Positions 1 to 64,000 of a stretch of DNA of 64,000 nucleotides are shown piece after piece (the first letter of the stretch is position 1; each line of letters starts with the position of its first letter). This stretch comes from Bacteroidales bacterium (GTDB taxonomy: Bacteria; Bacteroidota; Bacteroidia; Bacteroidales; JAADJA01), in NCBI GenBank assembly GCA_030596605.1, contig JAUVJI010000004.1, forward strand, positions 464 through 64,463. The letters run 5' to 3'. The translations under genes were made by a program, and so were the position numbers. The notes beneath the pieces were generated by a model, which saw only the letters and a list, made by a program, of their open reading frames with translations, was not told where the DNA came from and did no database searches.

Positions 1-462
1 TTCGTACGTACAAAACTAAAAAGTATAAAAACCGGAAAGGTAATTTCACACACATTTACTGCAGGTTTTAAAGTTAATACAGCCAGGGTAGAAAGAAGGT
101 CATATCAGTACCTCTATAAAGATGATTTGGGCTATTATTTTATGCATAACGAAACATTCGAACAGGTTACCATTCCCAAAGACATTATCAGCGCTCCGCA
201 ATTCCTGAAAGAGGGACAGGCAGTTGAGATACTTTTCCATGCCGATACTGAAACCCCGCTTTCATGCGATATGCCGACCTATGTTGTATTGGAAATAACT
301 TATACTGAACCCGGTGAAAGAGGAAATACTGCAACCAATACACTTAAGGAAGCAACAGTTGAAACAGGAGCCACAGTAAAAGTTCCTTTATTCGTCAATG
401 AAGGCGAAAAAATAAAAGTGGATACACGGTCGGGAGAATATTCGGAAAGAGTTAAAGAATAA
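1..462 (+). CDS. efp: Elongation factor P (5' end lies outside the window)
   Basis: Frame 1 is open from base 1 ([42 protein letters not shown]...) and runs into the listed ORF 127..462. The sequence is typical of EF-P central and C-terminal OB domains. Stop codon TAA at 460-462. Confidence 0.9.
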
Positions 463-541
463 GTTAAGTGTTTTGAGTTTAGTCCACCTTCGCTATGCTT
501 CAGTGGATAAATGTTCTGGGTTTAATAAGGAGTAACATATT

Positions 542-1489
542 ATGAAGTTTGATCACCCCTTCACGTTAAAGCAAATAGCTGAAATTATTAATGCGGATTA
601 TGATGGTGATCCTGAATTCATAATTAATGGCATCAATGAAATTCATATGGTGGAACCTGGCGATCTGACATTTGTCGATCATCCTAAATACTACGACAAA
701 GCGCTTAATTCCAAGGCAACTACCATTCTGATCAATAAAAGAGTTACACCTCCCGACGGAAAAGCCTTACTGTTTTCTGACGATCCTTTTATGGATTATA
801 TGAAGTTGGTGAAACAATTCAGGCCTTTTGTTGCCTCCAATAAAATGATCAGTGATTCAGCCGAAATTGGCAAAGGGACAATTATTCAGCCCGGAGCATT
901 TATTGGGGAAAATGTAAAAATCGGGAAAAACTGTACTATCCATCCGAATGTTACAATTTACGATCACTCAATATTGGGAGATAATGTAATTATTCATGCC
1001 GGAACTGTTTTGGGTGCCGATGCTTTTTATTTTCAGAAAAGAGAAAAAAAGACAGTTAAGTTTGAATCTTGCGGGAGGGTTATTATTAAAGATCATGTAG
1101 AGATCGGTTCCAACTGTACGATAGACAGGGGTGTTTCGGGTGATACAATCATTGATGAATACACTAAATTTGATAATCATATTCAAATCGGACATGATAC
1201 TTATATTGGTAAAAGATGCCTTTTTGCTACAGCTGTATTGGTAGGAGGTGTTGCAATAGTTGAGGATGATGTGATATTATGGGGTCAGGTTGCCATAAAC
1301 AAAGATATCACCGTTGGTAAAGGCGCTGTATTGCTTGGGACTTCATCAATAGATAAAAGTATCGAAGGAAATAAAGTGTATTTCGGAGCGCCTGCCATTG
1401 AAGCAAGAAAGAAATGGAAAGAACTGGTGCTAATCAGGAAATTACCTGAAATGTACGAAACGCTCAACAATCTTACAAAAGATGCCTGA
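542..1489 (+). CDS. lpxD: UDP-3-O-acylglucosamine N-acyltransferase (LpxD), left-handed beta-helix
   Basis: LpxD-like N-terminal domain (FTLKQIAEIINADYDGDPEFIINGINEI...GDLTFVDHPKY) followed by hexapeptide repeats (IGKGTIIQPGAFIGENVKIGKNCTIHPNVTIYD...). Confidence 0.8.
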   Translation: MKFDHPFTLKQIAEIINADYDGDPEFIINGINEIHMVEPGDLTFVDHPKYYDKALNSKATTILINKRVTPPDGKALLFSDDPFMDYMKLVKQFRPFVASNKMISDSAEIGKGTIIQPGAFIGENVKIGKNCTIHPNVTIYDHSILGDNVIIHAGTVLGADAFYFQKREKKTVKFESCGRVIIKDHVEIGSNCTIDRGVSGDTIIDEYTKFDNHIQIGHDTYIGKRCLFATAVLVGGVAIVEDDVILWGQVAINKDITVGKGAVLLGTSSIDKSIEGNKVYFGAPAIEARKKWKELVLIRKLPEMYETLNNLTKDA

Positions 1490-2552
1490 AAGGCAATAAT
1501 ATCAACTCAAAGAATTTTTGTATGGCCGACCTTTTTAACCAAACATCATAATTAAATTCCTCACTATTTAAAAGCGTTTCTTTAATATGCTTGTCCATCT
1601 GGTCTATTACACTTTTTTCTTCTCCAACAATAACAATCTCATGCTGAAAGCGAAAACTCCTGTAATCAAAATTAGGTGAGCCTAAGGAAAAAACCTCTTT
1701 GTCAACCATTATCAACTTTGCATGGAGATTGTGTGGTACATAAAAGAGCAATTTTACACCACCTTTGGCAAGAGGGCCTAAAAACTTGTTCCGCAAAACG
1801 TCAATCAGGCCAACATCAGAATGCCTGGGCATGATAACTTTTACATCAACACCTCTCTTTGCAGCATCTGTCAACGCTTTCCGTAAATAATAGCTTGGCA
1901 GGAAATATGGTGTTTCAATTACCACCTCATGGTTAGCAGCTCTGATTAGTTCAATGTATCTTTTTCTAATTCTTTGCTTTGTAAGGGAAGGCACATCACG
2001 TATAATTTCACATCCTTCATGGGTGATTTTCCTAATGTTGATCATCTTCTCAAAGACATACTTATTGTACAATTCATAATGCTGCATGAATGCCTTTTTA
2101 AAAGAGATTGCCAGGTTGGATTTTATTCGCAATATTGATTCTCGCCAATTTAAGGAATAATCAGTTAAATTGGCTGAACCAATATAGGTTATAATGTCAT
2201 CAATAATGAGAAGTTTACGGTGATTCCTTCGATGATTCCTGGTAAAAAAATCCCAGAAGAACTTTACTTTAAGAAAAAACCTAACCTCTCCTTTGTTATT
2301 TTGCAATTCACTGAAAAAATTTGAAGGAAGCGATGTCCCCCATGAATCCATCAGGAGTTTTATCTCTACCCCTTCTCTACTCTTCCTTGTCAGTGCATCC
2401 CGGAACTTGATACCAATGGAGTCGTTATTAAACCTGTAAGTTTCGAGATATATGTAGTCTTTAGCATTCTCGATATCACTGAGCATAGCATTATAAAACC
2501 TCAAGGGGTCATCATAAAGCTTATAATCCGTTTGCAATTTATCAGTCATCAA
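1473..2552 (-). CDS. Phospholipase D / cardiolipin-synthase-like protein with two HKD motifs
   Basis: Two HxK(x4)D motifs: HRKLLIIDD...GSANLTD and LHAKLIMVDKEVFSLGSPNFD. No N-terminal TM segment. The 3' end overlaps lpxD convergently by 17 nt. Confidence 0.75.
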   Translation of the reverse strand: MMTDKLQTDYKLYDDPLRFYNAMLSDIENAKDYIYLETYRFNNDSIGIKFRDALTRKSREGVEIKLLMDSWGTSLPSNFFSELQNNKGEVRFFLKVKFFWDFFTRNHRRNHRKLLIIDDIITYIGSANLTDYSLNWRESILRIKSNLAISFKKAFMQHYELYNKYVFEKMINIRKITHEGCEIIRDVPSLTKQRIRKRYIELIRAANHEVVIETPYFLPSYYLRKALTDAAKRGVDVKVIMPRHSDVGLIDVLRNKFLGPLAKGGVKLLFYVPHNLHAKLIMVDKEVFSLGSPNFDYRSFRFQHEIVIVGEEKSVIDQMDKHIKETLLNSEEFNYDVWLKRSAIQKFFELILLPFRHLL

Positions 2553-2643
2553 TTAAAAAACAATTCAAAGTAAATACAGTTCAATAATACTCCGGAGTTG
2601 AATACGAAGATAAGAAAAAGAAATTAATTTTCACACTTTAAGA

Positions 2644-5493
2644 TCAATTTTTTCCGCAAATTGATTTAAAAGAGCAATATTTACAGTTATCGATATTTTC
2701 AACCTGTGTAAAAGGAATATCCGGATTATAAATTTCAAGAAGAATTTTTATCAGGACATCTTCAAATTGTTGTAATGTACTTTCCGATATTCCATCTCTT
2801 TCCGGTAAGCCCAAACCCATAAAACCACTGCTTAAATTTCGAAACGAAATAATCCCCGGTCTTAATCTTTCAGCCTTTATAACAGTAGCTTTGCTGTAAA
2901 TATATGAGTAAAGTAACAATTGAAAACATTTATCAAATTTATTATCTTCAAGCAATGAATCCCATTCTTTCAATTTCAGATCGTTAGTAGAAACACTCCC
3001 TGTTTTGTAGTCGATGATTCTAATTATAGTTCCTAATTCATCCAATCTGTCGAAAAAACCTTTTAATTTAACCTTAATATCCAGACTTTTATTTTGTAAT
3101 TGCAAATATGTTTCAAATCTCTGTTCAAGACTTTTAATTATCAGATGATGGCCTGATGCTCTATTTTCTCTAATAAATTTTGTCTCTCTTTCAAGGAATC
3201 TGTCAATGAATAAACCGGCAACCCTCACAATCAAAAGATTTTTACCGAAATCAATATCGCCATTTTTATAATTCTTCTTGAAGGATTCCCGAATAAGCCT
3301 TTCGATTTGGGGTTTCAGAGATCTAATATCATCAGACAATAATTTTTTTCCAATCAACGGCTCATAAAGGGTTTCCATAACATCATGCACAACAGTGCCC
3401 AATGTACTTGCTTCAATGGTTTCTTCCACATCTTCAGTATCTTCTAAACGAGCTATATAATTGAAATAGAACTGCAATTTACAATTTCGGTAAACATTCA
3501 ATGCGCTTGCTGAAAAACCTGTTTGCGCAAGTCCATTAAGTCTACCCAGAATATCAGAAGACTTATCAATAGAAATTGTATCGTCAATTCTTTCCTGTAA
3601 TGGGGGGATGGATAAGATTTCTTCCTTTATTTGAATTTTCGGATTATACTTTGGTAGTTCGTATAACAATTGCGACACATACCGGCTTCTATCACCACCA
3701 CTTAAATCGCCAGGTTCGGTATTATATAACAGATGGATATTTTTTGCACGTTGTAAAATGCGGTAAAAATGATAAGCAAAAACTGAATTTCTATCATGAT
3801 GGGTTGGTAGATTATATTCATTTTTTATCTCAAACGGAATAAATGAATTATCAGATTTGGCTGAAGGGATAAAACCTTCATTGACCGATAGCATGATTAT
3901 ATTTTCGAAATCAAGGGTCCGGGTTTCAAGCATTCCCATTACTTGTAACCCTTTTAATGGTTCGCCATAAAATGGAATGGTAACAGATTGAACAACCTGG
4001 TTAAATATTTCCCTGAATGTTTTGACATCTGCAATTATAGGATGTTCCTCCAATAGCATTTTTAGCTTGTTAAAAACCCTGGAAAAATGAAACAGGTATT
4101 CCAACTCCAATTGATATTTCTTTTGGTCTTGCTCTGATGTGAAGCAATGTTGAAGATACTTCAGAAAAGTTATCAAGCTATCTGTTCCGATAACAGGATT
4201 ATTTTTCCATGGTTTAAAAATTTCAGTAATAAAATTATTGGATGGCTGGTCATCAGCAAAATATTCAGACATTAATTCTACATGCCCGAAAAATATTTTA
4301 TTTGACTTTTTGATTTGATCGGATACTGATTCTAATCCGGAATAGGTAAATGAAAATTTCAAATAAGGATGTTCTAAAACCCTGATTATATCTCTGTAAT
4401 AAAGTCGTGGTGTTTTCCCTCCGGTTCTATCAAACTTCAAAATATTTATTTGCAGATTAAATATCGCATCAATGATCGGAAACAAAGGGGTTGATTTTAA
4501 AGGCAGACCCATTGTCAGATTAAATTCATTTATCGATTCAGGAATTGAGTTCAATAAAGGAATAGTTAAAGATTCGTCATTTAACACCACAGCGGTATTT
4601 TGCATATCGGGATTTTGATCCGCAATATTTTTTATAACCTGGCCTGCTGCCTTTACCTGCCCGACACTGCGTGCAACACCAATGACCTGAATCTTTTTTT
4701 CTTCAGACGAGAAATAATTTTCGATCCACTTAAACTCATCCTGACCGAATTGATGTTTATACTTGCGGATAAAATCCCCTGCTTCCTGTATTTCATTATC
4801 CATGTAATAGCTATCAGCATCCCAGATGAGTTCAGCCTTTCCTGTCTTCTTAAGTGATGAAACAATAACCTCTTCGGATAAAGTAAGTGCATTAAATCCT
4901 ACAAATAAAACTTTAATCCACGGAAGTGTTTCAATTTTGTCAATATTCTCAGCCAGTTTTCTGTATGCCAATCCCTGATAAACCTGGTTCTTCTTTAAAA
5001 GCTTTACTTTGAGTTTATCATAATAAACCTTTAATGAATTGTAAAAGCGTAAATACCTGATCTCAAAATCGGTCAACGGTTTACCATCCAGGTTCCATAA
5101 GGATATGGCTTTGGCATCTGTTAAATAACTGAATATCCGAGCTGGATCGACCAGGTACATGTCAATTTCATTAAAATCATTTAGCAGCACCCTTCCCCAC
5201 TTCAAAAACTCACCGAAATCATGGGCTGCTGACCCTTCAACCTCTTTATGAACCTCATACAATTCAAATTGCAGGTATACCGGATCAATAACAGAATATC
5301 CTGATAATTCGATAATAAAATCTTCGATGGAATATATGGCTGGGGACCAGATTGTCTTTTTCGCCTGATTCGACAGGTTCTTTTTTAAAAATAATCCTGC
5401 CCTGCGATTTGGTAAAACTACACAAACCTTGTCGATAGAATTACCATAATTATCATTAATATAAGCTGCTGTTCTGTCAAGAAATGCTTGCAT
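2644..5493 (-). CDS. AddB-like PD-(D/E)XK nuclease family protein with a degenerate helicase-like N-terminus
   Basis: 949 aa. The C-terminal nuclease core reads IIDYKTG...QLLLYSY, followed by the Cys cluster CKYCSFKSIC (Cx2Cx5C) with an upstream Cys (DKCFQ), as in AddB Fe-S nuclease domains. No intact Walker A motif seen. Confidence 0.6.
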   Translation of the reverse strand: MQAFLDRTAAYINDNYGNSIDKVCVVLPNRRAGLFLKKNLSNQAKKTIWSPAIYSIEDFIIELSGYSVIDPVYLQFELYEVHKEVEGSAAHDFGEFLKWGRVLLNDFNEIDMYLVDPARIFSYLTDAKAISLWNLDGKPLTDFEIRYLRFYNSLKVYYDKLKVKLLKKNQVYQGLAYRKLAENIDKIETLPWIKVLFVGFNALTLSEEVIVSSLKKTGKAELIWDADSYYMDNEIQEAGDFIRKYKHQFGQDEFKWIENYFSSEEKKIQVIGVARSVGQVKAAGQVIKNIADQNPDMQNTAVVLNDESLTIPLLNSIPESINEFNLTMGLPLKSTPLFPIIDAIFNLQINILKFDRTGGKTPRLYYRDIIRVLEHPYLKFSFTYSGLESVSDQIKKSNKIFFGHVELMSEYFADDQPSNNFITEIFKPWKNNPVIGTDSLITFLKYLQHCFTSEQDQKKYQLELEYLFHFSRVFNKLKMLLEEHPIIADVKTFREIFNQVVQSVTIPFYGEPLKGLQVMGMLETRTLDFENIIMLSVNEGFIPSAKSDNSFIPFEIKNEYNLPTHHDRNSVFAYHFYRILQRAKNIHLLYNTEPGDLSGGDRSRYVSQLLYELPKYNPKIQIKEEILSIPPLQERIDDTISIDKSSDILGRLNGLAQTGFSASALNVYRNCKLQFYFNYIARLEDTEDVEETIEASTLGTVVHDVMETLYEPLIGKKLLSDDIRSLKPQIERLIRESFKKNYKNGDIDFGKNLLIVRVAGLFIDRFLERETKFIRENRASGHHLIIKSLEQRFETYLQLQNKSLDIKVKLKGFFDRLDELGTIIRIIDYKTGSVSTNDLKLKEWDSLLEDNKFDKCFQLLLYSYIYSKATVIKAERLRPGIISFRNLSSGFMGLGLPERDGISESTLQQFEDVLIKILLEIYNPDIPFTQVENIDNCKYCSFKSICGKN

Positions 5494-5559
5494 ACTTATT
5501 ATAGAAATTTAATATGGCAATAAATTTAAGACTATAAAGAGAGAAAGCAAGGAAATAAT

Positions 5560-6285
5560 CTAATTAATTTTATCAATTATATTTTCAGCTTCTTGAAGGT
5601 TTTCTACTTTGCCAAGATCGAGCCAGATAGAATCTGTATGATCAAAGGAAGTAATCTTATGATTTTTCGCCAACTTCAGATAACTATCAATGATAGAGAA
5701 TTTTCCTTCATCTTCCATATAATTGAATATTGAGGGGTTAATTACATGAATTCCACTGAAGCCAAATTGTTGGTAGAACTTAGTTGGTCTTGCCATTATC
5801 CGTTCACCGGTTTTAATATTTTCCCAGCCACATAAATAGTTTTCCTGATCGAATAATAAATACCTGGATGTTGATCTTTTTCTAACGGCAACCGTAGCTA
5901 TGGCATTTGATCTTAAATGACTTTTTACCAGATCATTCAAATCAATATCCGAAAGCACATCCACATTATGAAGAAGGAAGGCCTGGCCATCCTCAAAAAA
6001 CCAGGAGGCTTTTTTTAACCCTCCACCGGTGTCCAATAATTCATTTCTTTCATCTGAGAATTGAATATTAATTCCGAAGTTCTCATTTTTTTTTACAAGA
6101 TCAATAATTTGATCGGCAAAATGATGAACATTGATTATAATATCATGAATTCCGGTTTTGATTAATTTTTCAATAAGAATCCCCAACAACGGTTTTCCCC
6201 CAATTGGGACTAATGCTTTAGGAATTTCCTGAGTGATGGGATGTAATCGGGTGCCTAATCCGGCTGCATATATCATTGCCTTCAT
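5560..6285 (-). CDS. Sugar-phosphate nucleotidyltransferase (MurU / mannose-1-P guanylyltransferase-like)
   Basis: N-terminal signature MIYAAGLGTRLHPITQEIPKALVPIGGKPLL is typical of the NTP_transferase fold. 241 aa. Confidence 0.7.
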   Translation of the reverse strand: MKAMIYAAGLGTRLHPITQEIPKALVPIGGKPLLGILIEKLIKTGIHDIIINVHHFADQIIDLVKKNENFGINIQFSDERNELLDTGGGLKKASWFFEDGQAFLLHNVDVLSDIDLNDLVKSHLRSNAIATVAVRKRSTSRYLLFDQENYLCGWENIKTGERIMARPTKFYQQFGFSGIHVINPSIFNYMEDEGKFSIIDSYLKLAKNHKITSFDHTDSIWLDLGKVENLQEAENIIDKIN

Positions 6286-6302
6286 AGATCAATTATATTT
6301 AT

Positions 6303-6986
6303 TTAAGTTGTAGAATCTGCATCATCGTCATCAAAGAAAAGGTTTACATGCTGAACCTGATCAAAGCCATTAAGTTCCCTTAACAATTCACTACTTCTAT
6401 CCTTCCGTTTATAACTGACCTGATAAAATGCCTCAACATTATCTTCGCCCAATTTTTTCATATTGACAAGTCGCAATTTTTTACAATGTTTCCTTAAAAT
6501 TGATTTAAGTTCGGTTTCATTTTCAATGGTTGATATATAAGAAACCTGAATTAAATATTCCCTTTTCCTAGGCGCTCCAAAATTAAAGGTAACCAATACA
6601 ATTGCGATCAGACTTATAAAAATTGTACTGGCAAGCGCTATAACGTGCAAACCTACTCCGGCTGCCATACCTACCGAAAGTGCAAAAAAGATAAACACGA
6701 TATCCTGTACATCGCGTACTGCTGTTCTGAACCTAATAATCGACATGGCACCTACCAGTCCAAACGCCCTGGCCAGGTTGTTCCCAATAACTAAAATCAC
6801 AATGGATGTAATCAATGTTAGCAGTACGATAGAATTTACATAAGTTACCGAATAACTTGGCCCCTTATATATAAACCTATATACCAGAGCTATGATGATC
6901 CCACAAGCAAGTGCAACCAATAAATTGGTAAACACATCTAATACTGTCACTGGAAATATGTCGAGATTTTGAAATTGTTCAAACAT
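6303..6986 (-). CDS. DUF4956-like multi-pass membrane protein
   Basis: About four hydrophobic helices are followed by a soluble acidic C-terminal domain. The sequence resembles DUF4956 proteins, which usually follow bacterial VTC-domain genes. It lies directly downstream of the VTC gene on the same strand. Confidence 0.55.
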   Translation of the reverse strand: MFEQFQNLDIFPVTVLDVFTNLLVALACGIIIALVYRFIYKGPSYSVTYVNSIVLLTLITSIVILVIGNNLARAFGLVGAMSIIRFRTAVRDVQDIVFIFFALSVGMAAGVGLHVIALASTIFISLIAIVLVTFNFGAPRKREYLIQVSYISTIENETELKSILRKHCKKLRLVNMKKLGEDNVEAFYQVSYKRKDRSSELLRELNGFDQVQHVNLFFDDDDADSTT

Positions 6987-7007
6987 ATCTAAATATTGTG
7001 TATATTA

Positions 7008-7772
7008 TCAATTCGGCCATTTAGACCTGGTAAAAATTTTAGATTTTGTAAGCCGGGTAACCACTTTATTTGTATCCATAGAAATTACATATTTCGATGC
7101 TGCTTGTTTTTTCAAAGACAGGTTGGCTATAATAGGATTTAGCCAAACCGGGAAATAGGAGTTAAATTTAACTTCAAGAATAAAATGATTTGACAATGAA
7201 CCGGAAATCCTATTTTCTTCAAATAACTCGTTTAAAGTCGGATAAGCCTTACTTCTCAAATTTTTATCAATCGTTAATCTCACAGTTTCGTCAAATTTAC
7301 TAAGATATGCTTCCCGTTCATAAATTACAAGCACAACCGGTCTTAGATTTTTGCTAAAAACCTGGTAAAAAAATCTTTTGGAGTTTTCATGTCCTTTGGG
7401 AAATATTTTGTCAGATATTATCTGTCCGTTTATCCTTGTATCACTAAACATTTCAAGTGCATCGCCGAATGTAACAGGAGCTCTGTACTTAATTATGGGT
7501 ATATCATATTTTCTTTTTATTTCAAGAAAAACAGTAGCATCTTTATCCTCATCATTGTACCCACGAAGCCTGACTTTTTTTCTGTTTTTAATCCCTTCAA
7601 TTTTTTCATAATAAAAATCAAACCTTGGGGTATCGAAGTAAACTGATCGAACAGTATATTGTGGTTTTTCTCCGGCCTCAGCAAATTTATCCAGGTTAAC
7701 AAAGGGCAAAAACATTTCGCGTAAGCGATCCATCTTACTGTTATGAATAATGTATTTGTATTCGTATCGCAT
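7008..7772 (-). CDS. VTC-domain (polyphosphate-polymerase-domain / CYTH-like tunnel) protein
   Basis: Starts MRYEYKYII and contains VRSVYFDTP...FLEIKRK...ILEVKF, beta-strand charge patterns typical of bacterial VTC / triphosphate-tunnel proteins. 254 aa. Confidence 0.6.
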   Translation of the reverse strand: MRYEYKYIIHNSKMDRLREMFLPFVNLDKFAEAGEKPQYTVRSVYFDTPRFDFYYEKIEGIKNRKKVRLRGYNDEDKDATVFLEIKRKYDIPIIKYRAPVTFGDALEMFSDTRINGQIISDKIFPKGHENSKRFFYQVFSKNLRPVVLVIYEREAYLSKFDETVRLTIDKNLRSKAYPTLNELFEENRISGSLSNHFILEVKFNSYFPVWLNPIIANLSLKKQAASKYVISMDTNKVVTRLTKSKIFTRSKWPN

Positions 7773-7775
7773 CGA

Positions 7776-8834
7776 CTAAAACTTCAAATGAATTCCCCTT
7801 TTTAAAAATTCAAAAATAGTAATTTCATCGCACATAACCTTGCACCGTACGGCCATACCCGGAAATATCTTTTGTATTTTTCCTTCGATGAGTGCTTTTG
7901 CTATAACCATTTGCTGATTCGACATTAAATTTACATTCCCATCCAAACCAATAAATGACGCGTCAATTTTATCATCATACCCTGGAATTGAAAATCGAAT
8001 GGCCGAAATTCTGTTAAGGTATTGGATATTATGCATTTTAACCGGAATTTTCAATAAGAATTGATTTGTATCGCTTACTGCTAAGATTCCATCCAATACT
8101 GAATTAAAACTAACAATACCATTAATGGGAGACTTAATGTAATATTGTTGCTTTAAACTATTCATGGTTTCAATTTGCTTTGTATATGATTCTACCTTTT
8201 GCTGAATATATTCAATTTGCTCTGATTTTTCACCTGTTTCTATAGACAGCAACTCATTTTGAGCTATTTGAACATTTATCTCTGCCAAATAGTAAGAATT
8301 TTCATAAATCTCAAATTCTGCAAGAGAAATAACACTGTCGTTAAAAAGCTCAAGTTGCCTGTTATAATTTTTTTCTGCCAAAATAAGCTGCTGCTTTGCA
8401 AAAATCAGTTCCTGCTCCTGTTCATCAATCAGTTCTTGCTTTTGACCCGCAATATTAGCATTAAGAGCAGCAAGTTCGACTTCTTTCAAATTTTCCAGCT
8501 TGATAATTTCATTTTCAATAAAAAAAGAGTGGATATAGGCAATGGTGTCAGTATGGGTAATATAATCATCTGATTTCAATCCATCCTTAATATGTACTTC
8601 AGCAATATCGCCACGTTCAAACTTATACCCTTTTAAATGACTAATAACATTGGTTCTGAAATCATGAAGTTCACTAACGTAATTATCGTCCTGACCCCTA
8701 TTAAGATACCATTGCTGGGATGGAAACACCAAAGCCGTTGCTTCAAAGCTGTAAGGAATCTTAATTGGAAGAAACATTACCAGAAAAATAAGTACTAATA
8801 TAACCGATAAAATCGTTCGCCTGCTAAACCTCAT
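7776..8834 (-). CDS. HlyD-family membrane-fusion (periplasmic adaptor)-like protein
   Basis: N-terminal TM anchor, a long Q/E/L-rich coiled-coil hairpin, then a beta-barrel-like tail (IKSPINGIV...). Its stop lies 3 nt from the VTC gene start. Confidence 0.5.
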   Translation of the reverse strand: MRFSRRTILSVILVLIFLVMFLPIKIPYSFEATALVFPSQQWYLNRGQDDNYVSELHDFRTNVISHLKGYKFERGDIAEVHIKDGLKSDDYITHTDTIAYIHSFFIENEIIKLENLKEVELAALNANIAGQKQELIDEQEQELIFAKQQLILAEKNYNRQLELFNDSVISLAEFEIYENSYYLAEINVQIAQNELLSIETGEKSEQIEYIQQKVESYTKQIETMNSLKQQYYIKSPINGIVSFNSVLDGILAVSDTNQFLLKIPVKMHNIQYLNRISAIRFSIPGYDDKIDASFIGLDGNVNLMSNQQMVIAKALIEGKIQKIFPGMAVRCKVMCDEITIFEFLKRGIHLKF

Positions 8835-9061
8835 TGTTTAAATAAATCCACTGAAAAGTCGCAAAATTATTAAATAACTTAAGAGTCACCCAATAATTTC
8901 TTGCTATTTTTAGTTAGACACTGATTTGTCGGATTTTGTTGCACAATCATATATGTTTATTTAAATTGAAAAAATCTAATCAGCATGGATTAATTATTAA
9001 TTAAACCACACAATATTTCACCTCCACCTTTTATGGTGAATGATAAAAGATTAAAAATTTC

Positions 9062-9090
9062 TTTGATGAAAAAAAATTATTGTAATTTTG
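9062..9090 (+). promoter_or_regulatory. Bacteroidota-type promoter for tRNA-Ser (-33 TTTG, -7 TAATTTTG)
   Basis: TTTG at 9062-9065 and TAATTTTG (fits TAnnTTTG) at 9083-9090, with a 17-nt spacer. The -7 box ends 5 nt before the mature tRNA 5' end. Confidence 0.45.
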
Positions 9091-9095
9091 CCGAC

Positions 9096-9183
9096 GGAGA
9101 AATGGCAGAGTGGTCGAATGCGGCGGTCTTGAAAACCGTTGAGGGTCACACCTCCGGGGGTTCGAATCCCTCTTTCTCCGCCA
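9096..9183 (+). tRNA. tRNA-Ser (anticodon UGA), long variable arm, CCA encoded
   Basis: Acceptor stem GGAGAAA pairs with TTTCTCC. Anticodon loop is CTTGAAA. T-arm reads GGGGGTTCGAATCCCTC and the 3' end is GCCA. Total length 88 nt. Confidence 0.92.
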
Positions 9184-9188
9184 AATTC

Positions 9189-9219
9189 AAAACCAGTCAA
9201 GCGAAGACTGGTTTTTTTT
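9189..9219 (+). terminator. Rho-independent terminator after tRNA-Ser
   Basis: Stem AAAACCAGTC pairs with GACTGGTTTT around loop AAGCGAA, followed by a T-run. Confidence 0.75.
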
Positions 9220-9352
9220 ATTTCGTATTTCGCATACATATTAAAAAGTCAAAGTCATAACACTTTCTATTATGGCACCCTCAAGGATTTGAAAAAAGAT
9301 TTTTTCAGCAAAACAATGGAAAAATTAGAAATATGCTAACCGACAAAGTAAT

Positions 9353-12300
9353 TTATTCAGGCACCTGAACAGATTTCCCTTCATTGGGCAGCCAGTAATC
9401 ATTTTTGTCTATATTATTAAGTTGGGAGTCTAAATCTAAATCCGCCGGGTAATAGCCTGACACTCCTGCCTCGGTTGACCAATGGTTGTCCTTATCCAAA
9501 ATATCTATTAGCCCACTGGCATTTGCATCTCCGGAAATCATTCCCCATTTTCCAAATGTAAGCTCAGTTACTGCATTATTCCCATAACTTTGTTCATTTG
9601 AAGTAATAAAATCATAATCATATAATCCCAGGTTTTCCTTTAATGCAAATGCAGACATAACACCAAGATGGTTTCTGTGTTTAACAACTACATACAAACT
9701 ATCGGAATAATAAAAATTGAAGGTAAGATTATTTGAACCGCTGATATCTGTTACTGTTCCATCCTTGAGTACAAATCCTGCGTGCGTTTCCCTTATTGTG
9801 CTTTCATAGGCCAATGCTGCTTCAGTGGCCTCTCTTAATTCAACCAACACCCAGTCAACAACTGATTGGGAAGGAATCGCAACAATGGATTCATCGCCTG
9901 TATAATTCCATGGCTCAGAGTTGTAAGGTTGTGTAAACGGGAAATCGGGTTGGCCGGCCAAGTCCGTATTCATTTCTAAACCATTAAATGGCCCTTCAAG
10001 TAATACCTTTAGGTCAAGAATTATATCACGTACATTGGATGCCCCTGGAGTAGGATTTGACATAATTATCCAGATCTCACCACCATCCGGGATTCTTCCA
10101 AAAGAAATATCAGTTGTTTGTGGTCCAAAAGTCAGGGAATCCAGCACAGTAACACCATCTTCATCATACACTCCAATCTGTTCGCCAGAAGCTGAGAGTT
10201 TAATTCCAAGATGAAGAACACCATCGTTTACATCCTCATCAGCCCAGAGCAGCAAAAATTCTCCTGGCAAAATCATGGTCGAGTCAAGTGCATCGTCTTT
10301 AACCTGATAATCGGTAGGAACCGAAAGATTATCCGTAATATATTTCCCTCCCATATTAATATATTGTTCGCCACCGTTATACAACTCAATCCAATCGTCG
10401 TATTCACCCTGCGGATCGGCAATAATGTTGTCATTGTCGGCCATAAATTCGTTGATATATAATTGAGGTGGTAACTTCACTGAGTTTGGCATTCCGGGAG
10501 TACCTCCAATCACATAACTTTCATGCCAGCTTTCGGGGAAGTTATTGAACAAAGTATCGTTTCCAAGTTCAAGGGTTGGGCCATAACCATCCGCCAATTC
10601 CGGCCACAGGCCAGCATCGTCATAATGGACCGAATCAATAAGCTCTAAACTTTCGTTGTACAACCTGATTACTTCTCCACCGCCACTTAAACCAAATTCG
10701 AAGTTTCCAAAATAATTATTCACTTCAGGAAAATGAGCTTTAAATTGTATGGTGTCTTCACATAACACAACATATTCACCTGGCTCAATAGTAATGTTTA
10801 TAGGTAATGTATAAGGATTGATGTCCAATTCATCCTTAAACACCCATTGTGAAATATCAATGGGTTCAGTGGAAATATTTTTTAATTCTATCCAATCCAT
10901 TGGATTAAAAGAGACAGTGGAATTATAGTTTATTTCATTGATCAGAACCGAATCCACCAGCTGGATCTTTTTAAACTTGGCTGTGATAAAATCCCCGGTT
11001 GTTAAGTTCAATAGCACATCTTCAACTGTATCTGAAGGCGTGACACTATTGTTGCTGAGAATCCATTGATCAAATTCATAACCTGGATGCGTATTGATTG
11101 CTGTCAGTTTATTATCGATTCCACCAAAATAGTTGCCCTGCCAGACAAAGTCCTCCAGTGTAAGTGAATTTAGTTGAACGATGCCCACGTCAGCCGGTTC
11201 TACATCAATTGAAATTGCATATGGACCTGTAAGGTTCCAGCAATTATTAAATCCAGTGGGAAGATAGCCATACCTGTTGTTTATAAAATTCCTGATTTTC
11301 TGAACATTGTTCTCCCATTCGGATACACTTCCTCCCCAACGGGCAACCTGGTTTGGTATCTCTGTAGCCATTTTAGCTGCAATGGTATCCAGGTATCCGA
11401 TCATTCTATCAGGTTGGAAAACGGTGTTATAAAGGTCAATATATCGCGTAATGTAATATTGCTCAAACTCAGGGTTGTCCATGAGCTTATTCAATACATA
11501 GATATGTTCTTCCGGGTCGTTGGTCAATCCTTCAGGGAAGCAGGGGGAGGCATAAGGGCTTATTTCCGGAACACCGGTGTAATTGATATAATGCGCAAAG
11601 GTGGCATCCTCATCCCATAATACATAACCCCATTTCTGGTGCTCTCCTGCCGGATCAGTTCCTTTCCACCAACCCACATTCCAGTTGATCCAGTCGGAGC
11701 AAACTACAAAAGAATTGATATGAACATAATCCACCAGGCTGGTGTAATCGTACTGTGATTTTACATAATCGAAATTAGACTGATTTGCCATATTATTGTA
11801 TTTGATGAAATCATGGAGCGTATTCCAGTCGTCCCAGGCCTCCTGCCCACCATATTCGGCCCAGCTCCATCCCCACAGCTTAAGATAATAGAGATGGTAC
11901 TTATCCTGGTCGTAATAATAATCTGTAAAATCATGATCACTCACTTTTTCGCGGAAACCATATATGCCCCAGTATATCCCGTTCACATATAAAACACCTT
12001 TTTCTCCCTTTCGAACATCCAGGTTCATTCCTCCTCTTTCAGCTGTATTTTGTACGAAGAAGTCCCGCAAAAGAGCGCTTGTATCAATACCGGGATAATT
12101 ATCATCGCCGGCTGCCCTGAGAATAATTCGTTGAAAATTTTTCCTATCTGTCAAAGGAATGATCGTATCCCTTATGGCATAATTGATACCACATTCATCA
12201 CGGGTAATGTAGTCGATACTTCGTTGATCGTGAACCCACGAATCCTGGCCATGCTCATTAAATTCACCATAACCATATGTGGTTCTTACTCCCTGTTCGT

Positions 12301-13183
12301 TAAAATATTCAAAAGTACCAAATGGCCTGAGTGATTGATTCCCATTTAAGAGATCGTCAAGTTGTGCTGCCGATGTTGACATTACAGCCAAAGAATGTGT
12401 AACATCTATAAAATAGGTATTGAATACCACAAGACTTTTTAATATGGAACTGTTGTTGCTATAGGTGCGGGCGATTAAAATAGTAGTTGATGTAATATTG
12501 ATCGGAGCAGTATACAAGGGAGATGCAGAGGTGGGTTCTGTTCCGTTAGTCGTATAATGGATTTCTGAATTTGGTTCATTTGTAGTTATTTCAACCAATA
12601 CAGATCCTGTATGAAATCCGGCTTCAACACTCATGATTGGCTTTTCAGCATACCCGGAATATACATTGGAAGTATTGTTTGATGCACCCGGAGTCTCCGT
12701 GGCAAATACGCTCCAGTTCACCGATCCATCAGTTGTCCGGCCACGAGAGTGTCCTAACCGGGTAATCTGAAGTGCGTGTTGTTCAAGGACCACTCCAAAA
12801 GGATTGGAGAACATAATGTATTCAGTATTATCCTTTGTTTGTGTTAGTTTGAAATTGGAGTGATAGTGTCCGCCTGATACCTCATCTCTTCCGGAGGTCC
12901 AGACAATGAGAAATCCACCCGGAGCAATATTAGAACCCGGAGGGAATTGCCATTTACCGGGATTGTTAAGTTTGTCACTTAAATAATAGTTGCCGAGATC
13001 AACAGTACTGGGTCCGGTATTATAGAGTTCAATCCAATCCTCGTATTTGCCGTAATTATCAGCAACTGTACTTAAGTTCGAGGCCGAATATTCATTGATT
13101 ACTACCTGACTGGACACAGGTAAATGAAAAAATCCAAAAATAATTAGGAAGAATAATGGTAAGCGTAGAGTCTTTGAATTCAT
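9353..13183 (-). CDS. Secreted CotH-kinase-family protein with three lamin-tail (LTD) domains and a dockerin-like C-terminus
   Basis: Signal peptide present. LTD motifs occur three times (VVINEYSASN...DWIELYN; VLINEINYN...DWIELKN; LYINEFMADN...DWIELYN). The CotH core reads ILRAAGDDN...LLRDFFVQNTAERGG...VLYVNGIYWGIYGFREKV. The C-terminus has D/N-rich Ca-binding-like repeats (GDANASGLIDILD...DLDLDSQLNNIDKND). Confidence 0.75.
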   Translation of the reverse strand: MNSKTLRLPLFFLIIFGFFHLPVSSQVVINEYSASNLSTVADNYGKYEDWIELYNTGPSTVDLGNYYLSDKLNNPGKWQFPPGSNIAPGGFLIVWTSGRDEVSGGHYHSNFKLTQTKDNTEYIMFSNPFGVVLEQHALQITRLGHSRGRTTDGSVNWSVFATETPGASNNTSNVYSGYAEKPIMSVEAGFHTGSVLVEITTNEPNSEIHYTTNGTEPTSASPLYTAPINITSTTILIARTYSNNSSILKSLVVFNTYFIDVTHSLAVMSTSAAQLDDLLNGNQSLRPFGTFEYFNEQGVRTTYGYGEFNEHGQDSWVHDQRSIDYITRDECGINYAIRDTIIPLTDRKNFQRIILRAAGDDNYPGIDTSALLRDFFVQNTAERGGMNLDVRKGEKGVLYVNGIYWGIYGFREKVSDHDFTDYYYDQDKYHLYYLKLWGWSWAEYGGQEAWDDWNTLHDFIKYNNMANQSNFDYVKSQYDYTSLVDYVHINSFVVCSDWINWNVGWWKGTDPAGEHQKWGYVLWDEDATFAHYINYTGVPEISPYASPCFPEGLTNDPEEHIYVLNKLMDNPEFEQYYITRYIDLYNTVFQPDRMIGYLDTIAAKMATEIPNQVARWGGSVSEWENNVQKIRNFINNRYGYLPTGFNNCWNLTGPYAISIDVEPADVGIVQLNSLTLEDFVWQGNYFGGIDNKLTAINTHPGYEFDQWILSNNSVTPSDTVEDVLLNLTTGDFITAKFKKIQLVDSVLINEINYNSTVSFNPMDWIELKNISTEPIDISQWVFKDELDINPYTLPINITIEPGEYVVLCEDTIQFKAHFPEVNNYFGNFEFGLSGGGEVIRLYNESLELIDSVHYDDAGLWPELADGYGPTLELGNDTLFNNFPESWHESYVIGGTPGMPNSVKLPPQLYINEFMADNDNIIADPQGEYDDWIELYNGGEQYINMGGKYITDNLSVPTDYQVKDDALDSTMILPGEFLLLWADEDVNDGVLHLGIKLSASGEQIGVYDEDGVTVLDSLTFGPQTTDISFGRIPDGGEIWIIMSNPTPGASNVRDIILDLKVLLEGPFNGLEMNTDLAGQPDFPFTQPYNSEPWNYTGDESIVAIPSQSVVDWVLVELREATEAALAYESTIRETHAGFVLKDGTVTDISGSNNLTFNFYYSDSLYVVVKHRNHLGVMSAFALKENLGLYDYDFITSNEQSYGNNAVTELTFGKWGMISGDANASGLIDILDKDNHWSTEAGVSGYYPADLDLDSQLNNIDKNDYWLPNEGKSVQVPE

Positions 13184-13528
13184 AAATTTAGTAGTATTTA
13201 AACTTTTATTTATTATTTTACACAGAGCAAATATACAACAACGATATAGTATATCAGTTAATAAAGTTGTAATAGTATAAATTTCATTCTATTTATATGC
13301 TTCTTTATTTTTTCAACTCCATGAAGAAAATTTCTCAATTTCCCATAGAAGAAATCCACTAAAATAAAAAATGGCAGAATTCTAATATGGATTTGCAAAT
13401 TTTTTGCCCTATTATTAGCGGCATGAATAACTAATGCACAGGTCATGTACTTACTATTTCATCAGATAATCTTAAAACCCCCATAATCTTACAGCAAATT
13501 TTAGTAATTTTATTCAAAATATTAATTA

Positions 13529-14803
13529 ATGAAATCAATAATTCCAATTGCCTTATTAGCTTTTTTACTTTCATTAAATCTTAACCTCTCCGCCTGGACA
13601 TCCTCCAACCAAGGGGTAAGTTATACCATGGATACACTTTGCCTGTTAAGCAATGATATTAGTTATAACTCAATTGATGAGATGTATGAGGTGGATTGCA
13701 ATATTGTTATTTTGGAGAATGATACATTGAAAATTCTTCCTGGGGAAACAGTTAAGTTTTTTAGTTATGCAATACCCTATATTGTAAAACGAGGCATTAA
13801 AATTTATGGATACTTAATTGCAGAAGGTGAAGCTGACAAGAAAATTCACCTTGGAGATCCTGAAGCTACATTCGCTACAGGTTCAGGTGATTGGTGGAAT
13901 GGGATTGAGTTTTACAATACCTCACAAAATGGGGAAAGTATATTGAAGTATTGCACTCTAAGAGCTGTAAAACATATTGATGAATTCAAAGAAACAGCCA
14001 TCTATTGTGAGAATGCTTCACCAATAATTGATCATTGTACTTTTATTTATATGGCCACGGCTACGGAGTCAAACGGATGTTCAGCCGTTGGTATTAAAGG
14101 CCAAAGCTATCCAATCATAAGTTATTGTAATTTCAAAAACTTCTTTAGAGGTATTGCTATCTGGTGCAATGTTTACGGATTTGGTCAGGATACAATTAAT
14201 TATCCTTCACCTTTAGTCTATGGTTGCAACGTTCATAGTAGTGTTGGAGGTTTTTATGGATGGCCATGTGATTATGATATCGTTGTACTTTACGGTGGAT
14301 TTCTCGATAATTGCTATTTAGGATTTTGGTCATACTATGCAGATACTACCCTGGGCAATCCTATTGACACAATTGGAGATGGAATTTGCACAACCACTTC
14401 AAACAACGAATTACAACAAAAGTACTACATGGTTGATGGAGTTGTAAATCCACGCGGAGACACCTTGTTAACGGACATAAATGAAATCGAAGTTGAAGTA
14501 TTACCCACCACTACACAATACCTCACATTAAATACCAATTTTCCTAATCCATTTTCTTCAAATACCACAATTGAATTTGGAGTCAAAAAACCACATGCTA
14601 ATATAAGCTTATTTATATATGATTCAAAAGGTAATTGCATAAAAAAATTAATTGATAATAAAAAATACCAGTCGGGAAGTCATTATGTCGTTTGGATGGG
14701 AGACAATGAAAATAGCAGCCCTGTTCCAAAAGGCATTTATTTTTACAAACTTTTTTCAGGAGATCAAATGTTGGTGAAAAAAGCCATTGTTGTTAAATCC
14801 TGA
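13529..14803 (+). CDS. T9SS C-terminal-domain cargo protein (paralogue 1), Cys-rich beta-helix-like
   Basis: Signal peptide present. The C-terminal sorting domain reads NFPNPFSSNTTIEF...ISLFIYDSKGN...GIYFYKL...KKAIVVKS. Confidence 0.6.
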   Translation: MKSIIPIALLAFLLSLNLNLSAWTSSNQGVSYTMDTLCLLSNDISYNSIDEMYEVDCNIVILENDTLKILPGETVKFFSYAIPYIVKRGIKIYGYLIAEGEADKKIHLGDPEATFATGSGDWWNGIEFYNTSQNGESILKYCTLRAVKHIDEFKETAIYCENASPIIDHCTFIYMATATESNGCSAVGIKGQSYPIISYCNFKNFFRGIAIWCNVYGFGQDTINYPSPLVYGCNVHSSVGGFYGWPCDYDIVVLYGGFLDNCYLGFWSYYADTTLGNPIDTIGDGICTTTSNNELQQKYYMVDGVVNPRGDTLLTDINEIEVEVLPTTTQYLTLNTNFPNPFSSNTTIEFGVKKPHANISLFIYDSKGNCIKKLIDNKKYQSGSHYVVWMGDNENSSPVPKGIYFYKLFSGDQMLVKKAIVVKS

Positions 14804-14835
14804 AATTTTGTAAATTTGAAGAAAAACAAGACAAT

Positions 14836-16104
14836 ATGAAACACTATAAATTTACTTTGCTTTTTTCCATTTTAATGGCCGTAAACCTTAACCTCTCAGC
14901 ATGGACATCCTCCAACGAAGGGGTGTGTTATACGATGGATACGTTAACTACATTAAGCCCCAATATATCCTATAACACAATGACAGGTATATTCGAGGTG
15001 CATGATAATATTATTATTCTTGAAAACGATACTCTGAAAATTTTACCAAATGAAATAGTAAAATTTATACAAGGTGCAATGTATTATTATGGTATAGAAA
15101 TATATGGTTGCTTTATTGCAATAGGCAATAAAGATCAGCAAATAATTCTGGGAGATCCTGAATACAATATTTCAAATGGTAATATTTGGTGTGGTATTCA
15201 ATTTTATAATACATCAACAAATGGTGAAAGCAAACTTAAATATTGCAATTTAATAGGTGCAATAAATATACCTGGAGATGAATGGGAAGGGAATGCGGAT
15301 GTAGGAATATTCTGTGAAAATTCTTCACCAATTATTGATCATTGCCACTTTAGCTATACAATTTCAGCATTGGAAACAGGAGGTGGTTCTGCAATTGCTT
15401 GTAGGGGACAAAGCTTTCCTATTGTAAGCTATTGTAAGTTTGAGCATTTATATAATAGCATTGCTATTTGGTGTAATCCATGGTATTCATTTGATACAAC
15501 CAATTATCCTTCACCTTTGGTTTTTGGATGTAATATTTTGCCGTCAGTTACGGGTTTTTTCTTTTGGCCAATTGACAATGATGTAATAATTTACCGTGGT
15601 GGATTTATAGATAATTGTTATCTTGGTGTAAATAGTTATTCCGCTGATACAACTTTAGGTTTTCCAGTTGACACTGTTGGTGATGGAATTTGTACTACAA
15701 CATCAACTTATGATTTACAACCAAGGTTTTTATTGGTTGATGGTGTTGTAAATCCTCGTGATACATTCTTAATAACTGGGCTTGTTGAAGAAGAAATTGA
15801 TCTACTACCCACAACTACAAACTACCTCATTTTAAAAAATAACTATCCCAATCCATTTTCAAACTTTACTACAATTGAGTTTGAAGTTAAAAGCAATAAT
15901 GCAAATATCAGTTTAATGGTATATAATTCAACAGGAAGGTTAGTCAAGCAATTAATTAAAAATAAAATCTATCATTATGGAGATTACACTATAAAATGGT
16001 ATGGTGATAATGATGCCGGACAAAAAGTTCCTAAAGGGATTTACTTTTATAAACTAATATCCAATAAGCACATGTTGGTTAAGAAAGCCATAATAGTTAA
16101 ATAA
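14836..16104 (+). CDS. T9SS C-terminal-domain cargo protein (paralogue 2)
   Basis: Collinear with the 13529..14803 product along its full length (LNLNLSAWTSSN, ILENDTLKILP, SPIIDHC, YPSPLV, GDGICTTTS, VDGVVNPR, GIYFYKL). 32-nt spacer between the two genes. Confidence 0.6.
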   Translation: MKHYKFTLLFSILMAVNLNLSAWTSSNEGVCYTMDTLTTLSPNISYNTMTGIFEVHDNIIILENDTLKILPNEIVKFIQGAMYYYGIEIYGCFIAIGNKDQQIILGDPEYNISNGNIWCGIQFYNTSTNGESKLKYCNLIGAINIPGDEWEGNADVGIFCENSSPIIDHCHFSYTISALETGGGSAIACRGQSFPIVSYCKFEHLYNSIAIWCNPWYSFDTTNYPSPLVFGCNILPSVTGFFFWPIDNDVIIYRGGFIDNCYLGVNSYSADTTLGFPVDTVGDGICTTTSTYDLQPRFLLVDGVVNPRDTFLITGLVEEEIDLLPTTTNYLILKNNYPNPFSNFTTIEFEVKSNNANISLMVYNSTGRLVKQLIKNKIYHYGDYTIKWYGDNDAGQKVPKGIYFYKLISNKHMLVKKAIIVK

Positions 16105-16138
16105 ATTATTAATATTTCTCATTTGTTTTATTCTTGAA

Positions 16139-16846
16139 TCAATGATACAATAAAAAAACAGCAGGTTTCTTATGCAAAGAAGGTTCTGTTTTTCGCCAAT
16201 CCTTAACTTTTTTAGTAATAATACTTTCGTCGTCACCTGTAATATTGCATGCTATACAGAGTAAAGTCTCCGAAGCGCACGCCTCAATAATACCCTGAAA
16301 CATCTGGTTGTTCCTGTATGGTGTTTCTATGAAGATCTGGGTTTGATCATATTTTTTTGCGTTTTGCTCAATCTCCATAATCTTTTTCTTTCTTTCCTTT
16401 TTATCAATGGGAAGGTAACCATGAAAAACAAAATTCTGACCATTAAATCCACTTGCCATTAACGCTAAAAAAATTGAAGAAGGGCCAATTAATGGAACAA
16501 CCTGAACATTCATTTGCTGCGCTATTCGTACAATTTCGGCTCCCGGATCGGCGATGCATGGTGTTCCGGCTTCTGAAAGTAATCCGAGATCTTTCCCGGA
16601 CGTTATATTCTTAAGATATTTTTCAATTACTGTTAGATCGGTGTGCTCATTTAAAATATGAAATTGAGTTTTATCAAAATCTTTCTTGTATCCAATTTTT
16701 CTAAGAAAACGGCGGGCAGTGCGTAATTCTTCTACAATAAATTCATCCAATGTAAGGATAATTTCCCTATTGAATACAGGAAAAACGTTATCATATTCTG
16801 TTTCAGATAAAAATGATGGAATAAGATATAAAACACCTTTCTTCAT
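16139..16846 (-). CDS. SAM-dependent methyltransferase, tetrapyrrole-methylase (RsmI-like) fold
   Basis: LYLIPSFL...LLSEAGTPCIADPGAEIV...GPSSIFLALMASGF... is characteristic of the TP_methylase family. 235 aa. Confidence 0.65.
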   Translation of the reverse strand: MKKGVLYLIPSFLSETEYDNVFPVFNREIILTLDEFIVEELRTARRFLRKIGYKKDFDKTQFHILNEHTDLTVIEKYLKNITSGKDLGLLSEAGTPCIADPGAEIVRIAQQMNVQVVPLIGPSSIFLALMASGFNGQNFVFHGYLPIDKKERKKKIMEIEQNAKKYDQTQIFIETPYRNNQMFQGIIEACASETLLCIACNITGDDESIITKKVKDWRKTEPSLHKKPAVFLLYH

Positions 16847-16861
16847 TATTTCAATACCAAT

Positions 16862-17818
16862 TTATGAACTTATCCATGGGATTTTTTCGAGGTCAATGTT
16901 CCCACCGGAAATTATTATTCCAACTCTCTTGTTAAGGAAATAAGATTTATTCTCAAGAATAGCAGCAAAGGGAACAGCAGATGATGGTTCGATAATGATT
17001 TTCATCCTTTCCCAAGTCAACTTCATCGCTTCAAGAATACTTTTTTCGCTCACGGTTAAAATTTCATTTACATGTTTTTTTATTATTGGAAAAGTTAGCG
17101 TACCCAGCGATGTAAGAAGGCCATCAGCGATTGTTTGCGGATTAATTGAAGGAATAAATTTATTCTGATAGAATGACCGATAAGCATCATCAGCGCCTGC
17201 CGGTTCAGCTGCGATTATTTTAGTTCCGGGAGAAACATAGTGAGTTGTTAAAGCAGTTCCACTAAGAAGGCCTCCTCCACCAACCGGAGCAATAATAATA
17301 TCTAATTGATCAATATCTTCAAATAACTCCTTGGCGGCAGTGGCCTGACCGGCAATTATTTGATAATCATTATATGGATGAATCTCTGTAGCACCTGTCT
17401 TTTGCCTGACATTTTTAAGTGTAGACTCTCTTGATGCCAGGTTTGGCTCACAAAAAGAAATTTTCCCTCCATAATTTTTTACAGCTGCTATTTTAACTTT
17501 AGAAGAATTCTCAGGCATCACAATGTATGCGCTTGTTTTTCTGAGAGCTGCCGCCCTGGACAGAGCTGCCGCATGATTCCCGGATGAATGTGTACACACG
17601 CCCTTTTCAATTTCCTTTTTTGTTAAGGAAAAAACTGCATTAATAGCTCCCCTTGATTTAAAAGCCCCGGCTTTTTGAAAATTCTCACATTTAAAAAAAA
17701 CCTCGGCCTTAACTAAACCATTAAGGTTGTCCGACTTGTAAACCGGTGTCCTGTGTATGTAACGCTCTATCCGTTTGGCTGCTTGCTGTATGGTATTAAA
17801 ATCAGGAGGATTATTCAA
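16862..17818 (-). CDS. PLP-dependent threonine/serine dehydratase (serine-racemase-like)
   Basis: PLP-lysine motif FKCENFQKAGAFKSRGA, SSGNHAAA, and glycine loop APVGGGGLLSG. Confidence 0.75.
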   Translation of the reverse strand: MNNPPDFNTIQQAAKRIERYIHRTPVYKSDNLNGLVKAEVFFKCENFQKAGAFKSRGAINAVFSLTKKEIEKGVCTHSSGNHAAALSRAAALRKTSAYIVMPENSSKVKIAAVKNYGGKISFCEPNLASRESTLKNVRQKTGATEIHPYNDYQIIAGQATAAKELFEDIDQLDIIIAPVGGGGLLSGTALTTHYVSPGTKIIAAEPAGADDAYRSFYQNKFIPSINPQTIADGLLTSLGTLTFPIIKKHVNEILTVSEKSILEAMKLTWERMKIIIEPSSAVPFAAILENKSYFLNKRVGIIISGGNIDLEKIPWISS

Positions 17819-17842
17819 CTTAATACTGTCAGTGTAAAATTA

Positions 17843-18337
17843 TTAATTTACGTACTCTTCGGAAATAGTATCCGCAATTTTGCGACAAGCTTTAGTTAAA
17901 ATATCATATGTTTCATCACAAGCTTCAAGTTTTCTGAAATAAGGATCAGGAACAGATTCGTTTAAACCCGGCTTGATCAGATTCATAACATAATCCAATT
18001 TAGCTTTGTCCTTTTCATTTCTTGCAAAGTATGAAGCATTTCTATAAGCCAGGGTGTCCATTACATAAATCTTATCAAATTTATCAAAATCATCCCTTGC
18101 AAATAATCTCACCTTCTTCTTTGAAAGATCAATTCCATGTTGTAACGCTTTACTAATTACCCTATCATCGGGTGATTCATTAATATGATAGACTTCAAAT
18201 CCCGCGGAATCAACATTTGCATCGATATTTCTTTCTTTCAATATAAGCTTTAATAATCCTTCAGCCAAAGGAGAACGGCACATATTAGCATGACATAGAA
18301 ATAAAACATTCATATCTGCCGAATTAAAACTTTTCAT
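17843..18337 (-). CDS. Low-molecular-weight protein-tyrosine phosphatase
   Basis: CX5R P-loop VLFLCHANMCRSPLAEG near the N-terminus, and a DP motif (VPDPYF) near the C-terminus. Confidence 0.8.
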   Translation of the reverse strand: MKSFNSADMNVLFLCHANMCRSPLAEGLLKLILKERNIDANVDSAGFEVYHINESPDDRVISKALQHGIDLSKKKVRLFARDDFDKFDKIYVMDTLAYRNASYFARNEKDKAKLDYVMNLIKPGLNESVPDPYFRKLEACDETYDILTKACRKIADTISEEYVN

Positions 18338-18423
18338 AATAAAAACTTAATCTTTTACTATATATACTAAACTCTGGTAAGATAATAAAAATTATTTAAA
18401 TATCCAAGAAATTTTAGTATTTG

Positions 18424-19866
18424 TTATAAAGTAATCTTCTTATCCAGCTCTTCAACGTAGTTTCTGAATTGCTTATCAGTTTCGACCAGATTATTAACGG
18501 TTCTACAGGCATGTAGCACAGTGGCATGATCTTTATTCCCACAATGAAGCCCAATAGTAGCTAAAGACGCTTTAGTGAGTTTTTTTGAGAAAAACATGGC
18601 TAACTGTCTGGCTTGCACAATTTCCCGCTTTCTTGTTTTCGAATTTATCGCTTCTAACGGTAATCCGAAATAATCACAAACAACTTTTTGAATATAATCG
18701 ATTGATATTTCGCGGGAAGTATTTTTCACAAATTTATCAATCATCTTTTTAGCCAGGTCAAGCGTAATTGCCTTTTTATTTAAAGATGATTGTGCAAGAA
18801 TGGAAATTAAAGCTCCTTCCAGTTCCCTTATGTTTGTTGTTATGCTATAAGCTAGATATTCAATTACATCTTTTGGCATTTCAACACCATCTTTGTATAA
18901 TTTCTTCTCAATAATTGCAATTCGTGTTTCCAGGTCGGGCACTTGCAAATCAGCTGACAGTCCCCATTTAAACCTTGATAATAATCGGGTATTCATACCC
19001 TCCATTTCAACAGGAGGTTTGTCAGAAGTAATTATAAGCTGTTTGTTATTTTGGTGCAGGTGATTGAAAATATGAAAATAAACTTCCTGTGTTTTTTCCT
19101 TCTTTACTAAAAACTGAATATCATCAACGATCAATACATCGATCATTTGATAAAAATGAACAAAGTCATTTTGACTATTATTTTTGACTCCATCAATATA
19201 TTGATTCGTAAATTGTTCAGAAGTTACATACAGTACGGTTTTTTCCGGGTAATTAGATTTAACTTCCAAACCAATTGCATGAGCTAAATGTGTTTTCCCT
19301 AATCCAACATTGCTATAAATCAGTAGTGGATTAAAAGCTGTTTTACCAGGATTACTGGCAACCGCAAAACCGGCTGAACGGGCTAATCTGTTACAATCAC
19401 CTTCAATAAAATTTTCAAATGAATAGTTTTCGTTCAGTTGCGAATTAACTTTAATCTTTTTAAGTCCGGGAATAATAAAGGGATTAGGAATATCCTTAGA
19501 TGAACCTTTGTTCAAATCAATGGGCATGTTCACAGGAGGATTGGAAGTTGCTATTTTATTTGACGTTGGAAAATTTACAGTATATGGGGGCGAATTATTA
19601 TATGAATTCTCCATAATAATACTGTATTCCAACCTTCCCTCGGTTCCCAATTCCTTTTTGATGGTTTTCTTGAGCAGTGTAATATAATGCTCCTCAAGCC
19701 ATTCATAGAAGAACTGGCTTGGGACCTGAATGGTTAATACATTGTCGTTAAGCTTAACCGGTTTGATTGGGTCGAACCAGGTTTTAAAACTTTGGTGACT
19801 TATATTATCCTTAATTACATTGAGACAACTTTCCCAAACTGCCTTACAATTTTTTTTCATTCGCAA
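18424..19866 (-). CDS. dnaA: Chromosomal replication initiator DnaA
   Basis: AAA+ Walker A (NVGLGKTHLAHAIG), Walker B (LIVDDIQF), and the domain IV DNA-binding helix (RQLAMFFSKKLT...IGLHCGNKDHATVLHA). Confidence 0.95.
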   Translation of the reverse strand: MRMKKNCKAVWESCLNVIKDNISHQSFKTWFDPIKPVKLNDNVLTIQVPSQFFYEWLEEHYITLLKKTIKKELGTEGRLEYSIIMENSYNNSPPYTVNFPTSNKIATSNPPVNMPIDLNKGSSKDIPNPFIIPGLKKIKVNSQLNENYSFENFIEGDCNRLARSAGFAVASNPGKTAFNPLLIYSNVGLGKTHLAHAIGLEVKSNYPEKTVLYVTSEQFTNQYIDGVKNNSQNDFVHFYQMIDVLIVDDIQFLVKKEKTQEVYFHIFNHLHQNNKQLIITSDKPPVEMEGMNTRLLSRFKWGLSADLQVPDLETRIAIIEKKLYKDGVEMPKDVIEYLAYSITTNIRELEGALISILAQSSLNKKAITLDLAKKMIDKFVKNTSREISIDYIQKVVCDYFGLPLEAINSKTRKREIVQARQLAMFFSKKLTKASLATIGLHCGNKDHATVLHACRTVNNLVETDKQFRNYVEELDKKITL

Positions 19867-20072
19867 CTAATTGTATTGAAGCAATTTAATATATTAATAC
19901 CACATCTATTTAATTAAATTTCAAAGCTTTACGGCAAGAGGACAGCCTACTGCATTATGGAAATTTTGAACAAAATTCAACTAAATAAAGTTAAAAAAAA
20001 AATAAAAAAGCACTTGACTTTCTAAAAAAAATAACGTATAAACAATCCGCGCAATTATACCAGACAAATAGT

Positions 20073-20687
20073 CTATTCTGTGTGTAAATAATTTATCCTT
20101 AAATTCTTAATCTTACTAAACCTCTTAAAAACCTTATTAGAATTATTTTTTCGAACACTAAGCTTTATCACACATTTCAGATCAAAACTATGAAAAATCT
20201 GATTAATATTCTCTTCTTTGATAATTTTCATAACGTCATTCATACTTTCATAGTCAAAGTTAACCTGGTAAATATCCTGTATAGTCTTTGTAATAATTTG
20301 TGCATTATCCAGCACTTCTTTGGTTGCTGTTTTATATGCATTGATTAATCCGCTCACTCCAAGTTTAGTGCCTCCAAAATATCTTACAACAACTACCATA
20401 ATATTGGTCAGGTCTTTCGAAATTATCTGTCCGTATATCGGTCTTCCCGCTGTGCCTGAAGGTTCACCATCATCATTAACCCTGTAAACCGATTTATCAA
20501 AACCCAGCCTGTATGCATAACAATGATGTCTTGCATCATGATATTCCTTCCTTAATTCCTCAATTTGGCTTTTAACCTCCTTTTCATCAATCACCGGAAA
20601 AGCAATAGATATAAATTTACTACCCTTTTCCTTATAAATCCCTTCAGAAACCTTCTCTATCGTTTTGTACGTATCTTCACAAAGCAT
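20073..20687 (-). CDS. YigZ / IMPACT-family protein
   Basis: KGSKFI...DARHHCYAYRLG...DDGEPSGTAGRPI...VVVVRYFGGTKLG matches the Impact_N/UPF0029 signature. Confidence 0.8.
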   Translation of the reverse strand: MLCEDTYKTIEKVSEGIYKEKGSKFISIAFPVIDEKEVKSQIEELRKEYHDARHHCYAYRLGFDKSVYRVNDDGEPSGTAGRPIYGQIISKDLTNIMVVVVRYFGGTKLGVSGLINAYKTATKEVLDNAQIITKTIQDIYQVNFDYESMNDVMKIIKEENINQIFHSFDLKCVIKLSVRKNNSNKVFKRFSKIKNLRINYLHTE

Positions 20688-20865
20688 TTATAATCAACTA
20701 ACTAATTCAAAGAACTACTATTTTATCTTTTAAATTAACTACCTTAAACATCAATAGTTGCTTTCAATAATTTCAATAAAATTATACTATATAGTTTATA
20801 TTACCTAAGAAAAAATAAAAAAAATGAAGTTTTCCAAAATAAAGTTGATCAATCAGAGAATTTTT

Positions 20866-20873
20866 TACTTTTG
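20866..20873 (+). promoter_or_regulatory. Candidate -7 promoter element (TACTTTTG) upstream of ygeY-ygeW
   Basis: Fits TAnnTTTG and lies 23 nt upstream of the ATG at 20897. No clear -33 TTTG found. Confidence 0.3.
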
Positions 20874-20896
20874 GTTGGACAAATTAAACAGAGACA

Positions 20897-22084
20897 ATGG
20901 CGAACATTTTTAATAAAATAAATGAATTATCACAGGCGCATATTAATATGAGCGCCGAGAATCTTTCAAAACTGGTACGAATCGAATCGCTCAGTTGCAA
21001 TGAAAAATCAGTTCAGAAAGTTTTAAAACAACTTATGGAAGAATGTGGGGCAGACGAAGTAATAATTGACGGACTTGGAAATTGTATTGGTAAAATGGGC
21101 AACGGATCAAAAGTTATAGCCATTGACGGGCATATGGACACAGTTGATGTTGGCAATATAACTAATTGGGATTTTAATCCTTTTTCAGGTGAAATTAAAA
21201 ATGGATTCGTTCATGGCCGAGGGAGTGTAGATCAAAAGGGAGGAGTGGCCTCCATGCTCACCTCCATCAAAATTTTAAAAGAACTTGGAATTCCTGATGA
21301 CCTGACGATTTATTTTATTGGAAGTGTAATGGAAGAAGATTGTGATGGATTGTGCTGGAAATACATTATTGAGGAGGACAAAATAAAACCAGATGTAGTC
21401 ATTATTACTGAACCCACTAATCTGAATATTTACAGAGGACAAAGGGGGAGGATGGAAATCCAGATTTCATTTCAAGGCATATCTTCTCACGGCTCGGCAC
21501 CTGAACGGGGTAAAAATGCCATTTACCTGGCATCTGAAGCAGCCTTAAGAATCAAAGACTTAAATAATAAACTTAAACATGATGTTTTTCTTGGTAAAGG
21601 TTCTATAACTATTTCCGAATTTAAATCTGATAGCCCTTCGTTATGTGCTGTGGCTGATTATGCTCAATTGCACATTGACAGAAGGCTTACCTGGGGTGAG
21701 ACAAAAAAATCAGCCATTCTTGAATTGGAGGAGGTGATGAAAGGATTGGATCCTAAAATCTCGATTCCCTATTATGAGGAAGAAGCTTTTACAGGAAAGA
21801 TGTATGGAATGGAGAAATATTATCCGACATGGATAATAGAGGAAAACCATCCGGTTATTACTACTGGAGTTATCACTTACAAAGAACTTTTTAATAAACC
21901 TCCAAAAGTTGACAAATGGACTTTTTCGACTAATGGAGTTACCATCAATGGGATATACAATATCCCCATTATTGGATTTGGCCCAGGTGATGAAGTGATG
22001 GCTCATGCACCAAATGAAAAAATTCCAATTCAAGACTTACAAGTAGCATCTGCATTTTATGCAGCTTTTGCTTTATCAATTTAA
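20897..22084 (+). CDS. ygeY: YgeY-family M20 metallohydrolase (the 'selenium-metabolism-linked hydrolase' family)
   Basis: Long blocks match my recollection of E. coli YgeY: EEDCDGLCW.YIIE, YRGQRGRMEI, HGSAPERG.NAI, IDRRLTWGET, VDKWTFSTNGV, IGFGPG...AHAPNEK. Confidence 0.8.
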   Translation: MANIFNKINELSQAHINMSAENLSKLVRIESLSCNEKSVQKVLKQLMEECGADEVIIDGLGNCIGKMGNGSKVIAIDGHMDTVDVGNITNWDFNPFSGEIKNGFVHGRGSVDQKGGVASMLTSIKILKELGIPDDLTIYFIGSVMEEDCDGLCWKYIIEEDKIKPDVVIITEPTNLNIYRGQRGRMEIQISFQGISSHGSAPERGKNAIYLASEAALRIKDLNNKLKHDVFLGKGSITISEFKSDSPSLCAVADYAQLHIDRRLTWGETKKSAILELEEVMKGLDPKISIPYYEEEAFTGKMYGMEKYYPTWIIEENHPVITTGVITYKELFNKPPKVDKWTFSTNGVTINGIYNIPIIGFGPGDEVMAHAPNEKIPIQDLQVASAFYAAFALSI

Positions 22085-22115
22085 TCAATAAATCATCTAT
22101 TCAAAAAAACATAAC

Positions 22116-23303
22116 ATGGCTATTCAGCAAATCATTGAAGAAATATCGAATTTAAATTCAAACCTATTCCAAAAAGACTTTTTACTCACATGGGAAAAAT
22201 CGGATGATGATATCTTTCAAATCATAAAAATAGCTGAGATTTTAAAATCTTTAAGGGAATCAAATATTTCTTCAAAATGTTTTGATTCAGGATTAGCTGT
22301 TTCAATTTTCAGGGACCAATCCACACGAACAAGATTTTCATTTGCATCAGCTGCCAACTTGCTTGGATTGACCATCCAGGATTTTGATGAATCAAAATCA
22401 CAAGTAGGCCATGGTGAAACTTTAAGGGAAACTGCGAATATGATATCATTTTTTACTGATATTGTCGGAATAAGGGATGATAAATACATTGGGATCGGAA
22501 ATGATTATATGCGAAAATTTGGTAAGGCACTGGATGATGGTTTTGAAAACGGAGTTTTAGAACAGCGCCCCGGAATCATAAACTTGCAGTGCGATATTGA
22601 TCATCCAACACAAAGTTTATCAGATTTACTCTATCTGAAAAACTATTTTGGCTCACTCGAAGCCCTGCAAGGGAAAAAAATTGCGATGTCATGGGCTTAC
22701 TCACCCAGCTATGGAAAACCATTATCGGTTCCACAGGGTATTATAGGCTTAATGACCCGTTTTGGAATGGATGTACATTTGGCCCATCCAGAGGGGTACG
22801 ATCTTCTGCCTAAAGTAATTGATAAAGCAAATATCCAATCACAACAGTCTGAAGGATCATTTAAAATTGTTGATTCAATGGAAGAAGCTTTCGAAAACGC
22901 TGATGTAGTTTATCCTAAAAGCTGGTCGCCCTTGCATATTATGCAAGCAAAATCTGAATTGGTGAAAAATAATGATCACATTAAAATCTCAGAACTTGAG
23001 GAGGAAGGATTAAACCACAATGCCAAACACAAAAATTGGGAATGTACAGAAAAATTGATGAATTTAACCAGAGATAAAAATGCACCTTATATGCATTGTC
23101 TGCCTGCAGACATTTCAGGAATTTCTTGTGAGCAAGGAGAAGTTCAAAAGGAAGTTTTTGAAAAATACAGGATCCAAACTTATATTGAAGCCAGCTACAA
23201 ACCTTATATCATCGCATCCATGATTTTAAATAACCGTTTTGAAAATCCAGATGAGCTACTCACACAAATGATGAATAACAGTGAAAATAAAAGGCTGTTG
23301 TAA
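22116..23303 (+). CDS. ygeW: Knotted carbamoyltransferase YgeW
   Basis: Near-collinear with my recollection of E. coli YgeW: KDFLLTWE, FRD.STRTRFS, HGET.RETANMISF, NLQCDIDHPTQS, KKIAM.WAYSPSYGKPLSVPQGIIGLMTRFGMDV.LAHPEGYDL, YMHCLPADISG.SC..GEV. 395 aa. Confidence 0.88.
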   Translation: MAIQQIIEEISNLNSNLFQKDFLLTWEKSDDDIFQIIKIAEILKSLRESNISSKCFDSGLAVSIFRDQSTRTRFSFASAANLLGLTIQDFDESKSQVGHGETLRETANMISFFTDIVGIRDDKYIGIGNDYMRKFGKALDDGFENGVLEQRPGIINLQCDIDHPTQSLSDLLYLKNYFGSLEALQGKKIAMSWAYSPSYGKPLSVPQGIIGLMTRFGMDVHLAHPEGYDLLPKVIDKANIQSQQSEGSFKIVDSMEEAFENADVVYPKSWSPLHIMQAKSELVKNNDHIKISELEEEGLNHNAKHKNWECTEKLMNLTRDKNAPYMHCLPADISGISCEQGEVQKEVFEKYRIQTYIEASYKPYIIASMILNNRFENPDELLTQMMNNSENKRLL

Positions 23304-23342
23304 TAAAATATTTTAATATGGCAAAAAAGGATGTATAAATTG

Positions 23343-25637
23343 CTATTTACATCCGTTATTTTTGGCTCTCTTCTCGGCACACTGCGCATCCATAACAGCA
23401 ATCATCACCATATTTACAATCTCCGGAACGCTGGAACCAATTTGGAGTACATGAACAGATTTACTTAATCCGTTAATCACAGGTCCGATAACTTCAAATT
23501 TACTGATTGTTTGAAGAAGTTTATAGGCAATATTTCCAGCAGTTAAATAGGGAAAAATGAGGGTATTTGCCTTCCCTCCTTCTAATTTCGAAAATGGAAA
23601 GCTTTCACTTAAAATCTCCTCATCCAATGCTACATTTACCTGCATCTCCCCATCCACAATTAAATCAGGATAATCCCTGTGAAGGATAGATACAGCCTCC
23701 CTTTGTTTTTGTGGAATAGTGCCATCATTCGATCCGAAATTAGAATAGGAAACAAATGCTATACGTGGTTTGATTTTAAATTGCTCAACTGCAAATGCAG
23801 TTTGCAAAGTAATTTCAACCATCTCTTTTACTGTAGGATTTTTATTTACTGTACAATCAGACAGGAAGAAGGATCCTTCTTTTGTATTAATTATATACAT
23901 TCCCGACACGATATTTGCGCCTTCCTTTTTACCGATTATTTCAATGGCAGGTCGTAATGTATCAGGATAATTCCGTGTGAGGCCGGATATCATTGCATCC
24001 GCATGTCCGCTTTCTACAAGCATCGGGCTAAAATAATTACGATGTAACATAGCATCTTGTGCAGATGTCATTGTTACTCCTTTGCGCTGCCTTTTTTTCC
24101 AGTACAATTCTGCAAATTTTTGTCTCCTTTGTTTTTCTTTCTTCGATTTCGGATCTATAATTTCCACTCCGTCCAGTTCCAAATCGTTAATTTCTATCAA
24201 TTCTTTTATGGTATCATGACTGCCCAAGAGAACCGGTTCGGCAAGCTTTTCATTCATAACAATTTCAGCGGCTTTCAGCATTTTATAATTTTCAGCCTCA
24301 GCAAAAACAACACGTTTCGGATCACGTTTTACGCTGGATTTAATCTGTCTTATCAAAGGATTTGAGATTCCCAATCTTTTATTAAGTTCTTCACTGTATT
24401 TATCCCAATTTTCTATTGGTTTTCTTGCCACACCCGACTCCACCGCAGCCCTGGCAACAGCTGGTGCAACATGAACTATTAACCTCGGATCTGTTGGTTT
24501 GGGAATAATATAATCTTTTCCAAATTTTAGGTTTTGGGTCTGAAAAGCAATATTTACCTCCTCAGGCACAGGCAATTTAGCAAGTTCAGCCAGAGCTATT
24601 GATGCCGCAAGTTTCATTTCATCATTTATAGTGGTTGATTTTACATCCATTGCGCCCCTGAAAATAAATGGAAATCCAAGAACATTGTTAATTTGATTAG
24701 GATAGTCTGACCGTCCTGTGGCCATAATAATATCTTCTCGTACAGAAAATGCTTCTTCCGGGAGAATTTCAGGAACAGGATTCGCAAGTGCAAAAACTAT
24801 GGGATTATCAGCCATCCCTTTCAGCCATTCTTTCTTCAGCGCGCCGGAAACGGATAACCCCAGAAACATATCAGCGCCTTTGATCGCTTCCTCTAATGTA
24901 TGGACAGGTTTGCTTGTAGCAAACTGTTTTTTTATTTCATTTAAATCGGTCCTGTCCTTATGTATAACACCCCTGCTATCAACCATTGTGATATTTTCAG
25001 GCTTTACACCCAATTTCATATACAACTTAGTGCAGGAAACTGCAGATGCGCCAGCACCATTTACAACAATTTTAATTTTATCAATTTTCTTCCCATTAAT
25101 TTCTAATGCATTGAGCAAACCCGCAGACGTAATAATTGCTGTTCCGTGCTGATCATCGTGCATTACAGGAATATCAACCGCTGCTTTTATCTTATCCTCG
25201 ATGGCAAAACATTCAGGAGCTTTAATATCTTCAAGGTTGATACCACCAAAAGTCGGAGCAATGGCAACAACAGTATCAACAAACTTATCAATGTCTTTTT
25301 CGTTTACTTCAATATCAAATACATCAATATCTGCAAATATTTTAAAAAGTAAGCCCTTTCCTTCCATAACAGGTTTACCTGCCTCTGGTCCAATATCTCC
25401 CAAACCTAAAACAGCCGTTCCATTTGAAATAACGGCGACCAGATTTCCTTTGGCAGTGTATTTATAAACATCATCCGGATTGTCTTTGATAGCAAGACAT
25501 GGATCAGCAACCCCTGGTGTATAGGCTAATGACAGGTCCCTTTGAGTTGAATACGGTTTAGTAGGAACAACTTCAATCTTACCGGGTCTCCCTTTTGAAT
25601 GATAATTAAAAGCGTCTTTTCTGAATAAAGTATCCAT
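23343..25637 (-). CDS. maeB: NADP-dependent malic enzyme (MaeB type: malic enzyme plus PTA-like C-terminal domain)
   Basis: N-terminal malic-enzyme motifs (LSLAYTPGVA, VISNGTAVLGLGDIGP, GGINLEDI, VNGAGASA). About 330 aa of phosphotransacetylase-like C-terminus. 764 aa. Confidence 0.9.
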   Translation of the reverse strand: MDTLFRKDAFNYHSKGRPGKIEVVPTKPYSTQRDLSLAYTPGVADPCLAIKDNPDDVYKYTAKGNLVAVISNGTAVLGLGDIGPEAGKPVMEGKGLLFKIFADIDVFDIEVNEKDIDKFVDTVVAIAPTFGGINLEDIKAPECFAIEDKIKAAVDIPVMHDDQHGTAIITSAGLLNALEINGKKIDKIKIVVNGAGASAVSCTKLYMKLGVKPENITMVDSRGVIHKDRTDLNEIKKQFATSKPVHTLEEAIKGADMFLGLSVSGALKKEWLKGMADNPIVFALANPVPEILPEEAFSVREDIIMATGRSDYPNQINNVLGFPFIFRGAMDVKSTTINDEMKLAASIALAELAKLPVPEEVNIAFQTQNLKFGKDYIIPKPTDPRLIVHVAPAVARAAVESGVARKPIENWDKYSEELNKRLGISNPLIRQIKSSVKRDPKRVVFAEAENYKMLKAAEIVMNEKLAEPVLLGSHDTIKELIEINDLELDGVEIIDPKSKKEKQRRQKFAELYWKKRQRKGVTMTSAQDAMLHRNYFSPMLVESGHADAMISGLTRNYPDTLRPAIEIIGKKEGANIVSGMYIINTKEGSFFLSDCTVNKNPTVKEMVEITLQTAFAVEQFKIKPRIAFVSYSNFGSNDGTIPQKQREAVSILHRDYPDLIVDGEMQVNVALDEEILSESFPFSKLEGGKANTLIFPYLTAGNIAYKLLQTISKFEVIGPVINGLSKSVHVLQIGSSVPEIVNMVMIAVMDAQCAEKRAKNNGCK

Positions 25638-26015
25638 CGAAAAATATTTTATTGTGAATTAATTAACAATCTGGCAAAACTAATAATTTGTTTTTTTAAA
25701 AAACTACTATTTCACTATTATTTTTCAATGATAAATTGTTTACAAATTATACTTCAAAGCCTGCGTGTATTTATTAAAATTCATATTTTAGCGATCAGGT
25801 TATTTTTAATGTTTAAATGCGACAATGCCTAAATGCTTAAATGTATTACAATATTTTAATCTCTGATAATGAATAATTTGAAAATCAAATCGTAGGATTT
25901 TGCATTCTAAAGAGTATTTCATTATTGCTTTTAAGCATTTAAGCATTATTTAATATTTCACTTAATTCGTAGTAGTATTATTGTAATTAATCAATTAAAA
26001 TACTAAAACATAGGT

Positions 26016-26615
26016 ATGTATTCATATATTGAGGGAAAACTGATTGAGAAGAATCCTGCATATGTCGTGATCGATTGTCAGGGTATTGGGTATATGATTA
26101 ATATTTCGCTCAATACATTTACAAAATTAAAAGACAAAGGACACTTTAAATTATTCACCCATTTCGCCATAAAAAATGAGGCTACGACCCCAGTTGGGTT
26201 TGTATTATTTGGTTTTGCTGATGAACAGGAACGTCAATTTTTCCAGCAATTGATATCGGTATCAGGAGTTGGGCAAAGCACTGCTTTATTGATGTTATCA
26301 TCACTTGCAACCGAAAAATTGTACGCTGCCATAGTTGGAAATAATCCGGCAGTTTTACAATCAGTTAAAGGCATTGGGGCAAAGTCGGCCCAACGAATTA
26401 TTATTGATTTGAAAGACAAATTGGAAAAAGGAAAAATATCGTATGATTTTGTTGGTGATGCACACAATACTAATAAAGAAGAAGCGTTATCAGGATTAGC
26501 TGTATTAGGATTTAATAAGCTGGCAGCAGATAGGGCTTTAAGCAAAATTTTAGAAAAAGAAGGAGCAGACCTTCCTGTTGAAATACTGATTAAAGAAGCA
26601 TTGAAGATTTTGTAA
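26016..26615 (+). CDS. ruvA: Holliday-junction branch-migration complex subunit RuvA
   Basis: MYSYIEGKL...VVIDCQGIGY..., HhH motifs (LISVSGVGQSTA; VKGIGAKSAQRII), and a domain III tail. Confidence 0.9.
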   Translation: MYSYIEGKLIEKNPAYVVIDCQGIGYMINISLNTFTKLKDKGHFKLFTHFAIKNEATTPVGFVLFGFADEQERQFFQQLISVSGVGQSTALLMLSSLATEKLYAAIVGNNPAVLQSVKGIGAKSAQRIIIDLKDKLEKGKISYDFVGDAHNTNKEEALSGLAVLGFNKLAADRALSKILEKEGADLPVEILIKEALKIL

Positions 26616-26686
26616 AACTTTTGGTGGTTAACTAGATACTTTGAAAAACTGTTAACTTTAGAATTAGTTGAGTTTTTCAAAGTTTT

Positions 26687-29600
26687 TTGATTTTAGAAAA
26701 GACTTTTTATTTGGAGCGGATTGTAAGATATAGTTTACTCTTCACTTTATTGATGTTTATTTGTTCCATTGCCTGGGGAAACACCCGAACTGGATGGCAC
26801 ATAGCAGATAATCATTACAAAGTGAACAAATTTTTATTCCCTCCTGATTCAATTACAGGTAATGACACTACCCAACACATCAACCTTCCCTACCCGACCG
26901 AAGAAGAACAATTTCCATATACAGGTGATGATAATACAAATCCTCTTTTCTTAAAACCTCCTTCTAATTTAGAAACTGAGGTTGAATATGATCCTGAAAC
27001 CGGTCAGTATATCATGAAACATAAAATGGGAGAGTTGGATTACAGGTCTCCCACTTATATGTCGCTTGAGGAGTACAGGGAATATGACCTTGAAAATTCG
27101 GTAAGTGAATATTGGCGCGAAAGAGCCAAGGCTGCCGGTGTAGGCACCAGAAGTGGTATTATTCCTTCCATTTATATCGGAGGTAAAGCATTCGATAAAA
27201 TTTTTGGAGGCCACACCATAGATATTCGCCCTTCAGGTACAGTGGAATTAATTTTTCAAATAATTGGTAATACAAGAGATGACCCTACCCTTGATGTAAA
27301 CCAAAGAAGCCAGGTCAATTTCGATTTTCAGGAAAAGATCCAAATGAATGTAGTAGCTAAAATCGGAGATAAAATTGAATTCAAAACCAATTATAACACC
27401 GAGGCTACCTTTGATTTTGAAAATAAACTTAATCTTAGTTACGAAGGTGACGAAGACGAAATCATTCAATTAATTGAGGCCGGTGATGTAAGTCTTCCCC
27501 TCAACAGTTCTTTAATAACAGGAAGCCAGAGTTTATTCGGCATAAAGACCAAATTAAGATTTGGCAAAACAACAGTTACAGCGCTCTATTCTGAGCAAGA
27601 AAGTGAAACCTCAACCATTACTGTTCAGGGAGGCGCTCAAACCAATGATTTTCTTTTAAAAGCTGATGATTATGAAGAGAAAAAACACTTCTTCCTTGCT
27701 CATTATTTCCGTGATAACTATGAAAAAGCCTATGCCGATTTACCCATCATTACTTCCAGTATAAATATAACTAAAATTGAAGTATGGGTAACAAATATAG
27801 GAGCCGCTGTAACTCAGAACCGTAATATTGTAGCCTTTACTGATATTGGTGAATATGAAAAAATTCACAGTAATAAAATCTTACCTGATAATAATTATGA
27901 TCAGGCGCCACTTCCCGATAACAGAGCCAATACTCTGTTTTCAATTCTCGATTCAAATCAAATGAGAGACATAAATAAAGTGAGTAATCATTTATTAAGC
28001 GAAGGTTTTGTGCAGGGTGAAGATTTTGAAAAAATAGAATTAGCCAGAAAATTAAATCAAAATGAATATTCCTTCAATAGCAAACTAGGGTTTATTTCAC
28101 TGCACAGCACTTTAAACTCAGATCAAACACTTGCAGTAGCATTTCAATTCCAGAATATCGGAGACGAAACCATTTTCCAGGTTGGCGAATTTTCTGACGA
28201 AGGAATTACAGGCCAGAATTGTCTTATGGTCAAACTCCTTAAAAGCACTTATGTAAATATCAGAAGCCCTATCTGGGATTTGATGATGAAAAATGTTTAT
28301 GCGCTCAACGCCTACAAGGTAAACAGGGATGATTTTACTTTAAATATTCTGTATTCAGGAGATGAAACCGGTGTACCAACGGGTTATTTTGAAGAAGGCC
28401 CGTTTAACGGAGATCCTTTAATTAATGTTTTTAATCTCGATAACCTTGATGCCCTGGGAAATCCACTCCCTAATGGTGATGGTGTTTTTGACTTTCTTGA
28501 TAATGCAGCCACACAAGGTGGTACTATCAATTCTTCAAACGGTAGAATATTTTTTACAGTTCTGGAACCATTTGGAAGCTATTTAAGAAAAAAATTCGGA
28601 GAAGAATATGAAAACCTTGCTAATAAATACTGCTACGACTCACTTTATACCTTAACAAAAACCGGCGCCCAGCAATATACTGAAAAAAACAAATTCTTAA
28701 TCTCAGGTTATTATAAGTCGCAGTCGGGTTCTGAAATTTCTCTTAATGCCTTAAATGTGCCTCAAGGATCGGTAACCGTAACAGCCGGAGGTACTCCCCT
28801 GGTTGAAAATGTTGACTATACGGTAGATTATACATTGGGCCGTGTGAGGATCATTAATGAAGGAATATTAAATTCCGGTACACCCATTAACATCTCGATG
28901 GAAAGTAATACACTTTTCAGTATTCAAACTAAAAGGTTAATGGGCGCCCACATTGATTATGACTTTAGCAAGGATTTCCATATTGGTGGTACCATATTAA
29001 ACCTGCATGAACGACCTTTAACACAAAAGGTTAATTACGGTGATGATCCAATATCAAATACTATTTGGGGATTGGATTACAGCTATCAGACAGAATCCAG
29101 GTTTATCACCAAACTGGTTGATAAATTACCATTCATCAGTACTTCCGCTCCCTCAAATATTGCTATTGATGGTGAATTTGCACATTTTCTACCGGGTCAT
29201 TCCAGGGCAGTTGGAGGCGAAGGTGTATCATATATTGATGACTTTGAAGGAACGGTCTCTACCATTGATCTACGCGGATATACTTCCTGGTACCTGGCAA
29301 GTACCCCGCAATTCCAGAATGACCTGTTTCCGGAAGCCAATATTTACGGGGATAAAAGCAGTATAGCTTACGGATTTAACAGGGCTAAAGTCGCTTGGTA
29401 CGTAGTTGATCCCAGCGTATTTTACGACAGGAACAGCAGCTTAAGGCCACCAAATATAACCAATGATGAGCTTTCGAATAACTATGTAAGGCAAATTCTG
29501 GAAAAAGAAGTATTTCCAAATAAAGAAATCGCACAAGGAACACCTACAAATATTGGGGTGTTTAATATGGCATTTTATCCCAGCGACAGGGGACCCTATA

Positions 29601-32600
29601 ATTACGACTCCTGGCCAACAGGAATTTCTGCCGGTATCAACGAAGATGGTACACTTGCAACTCCCGACTCAAGATGGGGAGGTATTATGCGCGAAATCAC
29701 AACTCCTGATTTTGAAGCTGCAAATATTGAATATATTGAATTCTGGATGATGGATCCATTTGCAGAAGGCTCACCAAATACGACAAATAGTGGTGGTGAG
29801 CTTTATTTCAATCTTGGCGACATTTCTGAAGATATTTTGAAAGATTCGCGCAAAAGTTATGAGCACGGATTGCCTATTTCCGAAAATTTTGATGAAACCG
29901 ATATTATTAATACAGTTTGGGGCCGTATACCTAATAAACTTGATCTTGTACAATCATTTTCGAATGAACCCGGTGCTCGTGATTACCAGGATGTAGGCTA
30001 TGATGGATTAAGGGATGATGATGAAAGGAATTATTTTACAGAATTTTCGGAATATGATAGCGCTTATTATTATTTGGATAACCTGAAAACCTTGTATGGG
30101 GAAAATTCAACAGTTTATGAAATTGCTAATTCAGATCCTTCTGGTGATAACTATCAAAATTACCGTGGAGATGATCTTGATATTGATGATACTTATTCCA
30201 GTGTTCTTAGAAGATACAAAGAATATAACGGGCCTGACGGAAATTCTCCAGAAAATGTAGATGGTGGTGATTATGAAGGAAACACCAGGAAGCCTAATGT
30301 TGAGGATTTGAATAATGATAATACTTTAAGCGAAGGAGAAAGATATTTTCAATACAGGATTATTTTAAAACCCAATAAAATGAAAGTTGGTGAAAACTAT
30401 ATCACCGATATTCAGGAAGGGGAGGCAGATCTTGCCAATGGTGAAACTACTACTGTTAATTGGTATCAGTTTAAAATTCCAGTTAAAACTCCGGATAAGA
30501 TAGTTGGTAACATTACTGATTTCAGGTCAATTCGGTTTATGAGAATGTTTTTAAAAGAATTTTCAGAACCTGTCGTTTTACGTTTTGCAACACTTGATCT
30601 TGTAAGAGGAGAATGGAGAAGATACCCTCCCAGCGATGAAATGCTTGAACCCAATGTTTATCTTACCAGTAGCCAGCTGAATGCCAAATCATTTGATTTA
30701 TCTGCTGTAAACATTGAGGAAAACGGAAAAAGAGAACCCATTAATTATGTTGAACCTCCCGGTATTGAAAGAGAGGTAAACATCGGAACAACAAACCTGA
30801 CACGGATGAATGAGCAATCGATGGTGATGCGGGTTTGCGATCTTGCCGACGGCGACGCAGCTGCAGCTTATAAAACAGCTGAATTTGATTTCAGGCAATT
30901 CAAAAAACTCAAAATGTTTGTACATGCCGAAAAGTCGAGAGAGGATGATGTTTTAAAACAAGGGGATCTTACTATATTTATTCGGCTTGGTTCTGACTTT
31001 ACCCAAAATTACTACGAATATGAAATTCCTCTCAAACCAACTGAATGGAATGATGCAAGTACTCCTGAAAAAATTTGGCCAGAAGAAAATGATTTTGAAA
31101 TTGACCTGGAACAACTGGCCAATGTTAAATTGGAAAGAAACACTGCCATGCGGCAAGAGGGATCGGATATACAATTAAATTCGCCTTACTATGCATACGA
31201 TGGAACTCATAGGATAACGGTTCGGGGATCACCCACCCTTAGCGATGTTAAAGCTATGATGATCGGGATTCGAAATCCTGTAAAATCAGCTCTAAACCCG
31301 GAAGATGATGGTACGACAAAGTGTGCTGAAATTTGGGTGAATGAACTTCGGTTAACTGACTTTAACAAACAAGGTGGCTGGGCAACAACAGGACGTGTGG
31401 CAATGAATCTTGCCGACCTTGGTAATCTCGTAGTCTCAGGAACGTACAGCTCTCCCTGGTTTGCAAGCCTCGATAAAAAAATAACCGAGATACAGCTTGA
31501 CGCTATGTCACAATTTGATATTGCCACCAATCTGGAATTAGGAAAGTTTTTCCCTGAGAAATCCGGTGTTAGAATCCCGATGCACTTCGATTACTCACAG
31601 GTTAAAATAAAACCTAAATTTAATCCACTCGATCCTGACCTTGAACTGGACGTAGTACTGGATTCATATGATATTAAAGATGAAAGGGATTCAATTAAAG
31701 CGCTTACCATTGATTACACCAGGCGTAAAAATATTAACTTCATGAATGTAAGAAAAGACAGGGTTGGCGCCCAAAAAAAATCAAGAATATATGACATAGA
31801 GAATTTTGATCTTTCTTATTCATTCAGCGAAGTATATCACAGGAATGTAGATATTGAATATGATGTAGAACAAAATCACATAGGCGGTATTGGATATAAT
31901 TTTAATACAAATCCCAAAAATGTAAAACCTTTTGAAAAAATTGGTTTTATCTCTAAAACCAAAGCCCTGCAGTTTCTTAAAGATTTTAATTTTTATTTCC
32001 TGCCAAAAATGTTCTCTTTCCGGACTGATATGAACAGGATGTACAATGAAAAAAAGCTAAGGAATAAAAGCCTTGGAAATGTAATAACAAATGTCACTTA
32101 TAATAAAACATGGGATTGGAACAGGATTTATGATCTGAAATTTGATCTTGCCCAATCCTTGACCTTTAGCTTTAATGCAGTTGCCAATAGCTATATTGAT
32201 GAATACCCAGAATCTAATAAAATAATTTGGGATAGTGGTGATTTGGATGGTGATGGATTTGATGATGAAATTACACCGGATCAAAAGCAACAGAAGGTAA
32301 AAGACGAAATATTCAGTGGCGGAACAAAAAGCAGGTATACTCAAATGGCCAGTTTCAATTACAACCTGCCAATAAATAAATTGCCTCTTCTTGATTGGGT
32401 AACAGCTACTGCCGGTTATAACGTGTCGTACAACTGGACTGCACCGCCAAAAGCAATGAAGGCTTTAGGAAACACGATTTCAAATAATGTTAACTGGAAT
32501 ATTAATGGTAATGCTGATCTTAATAAGTTATACAATAAACTTGATTTTCTCAAAAAAATAAACCAACCGCCCAGAAAACGATCCGGTAAAAAAGGCCAAA

Positions 32601-34057
32601 AAAAACAAGCTAAAAATCCGGACGATACCACAAAAGTTACAAAACCAAAAGTTAATTATGGTAAAATAGCTTATGAAACAGTATTAAGATTATTAATGAG
32701 CGTAAAAAAAGTATCCTTCCAGTATTCTCAAAATCAAGGAACTACACTGCCGGGGTTTATGCCTGAGGCATCCATACTTGGCAACGACTGGAATAAAAAT
32801 GCTCCGGGATTCAAGTTTATTTTTGGCGCCCAACCGGAGAGCCCTGAATATTTTAACAAGGAAGGATGGCTTTCTCAAGATTACCGGCTGAATACATCTT
32901 ATATGCAAATGGCCAACAAGAATTTAAGCTTCCGGGTATCCCTTGAACCTTTCCGTGACCTAAAGATAGATCTCACTGCTGATCGAACGTATGCACAAAA
33001 CTTCCAAACACTCTATGTTTATGATACAATAGATGGCAGGTTTATTGAAAACAGCGCAATGCAAATGGGATCCTTTTCCATGACATATATTACCTGGGGG
33101 ACTGCCTTTGGGGGATCACTTGAAAATGAAAAATCACAGTATTTTGAAAACATGCTGGATTACAGGTATGATATTGCAAATCGAATTGCCAATGATGACC
33201 CCAGGGACTTAGTTGTGAATGACTCTACAGGTTTTCCTGAAGGATATGGCCCTACATCTCAAGCAGTTCTGCTACCATCCTTTGTAGCAGCTTATTCCAA
33301 TAAATCGCCTGAAAGTGTCAGTCTCGATGCATTCCCGACAATTCCTTTGCCTAACTGGAGGATTTCCTATAATGGGTTATCAAAAGTTACATTCCTCCAG
33401 GGAATCTTTAAAACTGTAACGCTTAATCATGCTTATAATTCAAGTTACAATATTGGTTCCTTCACTACAAGTATAAACTTCTTACCAGATACAATTAATG
33501 GAATGGTTGTTCCGACCAGTAAAAATCCAAATAACGGTGATTACTATCCGGAATATGATTTTGCGGTTGTAACTATTATGGAGCAATTTAGCCCGCTTAT
33601 CAATATTGACATGACATTTCAAAACAGTTTACTTGCAAAATTTGAAATGAAAAAATCAAGAAATTTATCCATGAGCTTTGCAAACAACCAACTAACGGAG
33701 GTTTCCAGTGATGAATTTATTATCGGATTAGGATTCAGGTTTAAAGAAGTCCCTGTTAATTTATCCAGATTGACGGGCGGAAAAGGAAAAACTTTTAAAA
33801 GCGATTTAAATATAAAAGCCAATTTCTCAATAAGAAACAATAAAACGGTATTGCGAAATATTGATTCAGACATCAATCAGGTTTCAGCTGGCCAAAAAGT
33901 TACCGGAATTAATGCTTCAATCGATTATATGTTATCTAAAAGTTTAACATTACGGCTGTTTTATGATAAAATTACAACAAATCCATTCCTGCCATCACAA
34001 TATAGAAACTCTACATGGAGTGGTGGTATCAGTCTTAGGTTTTCACTGGCTCAATAG
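26687..34057 (+). CDS. sprA: T9SS translocon / gliding-motility protein SprA
   Basis: A 2456-aa outer-membrane giant with size, N-terminal signal region and repeated beta-strand composition typical of SprA. The ruvA-sprA adjacency is common in Bacteroidota. The listed start is a TTG, so the true start is uncertain by up to about 25 codons. Confidence 0.88.
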   Translation: MILEKTFYLERIVRYSLLFTLLMFICSIAWGNTRTGWHIADNHYKVNKFLFPPDSITGNDTTQHINLPYPTEEEQFPYTGDDNTNPLFLKPPSNLETEVEYDPETGQYIMKHKMGELDYRSPTYMSLEEYREYDLENSVSEYWRERAKAAGVGTRSGIIPSIYIGGKAFDKIFGGHTIDIRPSGTVELIFQIIGNTRDDPTLDVNQRSQVNFDFQEKIQMNVVAKIGDKIEFKTNYNTEATFDFENKLNLSYEGDEDEIIQLIEAGDVSLPLNSSLITGSQSLFGIKTKLRFGKTTVTALYSEQESETSTITVQGGAQTNDFLLKADDYEEKKHFFLAHYFRDNYEKAYADLPIITSSINITKIEVWVTNIGAAVTQNRNIVAFTDIGEYEKIHSNKILPDNNYDQAPLPDNRANTLFSILDSNQMRDINKVSNHLLSEGFVQGEDFEKIELARKLNQNEYSFNSKLGFISLHSTLNSDQTLAVAFQFQNIGDETIFQVGEFSDEGITGQNCLMVKLLKSTYVNIRSPIWDLMMKNVYALNAYKVNRDDFTLNILYSGDETGVPTGYFEEGPFNGDPLINVFNLDNLDALGNPLPNGDGVFDFLDNAATQGGTINSSNGRIFFTVLEPFGSYLRKKFGEEYENLANKYCYDSLYTLTKTGAQQYTEKNKFLISGYYKSQSGSEISLNALNVPQGSVTVTAGGTPLVENVDYTVDYTLGRVRIINEGILNSGTPINISMESNTLFSIQTKRLMGAHIDYDFSKDFHIGGTILNLHERPLTQKVNYGDDPISNTIWGLDYSYQTESRFITKLVDKLPFISTSAPSNIAIDGEFAHFLPGHSRAVGGEGVSYIDDFEGTVSTIDLRGYTSWYLASTPQFQNDLFPEANIYGDKSSIAYGFNRAKVAWYVVDPSVFYDRNSSLRPPNITNDELSNNYVRQILEKEVFPNKEIAQGTPTNIGVFNMAFYPSDRGPYNYDSWPTGISAGINEDGTLATPDSRWGGIMREITTPDFEAANIEYIEFWMMDPFAEGSPNTTNSGGELYFNLGDISEDILKDSRKSYEHGLPISENFDETDIINTVWGRIPNKLDLVQSFSNEPGARDYQDVGYDGLRDDDERNYFTEFSEYDSAYYYLDNLKTLYGENSTVYEIANSDPSGDNYQNYRGDDLDIDDTYSSVLRRYKEYNGPDGNSPENVDGGDYEGNTRKPNVEDLNNDNTLSEGERYFQYRIILKPNKMKVGENYITDIQEGEADLANGETTTVNWYQFKIPVKTPDKIVGNITDFRSIRFMRMFLKEFSEPVVLRFATLDLVRGEWRRYPPSDEMLEPNVYLTSSQLNAKSFDLSAVNIEENGKREPINYVEPPGIEREVNIGTTNLTRMNEQSMVMRVCDLADGDAAAAYKTAEFDFRQFKKLKMFVHAEKSREDDVLKQGDLTIFIRLGSDFTQNYYEYEIPLKPTEWNDASTPEKIWPEENDFEIDLEQLANVKLERNTAMRQEGSDIQLNSPYYAYDGTHRITVRGSPTLSDVKAMMIGIRNPVKSALNPEDDGTTKCAEIWVNELRLTDFNKQGGWATTGRVAMNLADLGNLVVSGTYSSPWFASLDKKITEIQLDAMSQFDIATNLELGKFFPEKSGVRIPMHFDYSQVKIKPKFNPLDPDLELDVVLDSYDIKDERDSIKALTIDYTRRKNINFMNVRKDRVGAQKKSRIYDIENFDLSYSFSEVYHRNVDIEYDVEQNHIGGIGYNFNTNPKNVKPFEKIGFISKTKALQFLKDFNFYFLPKMFSFRTDMNRMYNEKKLRNKSLGNVITNVTYNKTWDWNRIYDLKFDLAQSLTFSFNAVANSYIDEYPESNKIIWDSGDLDGDGFDDEITPDQKQQKVKDEIFSGGTKSRYTQMASFNYNLPINKLPLLDWVTATAGYNVSYNWTAPPKAMKALGNTISNNVNWNINGNADLNKLYNKLDFLKKINQPPRKRSGKKGQKKQAKNPDDTTKVTKPKVNYGKIAYETVLRLLMSVKKVSFQYSQNQGTTLPGFMPEASILGNDWNKNAPGFKFIFGAQPESPEYFNKEGWLSQDYRLNTSYMQMANKNLSFRVSLEPFRDLKIDLTADRTYAQNFQTLYVYDTIDGRFIENSAMQMGSFSMTYITWGTAFGGSLENEKSQYFENMLDYRYDIANRIANDDPRDLVVNDSTGFPEGYGPTSQAVLLPSFVAAYSNKSPESVSLDAFPTIPLPNWRISYNGLSKVTFLQGIFKTVTLNHAYNSSYNIGSFTTSINFLPDTINGMVVPTSKNPNNGDYYPEYDFAVVTIMEQFSPLINIDMTFQNSLLAKFEMKKSRNLSMSFANNQLTEVSSDEFIIGLGFRFKEVPVNLSRLTGGKGKTFKSDLNIKANFSIRNNKTVLRNIDSDINQVSAGQKVTGINASIDYMLSKSLTLRLFYDKITTNPFLPSQYRNSTWSGGISLRFSLAQ

Positions 34058-34235
34058 TTTGAATAGATTTAATCATATACAGAATATATTTTATAATTTT
34101 TGAAATAAAGTTGAATTTTTGTGAAAATCAAATCGCGGCATATTAACATTTTGTGGGTAACTTTTTTTATTCCAATCCTTATTTTTTAAACTTTTAATTT
34201 ATTACTTTTGAATCGTAAAATTAAACAGCATAATT

Positions 34236-34616
34236 ATGGATTTCCCAACACATTTGAAGTATACAAAAGATCATGAATGGATTAAGATCGAAGGTGATAT
34301 GGCTTACATTGGCATTACGGAATTTGCTCAAAAAGAACTTGGCGATATTGTTTTTATTGAGGTAGAAACCGTTAATGAAAGTCTCGAAAAAGATGAGATA
34401 TTTGGGACCATTGAAGCAGTAAAAACTGTATCTGATCTTTTCATGCCTGTTTCAGGAGAAGTTTTGGAATTTAATGAAGAACTTGAATCTACACCTGAAA
34501 CAATCAATTCAGATCCTTATGGCAAAGGATGGATTATTAAAATAAAAATAACAAACCAGGCAGAATTGGACGAGTTATTGGATACTGCCGGTTATACTGA
34601 ATTAGTAGAGTCATAA
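34236..34616 (+). CDS. gcvH: Glycine cleavage system protein H
   Basis: Lipoyl-lysine motif ([10 protein letters not shown]), HEWIK, and the DPYGKGWI tail. 126 aa. Confidence 0.92.
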
Positions 34617-34754
34617 TACAATTATTGATTTTTGACCCTAATATTTTGGCAATAAAGATTTTAATAGCAGCGTTAATTAATAAATAAGTTGTTAAAGTTT
34701 ACAATTATTAATAATTTAGCATCCTGATAAGAATTCAAACATAATATATTAATT

Positions 34755-35432
34755 ATGAGAGATACAAAGAAATCACCCAAAGCAGACCTTGAAAACAAAA
34801 AAATAATATTTATTGAAATCGGCCTGGTGATAGCTCTTGCAGTTATTCTTCTGGCATTTGAATGGAAAAGTTATGAAAAGCTGGAAATTGACTTAGCTAC
34901 CAGGGTAGTAGATGATATTCCGGAAGAAATGATTGAGATTACTCAACATGAAAAACCTCCCCCTCCTCCTACTCCACCGCAACAGACAACAATTATAGAA
35001 ATAGTTGAGGATGATGTGGAAATTGAAGATGAAATAGAAATTGATGTTGAGGCCGATGAAAATACGGAAATGATGGAATATGAACCGGTTGAAGAACCAG
35101 AGGAAGAGGATGAGGCACAAATTTTTACGGTAGTTGAATCCATGCCTGGTTATCCTGGTGGAGAAGCTGCCCGTATCAAGTATTTGAACAACAATATTAA
35201 ATATCCTCAAATGGCCCGTGAGAGTGGTATCCAGGGAAGGGTATTTGTAACCTTTGTTGTTGAAAAAGATGGAAAAGTAACTGATGTTAGGGTATTAAGA
35301 GGTATTGGTGGCGGTTGTGATGAAGAAGCCATCCGTGTGATTCAAAACATGCCCAATTGGCAACCTGGTAAACAAAGAGGTAAGCCGGTTCGTGTACAGT
35401 TTAATATGCCTATATTGTTTAAATTAAATTAA
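34755..35432 (+). CDS. tonB: Energy transducer TonB
   Basis: N-terminal TM anchor, Pro-rich and acidic linker (KPPPPPTPPQQ...), and a C-terminal TonB domain (MPGYPGGEAA...GIQGRVFVTFVVEKDGKVTDVRVLRG...PGKQRGKPV). Confidence 0.82.
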   Translation: MRDTKKSPKADLENKKIIFIEIGLVIALAVILLAFEWKSYEKLEIDLATRVVDDIPEEMIEITQHEKPPPPPTPPQQTTIIEIVEDDVEIEDEIEIDVEADENTEMMEYEPVEEPEEEDEAQIFTVVESMPGYPGGEAARIKYLNNNIKYPQMARESGIQGRVFVTFVVEKDGKVTDVRVLRGIGGGCDEEAIRVIQNMPNWQPGKQRGKPVRVQFNMPILFKLN

Positions 35433-35452
35433 TCCATATTCACATAAAAACG

Positions 35453-35481
35453 AAACCCGGCGGATAATGCCGGGTTTTTTG
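35453..35481 (+). terminator. Rho-independent terminator after tonB
   Basis: Stem ACCCGGC pairs with GCCGGGT around loop GGATAAT, followed by TTTTT. Confidence 0.7.
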
Positions 35482-35504
35482 TTTCTATTGAGGATTTTCT
35501 TCTT

Positions 35505-36293
35505 TTAGTTTGTGATTAAATTTCCTGAAACGTATTTTTCCGACTTGATAAGATTACCGGATTCATCCCATTCCTCAAAAACACCATGTTTGTTTCCATT
35601 TTCCCAATTCCCTTCCTTTTTCTTTTGTCCTGTGGAATAGTAGGTAATTACAACTCCATGAGGTTGTCCTGATTTCCAATTTTCAGTTGATTCAATTTTT
35701 CCATCCTCAAAATACCAAAGCCACTCGCCCATTTGTTGTCCATTCTCGAAATATCCTTCACTGCGTCTTTTTCCATTTTCATAATACTTAATTTCGTTTC
35801 CTTGCTGAACTCCATTCACCCATTCAATTTCCGAATGAAGTTGGCCGCTTTTATACCAGCTTTGCCACACACCTTGCTGATTATTATTTTCCCAATGACC
35901 TTTGTATTCCATCTGTCCATCCACATACCAATATTTCCATTCCCCATTTTTCTGTCCATCAATAAATTCACCCTCTAAATAAATATTACCATTTTCATGA
36001 TATTTCTTCCATATTCCAGTCCTCTTACCGTTTTTATAAAAACCTTCGGACTCAGTGTTACCATTAATATGATATAAAATATACTCTCCTTCCAATAAAC
36101 CGTCCTGAAAGTTCATGTTTGTTTTCTTTTTTCCATCAGGAAAAAAATCATTGCAATTTCCGCTGAAAGGTTTATTGTTTAAATAAGAGATTCCCTCTTC
36201 TTCTTCCAGTTGTTCAAACTGAATGCTTTGTTTGCATGAGAACATTACAATTAGGAAACAAAGGGTGGCCACATTGAATAATAGTTTTTTCAT
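35505..36293 (-). CDS. MORN-repeat (YwqK-like) lipoprotein
   Basis: Lipobox (VMFSC) followed by about 9 repeats of the G.W..Y..NG....EG....G...G.W type. Confidence 0.7.
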   Translation of the reverse strand: MKKLLFNVATLCFLIVMFSCKQSIQFEQLEEEEGISYLNNKPFSGNCNDFFPDGKKKTNMNFQDGLLEGEYILYHINGNTESEGFYKNGKRTGIWKKYHENGNIYLEGEFIDGQKNGEWKYWYVDGQMEYKGHWENNNQQGVWQSWYKSGQLHSEIEWVNGVQQGNEIKYYENGKRRSEGYFENGQQMGEWLWYFEDGKIESTENWKSGQPHGVVITYYSTGQKKKEGNWENGNKHGVFEEWDESGNLIKSEKYVSGNLITN

Positions 36294-36383
36294 GAATTGT
36301 TTTTCTTAAATTCTAAATAAATATTAATTTCCCGGCTATTCTATTTGAATATCCAAAGATATAATGAATAGAAATAACAGAAA

Positions 36384-37877
36384 CTAAAAATTCCTATAAT
36401 CAAAAGTTTCAATATTACGTATTTTTCTTCCTCCGCAATTCTCTTTTATATAATTCATTCTGAAATTATTTGTAAGATTGAGCCTCAATCCGAAATAAAA
36501 ATCGAAACCACTAAAATCTTTTAAACCGATAACGCTGGTAATATCTTCTGTACCAAGGAAAAAATTCCCAAACCTAAATGCAAATCCAAGTCGGGGTTGA
36601 GCAATGTGCCATTCAACTATAGATATGGGCAAGGCAACTTCCCACCGTGCTGATTCATAGCGTGGTGTAATTGCAAGAATAGTTGGTCGTTTTAAAACAT
36701 TATTTCCTAAAGCAATACCATAAATCAGGGTACCATTCAAATATATAAATCTTTTAGGGTGATAATCAAATTGTAAACTAATTGCCAGAGGCGTGTACAA
36801 TGAAAATTTGTTATCTGCTAAAGATTGTCCGTAATAATCCGAGAAATAACTTTCAAGTTTATAATTTATCTCATTTATTGATCCTGAAGGGAGTGTGTCA
36901 TTGCTCCTGTACCAATCTGTTTCAGCATCAGCAAAATCATGAAGTTCAGCATTTTTTGAAAATCTAATATATCCGAGATCTAAGATTGACAAACCTATTT
37001 TATAATTATAGTCATCATATCTCTGCGCACATAATTGATCATAATATTTCGTTGAGTGCCCTTTTGTTGTATACATATAAGTAACTCCCAGGTCAACTCC
37101 AAAACCAAACCCCCTAATAAGTGGGCTTTCATAAGAATTATCATCGTAATTAACAGGCAGTGAATACATATAATTAAAATCAAGGTTACCTATATATGCT
37201 GTATCGTCGTGCTGGACATAATAATCAACATTGTTTAAATTTGAATAAAATCCAGAGATTCCCAACAATGGCTTAAGCGATATTCCAATTGACCAGGAAT
37301 CCCATTTATACCGATGAAAATTATATGCATATGACAAGTCAATCTCAATCCAGGACATTGAACCTGAACGAATTGGTTTATCATGTGACCAGGGAATTTG
37401 TTGTTGATCGTCAAAATCTATGGCTTCATATATAAAAATGCCTATATCCTGTGGGAGATTATTAAAAAATGAATTGGCTCTGAATGAAGTATGCAAGCCA
37501 TATGCATGTTTGCCATCAACTACCATGGCTCCTGGCCCGACTATCCTGACACTTTGAGTACCATTATAATATTCTTTGTCACGAAATATTGTGAAATTCC
37601 TTTCTTCATTTTCTTTGGTATAGTAGACAGGTATAACCCAATTGAACAACAAATCCACAAAATCGCCTTTTTCTATCAGCATATAATTGCTTTCACCAAA
37701 CATATTAAGCGATATAAGATTATAATCCATGTACAATTTTGAACCCACCATGGAAGAGGGATTCAAATGAACACCATATATTCCGGCATAATTACTATTG
37801 GCCACACCAAACATATCCTGGCCATCCAGGGCAAAATGAATTATCAGGAAAAAATATATTGTAATAATTATTTTCAT
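36384..37877 (-). CDS. Putative outer-membrane beta-barrel protein (PorP/SprF- or DUF5723-like; function unknown)
   Basis: Signal peptide, alternating aromatic/Gly beta-strand pattern, and a terminal aromatic residue (..DYRNF). The family assignment is a guess. Confidence 0.35.
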   Translation of the reverse strand: MKIIITIYFFLIIHFALDGQDMFGVANSNYAGIYGVHLNPSSMVGSKLYMDYNLISLNMFGESNYMLIEKGDFVDLLFNWVIPVYYTKENEERNFTIFRDKEYYNGTQSVRIVGPGAMVVDGKHAYGLHTSFRANSFFNNLPQDIGIFIYEAIDFDDQQQIPWSHDKPIRSGSMSWIEIDLSYAYNFHRYKWDSWSIGISLKPLLGISGFYSNLNNVDYYVQHDDTAYIGNLDFNYMYSLPVNYDDNSYESPLIRGFGFGVDLGVTYMYTTKGHSTKYYDQLCAQRYDDYNYKIGLSILDLGYIRFSKNAELHDFADAETDWYRSNDTLPSGSINEINYKLESYFSDYYGQSLADNKFSLYTPLAISLQFDYHPKRFIYLNGTLIYGIALGNNVLKRPTILAITPRYESARWEVALPISIVEWHIAQPRLGFAFRFGNFFLGTEDITSVIGLKDFSGFDFYFGLRLNLTNNFRMNYIKENCGGRKIRNIETFDYRNF

Positions 37878-38007
37878 TAACTTGATGAGGTCAAGAGTTA
37901 ATATTCAAATCAAAGATATTAACCATACCTATTATACATCTGAATCTTCAAAACGTTTGATTTAATCCAAAATTATAAATAATTCGGCAAACCTAAATCT
38001 AGTTTAA

Positions 38008-38054
38008 ATAAAAAAAGGCCAGAAAACTATGAAGATAATTCAAGTTTTCCGACC
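38008..38054 (-). terminator. Orphan minus-strand Rho-independent terminator
   Basis: On the minus strand GGTCGGAAAACT pairs with AGTTTTCTGGCC: 12 pairs including 2 G-U that would be mismatches on the plus strand. The loop is 14 nt and TTTTTTTAT follows. It lies about 330 nt downstream of the rimO stop. Confidence 0.45.
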
Positions 38055-38388
38055 TAATTAACCAACCAAAACCAAATTTTACAAATAAAAATTAACCACC
38101 ATGAAAAATTATCAGATTACATTAACCAGTTTTTACGTGGTTATTGTATCAAAGAACTGAGCACAACTACTCAATCAGCGTGCCATAATTCATATCCTCC
38201 TGCAAATGTGCATTGTACATGAATACCAACTAACATATAAAGGTCAGTGCTTTTTTACTGGGAAATTTAAATATCTCATTTACTGATATTTAGGTCTAAA
38301 CAATAATATTGGGAATATTTTTGGAAAATATCCATTTTCGTAAACTATTTCCGTCAACGGATAAAGAGTACAAAATTTGGGAGTTAGT

Positions 38389-39702
38389 TCAAATTTGGGA
38401 AACCATTCCGAAAATGTCGAAATAGTCCGCTTTTAGCACTTTTACAGGATAAAACTTACCAATTTCCAATTCCATATTCGGAGAGCTGATCAAAACTTCA
38501 TTATCTATTTCCGGAGAGTCGAATTCTGTTCTTCCAACAAAATAGTCCCCTTCTACCCTATCAATAAGTGTTTTATATACCTTGCCGACCTTACTTTTAT
38601 TAATCTCAAGAGATACCTCCTGCTGCACTTCCATTAATTTCTCAACCCTTTCATTTTTCACTTTCTCCGGAACGCTGTCAGGTAACTTATCTGCAACTGT
38701 ACCCTCTTCCGGTGAATAAGCAAAAACACCCAATCGCTCAAATTTGAATTCTCTAATAAACTCAACAAGTTCATTAAATTCTTCATCAGTTTCACCGGGA
38801 AAGCCAACAATCAAAGTAGTTCTCAGTGCTGCATCAGGTAACTGCTCACGGATCTTTGAGAGTAATTTTATGGTTTCTTCCTTTGTATGACCTCTCTGCA
38901 TCAGGGACAATATCCTGTTATTGATATGTTGCACAGGCATGTCGATGTAATTGCAGATATTAGATTTTTCCTTGATCAAAGCAAGTGCCTCTTCAGGAAA
39001 CCCTGCAGGATAAGTATAATGTAACCTTATCCACTCCAAACCTCTGATTTCGGATAGTGATTTAAGTAGAGCAGCAAATTTGTTCTTGCGGTATAAATCA
39101 ATTCCGTAATATGTTAAATCCTGGGCAATCAGGATAATTTCCTTAACACCTTTTGCAACAAGCCTTCTTGCTTCGGTAATAATTTCTTCTTCGGGTCGTG
39201 AAACATGTTTTCCCCTAATTGATGGAATGGCACAAAATGTACATCTGCGGTTGCAACCTTCGGATATTTTCAAATATGCAAAATGGGAAGGGGTTGTAAG
39301 TTTACGCTCGCCAATAAGTTCTGTTTTATAATTACCGCCCAATTCAGAAACAACTTGTTTTATGTCATTTACACCAAAATATTTATCTACAGCGGGTATC
39401 TCTTTCTTTAATTCTTCTATATACCTTTCTGAGAGGCAACCCATGACATAAACATTCTCAATTGTTCCGCTTTCTTTAGCATTAATATACTGTAAAATAG
39501 TGTCAATTGATTCTTGTTTTGCATCATTGATAAATCCACAGGTATTGATTACAACAACATCTGAATCTGTTCCCTCCTCTTCAAAAGCTACAGATATGTC
39601 ATTCGCCTTGAGTTGTCCCATCAAAACTTCAGAATCAACCAGGTTTTTTGAGCAACCCAGAGAAATTACATTTATTTTCTTTTTTGAAGATTTAGTTTTC
39701 AA
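38389..39702 (-). CDS. rimO: Ribosomal protein S12 methylthiotransferase RimO
   Basis: UPF0004 N-terminal domain (INVISLGCSKN), radical-SAM motif CNRRCTFCAIP, and a TRAM C-terminal domain. 437 aa. Confidence 0.9.
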   Translation of the reverse strand: MKTKSSKKKINVISLGCSKNLVDSEVLMGQLKANDISVAFEEEGTDSDVVVINTCGFINDAKQESIDTILQYINAKESGTIENVYVMGCLSERYIEELKKEIPAVDKYFGVNDIKQVVSELGGNYKTELIGERKLTTPSHFAYLKISEGCNRRCTFCAIPSIRGKHVSRPEEEIITEARRLVAKGVKEIILIAQDLTYYGIDLYRKNKFAALLKSLSEIRGLEWIRLHYTYPAGFPEEALALIKEKSNICNYIDMPVQHINNRILSLMQRGHTKEETIKLLSKIREQLPDAALRTTLIVGFPGETDEEFNELVEFIREFKFERLGVFAYSPEEGTVADKLPDSVPEKVKNERVEKLMEVQQEVSLEINKSKVGKVYKTLIDRVEGDYFVGRTEFDSPEIDNEVLISSPNMELEIGKFYPVKVLKADYFDIFGMVSQI

Positions 39703-39729
39703 AAGATAATATACTGATGAAATAAATAT

Positions 39730-40686
39730 TTAGTTGAAAAGGCTATCAACAAATTCAGTGCGGTTAAAAATCTGGAGGTCCTCCATCTTCTCACCAATTC
39801 CAATATATTTAACAGGAACTTTAAATTGGTCAGAAATACCTATGACTACTCCTCCTTTGGCTGTACCATCCAATTTAGTAAGGGCAAGGGCATTTACCTC
39901 CGTTGCTGCTGTGAATTGACGTGCCTGTTCAATCGCATTCTGGCCGGTTGATGCATCCAGGATTAATAGTATTTCATGAGGGGCATCGGGAATCAACTTT
40001 TGCATCACCCGTTTTATCTTCGTCAATTCATTCATTAAATTCACTTTGTTATGTAATCTACCGGCAGTGTCAATAATTACAATATCATTTCCCTGCGCCA
40101 TGGCTGATTTAATGGTATCAAAAGCAACTGATGCAGGATCAGCATCCATTCCCTGTTCAACAATGGGAACACCTACCCGGTTGGCCCAAATTACCAACTG
40201 GTCAACCGCTGCAGCCCTGAATGTATCAGCAGCGCCAAGCAATACAGATTTACCGGCTTGTTTAAACTGATAAGCTAACTTTCCGATGGTTGTTGTTTTA
40301 CCAACACCATTTACACCGACTACTAAAATTACATAAGGATGTTTTTCGGACGGAGTTGAAAAATCAGTATTATCATCGGTAGTATTTTCAAGCAACAATG
40401 AAGCAATTTCTTCCTTTAGAATATTATTTAGTTCAGAAGTACCAAGATATTTATCTCGTGAAACACGTTCTTCAATCCGTTCAATTATTTTTAATGTTGT
40501 ATCAACTCCAACATCTGAAGTAACAAGGATCTCCTCCAGATCATCAAGAACTTCGTCATCCACTTTTGATTTTCCGGCAACAGCCCTGGAAATCTTTGAA
40601 AAAACACTATCCTTGGTTTTTGATAATCCTTTGTCAAGTTTTTCCTTCTTCTTTTCTTTAGAAAAGATGTTTAAGAAAGCCATCAT
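39730..40686 (-). CDS. ftsY: Signal recognition particle receptor FtsY
   Basis: SRP GTPase motifs: GVNGVGKTTTIGKLA, DTFRAAA, IDTAGR, TKLDGTAKGG. Confidence 0.92.
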   Translation of the reverse strand: MMAFLNIFSKEKKKEKLDKGLSKTKDSVFSKISRAVAGKSKVDDEVLDDLEEILVTSDVGVDTTLKIIERIEERVSRDKYLGTSELNNILKEEIASLLLENTTDDNTDFSTPSEKHPYVILVVGVNGVGKTTTIGKLAYQFKQAGKSVLLGAADTFRAAAVDQLVIWANRVGVPIVEQGMDADPASVAFDTIKSAMAQGNDIVIIDTAGRLHNKVNLMNELTKIKRVMQKLIPDAPHEILLILDASTGQNAIEQARQFTAATEVNALALTKLDGTAKGGVVIGISDQFKVPVKYIGIGEKMEDLQIFNRTEFVDSLFN

Positions 40687-40699
40687 TGTTATTTTTAAA

Positions 40700-40731
40700 C
40701 AAAAAAGCTCCTTCCTGCACAGGAAAAAGCT
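40700..40731 (-). terminator. Intrinsic terminator/attenuator between DUF4295 gene and ftsY
   Basis: On the minus strand GCTTTTTCC pairs with GGAAGGAGC (9 pairs, 2 G-U) around loop TGTGCA, followed by TTTTTTG. It ends about 15 nt before the ftsY start. Confidence 0.45.
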
Positions 40732-40759
40732 CCATTACTTTTTTATCTTTAAAAAAATA

Positions 40760-40912
40760 TTACTTTTTGGATAAATAATCTTTTACCTGTTCAACATGCA
40801 CTACATTTTCTTTAAATGTATAGGCGCCTGTTTTTGGTGATCTAACCATTTTTATCACCTTAGCGTAATTCTTACCTGCTGTTTGTAATGTAGCAACTAC
40901 TTTCTTAGCCAT
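40760..40912 (-). CDS. DUF4295-family small basic protein (not in the supplied ORF track)
   Basis: Hand translation gives MAKKVVATLQTAGKNYAKVIKMVRSPKTGAYTFKENVVHVEQVKDYLSKK*. This 50-aa protein is conserved immediately downstream of rpmG in Bacteroidota. Confidence 0.7.
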   Translation of the reverse strand: MAKKVVATLQTAGKNYAKVIKMVRSPKTGAYTFKENVVHVEQVKDYLSKK

Positions 40913-40920
40913 GATTCAAA

Positions 40921-41106
40921 TTATTTAATTTCTTTATGGATTGTCATCTTTTTCAAAATAGGATTGAATTTTTTTATTTCAAGCCTTTCAGGAGTATTTT
41001 TTTTGTTTTTTGTAGTAACATACCTGGACGTTCCGGGCATACCGCTGTTTTTATGCTCGGTGCACTCCAAAATTACCTGAACCCTTGCGTCTTTACTCTT
41101 TGCCAT
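40921..41106 (-). CDS. rpmG: 50S ribosomal protein L33
   Basis: [19 protein letters not shown]...[23 protein letters not shown] is a typical L33 sequence. 61 aa. Confidence 0.9.
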
Positions 41107-41214
41107 TTTCTTTTTCTTTTTTAAAATTAAACCTTCGCCTTACACTTGGAAAAAATATATCCTTCGCTAAACCTGCCTGTCTGCAGACAGGGCTTCGGAT
41201 ATTAAAACGGGGTG

Positions 41215-41222
41215 CAAAAGTA
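41215..41222 (-). promoter_or_regulatory. Candidate -7 promoter element (TACTTTTG on the minus strand) for the rpmG operon
   Basis: Fits TAnnTTTG and lies about 110 nt upstream of the rpmG ATG, ahead of a structured leader. No clear -33 box. Confidence 0.3.
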
Positions 41223-41281
41223 TTTCTTTAAATGTAAAAAACCTAATTATTCATAAAAAAAATTAACTTTGAAAAGTTAAT

Positions 41282-42205
41282 ATGAAATGGCAAAATTACA
41301 TAAATGGATTTAAGGAATATTTAAGACTTGAAAAAGCTTTATCTGCAAACTCCGTAGATGCATATATCCATGATATTGAAAAATTTGTTCAATTTCTTCA
41401 AACAACAAATAAGGAAATTTCACCCGACCAGGTAAAATTAAAAGACCTTAAAGATTTTTTACTCTGGATAAACTCATTTGGATTGTCGGCAAAAACCCAG
41501 GCCCGGATTATTTCCGGGATCAAAGCATTTTATAAATATTTAATTCTTGAAGATTTAATCCGGCAAAATCCTGCAGAATTATTGGAAAGCCCAAAAACAG
41601 GAAGAAAGCTTCCGGATACTTTAAGTCTTAAAGAAATCAATAAACTGATTGATACTATTGACCTGAGTAAACCGGAAGGAATCCGTAACAAAGCTATACT
41701 TGAAACTTTATATAGCTGTGGGCTGAGAGTTTCAGAATTGATTAATTTAAAAATTTCCAACTTATATTTTAATGATGGATTTATAAAGATAACAGGAAAG
41801 GGCGATAAGGAACGCCTTGTTCCAATTGGAAAAACTGCCATTAAGCATATCAAAATTTACTTAGAAACAATAAGAGCCTTTATGGATGTTAAGAAAGAGA
41901 GTTCAGACATCCTGTTCTTAAACAAACGAGGAAATAGGTTAACACGTGTAATGATTTTTATTATTACCAAAGACCTGGCGGAAAGAGCTGGTATAAATAA
42001 AACAATCAGCCCACATACTTTCCGACATTCATTTGCAACACATTTAATTGAAAGAGGAGCTGATTTAAGGGCAGTCCAGGAAATGTTAGGCCATGAATCC
42101 ATTACTACTACTGAGATTTATACCCATTTGGACAGGGAATATCTCAGGGCTTCCATTTTGCAATTTCATCCGAGGTCGGAGATAAATCTTAAGAAAAAAC
42201 TTTAA
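41282..42205 (+). CDS. xerD: Tyrosine site-specific recombinase XerD
   Basis: N-terminal SAM-like domain (YLRLEKALSANSVDAY..D...F). Catalytic residues are visible in ...GLRVSELINL..., HTFRHSFATHL, GHESITTTEIYTH. 307 aa. Confidence 0.85.
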   Translation: MKWQNYINGFKEYLRLEKALSANSVDAYIHDIEKFVQFLQTTNKEISPDQVKLKDLKDFLLWINSFGLSAKTQARIISGIKAFYKYLILEDLIRQNPAELLESPKTGRKLPDTLSLKEINKLIDTIDLSKPEGIRNKAILETLYSCGLRVSELINLKISNLYFNDGFIKITGKGDKERLVPIGKTAIKHIKIYLETIRAFMDVKKESSDILFLNKRGNRLTRVMIFIITKDLAERAGINKTISPHTFRHSFATHLIERGADLRAVQEMLGHESITTTEIYTHLDREYLRASILQFHPRSEINLKKKL

Positions 42206-42376
42206 CTCACCCCCTCCCGAAAGTTTTCGGAACTCTCTAAAAAAATTAGAGAGGAGTGAAACATTAATGAAAGCAAAAAAATAGTCAAAAACAATTTATT
42301 GAATAAAATTACTTACTAAATGGTATGATACCATATAGTATGGGTAAATACATCCGGTAATGCAACGGAATATATT

Positions 42377-42658
42377 TTGAAGGATTCGGTAAACGAATTG
42401 ATAGACCAGAATTCAATTTTATATCAACAAATTGTAAATGAGTTGAGCAACACGCAATTAAATTTTCTAATAGCACTTTCAAAAGGAGAAACCAACTTTA
42501 ACTCAATTGAGATGTTGCAAAAATATTCTCTCGGCACATCCGGTAATATAACTAAAATAAAAAAAGCCTTAATAAACAAAGAGATAATTGATATTGCAAA
42601 TAGGAGTATATTTTTTCTTGACCCCGCTTTCAGGCTTTGGATGTTGAAAATATTTTAA
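42377..42658 (+). pseudogene. C-terminal remnant of an AAA ATPase with a DUF234-type winged-helix tail
   Basis: Only about 93 codons are open. The sequence (...LSNTQLNFLIALSKGETNF.S....KYSLGTSGNI.K.KKALINKEIID......FLDPAFRLWM) matches the C-terminal DUF234 module of 'ATP-binding protein' genes of roughly 400-450 aa. The ATPase body is absent. Confidence 0.45.
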
Positions 42659-42755
42659 TGGAAATAAAAAAAGAGATGTTGTCTTGGTTCTTTTTCCGTT
42701 CACAGATTTAAGAGGAATAAAAAACCGGCCTACAGTAATTCTTATTGCAACTTGA
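42658..42755 (+). pseudogene. N-terminal remnant of a MazF/PemK-family toxin gene, frameshifted and truncated
   Basis: From 42675 the frame reads DVVLVLFPFTDLRGIKNRPTVILIAT*, the canonical MazF/PemK N-terminal strand. The ATG at 42658 (MEIKK) is out of frame by 1 nt across an A7 run (42666-42672). A stop follows after about 32 codons. Confidence 0.5.
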
Positions 42756-42910
42756 TTCATAATTCGAATATTTGATTCTTTCCAATAAAAGCCGGGCAGG
42801 ATTCTCCTACATATATAACAGAAAGCACGAGCTACAAACTCGTGCTAACAACGGAAATTACTCTGAGCAAACCCGATAGGATTGCTTCAAAATAAAGGTT
42901 ACGACTTTTT

Positions 42911-44308
42911 TTATTCTTTCACTATTTTGGTGGTAAATATTTTTTTATCCGTTTGAATGCTGATGATGTAAATTCCACTTCCAAAACCTGATAAATCAAT
43001 TGATTCATTTTGCTGCATTTCCTGTTTTTCAATTATTGTTTTTCCTGTCAAATCAGAAACTTTTATTTGTTGTCCCGTACGTACGGGATTGTTATCAGCA
43101 AATTCCAACTTTATTAGTCCATTTGTCGGGTTTGGAAAAATTATCAAATTATCTGTTTGATAAGTATTTGTATTTGTTGTTGGGTCGTATTCAAAACAGC
43201 CCATATCCGGAGCCTCGCCGATATACTCCAAACCTATATCAATTCCGGCATCAATGCAGGGTGATGTTTCCATAAGCCTGAAATCGAGATTACCCGCATT
43301 AACAAACTGTGGATTTTCGTTGATATTGTTACTGCCTGTTGCACCGCCTGGCATTGTCAGATTACAGTAGTTAATATCAGCCGATCCTCCCATATCTATA
43401 TAAATATCATCACTATATGCTCCGGGATTGTTATAAATTATGCTATTTACAAAACTTGCGCTTGCCCAAACAAGATTTACTGCTCCTCCATCACCTCCGG
43501 GAGCCGAATTACCAGACATGGTGCAATGTTTAAAAATTAAACTGTTATCAAAACCAAGTGTATGAATTGCACCACCACTTGAATAGCTTGTCGAATTCTC
43601 AGCAAACAGGCAATAGATTATTTTTGTATCAATTACGGAATAAAATGAAATTGCCCCACCGCCGTAGTTGCATGTGTTTTCAATAAATTCACAGCCTGTA
43701 ATTTCCGTATTCATATCCGAAGTAAATTTTATTGCTCCCCCTTCGCCATAAGCGTGATTTCTTAGGAATTTACAATTTGTGAATAAAGTAAGAGGTTCTG
43801 ATTGGCTACCCGTATTTATGGCATACACAGCACCACCCATTCCATCACTTTCGCCAGTGGCATCGTTATCAGCAAAAACACAGTTTGATATTACAGCATC
43901 GGATGTCAACAATGCTATACCGCCTCCATGATTATCAGGATAATTGCCTGCCGTTTTCCCGTATTCAATCCGGCAATATGATAAATTGCTTATACCGTCG
44001 GCACCGTCAAATCTTATTCCGCCCCAGCCGGTGGCCTGGTTTTCGGTTGTAAAGAAAACAGAGTCGGTTTCAATTCCCAATGCCTGCAGATTTCCCTGAA
44101 CGGTAAATTTATAATGCCCTTGAAAATTAACTTCAACGCCTGCCTCAATTGTTAAAGTTTGTCCGCCCGGGACTAATATTTCTCCGATAACCTGATAAGG
44201 AGAATTTGCGGCAGTCCATATTCCTGACTGATTCCCGCTTACCGGCGTTTGTGCAAATATACCTGTTGATATTGTGATTAAAATAATAAATGTAATTAAC
44301 TTCTTCAT
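42911..44308 (-). CDS. T9SS C-terminal-domain cargo protein with right-handed parallel beta-helix repeats
   Basis: Signal peptide present. Repeated GGAI/GGAV turns (GGGIAL, GGAVYA, GGAIKF, GGAISF, GGAIHT, GGAVNL). The CTD reads LIIFPNPTNGLIKLEF...SGIYIISIQTD...TKIVKE. Confidence 0.65.
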   Translation of the reverse strand: MKKLITFIILITISTGIFAQTPVSGNQSGIWTAANSPYQVIGEILVPGGQTLTIEAGVEVNFQGHYKFTVQGNLQALGIETDSVFFTTENQATGWGGIRFDGADGISNLSYCRIEYGKTAGNYPDNHGGGIALLTSDAVISNCVFADNDATGESDGMGGAVYAINTGSQSEPLTLFTNCKFLRNHAYGEGGAIKFTSDMNTEITGCEFIENTCNYGGGAISFYSVIDTKIIYCLFAENSTSYSSGGAIHTLGFDNSLIFKHCTMSGNSAPGGDGGAVNLVWASASFVNSIIYNNPGAYSDDIYIDMGGSADINYCNLTMPGGATGSNNINENPQFVNAGNLDFRLMETSPCIDAGIDIGLEYIGEAPDMGCFEYDPTTNTNTYQTDNLIIFPNPTNGLIKLEFADNNPVRTGQQIKVSDLTGKTIIEKQEMQQNESIDLSGFGSGIYIISIQTDKKIFTTKIVKE

Positions 44309-44426
44309 ATGTTTTAAAATTTAGAAATATGTTATGCCTGTTGAAATGGGATTTCGACAGGTTTAACTGTTTGCTACTTACAGTTTAATCATTCTTTTGG
44401 GCACCTCAATATAAAAATAATAAACA

Positions 44427-45233
44427 TCACTTAAATGGGGAATCAGCTTCTTTCGCCATGTGATTATAAACCATCTTGTCCATAAATTTCGGGAAAAACT
44501 TATTTAACAGCACAGTTAATTTTCCTTGTGTTGTAAGGGTTAATCTATCTTCCTTTTTCTCAACTGCATGGATTATTCTATTGGCAACCTCTTCGGCTGA
44601 CATCATTTTCTCTTCGTCACGAGGTGATTCACTCTGTTGTGAACCATCTGCAGCTAATGCCGTATTTCTAATATTGGAAGCAGTAAATCCCGGACATGCA
44701 GTTAAAACATGTAATCCTTTCTTCATGTTTTCAATCCTCAATACTTCGAGAAATCCATGCATGGCAAATTTTGAGGCTGAATAGCCCGTTCTACCGGGTA
44801 ATCCTTTATAGCCTGCAATCGATGAAACTCCTACAACAGAACCTTTCGATTTTAATAAATGTGGCAAAGCAAATTTGGTACAATATACTGTTCCCCAAAA
44901 ATTAATGTCCATCAATTTTTTTATAACCGATAACTCTGTATCCTCAAAAAGAGCCCGCATTGAAATACCCGCATTATTAATGAGTATATCAATTCTTCCA
45001 AATTTTTCAATTGTTTTTTCGATCAGGTTCTTACAATCTGATTCATTACTTACATCTGTTTTTACAACCAAAATATTTGAAGATGAGTTTGGGATATCTT
45101 TTGCAATTTGTTCAAGTTTTTCAATTCTTCTTGCTGCCATAACAACCAGGACATTTTTGGCAGCATAACTAAGCGCCAATGCCTTTCCTATACCTGAAGA
45201 TGCACCTGTGACGATAACTACTTTATTATTCAT
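44427..45233 (-). CDS. Short-chain dehydrogenase/reductase (SDR)
   Basis: TGASSGIGKALA cofactor motif, NNAG, and the catalytic YSASK motif. 268 aa. Confidence 0.85.
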   Translation of the reverse strand: MNNKVVIVTGASSGIGKALALSYAAKNVLVVMAARRIEKLEQIAKDIPNSSSNILVVKTDVSNESDCKNLIEKTIEKFGRIDILINNAGISMRALFEDTELSVIKKLMDINFWGTVYCTKFALPHLLKSKGSVVGVSSIAGYKGLPGRTGYSASKFAMHGFLEVLRIENMKKGLHVLTACPGFTASNIRNTALAADGSQQSESPRDEEKMMSAEEVANRIIHAVEKKEDRLTLTTQGKLTVLLNKFFPKFMDKMVYNHMAKEADSPFK

Positions 45234-45517
45234 TTAATACTATTTACTGATTATTCCAAAAACTTCAAAGTTATAAAATTCCGAATACCCTTAACACTTT
45301 ATTAAATATCTTTGAACAAGAATTTACTTTGTTGGCTTCGATACATTCACCTATCACTAATGAAGATTAAACTATGAACAGTAATTGCAGGGACAGGCAA
45401 GGCCAGAAACGAAACAGATATACTTGCATGTTGCGCAAAGAAAGATGATGGGGGGTGGCAAGTAAAAAAAATTATGATTTGATTTACAGATTTTATAAAT
45501 TTGTTAAAAAAAAGATT

Positions 45518-45775
45518 ATGCCTGAGATATCAAGATTTTATGGAATAATAATTTACATGTTTTTCCAAGATCATAATCCTCCTCATTTTCATGTTAAGTA
45601 CCAGGATTATGAAGCAATAATAAATATTGAAAATGGAATTGTAAAAGGTGAAATTCCAAGAAGAGCATTAAGGTTAATTTATGAATGGCTTGATTTATAT
45701 AAAGAGGAATTAATTGAAAATTGGAGACTATTAGAACAAAGAAAACCGTTCAATAAAATAGAACCATTAAAATAA
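45518..45775 (+). CDS. DUF4160-domain protein
   Basis: MPEISRFYGIIIYMFFQDHNPPHFHVKYQDYEAII... is the DUF4160 signature. I moved the start to the in-frame ATG at 45518; the track ORF starts at a GTG at 45455. Confidence 0.72.
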   Translation: MPEISRFYGIIIYMFFQDHNPPHFHVKYQDYEAIINIENGIVKGEIPRRALRLIYEWLDLYKEELIENWRLLEQRKPFNKIEPLK

Positions 45776-45782
45776 TTACATC

Positions 45783-46055
45783 ATGATATTAATAAAAGTA
45801 ATAGACGCAAAATATATTGAAGGATATAAAATCAAATTTAGATTTAATGACGGGAAAACTAAAACAATTGACTTCCAAGACCAGTTATGGGGTGAAATGT
45901 TCGATCCTTTAAAAAACAAAGATTATTTTAAAAAATTCAAATTAAACCCATTTTCAATTGAATGGGAAAATGGAGCAGATTTTGCCCCTGAATTTCTGTA
46001 TAATTTTGGAGAATCAAAGAAAAATAAAGCCACTACACCACATCAACAGGTATAG
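45783..46055 (+). CDS. DUF2442-domain protein
   Basis: I.V......Y.I.F.F.DG....IDF......GE.F.PL.....F..........IEW.NG.DF.PE.LY pattern. It lies 7 nt downstream of the DUF4160 gene. Confidence 0.72.
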   Translation: MILIKVIDAKYIEGYKIKFRFNDGKTKTIDFQDQLWGEMFDPLKNKDYFKKFKLNPFSIEWENGADFAPEFLYNFGESKKNKATTPHQQV

Positions 46056-46202
46056 CAATTAAATCCACTTTGTTTATCAAGACAAATAAACCTAAACATA
46101 ATAAATACAGGTAATCGAACAAATACTACAAAGAAACGGCTACATGCCAAACTTATAAACGTTATATAGCCTAAATAACAAATTTTTAATATTATAGATC
46201 CA

Positions 46203-47390
46203 ATGATAACCAACAGGGAATTATTTTTCAGGCACATGGGTTTACCTTCAAAAAATCCTTTGGGTATTGAAATCGATCATGCAAACGGAATATATATTTA
46301 TGATAATTCAGGCAAAGAATACATTGACCTGGTATCAGGTGTTGCAGTAAGCAATATTGGGCACCGGCATCCAAAAGTGATTAAAGCAATAAATCAACAG
46401 CTTGAAAAATATATGCACCTGATGGTTTATGGCGAATATATTCAGAGTCCGCAGGTAAGGTTGGCGAAAATACTGGTAGATAATTTACCTGATAATTTAG
46501 ATGCTGTATATTTTGTAAATTCCGGAAGTGAGGCAAATGAGGGAGCAATAAAACTGGCCAAAAGATATTCAGGCAGAACTGAAATTGTGGCATTTATAAA
46601 TGCTTATCATGGTGGAACTCATGGGGCATTGAGCGTATTGGGTAACGAAACTTTAAAATATGCTTTCCGACCACTATTACCGGATATTAGATTCTTGAAC
46701 TTCAACCGATTTGAAGATCTTTCACAAATTACTGAAAGGACATCATGTGTAGTTGCCGAATCCATCCAGGCTGAAGCCGGGATCATTCTTCCTGAAAATA
46801 ATTTTCTAACAGCGTTAAGAAAAAGATGTGATGAAACAGGCGCCCTGTTAATATTGGACGATATACAAATGGGATTTGGACGAACCGGTAAATTATTCAG
46901 TTTTGAAAACTTCAACTTTATTCCTGATATTATAACTATAGCCAAAGGAATGGGAGGGGGTATGCCCATAGGTGCTTTTATTTCTTCAAAAAAAATAATG
47001 GAATCCTTAACCAATAATCCTGAGTTGGGTCATATTACAACTTTTGGTGGTCATCCGGTTTGCTGTGCAGCTGCATTGGCAAATTTGCAGGTAATTCTGG
47101 AAGAGAAATTATCAGAAGAAGCAAATAAGAAAGGGAAGATTTTCAAAGAAGCATTATCTTCAAACAATAAAATTCAGGAAATCAGGCAGGTTGGATTGAT
47201 GCTTGGTATTGATCTTGAGAATAATGAATTAGCAAGCAAACTTGCGAATATCTTTGTTAAGAATGGATTAATTACAGATAGGTTCCTGTTCAGGCCAAAT
47301 GCATTTCGGATTGCTCCACCTTTAATAATTAATGAAGTTGAAATTGAAAAATCCATAAATCGAATATTAGAAAGCCTCGATCAATTATAA
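46203..47390 (+). CDS. Class-III (acetylornithine/GABA-type) PLP aminotransferase
   Basis: VSNIGHRHPKV, NSGSEANEGAIKLA, LILDDIQMGFGRTGKLF, and PLP-lysine in DIITIAKGMGGGMP. Confidence 0.85.
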   Translation: MITNRELFFRHMGLPSKNPLGIEIDHANGIYIYDNSGKEYIDLVSGVAVSNIGHRHPKVIKAINQQLEKYMHLMVYGEYIQSPQVRLAKILVDNLPDNLDAVYFVNSGSEANEGAIKLAKRYSGRTEIVAFINAYHGGTHGALSVLGNETLKYAFRPLLPDIRFLNFNRFEDLSQITERTSCVVAESIQAEAGIILPENNFLTALRKRCDETGALLILDDIQMGFGRTGKLFSFENFNFIPDIITIAKGMGGGMPIGAFISSKKIMESLTNNPELGHITTFGGHPVCCAAALANLQVILEEKLSEEANKKGKIFKEALSSNNKIQEIRQVGLMLGIDLENNELASKLANIFVKNGLITDRFLFRPNAFRIAPPLIINEVEIEKSINRILESLDQL

Positions 47391-47508
47391 AATTCGGCCA
47401 TATTGTCTCTATTTCTAAATAGATATTATGATTATCCGGCCACATTGTCCGAATAATTACAAAAATTTGTATTGGAACATGATTTGATCCCACCCTAACG
47501 AAAAATTG

Positions 47509-47524
47509 TCCCGCACGTGCGGGA
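47509..47524. promoter_or_regulatory. Perfect 16-bp GC-rich palindrome TCCCGCACGTGCGGGA upstream of hsp20
   Basis: Read directly from the sequence. It lies 31 nt upstream of the hsp20 ATG and 17 nt upstream of an AGGAGG motif (47542-47547). It could be an operator or a 5'-UTR hairpin. Confidence 0.3.
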
Positions 47525-47555
47525 TTAACAAATTTAAATATAGGAGGAACAAATT

Positions 47556-47987
47556 ATGTTACCAGTAATTAAAAAAAGAACTTATCATCCACATTATGCA
47601 AATGATTTTTTCGGAAGAGATTTATTATCATCATTTTTTAGCGATGGCGCTGACTACACAGTCCCTGCGGTGAATATTAAAGAAAATGACAAAAGCTTCG
47701 AAATAGAAGTTGCAGCTCCTGGAGTAAATAAGGATGACTTTAAAATTAATCTTGAGAAAAATGTCCTGACTGTTTCATCTGAAAAAGAAACAAAAAATGA
47801 AGTTGATCAGGATAATTTTATGAAGAGAGAGTTTGGATACAACTCATTCAGCAGATCATTTTCAATTCCTGAATCGGTAAATGCGGATAAAATCAAGGCT
47901 TCTCACAAAAATGGAGTTCTAATAATTCAATTACCAAAAATTGAAGAGGCCAAGTTGAAGAATAAAAAGGAAATTAAAATTTCGTAA
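47556..47987 (+). CDS. Small heat-shock protein (Hsp20 / alpha-crystallin family)
   Basis: Alpha-crystallin domain: PAVNIKENDKSFEIEVAAPGVNKDDFKI......L.VS...............RE...G.F.RSF.IPE.V....I.A...NGVL.I.LPK. Confidence 0.9.
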   Translation: MLPVIKKRTYHPHYANDFFGRDLLSSFFSDGADYTVPAVNIKENDKSFEIEVAAPGVNKDDFKINLEKNVLTVSSEKETKNEVDQDNFMKREFGYNSFSRSFSIPESVNADKIKASHKNGVLIIQLPKIEEAKLKNKKEIKIS

Positions 47988-47990
47988 CAA

Positions 47991-48030
47991 AAAGAAAACC
48001 CGATGATCAACTCATCGGGTTTTCTTTTTT
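47991..48030. terminator. Bidirectional Rho-independent terminator between hsp20 and mlaD
   Basis: Stem AGAAAACCCGATGA pairs with TCATCGGGTTTTCT. An A-run and a T-run flank it on either side. Confidence 0.7.
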
Positions 48031-48994
48031 AGAACACTGAGAATTTCAAATATTTTTTCGGATTCAGCCGTATATCCTCTATTAAGAGATTTAATTCTCT
48101 TGTGGTTTTTTCAAGCTTAATGTAAAGCGAATCATTATTTACCAACATACCAAGGCTCCCCTCACCTTTATTAATCTTTTCAGTTATACCGCCAATCTCA
48201 GACATCACTCTATTTACATTTGAGATTGTTTCGGCTATGTGTGCCTTAGCCAATGTATCACTAACAGCTGCCAGATTAGTGAAAATACTGTTCAAATTAT
48301 CTTCATTGGATTTTAGTGTGAGTGTGATGGATTCAATATTCAACAGGATTCTTTCAAGCCGTGTTTTTTGACCAGACATAATCGTGTCAAGAGTACTTGT
48401 TGTACTCTCCAGGTTTTCGAATGTATTTGCCAAATAGCCGACACTTCTTGAAATGTTCTCTGTATTGGTTGTCGAAAAAAGGTTATTCAGCATGGTGAGT
48501 ACTGTATCAATGGAGAGCATTAAATTTTCTGCTTTACTTTTTATCGGTTTAAGCTGCCTGCTTACCTCATCTTTAATGGATTCTTCAATTTCGGCTTGTA
48601 ATGTATCACCTGATTCAGCCAACTGAGATGATGTCCCCAAAATAATGTCAACCGCTTTTGATCCCAATATATCAGAACTGATAATTTTTGCTGTTGAGTT
48701 ATCGGGAATTGCAATTTTATTTCTGATGACAAGTTCAATAACTATGTCTGCATCGCCATCTCCGCTAAAAAACATATCCCTTACCTGCCCAACGATTAAC
48801 CCGTTTATTCTTACCGGATTGGCTTTTTGAAGGCCACCCACATCTTTATATACTGACAGGAATACCCGCTCTTTAGAAAAGATATCTTCGCCTTTTAAAA
48901 AATTGAGACCCCAGTACAGCAATGCTAAAGCGAGGGTAACTACAATTCCAATTTTAAATTCTTTCGATATTTTCAATGTTGGATATTTTAACAA
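48029..48994 (-). CDS. mlaD: MlaD/MCE-family protein
   Basis: N-terminal TM anchor, MCE domain (...V.GL...NPVRINGL.VGQV..), and a long helical C-terminus. Confidence 0.72.
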   Translation of the reverse strand: MLKYPTLKISKEFKIGIVVTLALALLYWGLNFLKGEDIFSKERVFLSVYKDVGGLQKANPVRINGLIVGQVRDMFFSGDGDADIVIELVIRNKIAIPDNSTAKIISSDILGSKAVDIILGTSSQLAESGDTLQAEIEESIKDEVSRQLKPIKSKAENLMLSIDTVLTMLNNLFSTTNTENISRSVGYLANTFENLESTTSTLDTIMSGQKTRLERILLNIESITLTLKSNEDNLNSIFTNLAAVSDTLAKAHIAETISNVNRVMSEIGGITEKINKGEGSLGMLVNNDSLYIKLEKTTRELNLLIEDIRLNPKKYLKFSVF

Positions 48995-49002
48995 AAATAA
49001 AA

Positions 49003-49776
49003 CTATTTTTTCAATAATCGTAATGCTTCCTTAATTGAAATCCTTTCATCATTTCTGAAAGCTATAATAAATGCATCCTTGAATCCTTTTTCTTTGATAT
49101 CCTGACATAACTTATTAGCATCCACAATTGATATTTCAGAGCCAACCATATATTTATTAAATCCATTCTCGAAATATGAATGCACTCCTTTTATTCCTTT
49201 AAAATCTTTTGAATTTAATGGGATTTTATCTTTAGATATCAGGAGTTGGATTTTAAATACAATATTTTCAGCTTCCAGAAGATCAGTAGCCTCCTTATCC
49301 CCTTTATCCATAATAGATTCAGATGGATCTTGTTGTATTTTATCAGGTGCAATATTGACCGGTTCTGATAAAACAATTGTTTCTTTTACAGGTATTGTAT
49401 CATTGTTTTCGAAATATCCGTTAGAAGCAATTAAATTTATTTTTAAGACACATCGGCCTTGATCATCTTCAATTTTAATTATTTCCCCATAAGATTTATC
49501 AGGAATATTTATATCCTTATCAATTTTAATTTCCAGGATATTAATACCCGGGATATCGGGAAAAGATCTAATCCTTTTGACTTTACCAATTTCAACATTT
49601 TCAGCAGTTACAGCATCTTTTTCACTTAGTCCATATACATTATCAACTATTGCATAGTAGTTAACCGTTACACAATATAATTTCAGGTAAATGAAAATTA
49701 CCATTGCAATAATAACAAGCAAAGAAGCTATCAGAATAATCTTTCTATTTTTCTGAAGGAAATTCAAGACTATCAA
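49003..49776 (-). CDS. Membrane-anchored MCE-like protein with a SPOR-like C-terminal domain
   Basis: TM anchor, a short MCE-like segment (VTAENVEIGKVKRI), and a C-terminal domain of about 75 aa that is homologous to the C-terminus of the upstream amidase. TTG start overlaps the amidase stop by 4 nt. Confidence 0.45.
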   Translation of the reverse strand: MIVLNFLQKNRKIILIASLLVIIAMVIFIYLKLYCVTVNYYAIVDNVYGLSEKDAVTAENVEIGKVKRIRSFPDIPGINILEIKIDKDINIPDKSYGEIIKIEDDQGRCVLKINLIASNGYFENNDTIPVKETIVLSEPVNIAPDKIQQDPSESIMDKGDKEATDLLEAENIVFKIQLLISKDKIPLNSKDFKGIKGVHSYFENGFNKYMVGSEISIVDANKLCQDIKEKGFKDAFIIAFRNDERISIKEALRLLKK

Positions 49777-50909
49777 TTTTGATTTTCAGATAATTGTTTT
49801 GCTTCATCGAGCGATACTCTTTCATCATTGATAAATGCTACAATAAATATATCATTATATCCTTTCTTGATCAGCTCATTTTTAAGGGACTGAACATTTT
49901 CAAGTGAATCCTCATTACCTGTTGTATATTTGAAGCAGCCATCATGCTTATAAACCCTAACGTCCTTTAAGCCCCGAAATTTTCTGAATTCCAGCGATTT
50001 TTCCTTTTTGTAAGAAGCAAACTGAATCCTGTAAAAAACCTGTGGTTTTGGTTCTTCCAATTTTACAACAACCGGTTTAAGATCTTTATTTGCATCTTCA
50101 TAATCGCTCTTATAATTTTTAAAAGCCCTGTAAATAGCTGATGCCAGGTAAACTTTACCATCTTCTGAAAGCAAGAATTTTTCTTCAACCGGATTGCTTA
50201 GAAACCCTAGTTCAATAAGAATTCCTGGCATGATAGTTTTGTACAGCACCCAAAAACCAGCTTGCTTTACACCCCTATCCTTTCTTCCAACCCTATCCTT
50301 AAATTGATGCTGGACTTTTGAGGAAAGGTCGATACTTTGATCAATGGTGGAGCTTTGAAACATTGATAAAACAATATAATCTTCATCTGAATCCGGATTA
50401 AAACCTTCATATTGGGTTGTATAATCTTCTTCATAATAAATGGCTGCATTTTCAGTTTTAGCCACATCCAGGTTTTCTAAAGTTTTATGAAGTCCCATCA
50501 CATATGTTTCAGCACCATATGGTTTTGACGACTTGTTGGAATTACAATGTATTGAAATAAATACATCCGCACCCGCTTCATTGGCTATCTGGGCCCTTTT
50601 ATGAAGTCCTATAAATTCATCGGTCTTTCTGGTATATATAACTTCAATATCTCTAAAATTCTCCTCAATGTACTTTCCTGTTTTTAAGGCAACATCCAAA
50701 ACAATATTTTTCTCCATCGAGTTTTTTCCTAAAGCTCCCGGATCTTTTCCTCCATGCCCTGCATCAATAACAACTTTGGTGATTTTATTTTCAACCTGTG
50801 AAATACCTTCAATCCAGGAGGTAATCATCAATAGTAAAATACCAAAAATTAATAACAAGCGTTTCAAAGTCATGGAATATTTTTTGTTTAGTTTTGAACC
50901 ATATTTCAA
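49773..50909 (-). CDS. N-acetylmuramoyl-L-alanine amidase (Amidase_3) with a SPOR-like C-terminal domain
   Basis: VVIDAGHGGKDPGA...SIHCNS...GFWVL catalytic motifs. The C-terminus reads FYRIQFASYKK...FIVAFINDERVSLDEA. Confidence 0.85.
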   Translation of the reverse strand: MKYGSKLNKKYSMTLKRLLLIFGILLLMITSWIEGISQVENKITKVVIDAGHGGKDPGALGKNSMEKNIVLDVALKTGKYIEENFRDIEVIYTRKTDEFIGLHKRAQIANEAGADVFISIHCNSNKSSKPYGAETYVMGLHKTLENLDVAKTENAAIYYEEDYTTQYEGFNPDSDEDYIVLSMFQSSTIDQSIDLSSKVQHQFKDRVGRKDRGVKQAGFWVLYKTIMPGILIELGFLSNPVEEKFLLSEDGKVYLASAIYRAFKNYKSDYEDANKDLKPVVVKLEEPKPQVFYRIQFASYKKEKSLEFRKFRGLKDVRVYKHDGCFKYTTGNEDSLENVQSLKNELIKKGYNDIFIVAFINDERVSLDEAKQLSENQN

Positions 50910-50958
50910 CGATTGTTTTTAAACAGTTCTTGCAAATTTAATATATAATAGAGTAAAC

Positions 50959-53613
50959 TTGGTAAACAAATTGTCAACCAAATTATTAACAGGTAAAATT
51001 GTAAAGACTTCAATTTTACTTATTTTAATATGTAGCTGTAATTTCATTGCACAAGCACAGGGTGACACACTTCGCCAAAACGTTCCTGATTCACTTAATA
51101 TTGTTGCTGATACAGCAATAAATAAAACCGTTTCAATTGACACGGTCGGATTTGGCATTTCCCCAAATGCAGTAAAATCAAGAGTTGATTACAAATCATC
51201 GGATTCCATCCGGTTTAACGTAAAGGTTCAAAAGGTGTATATGTATAATGAAAACGAAATTAATTATGAGGATATCAATCTCAAAGCTAATTATGTTGAA
51301 ATTGAGTTTTCGAGCAATACTCTGTATGCTACAGGCACACAAGACACAACTGGAAATGATATAGGCAGGCCTGTATTTACCATGGGTCAAAACAGTTTCG
51401 AGTCGGAATCGATGAAATATAATTACCAAACCAAAAAGGGGCTTGTACAAAAAGTTATCACCGAAGATGCGGAAGGTTATTTACACGGGAACACTGTAAA
51501 AAAGATGGATAATGATGTTACCAATGTTTACCAGGGATCCTATACAACATGTGATCTCGAACATCCACACTTTGCCTTTAAATTTAAAAAAGCCAAGGTT
51601 ATTCCCAATAATAAAATTGTTACAGGGCCTGCTTACCTCACAATTGAAGATGTACCAACGCCCCTGATGATCCCATTCGGATTGTTTCCAAATAAAAAAG
51701 GACAACGATCGGGTATTGTCATCCCCACTTACGGAGAGTCCACACAGCGCGGATTTTATTTCGAAAATGGCGGTTATTATTTTGCCATTAGCGATCATCT
51801 CGATTTTAAACTGGTGGGAGATATTTATACCCTGGGCAGTTGGGCCATTAAACCCAGCGCTAACTACAGGAAGCGATATAAATACAATGGTTATCTGAAT
51901 GCCAATTATGCGATCAACATTTTAGGGGAAGAGGGATCGCCTGATTACGAAAGAAATAAAGATTATTCAATCAGGTGGATTCATAACCAGGATCCTAAAG
52001 CCAGGCCCAATAGCAGGTTTTCAGCTAATGTTAACTTTGTTAGCTCGCAATACAACAAATTTAATCCGGTTAACTCAAATGCATATTTAAGCAACACTTT
52101 TCAGTCAAGCATTAACTACTCAACCAGTTTCTCAGGCAAATATTTTTTAAATGCAAGTATCAATCACTCTCAAAATACAATTACCAATAAAGTAGATTTA
52201 ACACTTCCTCAAATAACCTTCAGTGTTAACCGGTTTTATCCCTTCAGAAAAAAAACCAAAATTGGTAAACTTAAATGGTATGACAATATCAGTGTAAATT
52301 ACAATATGTCGGCACAGAATAGAATCAGCACCTACGATTCTTTATTCTTTGATGAAGATATATTCAGCAAAATGAGAAATGGCTTAAAACATTCTGTTCA
52401 GCTGTCAAGCGGTTCAATTAAATTGTTAAAACATATCGTATGGTCCAACAATTTCAATTACACTGAACGATGGTATTCTCAAAAACATGTTAAAAGCTGG
52501 CGCAGCGACACACTATATTTAAATGAAGGACCTGTTTACGATTATATTGGAACGGATACTATTTATGGTTTTAACGCTGCCCGTGATTTTTATTTTAACA
52601 CTTCCATGAGTACAACGATTTACGGCATGTATTCTTATAAAAACGGTCCTATTAAAGCAATCCGGCATGTGATGAGACCATCCCTTAGTTTTAATATCCG
52701 TCCGGATTTTGGTACACAGGAATGGGGATATTATAAATACCATATGAATAGTAATGGCGAAAAAGTTAAATATTCTGTTTATGATGGATTTATTTACGGC
52801 AAGCCCCCTGATGGTCAATCAGGCGCTATCGGCCTCAATATAAACAACAGCCTCGAAATGAAGATTCGAAACAGGAAAGATACGATAACCGGAACAAAAA
52901 AAGTGAAACTCATTGAGAATCTTTCATTGTCTACTTCCTACGACTTTGCAAAAGATTCGCTAAATTTAAGCAGGTTAACAATTTCAGGGTATACAACACT
53001 ATTTAAAAACTTTCGGATCAATTACTCAAGTTCATTCGATCCATATGCAGCAGATTCAGCAGGTAACAGGATCAATAAATTTGAATGGGAAGTAAATCGC
53101 CGTTTGTTCAGACCTGAAAAACATAACTGGAGGCTCGGATTATCATACCGGCTTAATTCTGAAATGTTGACAAAGAAAAAGGAGTCAACTGCCGGGACTG
53201 AAATGGAATTGCAGGATGTCAATGAAAACCTTGATGGATATGTCGACTGGTCTGTACCCTGGAATTTGACTATTTCATATGACCTGAATTATACAACCAC
53301 TTACACTTATAAAAATGGCTACTGGAACTACGACGTAACCAAAGACAGGCAATTGGTTCAAAATTTAAGTTTTTATGGAGATGTAAATATAACACCCAAA
53401 TGGAAACTCGGCTTCCGGTCGGGATATGATTTTGAAAACAAAGATTTTACTTATACTTCGATAGATATTTACCGCGACCTGCACTGCTGGGAAATGAGGT
53501 TTAACTGGATACCCTATGGGTTCAGGCAGAGCTGGAATTTCTCCATCAATATTAAATCAAGCCTGTTGCAAGATTTGAAATTAGACAAGAAAAAGGATTT
53601 CAGAGATTATTAG
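50959..53613 (+). CDS. lptD: LptD-like LPS-assembly outer-membrane protein (OstA family)
   Basis: 884 aa with a signal peptide, an OstA-like N-terminal beta-jellyroll and a large beta-barrel, as annotated for 'putative LPS assembly protein LptD' in Bacteroidota. TTG start, so the exact start is uncertain. Confidence 0.65.
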   Translation: MVNKLSTKLLTGKIVKTSILLILICSCNFIAQAQGDTLRQNVPDSLNIVADTAINKTVSIDTVGFGISPNAVKSRVDYKSSDSIRFNVKVQKVYMYNENEINYEDINLKANYVEIEFSSNTLYATGTQDTTGNDIGRPVFTMGQNSFESESMKYNYQTKKGLVQKVITEDAEGYLHGNTVKKMDNDVTNVYQGSYTTCDLEHPHFAFKFKKAKVIPNNKIVTGPAYLTIEDVPTPLMIPFGLFPNKKGQRSGIVIPTYGESTQRGFYFENGGYYFAISDHLDFKLVGDIYTLGSWAIKPSANYRKRYKYNGYLNANYAINILGEEGSPDYERNKDYSIRWIHNQDPKARPNSRFSANVNFVSSQYNKFNPVNSNAYLSNTFQSSINYSTSFSGKYFLNASINHSQNTITNKVDLTLPQITFSVNRFYPFRKKTKIGKLKWYDNISVNYNMSAQNRISTYDSLFFDEDIFSKMRNGLKHSVQLSSGSIKLLKHIVWSNNFNYTERWYSQKHVKSWRSDTLYLNEGPVYDYIGTDTIYGFNAARDFYFNTSMSTTIYGMYSYKNGPIKAIRHVMRPSLSFNIRPDFGTQEWGYYKYHMNSNGEKVKYSVYDGFIYGKPPDGQSGAIGLNINNSLEMKIRNRKDTITGTKKVKLIENLSLSTSYDFAKDSLNLSRLTISGYTTLFKNFRINYSSSFDPYAADSAGNRINKFEWEVNRRLFRPEKHNWRLGLSYRLNSEMLTKKKESTAGTEMELQDVNENLDGYVDWSVPWNLTISYDLNYTTTYTYKNGYWNYDVTKDRQLVQNLSFYGDVNITPKWKLGFRSGYDFENKDFTYTSIDIYRDLHCWEMRFNWIPYGFRQSWNFSINIKSSLLQDLKLDKKKDFRDY

Positions 53614-53681
53614 GATTTAGTATTTTTGATATTTGAAATTAGATATTAGAGTTTAGAGTTTAGAAATAATAAAAAATAAAT

Positions 53682-54062
53682 ATGAAAAAAGTAGTTAATA
53701 CTGACAACGCACCAAAAGCAATTGGACCTTATAGTCAGGCCATCGAAGCCAATGGGATGCTTTTCATTTCAGGACAAGTTCCAATTGATCCTGCAACAGG
53801 ACAAATTGTTGAAGGAGGAATAAAAGAACAAACTGAACAGGTGATGAAAAATATTGAAGCCATTTTGGAATCAGCCGGATATACCTTTAAAGATGTTATA
53901 AAATCAACATGTTTATTGAGCGACATGGATAATTTCGCAGCCATGAACGAGGTATATGCAAAATATTATCCCAATAATCCTCCTGCAAGAGCTGCCTATG
54001 GAGTGGTTAAACTACCTTTGGGTGTTATGGTAGAAATTGAAACCATTGCAGTTAAATCATAA
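53682..54062 (+). CDS. ridA: RidA-family reactive-intermediate deaminase (YjgF/L-PSP)
   Basis: [11 protein letters not shown]...FISGQ.P.DP.TG......I..QT.QV..N...IL...G.....V.K....L.DM..F...N.VY..Y......PAR. 126 aa. Confidence 0.9.
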
Positions 54063-54100
54063 ATTGACCAAAATGTGATCTGCAATTTAATATTACTATC

Positions 54101-55192
54101 ATGAAAAATCTAATTATACTTTTTATCGGTTTGTTGTTTTACACATCGTCATCAGGCCAATACCTCGCTGCATTTAACGATAACGTGAACAATTTTTGGG
54201 TTTTCGAAGCCGGCATGTTCAATAAACTGGAGCACCTGGAAATTCAGGAATACCAGGTTGGCGGCATATTGGTTGCTTATATTGATAATGGAAGCAATTT
54301 AAAAATTTACAGGAATGGAGAAGTAGAATCGTTGATGCAAGGCGCCCCAATTAAATTTACCGCAACTGATTACCTTTTGGGATATTCTTTATACGAACAA
54401 CTGAATGTTTACGATAATGGTAAAGTAAAAGTGTTAAGTACTCAATGCTCCGGTTATATAGTGAGCGACAGCCTTATCGGATGGCATAACAGGGTGAACC
54501 AAACTCTGGATGTGTATTATAATGGAATAAGCAGGACCATCATTGATGGATTGATATATAATCCCCTTGAAGAATTTAAGGCGGGTGATAATACCATAGC
54601 CTTTATTCATAGTTCAACCAAAGAGTTTTATGTTTTTTACCTCGGCAGACTGGAAGTACTTGATGATTTTGTTGAAGATATGGTATTTGAGGCTGGGCGT
54701 GATATTGTAGCCTTCATGGATATTCCTGACCAGGCATTTAAGGTTTTTTTCAGGGGCGAAATTTATGAACTTGAAACTTTTCCTCCAAAATCTTTCAAGG
54801 TGGGCGATGAAATACTGGCTTACGTGGATAATCTGGGCAGGTTAAAATATTTCGAAAATGGCGAAGTGAAAACGGTAAGCACCTATGAGCCTCAGTTTTA
54901 TGATGTGGAAGACAAAGTACTGGTATTTGAGGAGCAGGGATTTTTCAAGACTTTTTGCAAAAATCAGGTTTATATTGTTGAGCGATATATGCCCCAGCCA
55001 TACAGGATTGATTTTAACACCATCGCCTATCTTGATCAAAGCAGTTTTGTTAAAGCATTTCAAAATTGCGAACCGGTAACCATCAGCTACGAAAGGGTTA
55101 AACAATTGGATTTGATCAGGGACCTTATCATATATGTTGAAGGCATTAATAAAACCAAGATCTATTTTAACGGGCAGATTTATCAGCATTGA
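54101..55192 (+). CDS. Secreted repeat protein of unknown function (about 7 repeats of about 45 aa, beta-propeller-like)
   Basis: Signal peptide present. A module recurs with variants ILVAYIDNGSNLKIYRNGEV / TIAFIHSSTKEFYVFYLGRLEV / IVAFMDIPDQAFKVFFRGEIYEL / ILAYVDNLGRLKYFENGEVKTV / IAYLDQSSFVKAFQNCEP. Confidence 0.5.
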   Translation: MKNLIILFIGLLFYTSSSGQYLAAFNDNVNNFWVFEAGMFNKLEHLEIQEYQVGGILVAYIDNGSNLKIYRNGEVESLMQGAPIKFTATDYLLGYSLYEQLNVYDNGKVKVLSTQCSGYIVSDSLIGWHNRVNQTLDVYYNGISRTIIDGLIYNPLEEFKAGDNTIAFIHSSTKEFYVFYLGRLEVLDDFVEDMVFEAGRDIVAFMDIPDQAFKVFFRGEIYELETFPPKSFKVGDEILAYVDNLGRLKYFENGEVKTVSTYEPQFYDVEDKVLVFEEQGFFKTFCKNQVYIVERYMPQPYRIDFNTIAYLDQSSFVKAFQNCEPVTISYERVKQLDLIRDLIIYVEGINKTKIYFNGQIYQH

Positions 55193-55226
55193 GTTCGAAG
55201 TTTGCAACTTCAAGATGCTGGGATTT

Positions 55227-55442
55227 TTATTTCCTAGGTTTTTCATTTTCTTTCCCAGAAGAATATGATACTCTAATTTTTTTACATTTACTTTTAATTC
55301 TCACAATCTTTTCATTCTTGTTTAATATAGATTCAAGGTTTGATACGTAAGATTCCAAAAATTCGACTTTTTTGTATCCTAAATTCAACTTCTGACCATG
55401 TGGCACACTAACGTTTTGTGTATGAAGTGTTGGGCATTTCAA
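55227..55442 (-). CDS. Doubtful small ORF (71 aa, Lys-rich) at the left edge of the AT-rich insert
   Basis: Known only as an ORF with a non-ATG start. I recognise no motif. It may be a gene remnant or non-coding. Confidence 0.15.
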   Translation of the reverse strand: MKCPTLHTQNVSVPHGQKLNLGYKKVEFLESYVSNLESILNKNEKIVRIKSKCKKIRVSYSSGKENEKPRK

Positions 55443-55544
55443 AGCACTCCATTTTCAGTTTACCGTAAATTTTATTTATAGTTCTAAATTTCATTTTAAC
55501 CACTTATTGCCCAATGATTTATACACTTTGTAGGCATATGTGCT

Positions 55545-57899
55545 TTAATCATTCAACTTGGGTTTCGTGTTTTCTTTTAAAAAGTCATTCTCAAAGGAAT
55601 TACATAGATTGCTTTTTATCTTGTCGCGATTTCTACGATTAATTAGGGCTAAACCCCATTTATACCCATTTTTCACTTTGCTTTTATCAAAAATGTATGA
55701 TCTACCAAGCACCTCTATTAGGAGAACAATAATAAGTAAACCCCAAACATACCATTGATTAATTCCAATGGATTCTATGTATTCAATAATATTCTTGTTT
55801 GCTTTTAGAAATACGCCAATACCAACTGGTAAAATTGTAATTAACGAAACATAATGAAAGTAGCCAAAAGATTTCCAGAGTTCCTTTCTTTGTATTTTCC
55901 ATTTATCGTAAATGAAATCTTTTCTGTTAGCATTCCAATCATCCATGCTTTTTTCAAATGTAATCTTTTTACGTATTTTAGTGTTTTCATCAAGGCTGTC
56001 TTGATGTGATTTTTCCAATATGTCCAAACGACTTTCAAGTTTATCTATTTTTTCATCTTTATTCCGAATAGATTCTTTAAGTTTACTTTCTTTTGTTTCA
56101 AAATTCGTATTTAGCCGTTCTTTTTCATTGAGTAATTTTTGTTTTTCGGCTTCAGAATCACTAACAATATTTATTACTTTCTGTTTTTGAGTTTGAACTT
56201 CGGCTTCACTTAATTTTTTTTCTTCCTTAATTCTTTCGATTTCAATAGCTACCTCAGTTTTAATAAAATCTTCGGTAGTACTTTCTTTTTCATGCTTAGT
56301 AAATTCTTCAAAGAATAATTCACGTTTTATACAATTCATAATTATTTCTTCATCATCAATTCCTAAGTTTTTAAAAAATGACATTGATTTTTGAACCACT
56401 AATGATTCTTCGTAGTTTTCTTTTTCTAGGTTGGGTGCAGTAATAGATGAAATAAATGCCTTCCTATAATCATCTGTTTCAATTGGAATAAAAGGTCTTA
56501 TTCTTTTTATAAATATTGATGGTAGAATAAAATTTGGATTAATAACTCTTCCAGTATCTTTATTGTAGTTTTGTCTTTGAATATAATGATCAAAGTGAAT
56601 TAAACTTCTATCTAGGGTTAGACATACAAATTTCATTTCATCCTCATTGCCAAGTTTCACTCTTAACTTTTTAATTGCTTCTCTTAGAAATACATCATGT
56701 TCTATCTTCTTATCGTCTTTGTACAATGAATGATCATATCCTTTTTCGTCACATATTTTATTATAATACTTTTGAAAATCGTAATAATCTTTGATTCTTT
56801 CGTTTAGATATTCCTTGTTTTCCTTAAGTTCTTTAAATCCATTATTGTAAATTATTATTGATTTCGTTTTCAGAACATCACTGGCGTATCTAATTTTTTG
56901 GCTAGGATGTGGTGTTTCGCTATTTATTAACTTCCCTTCGTAATATTTCTTTGCAAAAGGATCTAGTTTATCTGAGTTAATCAGGGCACGAATATGAGAA
57001 ATTTTAAAATTTTCTCTTGGTATTACTTTCTCCAAGTAGTTTCTTGCTTTTTGAAGTTCTTTGTATGTTTTTGGAATGTAAACAAGTCTTAAATCAATCT
57101 TTTTTTCGTTAGCAATCCTCAAAATTTCATTAATTGCGCAATCATCAGGATGTTTTCTAAACTCTAAAATAGAATATAGGATATTTGTGTCAACTAACAC
57201 GATAAGATCCTTAATTTGAAGTCTTTTTATTTTGTCATAATCTTCTTGCGTAATTCCTAATGAATAAAATTTTTCAGCTCTATTAGCCAGTTTTGTAAGA
57301 TATCTTAATTCAGCTTCATTAAGTTTTATCGGATATTCAACAGTTAATAATTTAAATATAGATATTAGCTTTTCGCTTTTTAGTTTCTCGAAGGCTGATG
57401 AAGTTATATCATTATCGCCGTTTAGTTCATCCACTTTAAAGGGGAGAAATATATTAATAGCTTTTTTACCAAATACAAGAAAACATTCTAGCAAATATTC
57501 ATTAAATACATTCCATAATTCTTCTACTTCCTCGTCATTTAATTCAAAATCATCAATATTTGCAAGTATTTCTTTAAAAGAGTTAAATCTTTTTGTTCCT
57601 ATACCATCACTCGACAACTGAGATTTATGTATTTCTCCTTTGGCTATATCAAGAAGATTATATCTTCCATCCTTTTGTGTTAATTTATCCTCTTCTACAA
57701 GTTGATCTAAACAATTCTGTATTTCATACTCAATAGCCTCTAAATGAAATGTGTCTTTTATATACAGTAAGATCAAATCAATTGGCATTGCACCACCAAC
57801 ATTGTATATAACATTAACGATAAGGTCAGATAACATTTTTTCTCGATTATCTGATTTTGCTAAATATAAAGCCGATATTATTTGATCTATGTTTCTCAT
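55545..57899 (-). CDS. Multidomain protein: N-terminal wHTH-like domain, PIN-like nuclease domain, coiled coil, two C-terminal TM helices
   Basis: The PIN-like acidic quartet is in context: LIVLVD(237)TNILYSIL, IEHD(402)VFLREA, FVCLTLD(430)RSL. Residues 1-85 look like a winged helix (...CLDQLVEEDKLTQKDGRYNL). A heptad-rich E/K region spans about 550-650. Hydrophobic helices lie at about 678-699 and 715-733. Confidence 0.6.
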   Translation of the reverse strand: MRNIDQIISALYLAKSDNREKMLSDLIVNVIYNVGGAMPIDLILLYIKDTFHLEAIEYEIQNCLDQLVEEDKLTQKDGRYNLLDIAKGEIHKSQLSSDGIGTKRFNSFKEILANIDDFELNDEEVEELWNVFNEYLLECFLVFGKKAINIFLPFKVDELNGDNDITSSAFEKLKSEKLISIFKLLTVEYPIKLNEAELRYLTKLANRAEKFYSLGITQEDYDKIKRLQIKDLIVLVDTNILYSILEFRKHPDDCAINEILRIANEKKIDLRLVYIPKTYKELQKARNYLEKVIPRENFKISHIRALINSDKLDPFAKKYYEGKLINSETPHPSQKIRYASDVLKTKSIIIYNNGFKELKENKEYLNERIKDYYDFQKYYNKICDEKGYDHSLYKDDKKIEHDVFLREAIKKLRVKLGNEDEMKFVCLTLDRSLIHFDHYIQRQNYNKDTGRVINPNFILPSIFIKRIRPFIPIETDDYRKAFISSITAPNLEKENYEESLVVQKSMSFFKNLGIDDEEIIMNCIKRELFFEEFTKHEKESTTEDFIKTEVAIEIERIKEEKKLSEAEVQTQKQKVINIVSDSEAEKQKLLNEKERLNTNFETKESKLKESIRNKDEKIDKLESRLDILEKSHQDSLDENTKIRKKITFEKSMDDWNANRKDFIYDKWKIQRKELWKSFGYFHYVSLITILPVGIGVFLKANKNIIEYIESIGINQWYVWGLLIIVLLIEVLGRSYIFDKSKVKNGYKWGLALINRRNRDKIKSNLCNSFENDFLKENTKPKLND

Positions 57900-57945
57900 T
57901 TAGTTTTTAGTTTGTTACATATTTTTTTAGCATTCCAACTAACGT

Positions 57946-57979
57946 CAAAATTAGTTGCTGTTTATCAGTTGTTTACAAA
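57946..57979 (-). promoter_or_regulatory. Bacteroidota-type promoter for the PIN-TM gene (-33 TTTG, -7 TAATTTTG on the minus strand)
   Basis: The reverse complement of 57946-57953 is TAATTTTG (TAnnTTTG). The reverse complement of 57976-57979 is TTTG. Spacer is 22 nt, and the -7 box lies about 47 nt upstream of the ATG at 57899. Confidence 0.4.
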
Positions 57980-58073
57980 TGTTTTATTTTTTTTCTTTTT
58001 TCTATATTATCTTTGCTTTATTCCTTGTCGTTAGCTAAAATATTCAACGGAATTTTTCAGTAGGGGGATTATG

Positions 58074-58204
58074 CCTAACGTGTGGCGCTATGCTGCGTAC
58101 CGCTTTAATAACTCAAATTTTTCTGTTTATAAATACACTTTATTAATATGCATAAACTTCATATTTACAACTAATTGCGGTATGCAGTATGAGCGCGTGT
58201 TGGG
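58074..58204 (+). repeat. GC-rich imperfect inverted repeat (arms 58074-58103 and 58177-58204) around a 73-nt AT-rich spacer; candidate structured RNA or MITE-like element
   Basis: Hand pairing gives 25 pairs: 58089-58103 with 58177-58191, 58085-58088 with 58193-58196, and 58074-58079 with 58199-58204. Four of them are G-U pairs that are valid only in a plus-strand transcript. Confidence 0.5.
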
Positions 58205-58216
58205 TGTAGTTTGTTT

Positions 58217-59533
58217 TCATCCTTCTGTCAATAAAAATTTCTTTGTGAATGAATCCATCTTCGTTTTATAATGCTCTATTTCTTTAAGAGTCTTTTCAAG
58301 TTCAGTTAGTAATCCTTTTTTTGCAAGTTCAATTAGTTTTTCTTGTAATAATCTATAGTTAGTAAATGTTTCAATAAGTTCTTTATGAATTTCCCTTTTC
58401 TGAATAGGGACTACAATCGTATTTAATTCTTCTTCAATTTTTTTTATTCCAGCAATTAAGTGTAATATACTGACTGTTGATTTAATAAGTTTTTTCTGAT
58501 AATCTGTTTCTTCATCAAGTTCGTTAGCTACAAATAATGGTTTGTAGCCACTATTCATTATTTTCTTAATCTTTATTTTCCAATTGTCAATTAAAAACTC
58601 AGGAATTATTTCAGGGTATTGGGTTGAGATTTTCAATATCAAAACTTCATAAAGTTTTTTTAATTGTTCAATATGCTGCTCGGTAATTTCTCTATTATGT
58701 GCTTCTTCTCTTCGAATTATATTCAAATCTCCAATACTGTTTTCAAATTCAATTTTTGATTCAAATAAATGCTTAAAGTCCTTCCAGTTAGTGCAGATTA
58801 TTTTCTTTATTTGAATGAGGTAAGTATATTTTATTAAAATTGAACCATCATCAATTTCTTCATCGAATTGGTTTTTATAATCGAATTTGACTGACTTGCT
58901 TAATTTGGCACCAACTGAAATATTCCACCAATCATCCTTATGTTTTGAAGAAAGAATATCGACAATTATATAGCGTAACGAATTTTCTATTTCTGATATT
59001 TGCTTTTTTGCAATTCCTAATCTATAATCAGCAGTATTTTCCTGAAATAAAGTTGATTTTAACCAGTCAATAGAATTTCCATTTGAGATTAAACCAGCTG
59101 TTTCAACAGAAGAAATTGCATATAATATTTCTTTTTCTTGTTCATCATATGCTCGAACTGCAAAATAATCAGGTTTAATAGTGTCCGAGAAAGAATCATC
59201 TTTAAAGAATCCATATAAAAATCCCATAATTGTTCCAATCTCTAATTTAATATCAATTGAATTAGATTTATGAGGAAATATCTTGCATTCAATAGAATCT
59301 TTATTGAGAATGTTGATTTCTTTAACTTGGACTTTTCTTGTGTCATCCGTTAAAATGTCTAAATTTTGTAATCCAAATTTTAAGATGTCTAGAATTGATG
59401 AAATTGTTATTGGTAGTTTATCTACATTTCCTGATTTAGATTTGTCTTTTTTAAGACAACAATTCTTGTATTTTAATCCGCTTCCACAATAACAAGATTC
59501 GTTTCGCCCAATTCTATTTTTATTTAGTTTCAT
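58217..59533 (-). CDS. SEC-C-motif protein with a Swt1-like HEPN ribonuclease domain
   Basis: N-terminal CYCGSGLKYKNCC (SEC-C metal-binding motif, residues 14-26). Residues of about 180-300 fit the Swt1-type HEPN pattern: LRYIIVDIL...DDWWN......YLIQIKKII..NWKDF.HLF......IGDLNIIR(274)REEAH(279)N. The RX4H motif is encoded at 58697-58714. Confidence 0.62.
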   Translation of the reverse strand: MKLNKNRIGRNESCYCGSGLKYKNCCLKKDKSKSGNVDKLPITISSILDILKFGLQNLDILTDDTRKVQVKEINILNKDSIECKIFPHKSNSIDIKLEIGTIMGFLYGFFKDDSFSDTIKPDYFAVRAYDEQEKEILYAISSVETAGLISNGNSIDWLKSTLFQENTADYRLGIAKKQISEIENSLRYIIVDILSSKHKDDWWNISVGAKLSKSVKFDYKNQFDEEIDDGSILIKYTYLIQIKKIICTNWKDFKHLFESKIEFENSIGDLNIIRREEAHNREITEQHIEQLKKLYEVLILKISTQYPEIIPEFLIDNWKIKIKKIMNSGYKPLFVANELDEETDYQKKLIKSTVSILHLIAGIKKIEEELNTIVVPIQKREIHKELIETFTNYRLLQEKLIELAKKGLLTELEKTLKEIEHYKTKMDSFTKKFLLTEG

Positions 59534-59572
59534 TTAGTCAAATTATATCCAACCTTTGTTCGGTAAAGTTTT

Positions 59573-59956
59573 TCAATTGATTCTTGAAATAATTTCACTA
59601 AGAACAACGGGATGAAACTCTTCATATACTGTATTAGATCTTACATTATTCTTTTCTAATGGTCTTCCGATTACAAATTTTTCAGTTGAAAGCCACTTAA
59701 CGTTCCTCCCTGTTGAAACTAATCCGTTGTTTCTTAATATAATATTGTCACAAATAATTCCAATTGCTTTAACTGTTATATCTTTTCCACCAAAAGCTGC
59801 TTTAATATAAACGATATCTCCAACTTTCAATGATTGAAAATATTCTTGTAACTCTGGGGCATCTGTAGAATCCCAACCTACTCCAACCAAATTTTGACTA
59901 ATAAAGTCAGCACTAACATCTCTGTCATAAAAAGCACCTACACCATAAATTGCCAT
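59573..59956 (-). CDS. Small (127 aa) beta-rich protein of unknown function, possibly a PUA/EVE-like small barrel
   Basis: It is an intact ORF packed tightly in the operon. The pattern IYGVGAFY....V...FI..N.VGVGW....... LKVGDIVYIKA.....ITVKAIGII resembles N-terminal sensor modules of restriction-type ATPases. This is a resemblance only, not a motif match. Confidence 0.4.
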   Translation of the reverse strand: MAIYGVGAFYDRDVSADFISQNLVGVGWDSTDAPELQEYFQSLKVGDIVYIKAAFGGKDITVKAIGIICDNIILRNNGLVSTGRNVKWLSTEKFVIGRPLEKNNVRSNTVYEEFHPVVLSEIISRIN

Positions 59957-59961
59957 ATTTT

Positions 59962-60354
59962 CTATTTTTTTAATTTTTTAATGTGTTGTTTTAAAAGTTC
60001 AATTGCTTGATTGTTTTGCTTCTTTTCAATATTCAAGTCCTCAATATTACCCCTGGTACTGCGAATTTCCTTTTCTTTTGATTTAATTTTCCTGTCAAAT
60101 GAATTAGATTCCCTTTCTTTTTGTTTTCGTTTATTTTCTTTTGCCAATTTCGTTTTGGCTTTTTTTGCATCAGATTGAATAGATTTCATTCTTTCGGATT
60201 TTTTATCTTTTAAATCTACCCTTTCATCCTTCTGCTTATTCTGTTTTTTCTGTAATATAGGTTTTTTGACATCAATTACTTTATTTCTTTGTGTTATTTC
60301 GTTGATTGCATCTTCAGCTTCTGCTATTGTCAAGTCATTAATATTTTTTCTCAT
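59962..60354 (-). CDS. Lys-rich (strongly basic) coiled-coil protein, 130 aa, unknown function
   Basis: Intact ORF ending 5 nt upstream of the next gene. K/E/R dominate the composition (KKQNKQKDERVDLKDKKSERMKS...KENKRKQKERES...). Confidence 0.45.
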   Translation of the reverse strand: MRKNINDLTIAEAEDAINEITQRNKVIDVKKPILQKKQNKQKDERVDLKDKKSERMKSIQSDAKKAKTKLAKENKRKQKERESNSFDRKIKSKEKEIRSTRGNIEDLNIEKKQNNQAIELLKQHIKKLKK

Positions 60355-60810
60355 TGTATATATTTTATTTGTCAGTTAACATCAAGATAATGTTTACCTG
60401 AATTTAATTTTCAAATTACACCCAACTCGTTACTAATAGCACCCCAATGTCTCTTATTTCCACTATACCCCCATTTATCTGTTTTAAACACAAACTCACT
60501 AACTTATTATTAGCCAATTTCAAACTCGTGTTTACCTGCTTACAAACGACAAACAAACGTTTATTACCGGGTAAATTGGGTTTGTTGTACCATATCTCTA
60601 TTGAGTTTTGTATTAAACCGATAAAGATAAAAAAAATTGGTACTGCTGTTCTTTTATGGGTAAAGTTTTTTGGAATCGGAGATGATTGGGTTCGGGATTA
60701 CAAATCCCGAACAGCATCACAAATCGAACAGCATGGGTGTATAACGTCCTTGAAGTTACAAACTGGAGGTGCCATTCAATCACCATGTGTAAGTCAAGGG
60801 TTATAGGAGC

Positions 60811-60850
60811 TAATAACAAAAACTCACAGGATTAGTAACCCTGTGAGTTT
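60811..60850 (-). terminator. Rho-independent terminator of the decayed T9SS cargo gene
   Basis: An 11-bp stem (60820-60830 with 60840-60850) and a 9-nt loop. On the minus strand TTTGTTATTA follows. It lies 25 nt downstream of the remnant's stop. Confidence 0.5.
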
Positions 60851-60874
60851 AGAAAAATTTACCCTGTATTTTGT

Positions 60875-61256
60875 TTACAATACAACCACTTTTTTAGCAA
60901 CTGCACCTGATCCTCCAACAATAATACGGACATAGTAGATGCCTGCCGGCAACTCAGCCACATTCCATGAAGTCGTAAATTGCCCTTCAGGTAATTGGCG
61001 GTCTAAAATAGTTTATACTCTTTTCCCTGTAAAATCAATAGCTTCTATTGTTGTTATTGGGGTCGAAATTAGGACTTCCAATTGAGTCTGGTGAATTTGT
61101 CCCATCGGGAACAACTTCTTCTTCATCCGAATCATGAAATGTGCCGAGCATATCCTGTGCCCAAAGGTATTGTTTCATCAGTGTTTGACCCATTGCTCCG
61201 GGACTAAAGGTTTTGTCCATTAAATCACGATCCCACCGAAGGGATGAAAAGTCCAT
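60875..61256 (-). pseudogene. Decayed T9SS cargo gene; only the C-terminal sorting domain is recognisable
   Basis: The minus-strand frame reads ...QLEVLISTPITTIEAIDFTGKRV*TILDRQLPEGQFTTSWNVAELPAGIYYVRIIVGGSGAVAKKVVVL*. There is an in-frame TAA at 61013-61015. The upstream 73-aa ORF (61035..61256) is in a different frame, and no gene body is present. Confidence 0.6.
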
Positions 61257-61361
61257 TTGGAAATCAGGAGCAGTGGTTTGAATGTTATATCACAGGTATC
61301 AGCAATCTGACACCCCTTATCATAAAGTAAGGTAAACAGTGTTGCAGGGCAAATAAATATA

Positions 61362-63746
61362 TTATTGGAGAAAATTCCCAATTTTCAAACCAAAATAAAT
61401 GGTACGCGGGTTCATCGGGCCATAAACATAACCGGGGTCACGGTCAATTCCACTATCAAAATCACTCTGATATGAATTGAACAGGTTTTTCACTCCCGTA
61501 TAGAGTTGTAAAGTAGCTCCGTTTAATTTGATATTATATCGTACTTTTAAACCTAAATCAAAAAAACTTTCTGTTGTTCTTAATTCTCCATCATCAGGAT
61601 TTGGTATTTGCAAACCAAAATAAGGGACAAGCATTTTACCGGTATAATTACCCGTTGAAGAGATTCCCCATTTCTTTGATGGTTGCCAATCTAACATCAG
61701 GTAACCGTAATCTTCAGGAGTACGGAAGAATCTTTTTTCATTAAACTCCTGTGGTTCTTCATACTTACTATTTTGAACAGTAAAGCCCGCTTTTAATGAA
61801 AATTTATCTGTCGGTACCACATTCAATTCAATATTAACCCCTTGTACTTTTGCTCCTTTTTCTGCATTTACCCTTGTATAAACAACTGTTCCGCTTGCAT
61901 CAGGTTCGTTGTACTCATTTGCAAAAGGATCGTTCAGTTGCGTATAAAACCCTTCAATTAGAAAGCCAACATATATTTTTCCTAATTGTTTATTAAAGTC
62001 AAGCGACGCCATATAACTATGACTTGTTTCTTTTTTTAAACCTGGATCGTTCTCGTGTATTACCTTTCTGGAACCTGATGTTTCAATGTGTAAGTCTTCA
62101 TCAAATATTTGCGGAGCACGGTATCCTTGTGAATAACTCACCCTGGCTTGTAAATACTCTTTTATGTTATATTTAAAAGTAAGCCGTGGGCTCAACACAT
62201 TACCTGATTTATCAGAATCAGCATGTTCTTTATCTGATACATTATAGTGATCGAATCGTGCACCGGCAGAAACTTTAAGCTTATTCCAGTTGATTTCATA
62301 TTGTGCAAAAATGCCGGTAGTATTCGTAGCCTGGTCAGCAACCATAACATTATTCGTATGTGGAATATTAATAATAGAATCATTAATAATTACAGCGTTA
62401 TCAATATCAGGATACCCCAGCTTTTTATCTTTTAACCAGGCGCCTTCATTTTCGATACCTACAACCAAATTTGAAGTTCCGAATTTTGCATTGTATTGAG
62501 TACCTATTGTGTAAGAAAAATCTTTGGTGTTTCCATAATCGCTTAACGACTTATTTGCCCCGTAATACGAATCCCTGTTTATTTTTTGCCCTGAAGCATA
62601 AATTGAAAACAAATCATTTTCCCTGAAAAATTGTTCATAGGTTAATGCACCTGTAGTCAGGTTATGGTTTACTGCTTCGGCGATGTTTGCTTCATGAACC
62701 GGATAATCAAATTTATCTCCGCCCCGCCTGTCTTCATTAATATTAAAGAAATCTGCAGTAAGCTTACTTCTTGTTCCGAAACGATGATATAATCGTGTTC
62801 CTACTGTAATATTTTTCAAAGAAGCAATTTCCGAAAAACCATCATCATTTGCATCAAATGGTTCTCTGTCGCGATAGAAACCATAAAGTGACATGCCAGT
62901 CTTATTATCGGCAGATACCAAAGAGGTATTAAAGTTTACCGAATAATCTTGTGCAGGGTTGCCGGAATCATCCATTCCAACACCCGTAAGCGCACCATTT
63001 ACCCCAAACTCATAGGAGTTATTGATAGGGTCTTTAAGGATAAGATTTATTGTACCTGCAATGGCATTGCTTCCGTATAATGCAGAACCACCCCCGCGAA
63101 TTATTTCAACACGTTCAATCATGCTTGAAGGGATTAACTCCAAACCATAAACCCCGGCCAATCCGCTAAAAATCGGACGGCTGTTTATTAAAATCTGGGA
63201 ATAAGGGCCTTCCATTCCATTCATCCTGACTTGAGAAAAGCCACAATTCTGGCAGTTATTTTCCATTCTTAAGCCCGGACAAAAATTCAAACCTTCGCTT
63301 AAAGTTACCGATTGTGTTGTATTGAATATTTTAGATGTTATGGTATTTACAATTGTTGAAGATTCTTTCCTGTTAGTTTCATTTCTATCCCCGGTTACGA
63401 CAACTTCTTCAAGCCCCAGTATATCCGGCTCTAACTCAAATTTTATTTCTTTGGTTTCTCCTGCATTAATGGTGATTTCTTCTTCTTTGGGTTTATAACC
63501 CATTGATTGTGCTTTAATTGTAAGCTTTCCGGCAGGTAAATTTATTAATAGGTAATGACCGGTTTCATCTGTTGTTGTTCCGATTGTTGTCCCTTTAACG
63601 CTTACCGTTGCAAAAGGAATATGATCTCCACAGTGAGAGCAAACCACATGTCCGACAATATTGGCATCGGTTTTCGCTTTTTGGGCAAAATTAAACTGTG
63701 AAAATGACAATAAAAGTATTGTCAGAATTATATATTGTCTGTTCAT
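61362..63746 (-). CDS. TonB-dependent outer-membrane receptor with an N-terminal carboxypeptidase-regulatory-like domain
   Basis: Signal peptide, CarbopepD_reg-like domain (VKGTTIGTTTDETGHYLLINLPAGKLTIKAQSMGYKP), plug domain (IERVEIIRGGGSALYGSNAIAGTINLI), and a 22-strand-type barrel. 794 aa. Confidence 0.9.
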   Translation of the reverse strand: MNRQYIILTILLLSFSQFNFAQKAKTDANIVGHVVCSHCGDHIPFATVSVKGTTIGTTTDETGHYLLINLPAGKLTIKAQSMGYKPKEEEITINAGETKEIKFELEPDILGLEEVVVTGDRNETNRKESSTIVNTITSKIFNTTQSVTLSEGLNFCPGLRMENNCQNCGFSQVRMNGMEGPYSQILINSRPIFSGLAGVYGLELIPSSMIERVEIIRGGGSALYGSNAIAGTINLILKDPINNSYEFGVNGALTGVGMDDSGNPAQDYSVNFNTSLVSADNKTGMSLYGFYRDREPFDANDDGFSEIASLKNITVGTRLYHRFGTRSKLTADFFNINEDRRGGDKFDYPVHEANIAEAVNHNLTTGALTYEQFFRENDLFSIYASGQKINRDSYYGANKSLSDYGNTKDFSYTIGTQYNAKFGTSNLVVGIENEGAWLKDKKLGYPDIDNAVIINDSIINIPHTNNVMVADQATNTTGIFAQYEINWNKLKVSAGARFDHYNVSDKEHADSDKSGNVLSPRLTFKYNIKEYLQARVSYSQGYRAPQIFDEDLHIETSGSRKVIHENDPGLKKETSHSYMASLDFNKQLGKIYVGFLIEGFYTQLNDPFANEYNEPDASGTVVYTRVNAEKGAKVQGVNIELNVVPTDKFSLKAGFTVQNSKYEEPQEFNEKRFFRTPEDYGYLMLDWQPSKKWGISSTGNYTGKMLVPYFGLQIPNPDDGELRTTESFFDLGLKVRYNIKLNGATLQLYTGVKNLFNSYQSDFDSGIDRDPGYVYGPMNPRTIYFGLKIGNFLQ

Positions 63747-64000
63747 AATATCATTTTTGATAAATTATTAAATTACTTTTTCGGCATTTTGGCATTTCTG
63801 CTATTTACCATTGCCGATTGACAGAGCGAGCAATTTCTGTCTTAAAAAATGTTATGATAATGTGATATTATGAAAGTGGAGGAGCCCTGCCTTTATGAAG
63901 AATGATGCAGGCCAGCGTGTAACTTGTTATCCTGTAAAATGAGTATTTAGTCTTTTTAAAAATGTTTAGTAAGGCAAAAGTCAAAAATACAAACAGAGAA

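Follow-up and report, generated by a model that had tools for sequence, protein, structure and literature searches.

A low-GC islet in a Bacteroidales chromosome is probably a decayed array of three integron-type cassettes

Do four adjacent genes in a low-GC islet of a Bacteroidota chromosome form a single, undescribed defence system? The first-pass annotation of a 64,000-nt stretch of DNA (hereafter, the window) proposed that they do, with two predicted RNase-type effectors sitting together. We followed up this proposal by comparing the locus with 114 related loci and by analyzing each protein and each intergenic region. Our results indicate that the region at ~55.4-60.4 kb is probably a small decayed array of three integron-type cassettes, acquired and working independently of one another, rather than one four-gene system.

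Organization of the locus

The islet is bordered by a RidA/unknown gene pair on one side and by a TonB-dependent receptor gene on the other. Its GC content (positions 55406-60503) is 0.284, compared with 0.353 in the remainder of the window, making it the 5-kb stretch with the lowest GC and bearing out its earlier description as an AT-richer insert. Four ORFs lie side by side on the minus strand, at the coordinates and with the gaps (5, 39 and 317 nt) first reported:

59962-60354, minus strand: gA, a 130-aa Lys-rich predicted coiled-coil protein (ORF; paired with gB only in the closest clade)
59573-59956, minus strand: gB, a 127-aa DUF8426 (PF28530) protein with a predicted EVE/YTH-like PUA fold (family match and predicted fold)
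58217-59533, minus strand: gC, 438 aa, with SEC-C, a conserved N-domain, a Swt1-type HEPN (R274-x4-H279) and a helical C-terminal region (Pfam, PADLOC, alignment)
57946-57953, minus strand: TAATTTTG, 47 nt upstream of the gD start, which fits the Bacteroidota -7 promoter consensus TAnnTTTG (read from the sequence)
55545-57899, minus strand: gD, 784 aa, with a wHTH, a helical linker, a PIN-like domain (~aa 230-470), a coiled coil (~545-665) and two TM helices (alignments, AF2, Foldseek)

Sigma-70-like promoter matches occurred at chance level (31 found, 32.7 expected). As had been noted, none of the four genes encodes an antitoxin, ATPase or methylase, and no named system was recovered: the only PADLOC match among them was that of the gC HEPN domain to component B of a candidate system, PDC-M34B, and its A partner is absent.

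The four genes do not travel together

The 114 related loci comprised 84 with gB only, eight with gA and gB, 12 with gC only and 10 with gD only; further combinations did not occur. Thus, neither gC nor gD occurred in any of the 92 gB loci, none of the 12 gC loci contained gA, gB or gD, and none of the 10 gD loci contained gA, gB or gC; the independent contexts behind these counts are few, namely six for gC and four for gD.

In all of these contexts the gC and gD homologues are solo genes. The closest gC homologue (86%; locus L082) stands beside the rpsF operon, and in a Bacteroidales chromosome a 62% homologue stands by itself. Similarly, a 71% gD homologue is found between Cupin/AMP-binding and SASA genes. 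A 130-131-aa homologue of gA (39-50% identity) lies directly upstream of the gB homologue in eight loci (L083-L088, L101, L102) and is absent from this position in the remaining 84 gB loci, so that gA-gB co-occurrence is confined to the closest clade.

attC-like sites probably delimit three modules

The regions between and around the genes contain four elements that resemble integron recombination sites, intact or decayed:

60411-60427, minus strand: putative 5' boundary of the array, an R'-type core site GTTGGGT followed by GTAATTTGAA (17-mer copy in L082)
59547-59564, minus strand: collapsed attC remnant between gB and gC, comprising R''-like ACCGAAC, AAAG and R' GTTGGAT (read from the sequence)
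58073-58205, minus strand: 133-nt integron attC-like site of the gC cassette, with R'' ACCCAAC, L'' GCGCTCATACTGCATACCGC, L' GCGGTACGCAGCATAGCGC and R' GTTAGGC (hairpin scan)
55406-55535, minus strand: possible decayed attC of the gD cassette, 130 nt, GCCTACA...GTGTAT/TTGGGCA arms...TGCCCAA/ATACAC...GTTAGTG (length, R'', outer arms)

The 317-nt gC-gD spacer had been described as structured. As a whole it is weakly so (z = -1.78), but it contains one strong imperfect palindrome, the 133-nt element. We read this element as an integron attC-like recombination site and rejected the spacer as a regulatory element of a four-gene operon. In our home-made scan, it was the sole strict RYYYAAC...GTTRRRY hairpin within the 64 kb, and its fold energy was unmatched in 40 composition-preserving shuffles (best -28.0 vs -32.6 and -41.8 kcal/mol; z = -2.3 with DNA parameters). 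The site starts 11 nt downstream of the gC stop codon. Its 5' half is kept, save one nucleotide, behind the 86% gC homologue in L082 in a different genomic context, and comparable sites follow gC homologues in L192, L191 and L001. With relaxed settings, other parts of the window also yield hairpins ending in AAC...GTT, and loose criteria gave 0-6 matches per shuffle, so we base the case for attC on the quality, position and homology of the sites and not on their number.

Window positions 59559-58161 align with L082 8637-10031 at 87.9% identity, from the R' core site into the attC, between unrelated flanks. The homology begins inside the gB/gC remnant, at the place where L001 reads GTTGGGC-ATAATTTTAATTAG-ATG. 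The 17-mer at 60411-60427 is an exact copy of the 17-mer preceding the start codon of the gC homologue in L082, and a 14/17 copy precedes gC itself (59553-59537); we infer that it marks the 5' boundary of the array. Behind gD, the element at 55406-55535 matches the 127-133-nt attC-like sites of this family in length, its R'' differs by no more than 2 nt from the complement of the 5' core site of the same cassette (GTTAGGC) and its outer arms still pair, with a fold no better than that of shuffles (z = -0.65). R''/R' complementarity is present in all three putative cassettes.

Sites of ~130 nt also flank homologues of all three modules elsewhere. One gD homologue (P0006) forms a 2.5-kb unit, 99.6% identical in two unrelated contexts, whose edges are attC sites of 131-133 nt and from which divergence begins at G|TT, the crossover point. 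Further attC-like flanks were found for gA-gB homologues (L088 on both sides, L101, L102), gB homologues (L112, L118, L128, L133, L134, L127, L150, L143, L126) and gD homologues (L168, L171, L174, L175).

Could the palindromes instead be terminators or REP/MITE-like repeats within an ordinary defence islet? The window contains no integron integrase (its only tyrosine recombinase is XerD; TIGR02225, 356 bits vs a cut-off of 329.6) and a single intact site, and the attC calls come from our own scan. Nevertheless, the RYYYAAC/GTTRRRY ends are conserved around variable centres at a uniform length of ~130 nt, the sites start at most 11 nt from stop codons or overlap them (GCCTAAC, ACCTAAC), T-runs do not follow them, and shared sequence switches to unshared exactly at G|TT in two independent comparisons. 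We consider this alternative quite improbable.

These boundaries also bear on the original proposal of a joint HEPN and PIN system. In its favour, the four genes lie on one strand within a low-GC islet, the first three are closely spaced, and both large proteins contain nuclease-type domains. However, the genes never co-occur beyond gA and gB in the 114 loci, the closest homologues included; an attC lies between gC and gD, and a remnant of another between gB and gC; and both gC and gD are self-contained cassettes elsewhere. We hold a single four-gene system to be very unlikely indeed, and reject it given the solo 86% gC and 71% gD homologues and the intervening sites.

The array of three modules is our preferred reading. 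Cassette 1 would comprise gA and gB, cassette 2 would be gC with its intact 133-nt attC, and cassette 3 would be gD, with a probable promoter of its own and a degraded attC behind it; each would have been acquired separately and would function separately. An argument against an array is that the window has a single intact attC, alongside an 18-nt remnant and a degraded site with a chance-level fold. The collapse of its attC to 18 nt means that cassette 1 is now physically fused to cassette 2. Given the 5- and 39-nt gaps and the lack of an intact attC between them, gA, gB and gC are likely co-transcribed, and a functional link may exist after the fusion.

This packing raises the possibility of a gA-gB-gC unit unrelated to gD, in which modified nucleic acid would be recognised by the EVE-like gB together with gA, and an exchangeable effector encoded just downstream would be under gB control. 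This effector would be a HEPN protein in the window and an HNH, TIR, patatin or RNase H protein at other loci. An HNH effector-like gene (PADLOC PDC-M68A, 4e-25) lies 16 nt behind gA-gB in L101, same-strand genes downstream of gB encode TIR (L143, L153, L120), patatin (L106) and RNase H (L092) proteins, and a PUA/EVE sensor combined with a nuclease is an established design (PMC7897488, PMC7641849). Yet gB is missing from the six gC contexts and gC from the 92 gB loci, the R''/R' remnant identifies gB and gC as two fused cassettes, an intact attC stands between gB and its next neighbour in L090, L120, L150, L102, L118, L133 and L126, and gB also has housekeeping and phage genes on either side. 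Because defence genes abound in integron arrays, the adjacency of effector genes to gB may be a neighbour effect. We regard such a unit as rather unlikely.

Predicted functions of the modules

The gA protein contains 23.8% Lys, in agreement with its earlier description as Lys-rich, and family searches gave no match for it. The first reading of gB as a small beta-rich protein can be made more specific. It is assigned to DUF8426, and its AF2 model (pLDDT 87.9) is predicted to adopt an EVE/YTH-like fold: Foldseek against PDB recovered the EVE proteins 1wmm, 2hd9 and 1zce, YTH domains and the EVE-HNH enzyme VcaM4I (E 3e-4 to 2e-3, prob 1.0). We found 445 gB homologues, with 68-100% identity among the 120 of them listed. 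The protein may bind a modified base in DNA or RNA.

For gC, both proposed domains scored above the Pfam cut-offs: SEC-C with 29.2 bits (cut-off 20.4; aa 10-27) and HEPN_Swt1 with 29.2 bits (cut-off 27.5; aa 182-302). The PDC-M34B match (1.1e-12) covers aa 179-292. Across 25 aligned homologues, the RREEAHNR motif (R274-H279 codons at 58714-58697) has an invariant H279 and R274 in at least 90%, as expected of an active-looking Swt1-type HEPN. Matches of gC to PLSDB plasmids by tblastn were confined to the SEC-C motif. We propose that gC would be a stand-alone abortive-infection-type HEPN RNase, held inactive until triggered.

The architecture first suggested for gD largely held. D237, D402 and D430 are invariant across 29 homologues, together with T238, E281, H401, T428 and D437; residues 545-665 are charged and heptad-rich, and hydrophobic segments span ~680-699 and ~713-737. 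In the AF2 model of aa 1-550 (pLDDT 82.7, pTM 0.79), the N-terminal winged helix matched LmrR/PadR in local Foldseek searches (prob 0.97-1.0, TM 0.58-0.72 on target). The PIN-like assignment is plausible, with weak but convergent backing: the window's protein has no Pfam PIN match, Foldseek returned VapC, SMG6-PIN and HARP at E ~1 (prob 0.6-0.75), and seven of 61 distant members of the family (862 clusters at E<=1e-3) weakly matched four Pfam PIN models. The gD protein could act on its own as a PIN-like nuclease anchored in the membrane, with the wHTH and coiled coil proposed to serve nucleic-acid sensing and oligomerisation.

Are these cassettes defence genes? Chromosomal integrons commonly carry toxin-antitoxin cassettes equipped with their own promoters, and the modules might be addiction or stabilisation modules (toxin-like genes that keep cassette arrays stable), or have other roles such as RNA turnover or modified-base metabolism. 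Indeed, gD could be a fused wHTH-regulator/PIN-toxin, housekeeping genes occur among gB neighbours, and no defence genes lie nearby in some contexts of gC (L177, Polaribacter) and of gD (L081). However, a cognate antitoxin gene is absent, and defence neighbours recur: a gC homologue in L178 is flanked by a Type IIG R-M enzyme (3.6e-294) on one side and RhuM/PDC-S05 on the other, a gD homologue adjoins Type I R-M genes (L168), another neighbours a helicase/PLD locus, and QatABCD lies beside gA-gB in L083-85. An integrase island is also found among the neighbours of gC elsewhere. A non-defence role appears unlikely. Given this genomic context, and given that integron cassettes are known to be enriched in defence genes, it is plausible that the three modules are single-gene or two-gene conflict or defence genes. 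Phage defence is known to be encoded by integron cassettes (10.1101/2024.07.02.601719; 10.64898/2026.03.17.712381).

Comparison with known systems

The predicted gB fold resembles those of EVE/YTH/PUA-like modified-base readers (PH1033, Atu2648, YTHDC1, VcaM4I), and EVE domains occur in defence and restriction contexts (PMC7641849, PMC7897488). Unlike these readers, gB stands alone as a protein of 127 aa and belongs to its own Pfam family, with 7-14% identity to the structural matches and unusual conservation (at least 68% across phyla among the matches listed).

With PIN nucleases (VapC, SMG6 PIN, HARP/PRORP RNase P; Pfam PIN, PIN_3, PIN_5, PIN_12), gD shares an acidic residue after strand 1 (D237-T-N), a Glu in the helix that follows (E281), Asp residues after later strands (D430, D437), a predicted alpha/beta/alpha fold and weak Foldseek and Pfam links. 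It differs from them in lacking significant sequence or structure matches and a VapB-type antitoxin, in a ~120-aa helical insertion within the domain, in its invariant H401-D402, and in the fusion to a wHTH, a coiled coil and two TM helices.

The HEPN_Swt1 domain and conserved Rx4H place gC close to Abi2/Swt1-clade abortive-infection RNases (AbiD/AbiF-like), to which it adds, over its 438 aa, an N-terminal SEC-C zinc motif, a ~130-aa conserved domain and a ~140-aa helical tail. The HEPN domain also matches PDC-M34 component B, whose A partner is missing here. The homologue between a Type IIG R-M enzyme and RhuM recalls HEPN proteins embedded in R-M loci (PMC3710099). Rugutis, a single-gene Abi-like system of a Lactococcus plasmid, has 359 aa and an N-terminal SEC-C, and is triggered by the phage terminase large subunit (PMC11381338, PMC12184496). 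Its length differs from that of gC and a HEPN domain is not reported for it; it resembles gC in being a single gene on a mobile element, with SEC-C at the extreme N-terminus and no other annotation in the protein.

The array as a whole most closely resembles integron cassettes, CALINs (attC clusters lacking the integron integrase) and bacteriophage-resistance integron cassettes (BRiCs): behind each ORF stands an attC, an imperfect palindrome with RYYYAAC/GTTRRRY core sites, orientation is uniform, boundaries fall at G|TT, and the units are compact, with one or two genes and in some cases defence-type domains (10.1101/2024.07.02.601719). It departs from integron cassettes and BRiCs in having no integrase, one intact and two decayed attC sites, and fused cassettes 1 and 2, and its three gene families match none of the BRiCs described in the cited integron-defence literature. 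A Bacteroidota host and an attC type of ~130 nt are its own traits.

Gene content of the islet

The segment at 55406-60503 is the lowest-GC 5-kb stretch within the 64-kb window (GC 0.284 versus 0.353 in the rest of the window), in agreement with the AT-rich islet described in the first-pass annotation. The four minus-strand ORFs reported there, termed gA to gD in gene-strand order, were recovered at the same positions, separated by gaps of 5, 39 and 317 nt:

59962-60354, minus strand: gA, 130 aa, lysine-rich predicted coiled coil
59573-59956, minus strand: gB, 127 aa, DUF8426, EVE/YTH-like
58217-59533, minus strand: gC, 438 aa, SEC-C motif and Swt1-type HEPN domain
55545-57899, minus strand: gD, 784 aa, winged helix, PIN-like domain, coiled coil and two transmembrane helices

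The heptamer GTTAGTG occurs at both islet edges (55412-55406 and 60503-60497). The pair could mark insertion junctions or be due to chance, and it was rejected as junction evidence, with about 0.6 coincidences estimated for the searched space. Sigma-70 promoter scans were uninformative here, giving match counts equal to those of shuffles, and an empty-site search by exact match to the flanking RidA protein recovered a 1.3-kb contig alone.

Upstream of gA, a 1-kb stretch (60355-61361) has a core-like GC of 0.38-0.40 and contains no ORF with a family match; its 73-aa ORF (61035-61256) and 119-aa ORF (60447-60806) were both blank. A strong terminator-like hairpin with a 14-bp stem and a T-run lies at 60820-60850 on the minus strand, 510 nt downstream of a TonB-dependent receptor gene. 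The window also encodes a protein with a T9SS sorting domain, which assigns it to a Bacteroidota genome, and its largest ORF encodes 2456 aa (26687-34057, plus strand).

The four genes are not conserved together

To assess whether the four genes form a unit, 114 collected loci with homologues were searched with all four proteins. This set, 939 kb in total, comprised 92 loci for gB, 12 for gC, representing 6 distinct contexts, and 10 for gD, representing 4; individual loci are denoted by L and a number. The sole combination encountered was gA with gB, in 8 loci belonging to the closest gB clade. None of the 114 loci paired gC with gB, and gD was accompanied by none of the other three.

The homologues of gC and gD are instead found in diverse surroundings. 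A gC homologue of 86% identity adjoins the rpsF-rpsR-rplI operon, and one of 62% identity is isolated in a Bacteroidales chromosome, preceded by 1.3 kb of non-coding DNA. Elsewhere, gC homologues are flanked by a Type IIG R-M enzyme on one side and RhuM/PDC-S05 on the other, or occur in an integrase island or among housekeeping genes. Similarly, a gD homologue of 71% identity is found solo between Cupin/AMP-binding and SASA genes, and others precede a Type I R-M operon or are located beside a helicase/PLD locus or a chromate-resistance cluster.

The first-pass annotation had proposed that gA-gD constitute one undescribed defence or abortive-infection system with HEPN and PIN RNases, and had named co-occurrence beforehand as one of the tests on which this proposal could fall. 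Apart from gA with gB, the genes do not co-occur in these loci, and the proposal falls: judged by these sequence comparisons, the four genes do not belong together as one system, and a four-gene unit is essentially excluded.

An attC-like site follows gC

Integron attC sites are marked by an inverse core, RYYYAAC, and a core, G|TTRRRY, with crossover between G and TT. As cassette criteria we used the pairing of RYYYAAC with GTTRRRY; an imperfect palindrome of 55-150 nt with bulged L''/L' arms at the 3' end of the ORF and in gene orientation; and the occurrence of an identical cassette in differing contexts, with junctions at G|TT. A site with these features lies in the gC-gD spacer, beginning 11 nt past the gC stop codon:

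58205-58073, minus strand (gene strand): attC-like site of the gC cassette, RYYYAAC...GTTRRRY hairpin, 133 nt

It reads ACCCAAC, GCGCTCATACTGCATACCGC, about 70 nt, GCGGTACGCAGCATAGCGC and CACAC-GTTAGGC, with arms of 19-20 nt and 2-3 mismatches, and no other strict RYYYAAC...GTTRRRY hairpin occurs in the 64-kb window. Composition-preserving shuffles of the window, 40 in number, all fell short of its stability (best -28.0 kcal/mol versus -32.6 and -41.8 kcal/mol for the two strands), and folding with DNA parameters gave z = -2.3. The 317-nt spacer as a whole is weakly structured (z = -1.78), because only this part of it folds. The "structured spacer" noted previously is thus retained for one strongly folding 133-nt element and not for the spacer overall.

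Mapping of the cassette ends gave a concordant picture. Window positions 59559-58161 align with L082 8637-10031 at 87.9% identity, with unrelated flanks, and the alignment begins at the R' core preceding the gene (GTTGGAT-ATAATTTGA in the window, GTTGGGT-GTAATTTGA in L082). At the other end, AAACTAC-ACCCAAC-AC(G/A)CGCTCATACTGCATACCGC... is common to the window and L082, where it lies 3' of the 86% gC homologue in a different genomic context. Loci L192 (site of 117 nt, z = -2.5), L191 and L001 likewise carry analogous attC-like sites 3' of their gC homologues. In L001, a tandem or palindromic repeat, GTAAAACGTTTTTTTATA(T/C)GTTTTGA..., is also present upstream of the solo gC homologue (9674-9769); it is not attC-like. 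RNAalifold returned no consensus for the attC-like sites in MAFFT alignments, which are not structural alignments. Core pairing, palindrome with orientation, and mobility with G|TT junctions were all observed. The attC assignment draws on sequence motif, fold, position relative to the genes, homology and the mapped junctions, and we consider it improbable that these palindromes are elements of another kind.

Homologues as probable mobile cassettes

Mobility was seen twice, for the gC cassette (window versus L082) and for P0006, a gD homologue of 54% identity. P0006 forms a 2.5-kb unit that is 99.6% identical in two unrelated neighbourhoods, a chromate-resistance cluster and a helicase/PLD locus (L171 9932-12467 versus L174 6900-9435; also in L175 and L176). 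Identity extends from 69 nt 5' of the ATG to 121 nt 3' of the stop codon. Both ends fall within imperfect palindromes of 131-133 nt, opening with GCCTAAC or CGCCAAC and closing with AAAACGTTAGGC; the stop codon falls inside GCCTAAC, and divergence begins exactly after the G of GTT.

The sites around gB homologues lead to the same reading. Near-identical attC sites lie on both sides of gA-gB in L088, one attC is found immediately 3' of gB in L102 and another upstream of gA in L101, and canonical attC sites flank gB in L112, L118, L128, L133, L134, L127, L150, L143 and L126. On this sequence evidence, the gA-gB and gB homologues elsewhere are cassettes too.

A probable decayed three-cassette array

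Two further junctions in the islet resemble attC sites in altered form:

59564-59547, minus strand: putative collapsed attC remnant between gB and gC, by sequence reading
55535-55406, minus strand: possible decayed attC 3' of gD, 130 nt, from GCCTACA to AAAACGTTAGTG

The 39-nt gap between gB and gC reads ACCGAAC-AAAG-GTTGGAT-ATAATTTGACTAA-ATG, where 4 nt separate an inverse-core-like heptamer from a core site. We read it as an attC that has lost its centre, which would have fused the gA-gB cassette to the gC cassette. Downstream of gD, the outer arms of the putative decayed site still pair (GTGTAT/ATACAC and TTGGGCA/TGCCCAA), with a fold no better than shuffles (z = -0.65).

We favor a reading of the islet as three cassettes, gA-gB, gC and gD, for two reasons. 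Each inverse core complements its own 5' core site to within 1-2 nt (GTTGGGT/ACCGAAC, GTTGGAT/ACCCAAC and GTTAGGC/GCCTACA), and the attC-like sites of these gene families share a length of 127-133 nt, with variable centres, in L088, L101, L102, L168, L171, L174, L175 and the window (58073-58205). Such a uniform length suggests one integron type, as in sedentary chromosomal integrons. Upstream of gA (60411-60427), the 17-mer GTTGGGTGTAATTTGAA exactly repeats the sequence with which the gC cassette opens in L082. A copy agreeing at 14 of 17 positions immediately precedes gC (59537-59553), so that gA-gB has the same kind of boundary sequence on both sides. This arrangement is not accounted for by simple attC x attC insertion.

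The attC inventory consists of one intact site, one collapsed remnant and one degraded candidate. A complete integron would have an intI integrase and attI beside the array, but no integron integrase occurs within the window: the sole tyrosine recombinase there is XerD (41282-42205), which scores 153 bits with the integron-integrase model against a cut-off of 265. Given the missing integrase, the islet is best described, from its sequence, as a remnant of three cassettes resembling a CALIN, an attC cluster without integrase defined by at least 2 attC sites within about 4 kb.

gC is a predicted SEC-C/HEPN protein

In gC, a SEC-C motif and a conserved N-domain precede a Swt1-type HEPN domain that looks active, and a helical tail follows. 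Both domains previously proposed from the sequence passed their Pfam cut-offs: SEC-C with 29.2 bits versus 20.4 (aa 10-27), and HEPN_Swt1 (PF18731) with 29.2 bits versus 27.5 (aa 182-302). PF18731 is also present as a precomputed annotation on most gC homologues. The predicted RX4H motif (R274, H279) held up equally well, as across 25 homologues of the RREEAHNR segment R274 is kept in at least 90% and E276, E277, H279, N280 and R281 are invariant. A single-sequence scan of genome contigs with gC was dominated by SEC-C motif matches and contained one true homologue, L001.

In PADLOC, PDC-M34B matched the HEPN domain of gC alone (1.1e-12); PDC-M34A had no match in gA, gB, gD or neighbouring ORFs, leaving the two-component PDC-M34 incomplete. 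Literature searches on PDC-M34, DUF8426 and PF28530 found nothing.

gB is a probable modified-base reader

Lysine makes up 23.8% of gA. gB carries a precomputed DUF8426 annotation (PF28530) and has 445 homologues; the 120 listed, at identities of at least 68%, derive from Bacteroidota, a Thiothrix plasmid and Fibrobacterota. As for possible gA relatives, the ORFs of about 130 aa upstream of distant gB homologues were rejected, being unlike gA and in many cases spurious. The AF2 model of gB (pLDDT 87.9) matched the EVE proteins 1wmm, 2hd9, 1zce and 2gbs, YTH m6A readers and the EVE-HNH protein VcaM4I in the PDB (E 3e-4 to 2e-3, probability 1.0), and the 9 matches at E<=1e-3 (TM 0.45-0.65) were all EVE, YTH or EVE-HNH. 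Based on these structural matches, gB is a stand-alone PUA-like domain and probably reads a modified base (PMC7641849, PMC7897488). Its invariant residues W28, Y50, W88, F94, Y111, F114 and H115 are candidates for an aromatic pocket.

Across its loci, gB has no fixed partner. Could gA-gB form a functional unit with an effector? In other loci the same-strand gene 3' of gB encodes HNH (L101), TIR (L143, L153, L120), patatin (L106) or RNase H (L092), as such a unit would have it. However, several loci have an intact attC between gB and the gene after it, an attC remnant occupies this position in the window itself, and gC never needs gB. We regard such a unit as quite unlikely, albeit the most interesting survivor among the alternatives to independent cassettes. 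The effector-rich neighbourhoods reflect either defence-rich arrays or pairing with variable effectors.

Several other observations concern gB relatives. The 3' neighbours of DUF8426 homologues are often of effector type, NOV_C included (L090 in addition to the TIR, patatin, RNase H and HNH loci), and the 5' neighbours include KwaB, HerA, GmrSD_N and TerD. Upstream of gA-gB in L101 (7073-8440), a 455-aa protein has a C-terminal IRNALIH (HEPN-type Rx4H) and a weak Apea-like HEPN match (E 0.0096). In the Sphingobacterium-type contigs L083-L085, a same-strand run of a 172-aa protein, a 156-aa protein with an HTH-like segment, gA and gB has a serine recombinase on one side and IS fragments on the other, with QatABCD 2 kb away, and it ends in a terminator with no attC. 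More distant DUF8426-like proteins (28-44% identity) occur in IMG/VR viral contigs (L160/L184, L185-L190); in L160 the gene sits between those for the terminase large subunit and the portal.

gD represents a widespread, probably PIN-like family

The architecture anticipated for gD was largely confirmed. Its N-terminus locally matches PadR/LmrR-type winged helices (prob up to 1.0), in line with the winged-helix-like domain suggested earlier, and the proposed coiled coil and two transmembrane helices correspond to a charged stretch of about 120 aa (545-665) and hydrophobic helices at ~680-699 and 713-737. In the AF2 model of aa 1-550 (pLDDT 82.7, pTM 0.79), residues ~230-470 form an alpha/beta/alpha domain with invariant acidic residues at strand ends: D237 follows strand 232-236 and D430 follows strand 424-427, with E281 in helix 276-292. 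D237, T238, E281, H401, D402, T428, D430 and D437 are invariant in 29 homologues, and D237, E281, D402, D430 and D437 are also kept in 61 distant relatives.

The PIN assignment itself stood in part. The acidic residues at strand ends argue for it, but the window protein has no match to Pfam PIN models, and Foldseek matches to VapC, SMG6-PIN, HARP and PRORP are weak (E about 1, prob 0.3-0.75; 0.6-0.75 for VapC, SMG6 and HARP), with no whole-model match at E<=1e-3. Seven of the 61 distant members weakly match PIN, PIN_12, PIN_3 or PIN_5 (best 6.3e-5), and no other enzyme family recurs. Profile searches against PDB sequences gave coiled-coil/TM noise or blanks. We consider it probable that residues ~230-470 form a PIN-like domain.

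A profile of this domain recovered 862 clusters in 1.84 billion representatives, mostly of about 750 aa with a shared architecture. No PADLOC, PHROG or NCBIfam match was obtained for gD, nor any relatives in IMG/VR viral contigs. A conserved small partner or antitoxin 3' of gD was sought and rejected, the 54-60-aa ORFs that follow gD homologues and the window's 71-aa ORF at 55227-55442 being mutually unrelated.

Discussion

We propose that each cassette would act as a self-contained unit. Judged from its sequence, gC is most likely an abortive-infection-type RNase in which the domains on either side would keep the HEPN site silent until a phage signal appears; through its SEC-C zinc motif it may be tethered to a partner, for example the ribosome or the Sec machinery. 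gD is most likely, according to its model, a membrane-anchored PIN-like nuclease in which the winged helix would recognise nucleic acid and the coiled coil would drive oligomerisation, and gB most likely binds a modified base.

Homologues occur in defence contexts, including Type I and Type IIG R-M, PDC-S05, QatABCD and the helicase/PLD locus, and integron cassettes are known to carry defence genes (10.1101/2024.07.02.601719; 10.64898/2026.03.17.712381). It is from this context and these published precedents that we consider a defence role plausible for the cassettes; we judge addiction and other non-defence functions unlikely.

A bolder reading, which we hold to be unlikely, takes the very highly conserved gB as a portable sensor of modified nucleic acids and, independently, gD as a new and widespread single-gene defence family. 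gB, here with gA, may team up with whichever effector lies 3' in its transcription unit, which is HEPN in the islet but HNH, TIR, patatin or RNase H in other loci, and the 862 gD clusters may represent new, widespread, single-gene, membrane-anchored PIN-like defence genes. If the sensor reading is true, cassette fusion via attC collapse would be an assembly route for two- or three-part defence systems.

Under the preferred reading of independent cassettes, the supposed four-gene, two-RNase system is removed as a false lead and replaced by a testable integron-array remnant in a Bacteroidota chromosome. Its three cargo units are compact, independently mobile and uncharacterised, and they supply defence screens with three clean single-cassette candidates. 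Between gB and gC, the collapsed attC offers a concrete example of separate cassettes turning into one operon. Should the individual cassettes prove protective against phage, the single-cassette defence families would grow by three (SEC-C/HEPN, wHTH/PIN-like/TM and DUF8426 EVE-like), and the view of integrons as banks of defence genes would reach beyond Proteobacteria.

Among described systems, Abi2/Swt1-clade HEPN proteins embedded in R-M loci are a recognized theme (PMC3710099). The terminase large subunit triggers Rugutis, a lactococcal single-gene system whose N-terminus carries a SEC-C motif (PMC11381338, PMC12184496), a feature it shares with gC by description. HEPN Abi proteins, PIN nucleases and EVE readers are already known kinds, as are cassette arrays and CALINs; what is new is a decayed three-cassette array in Bacteroidota that carries three uncharacterised families.
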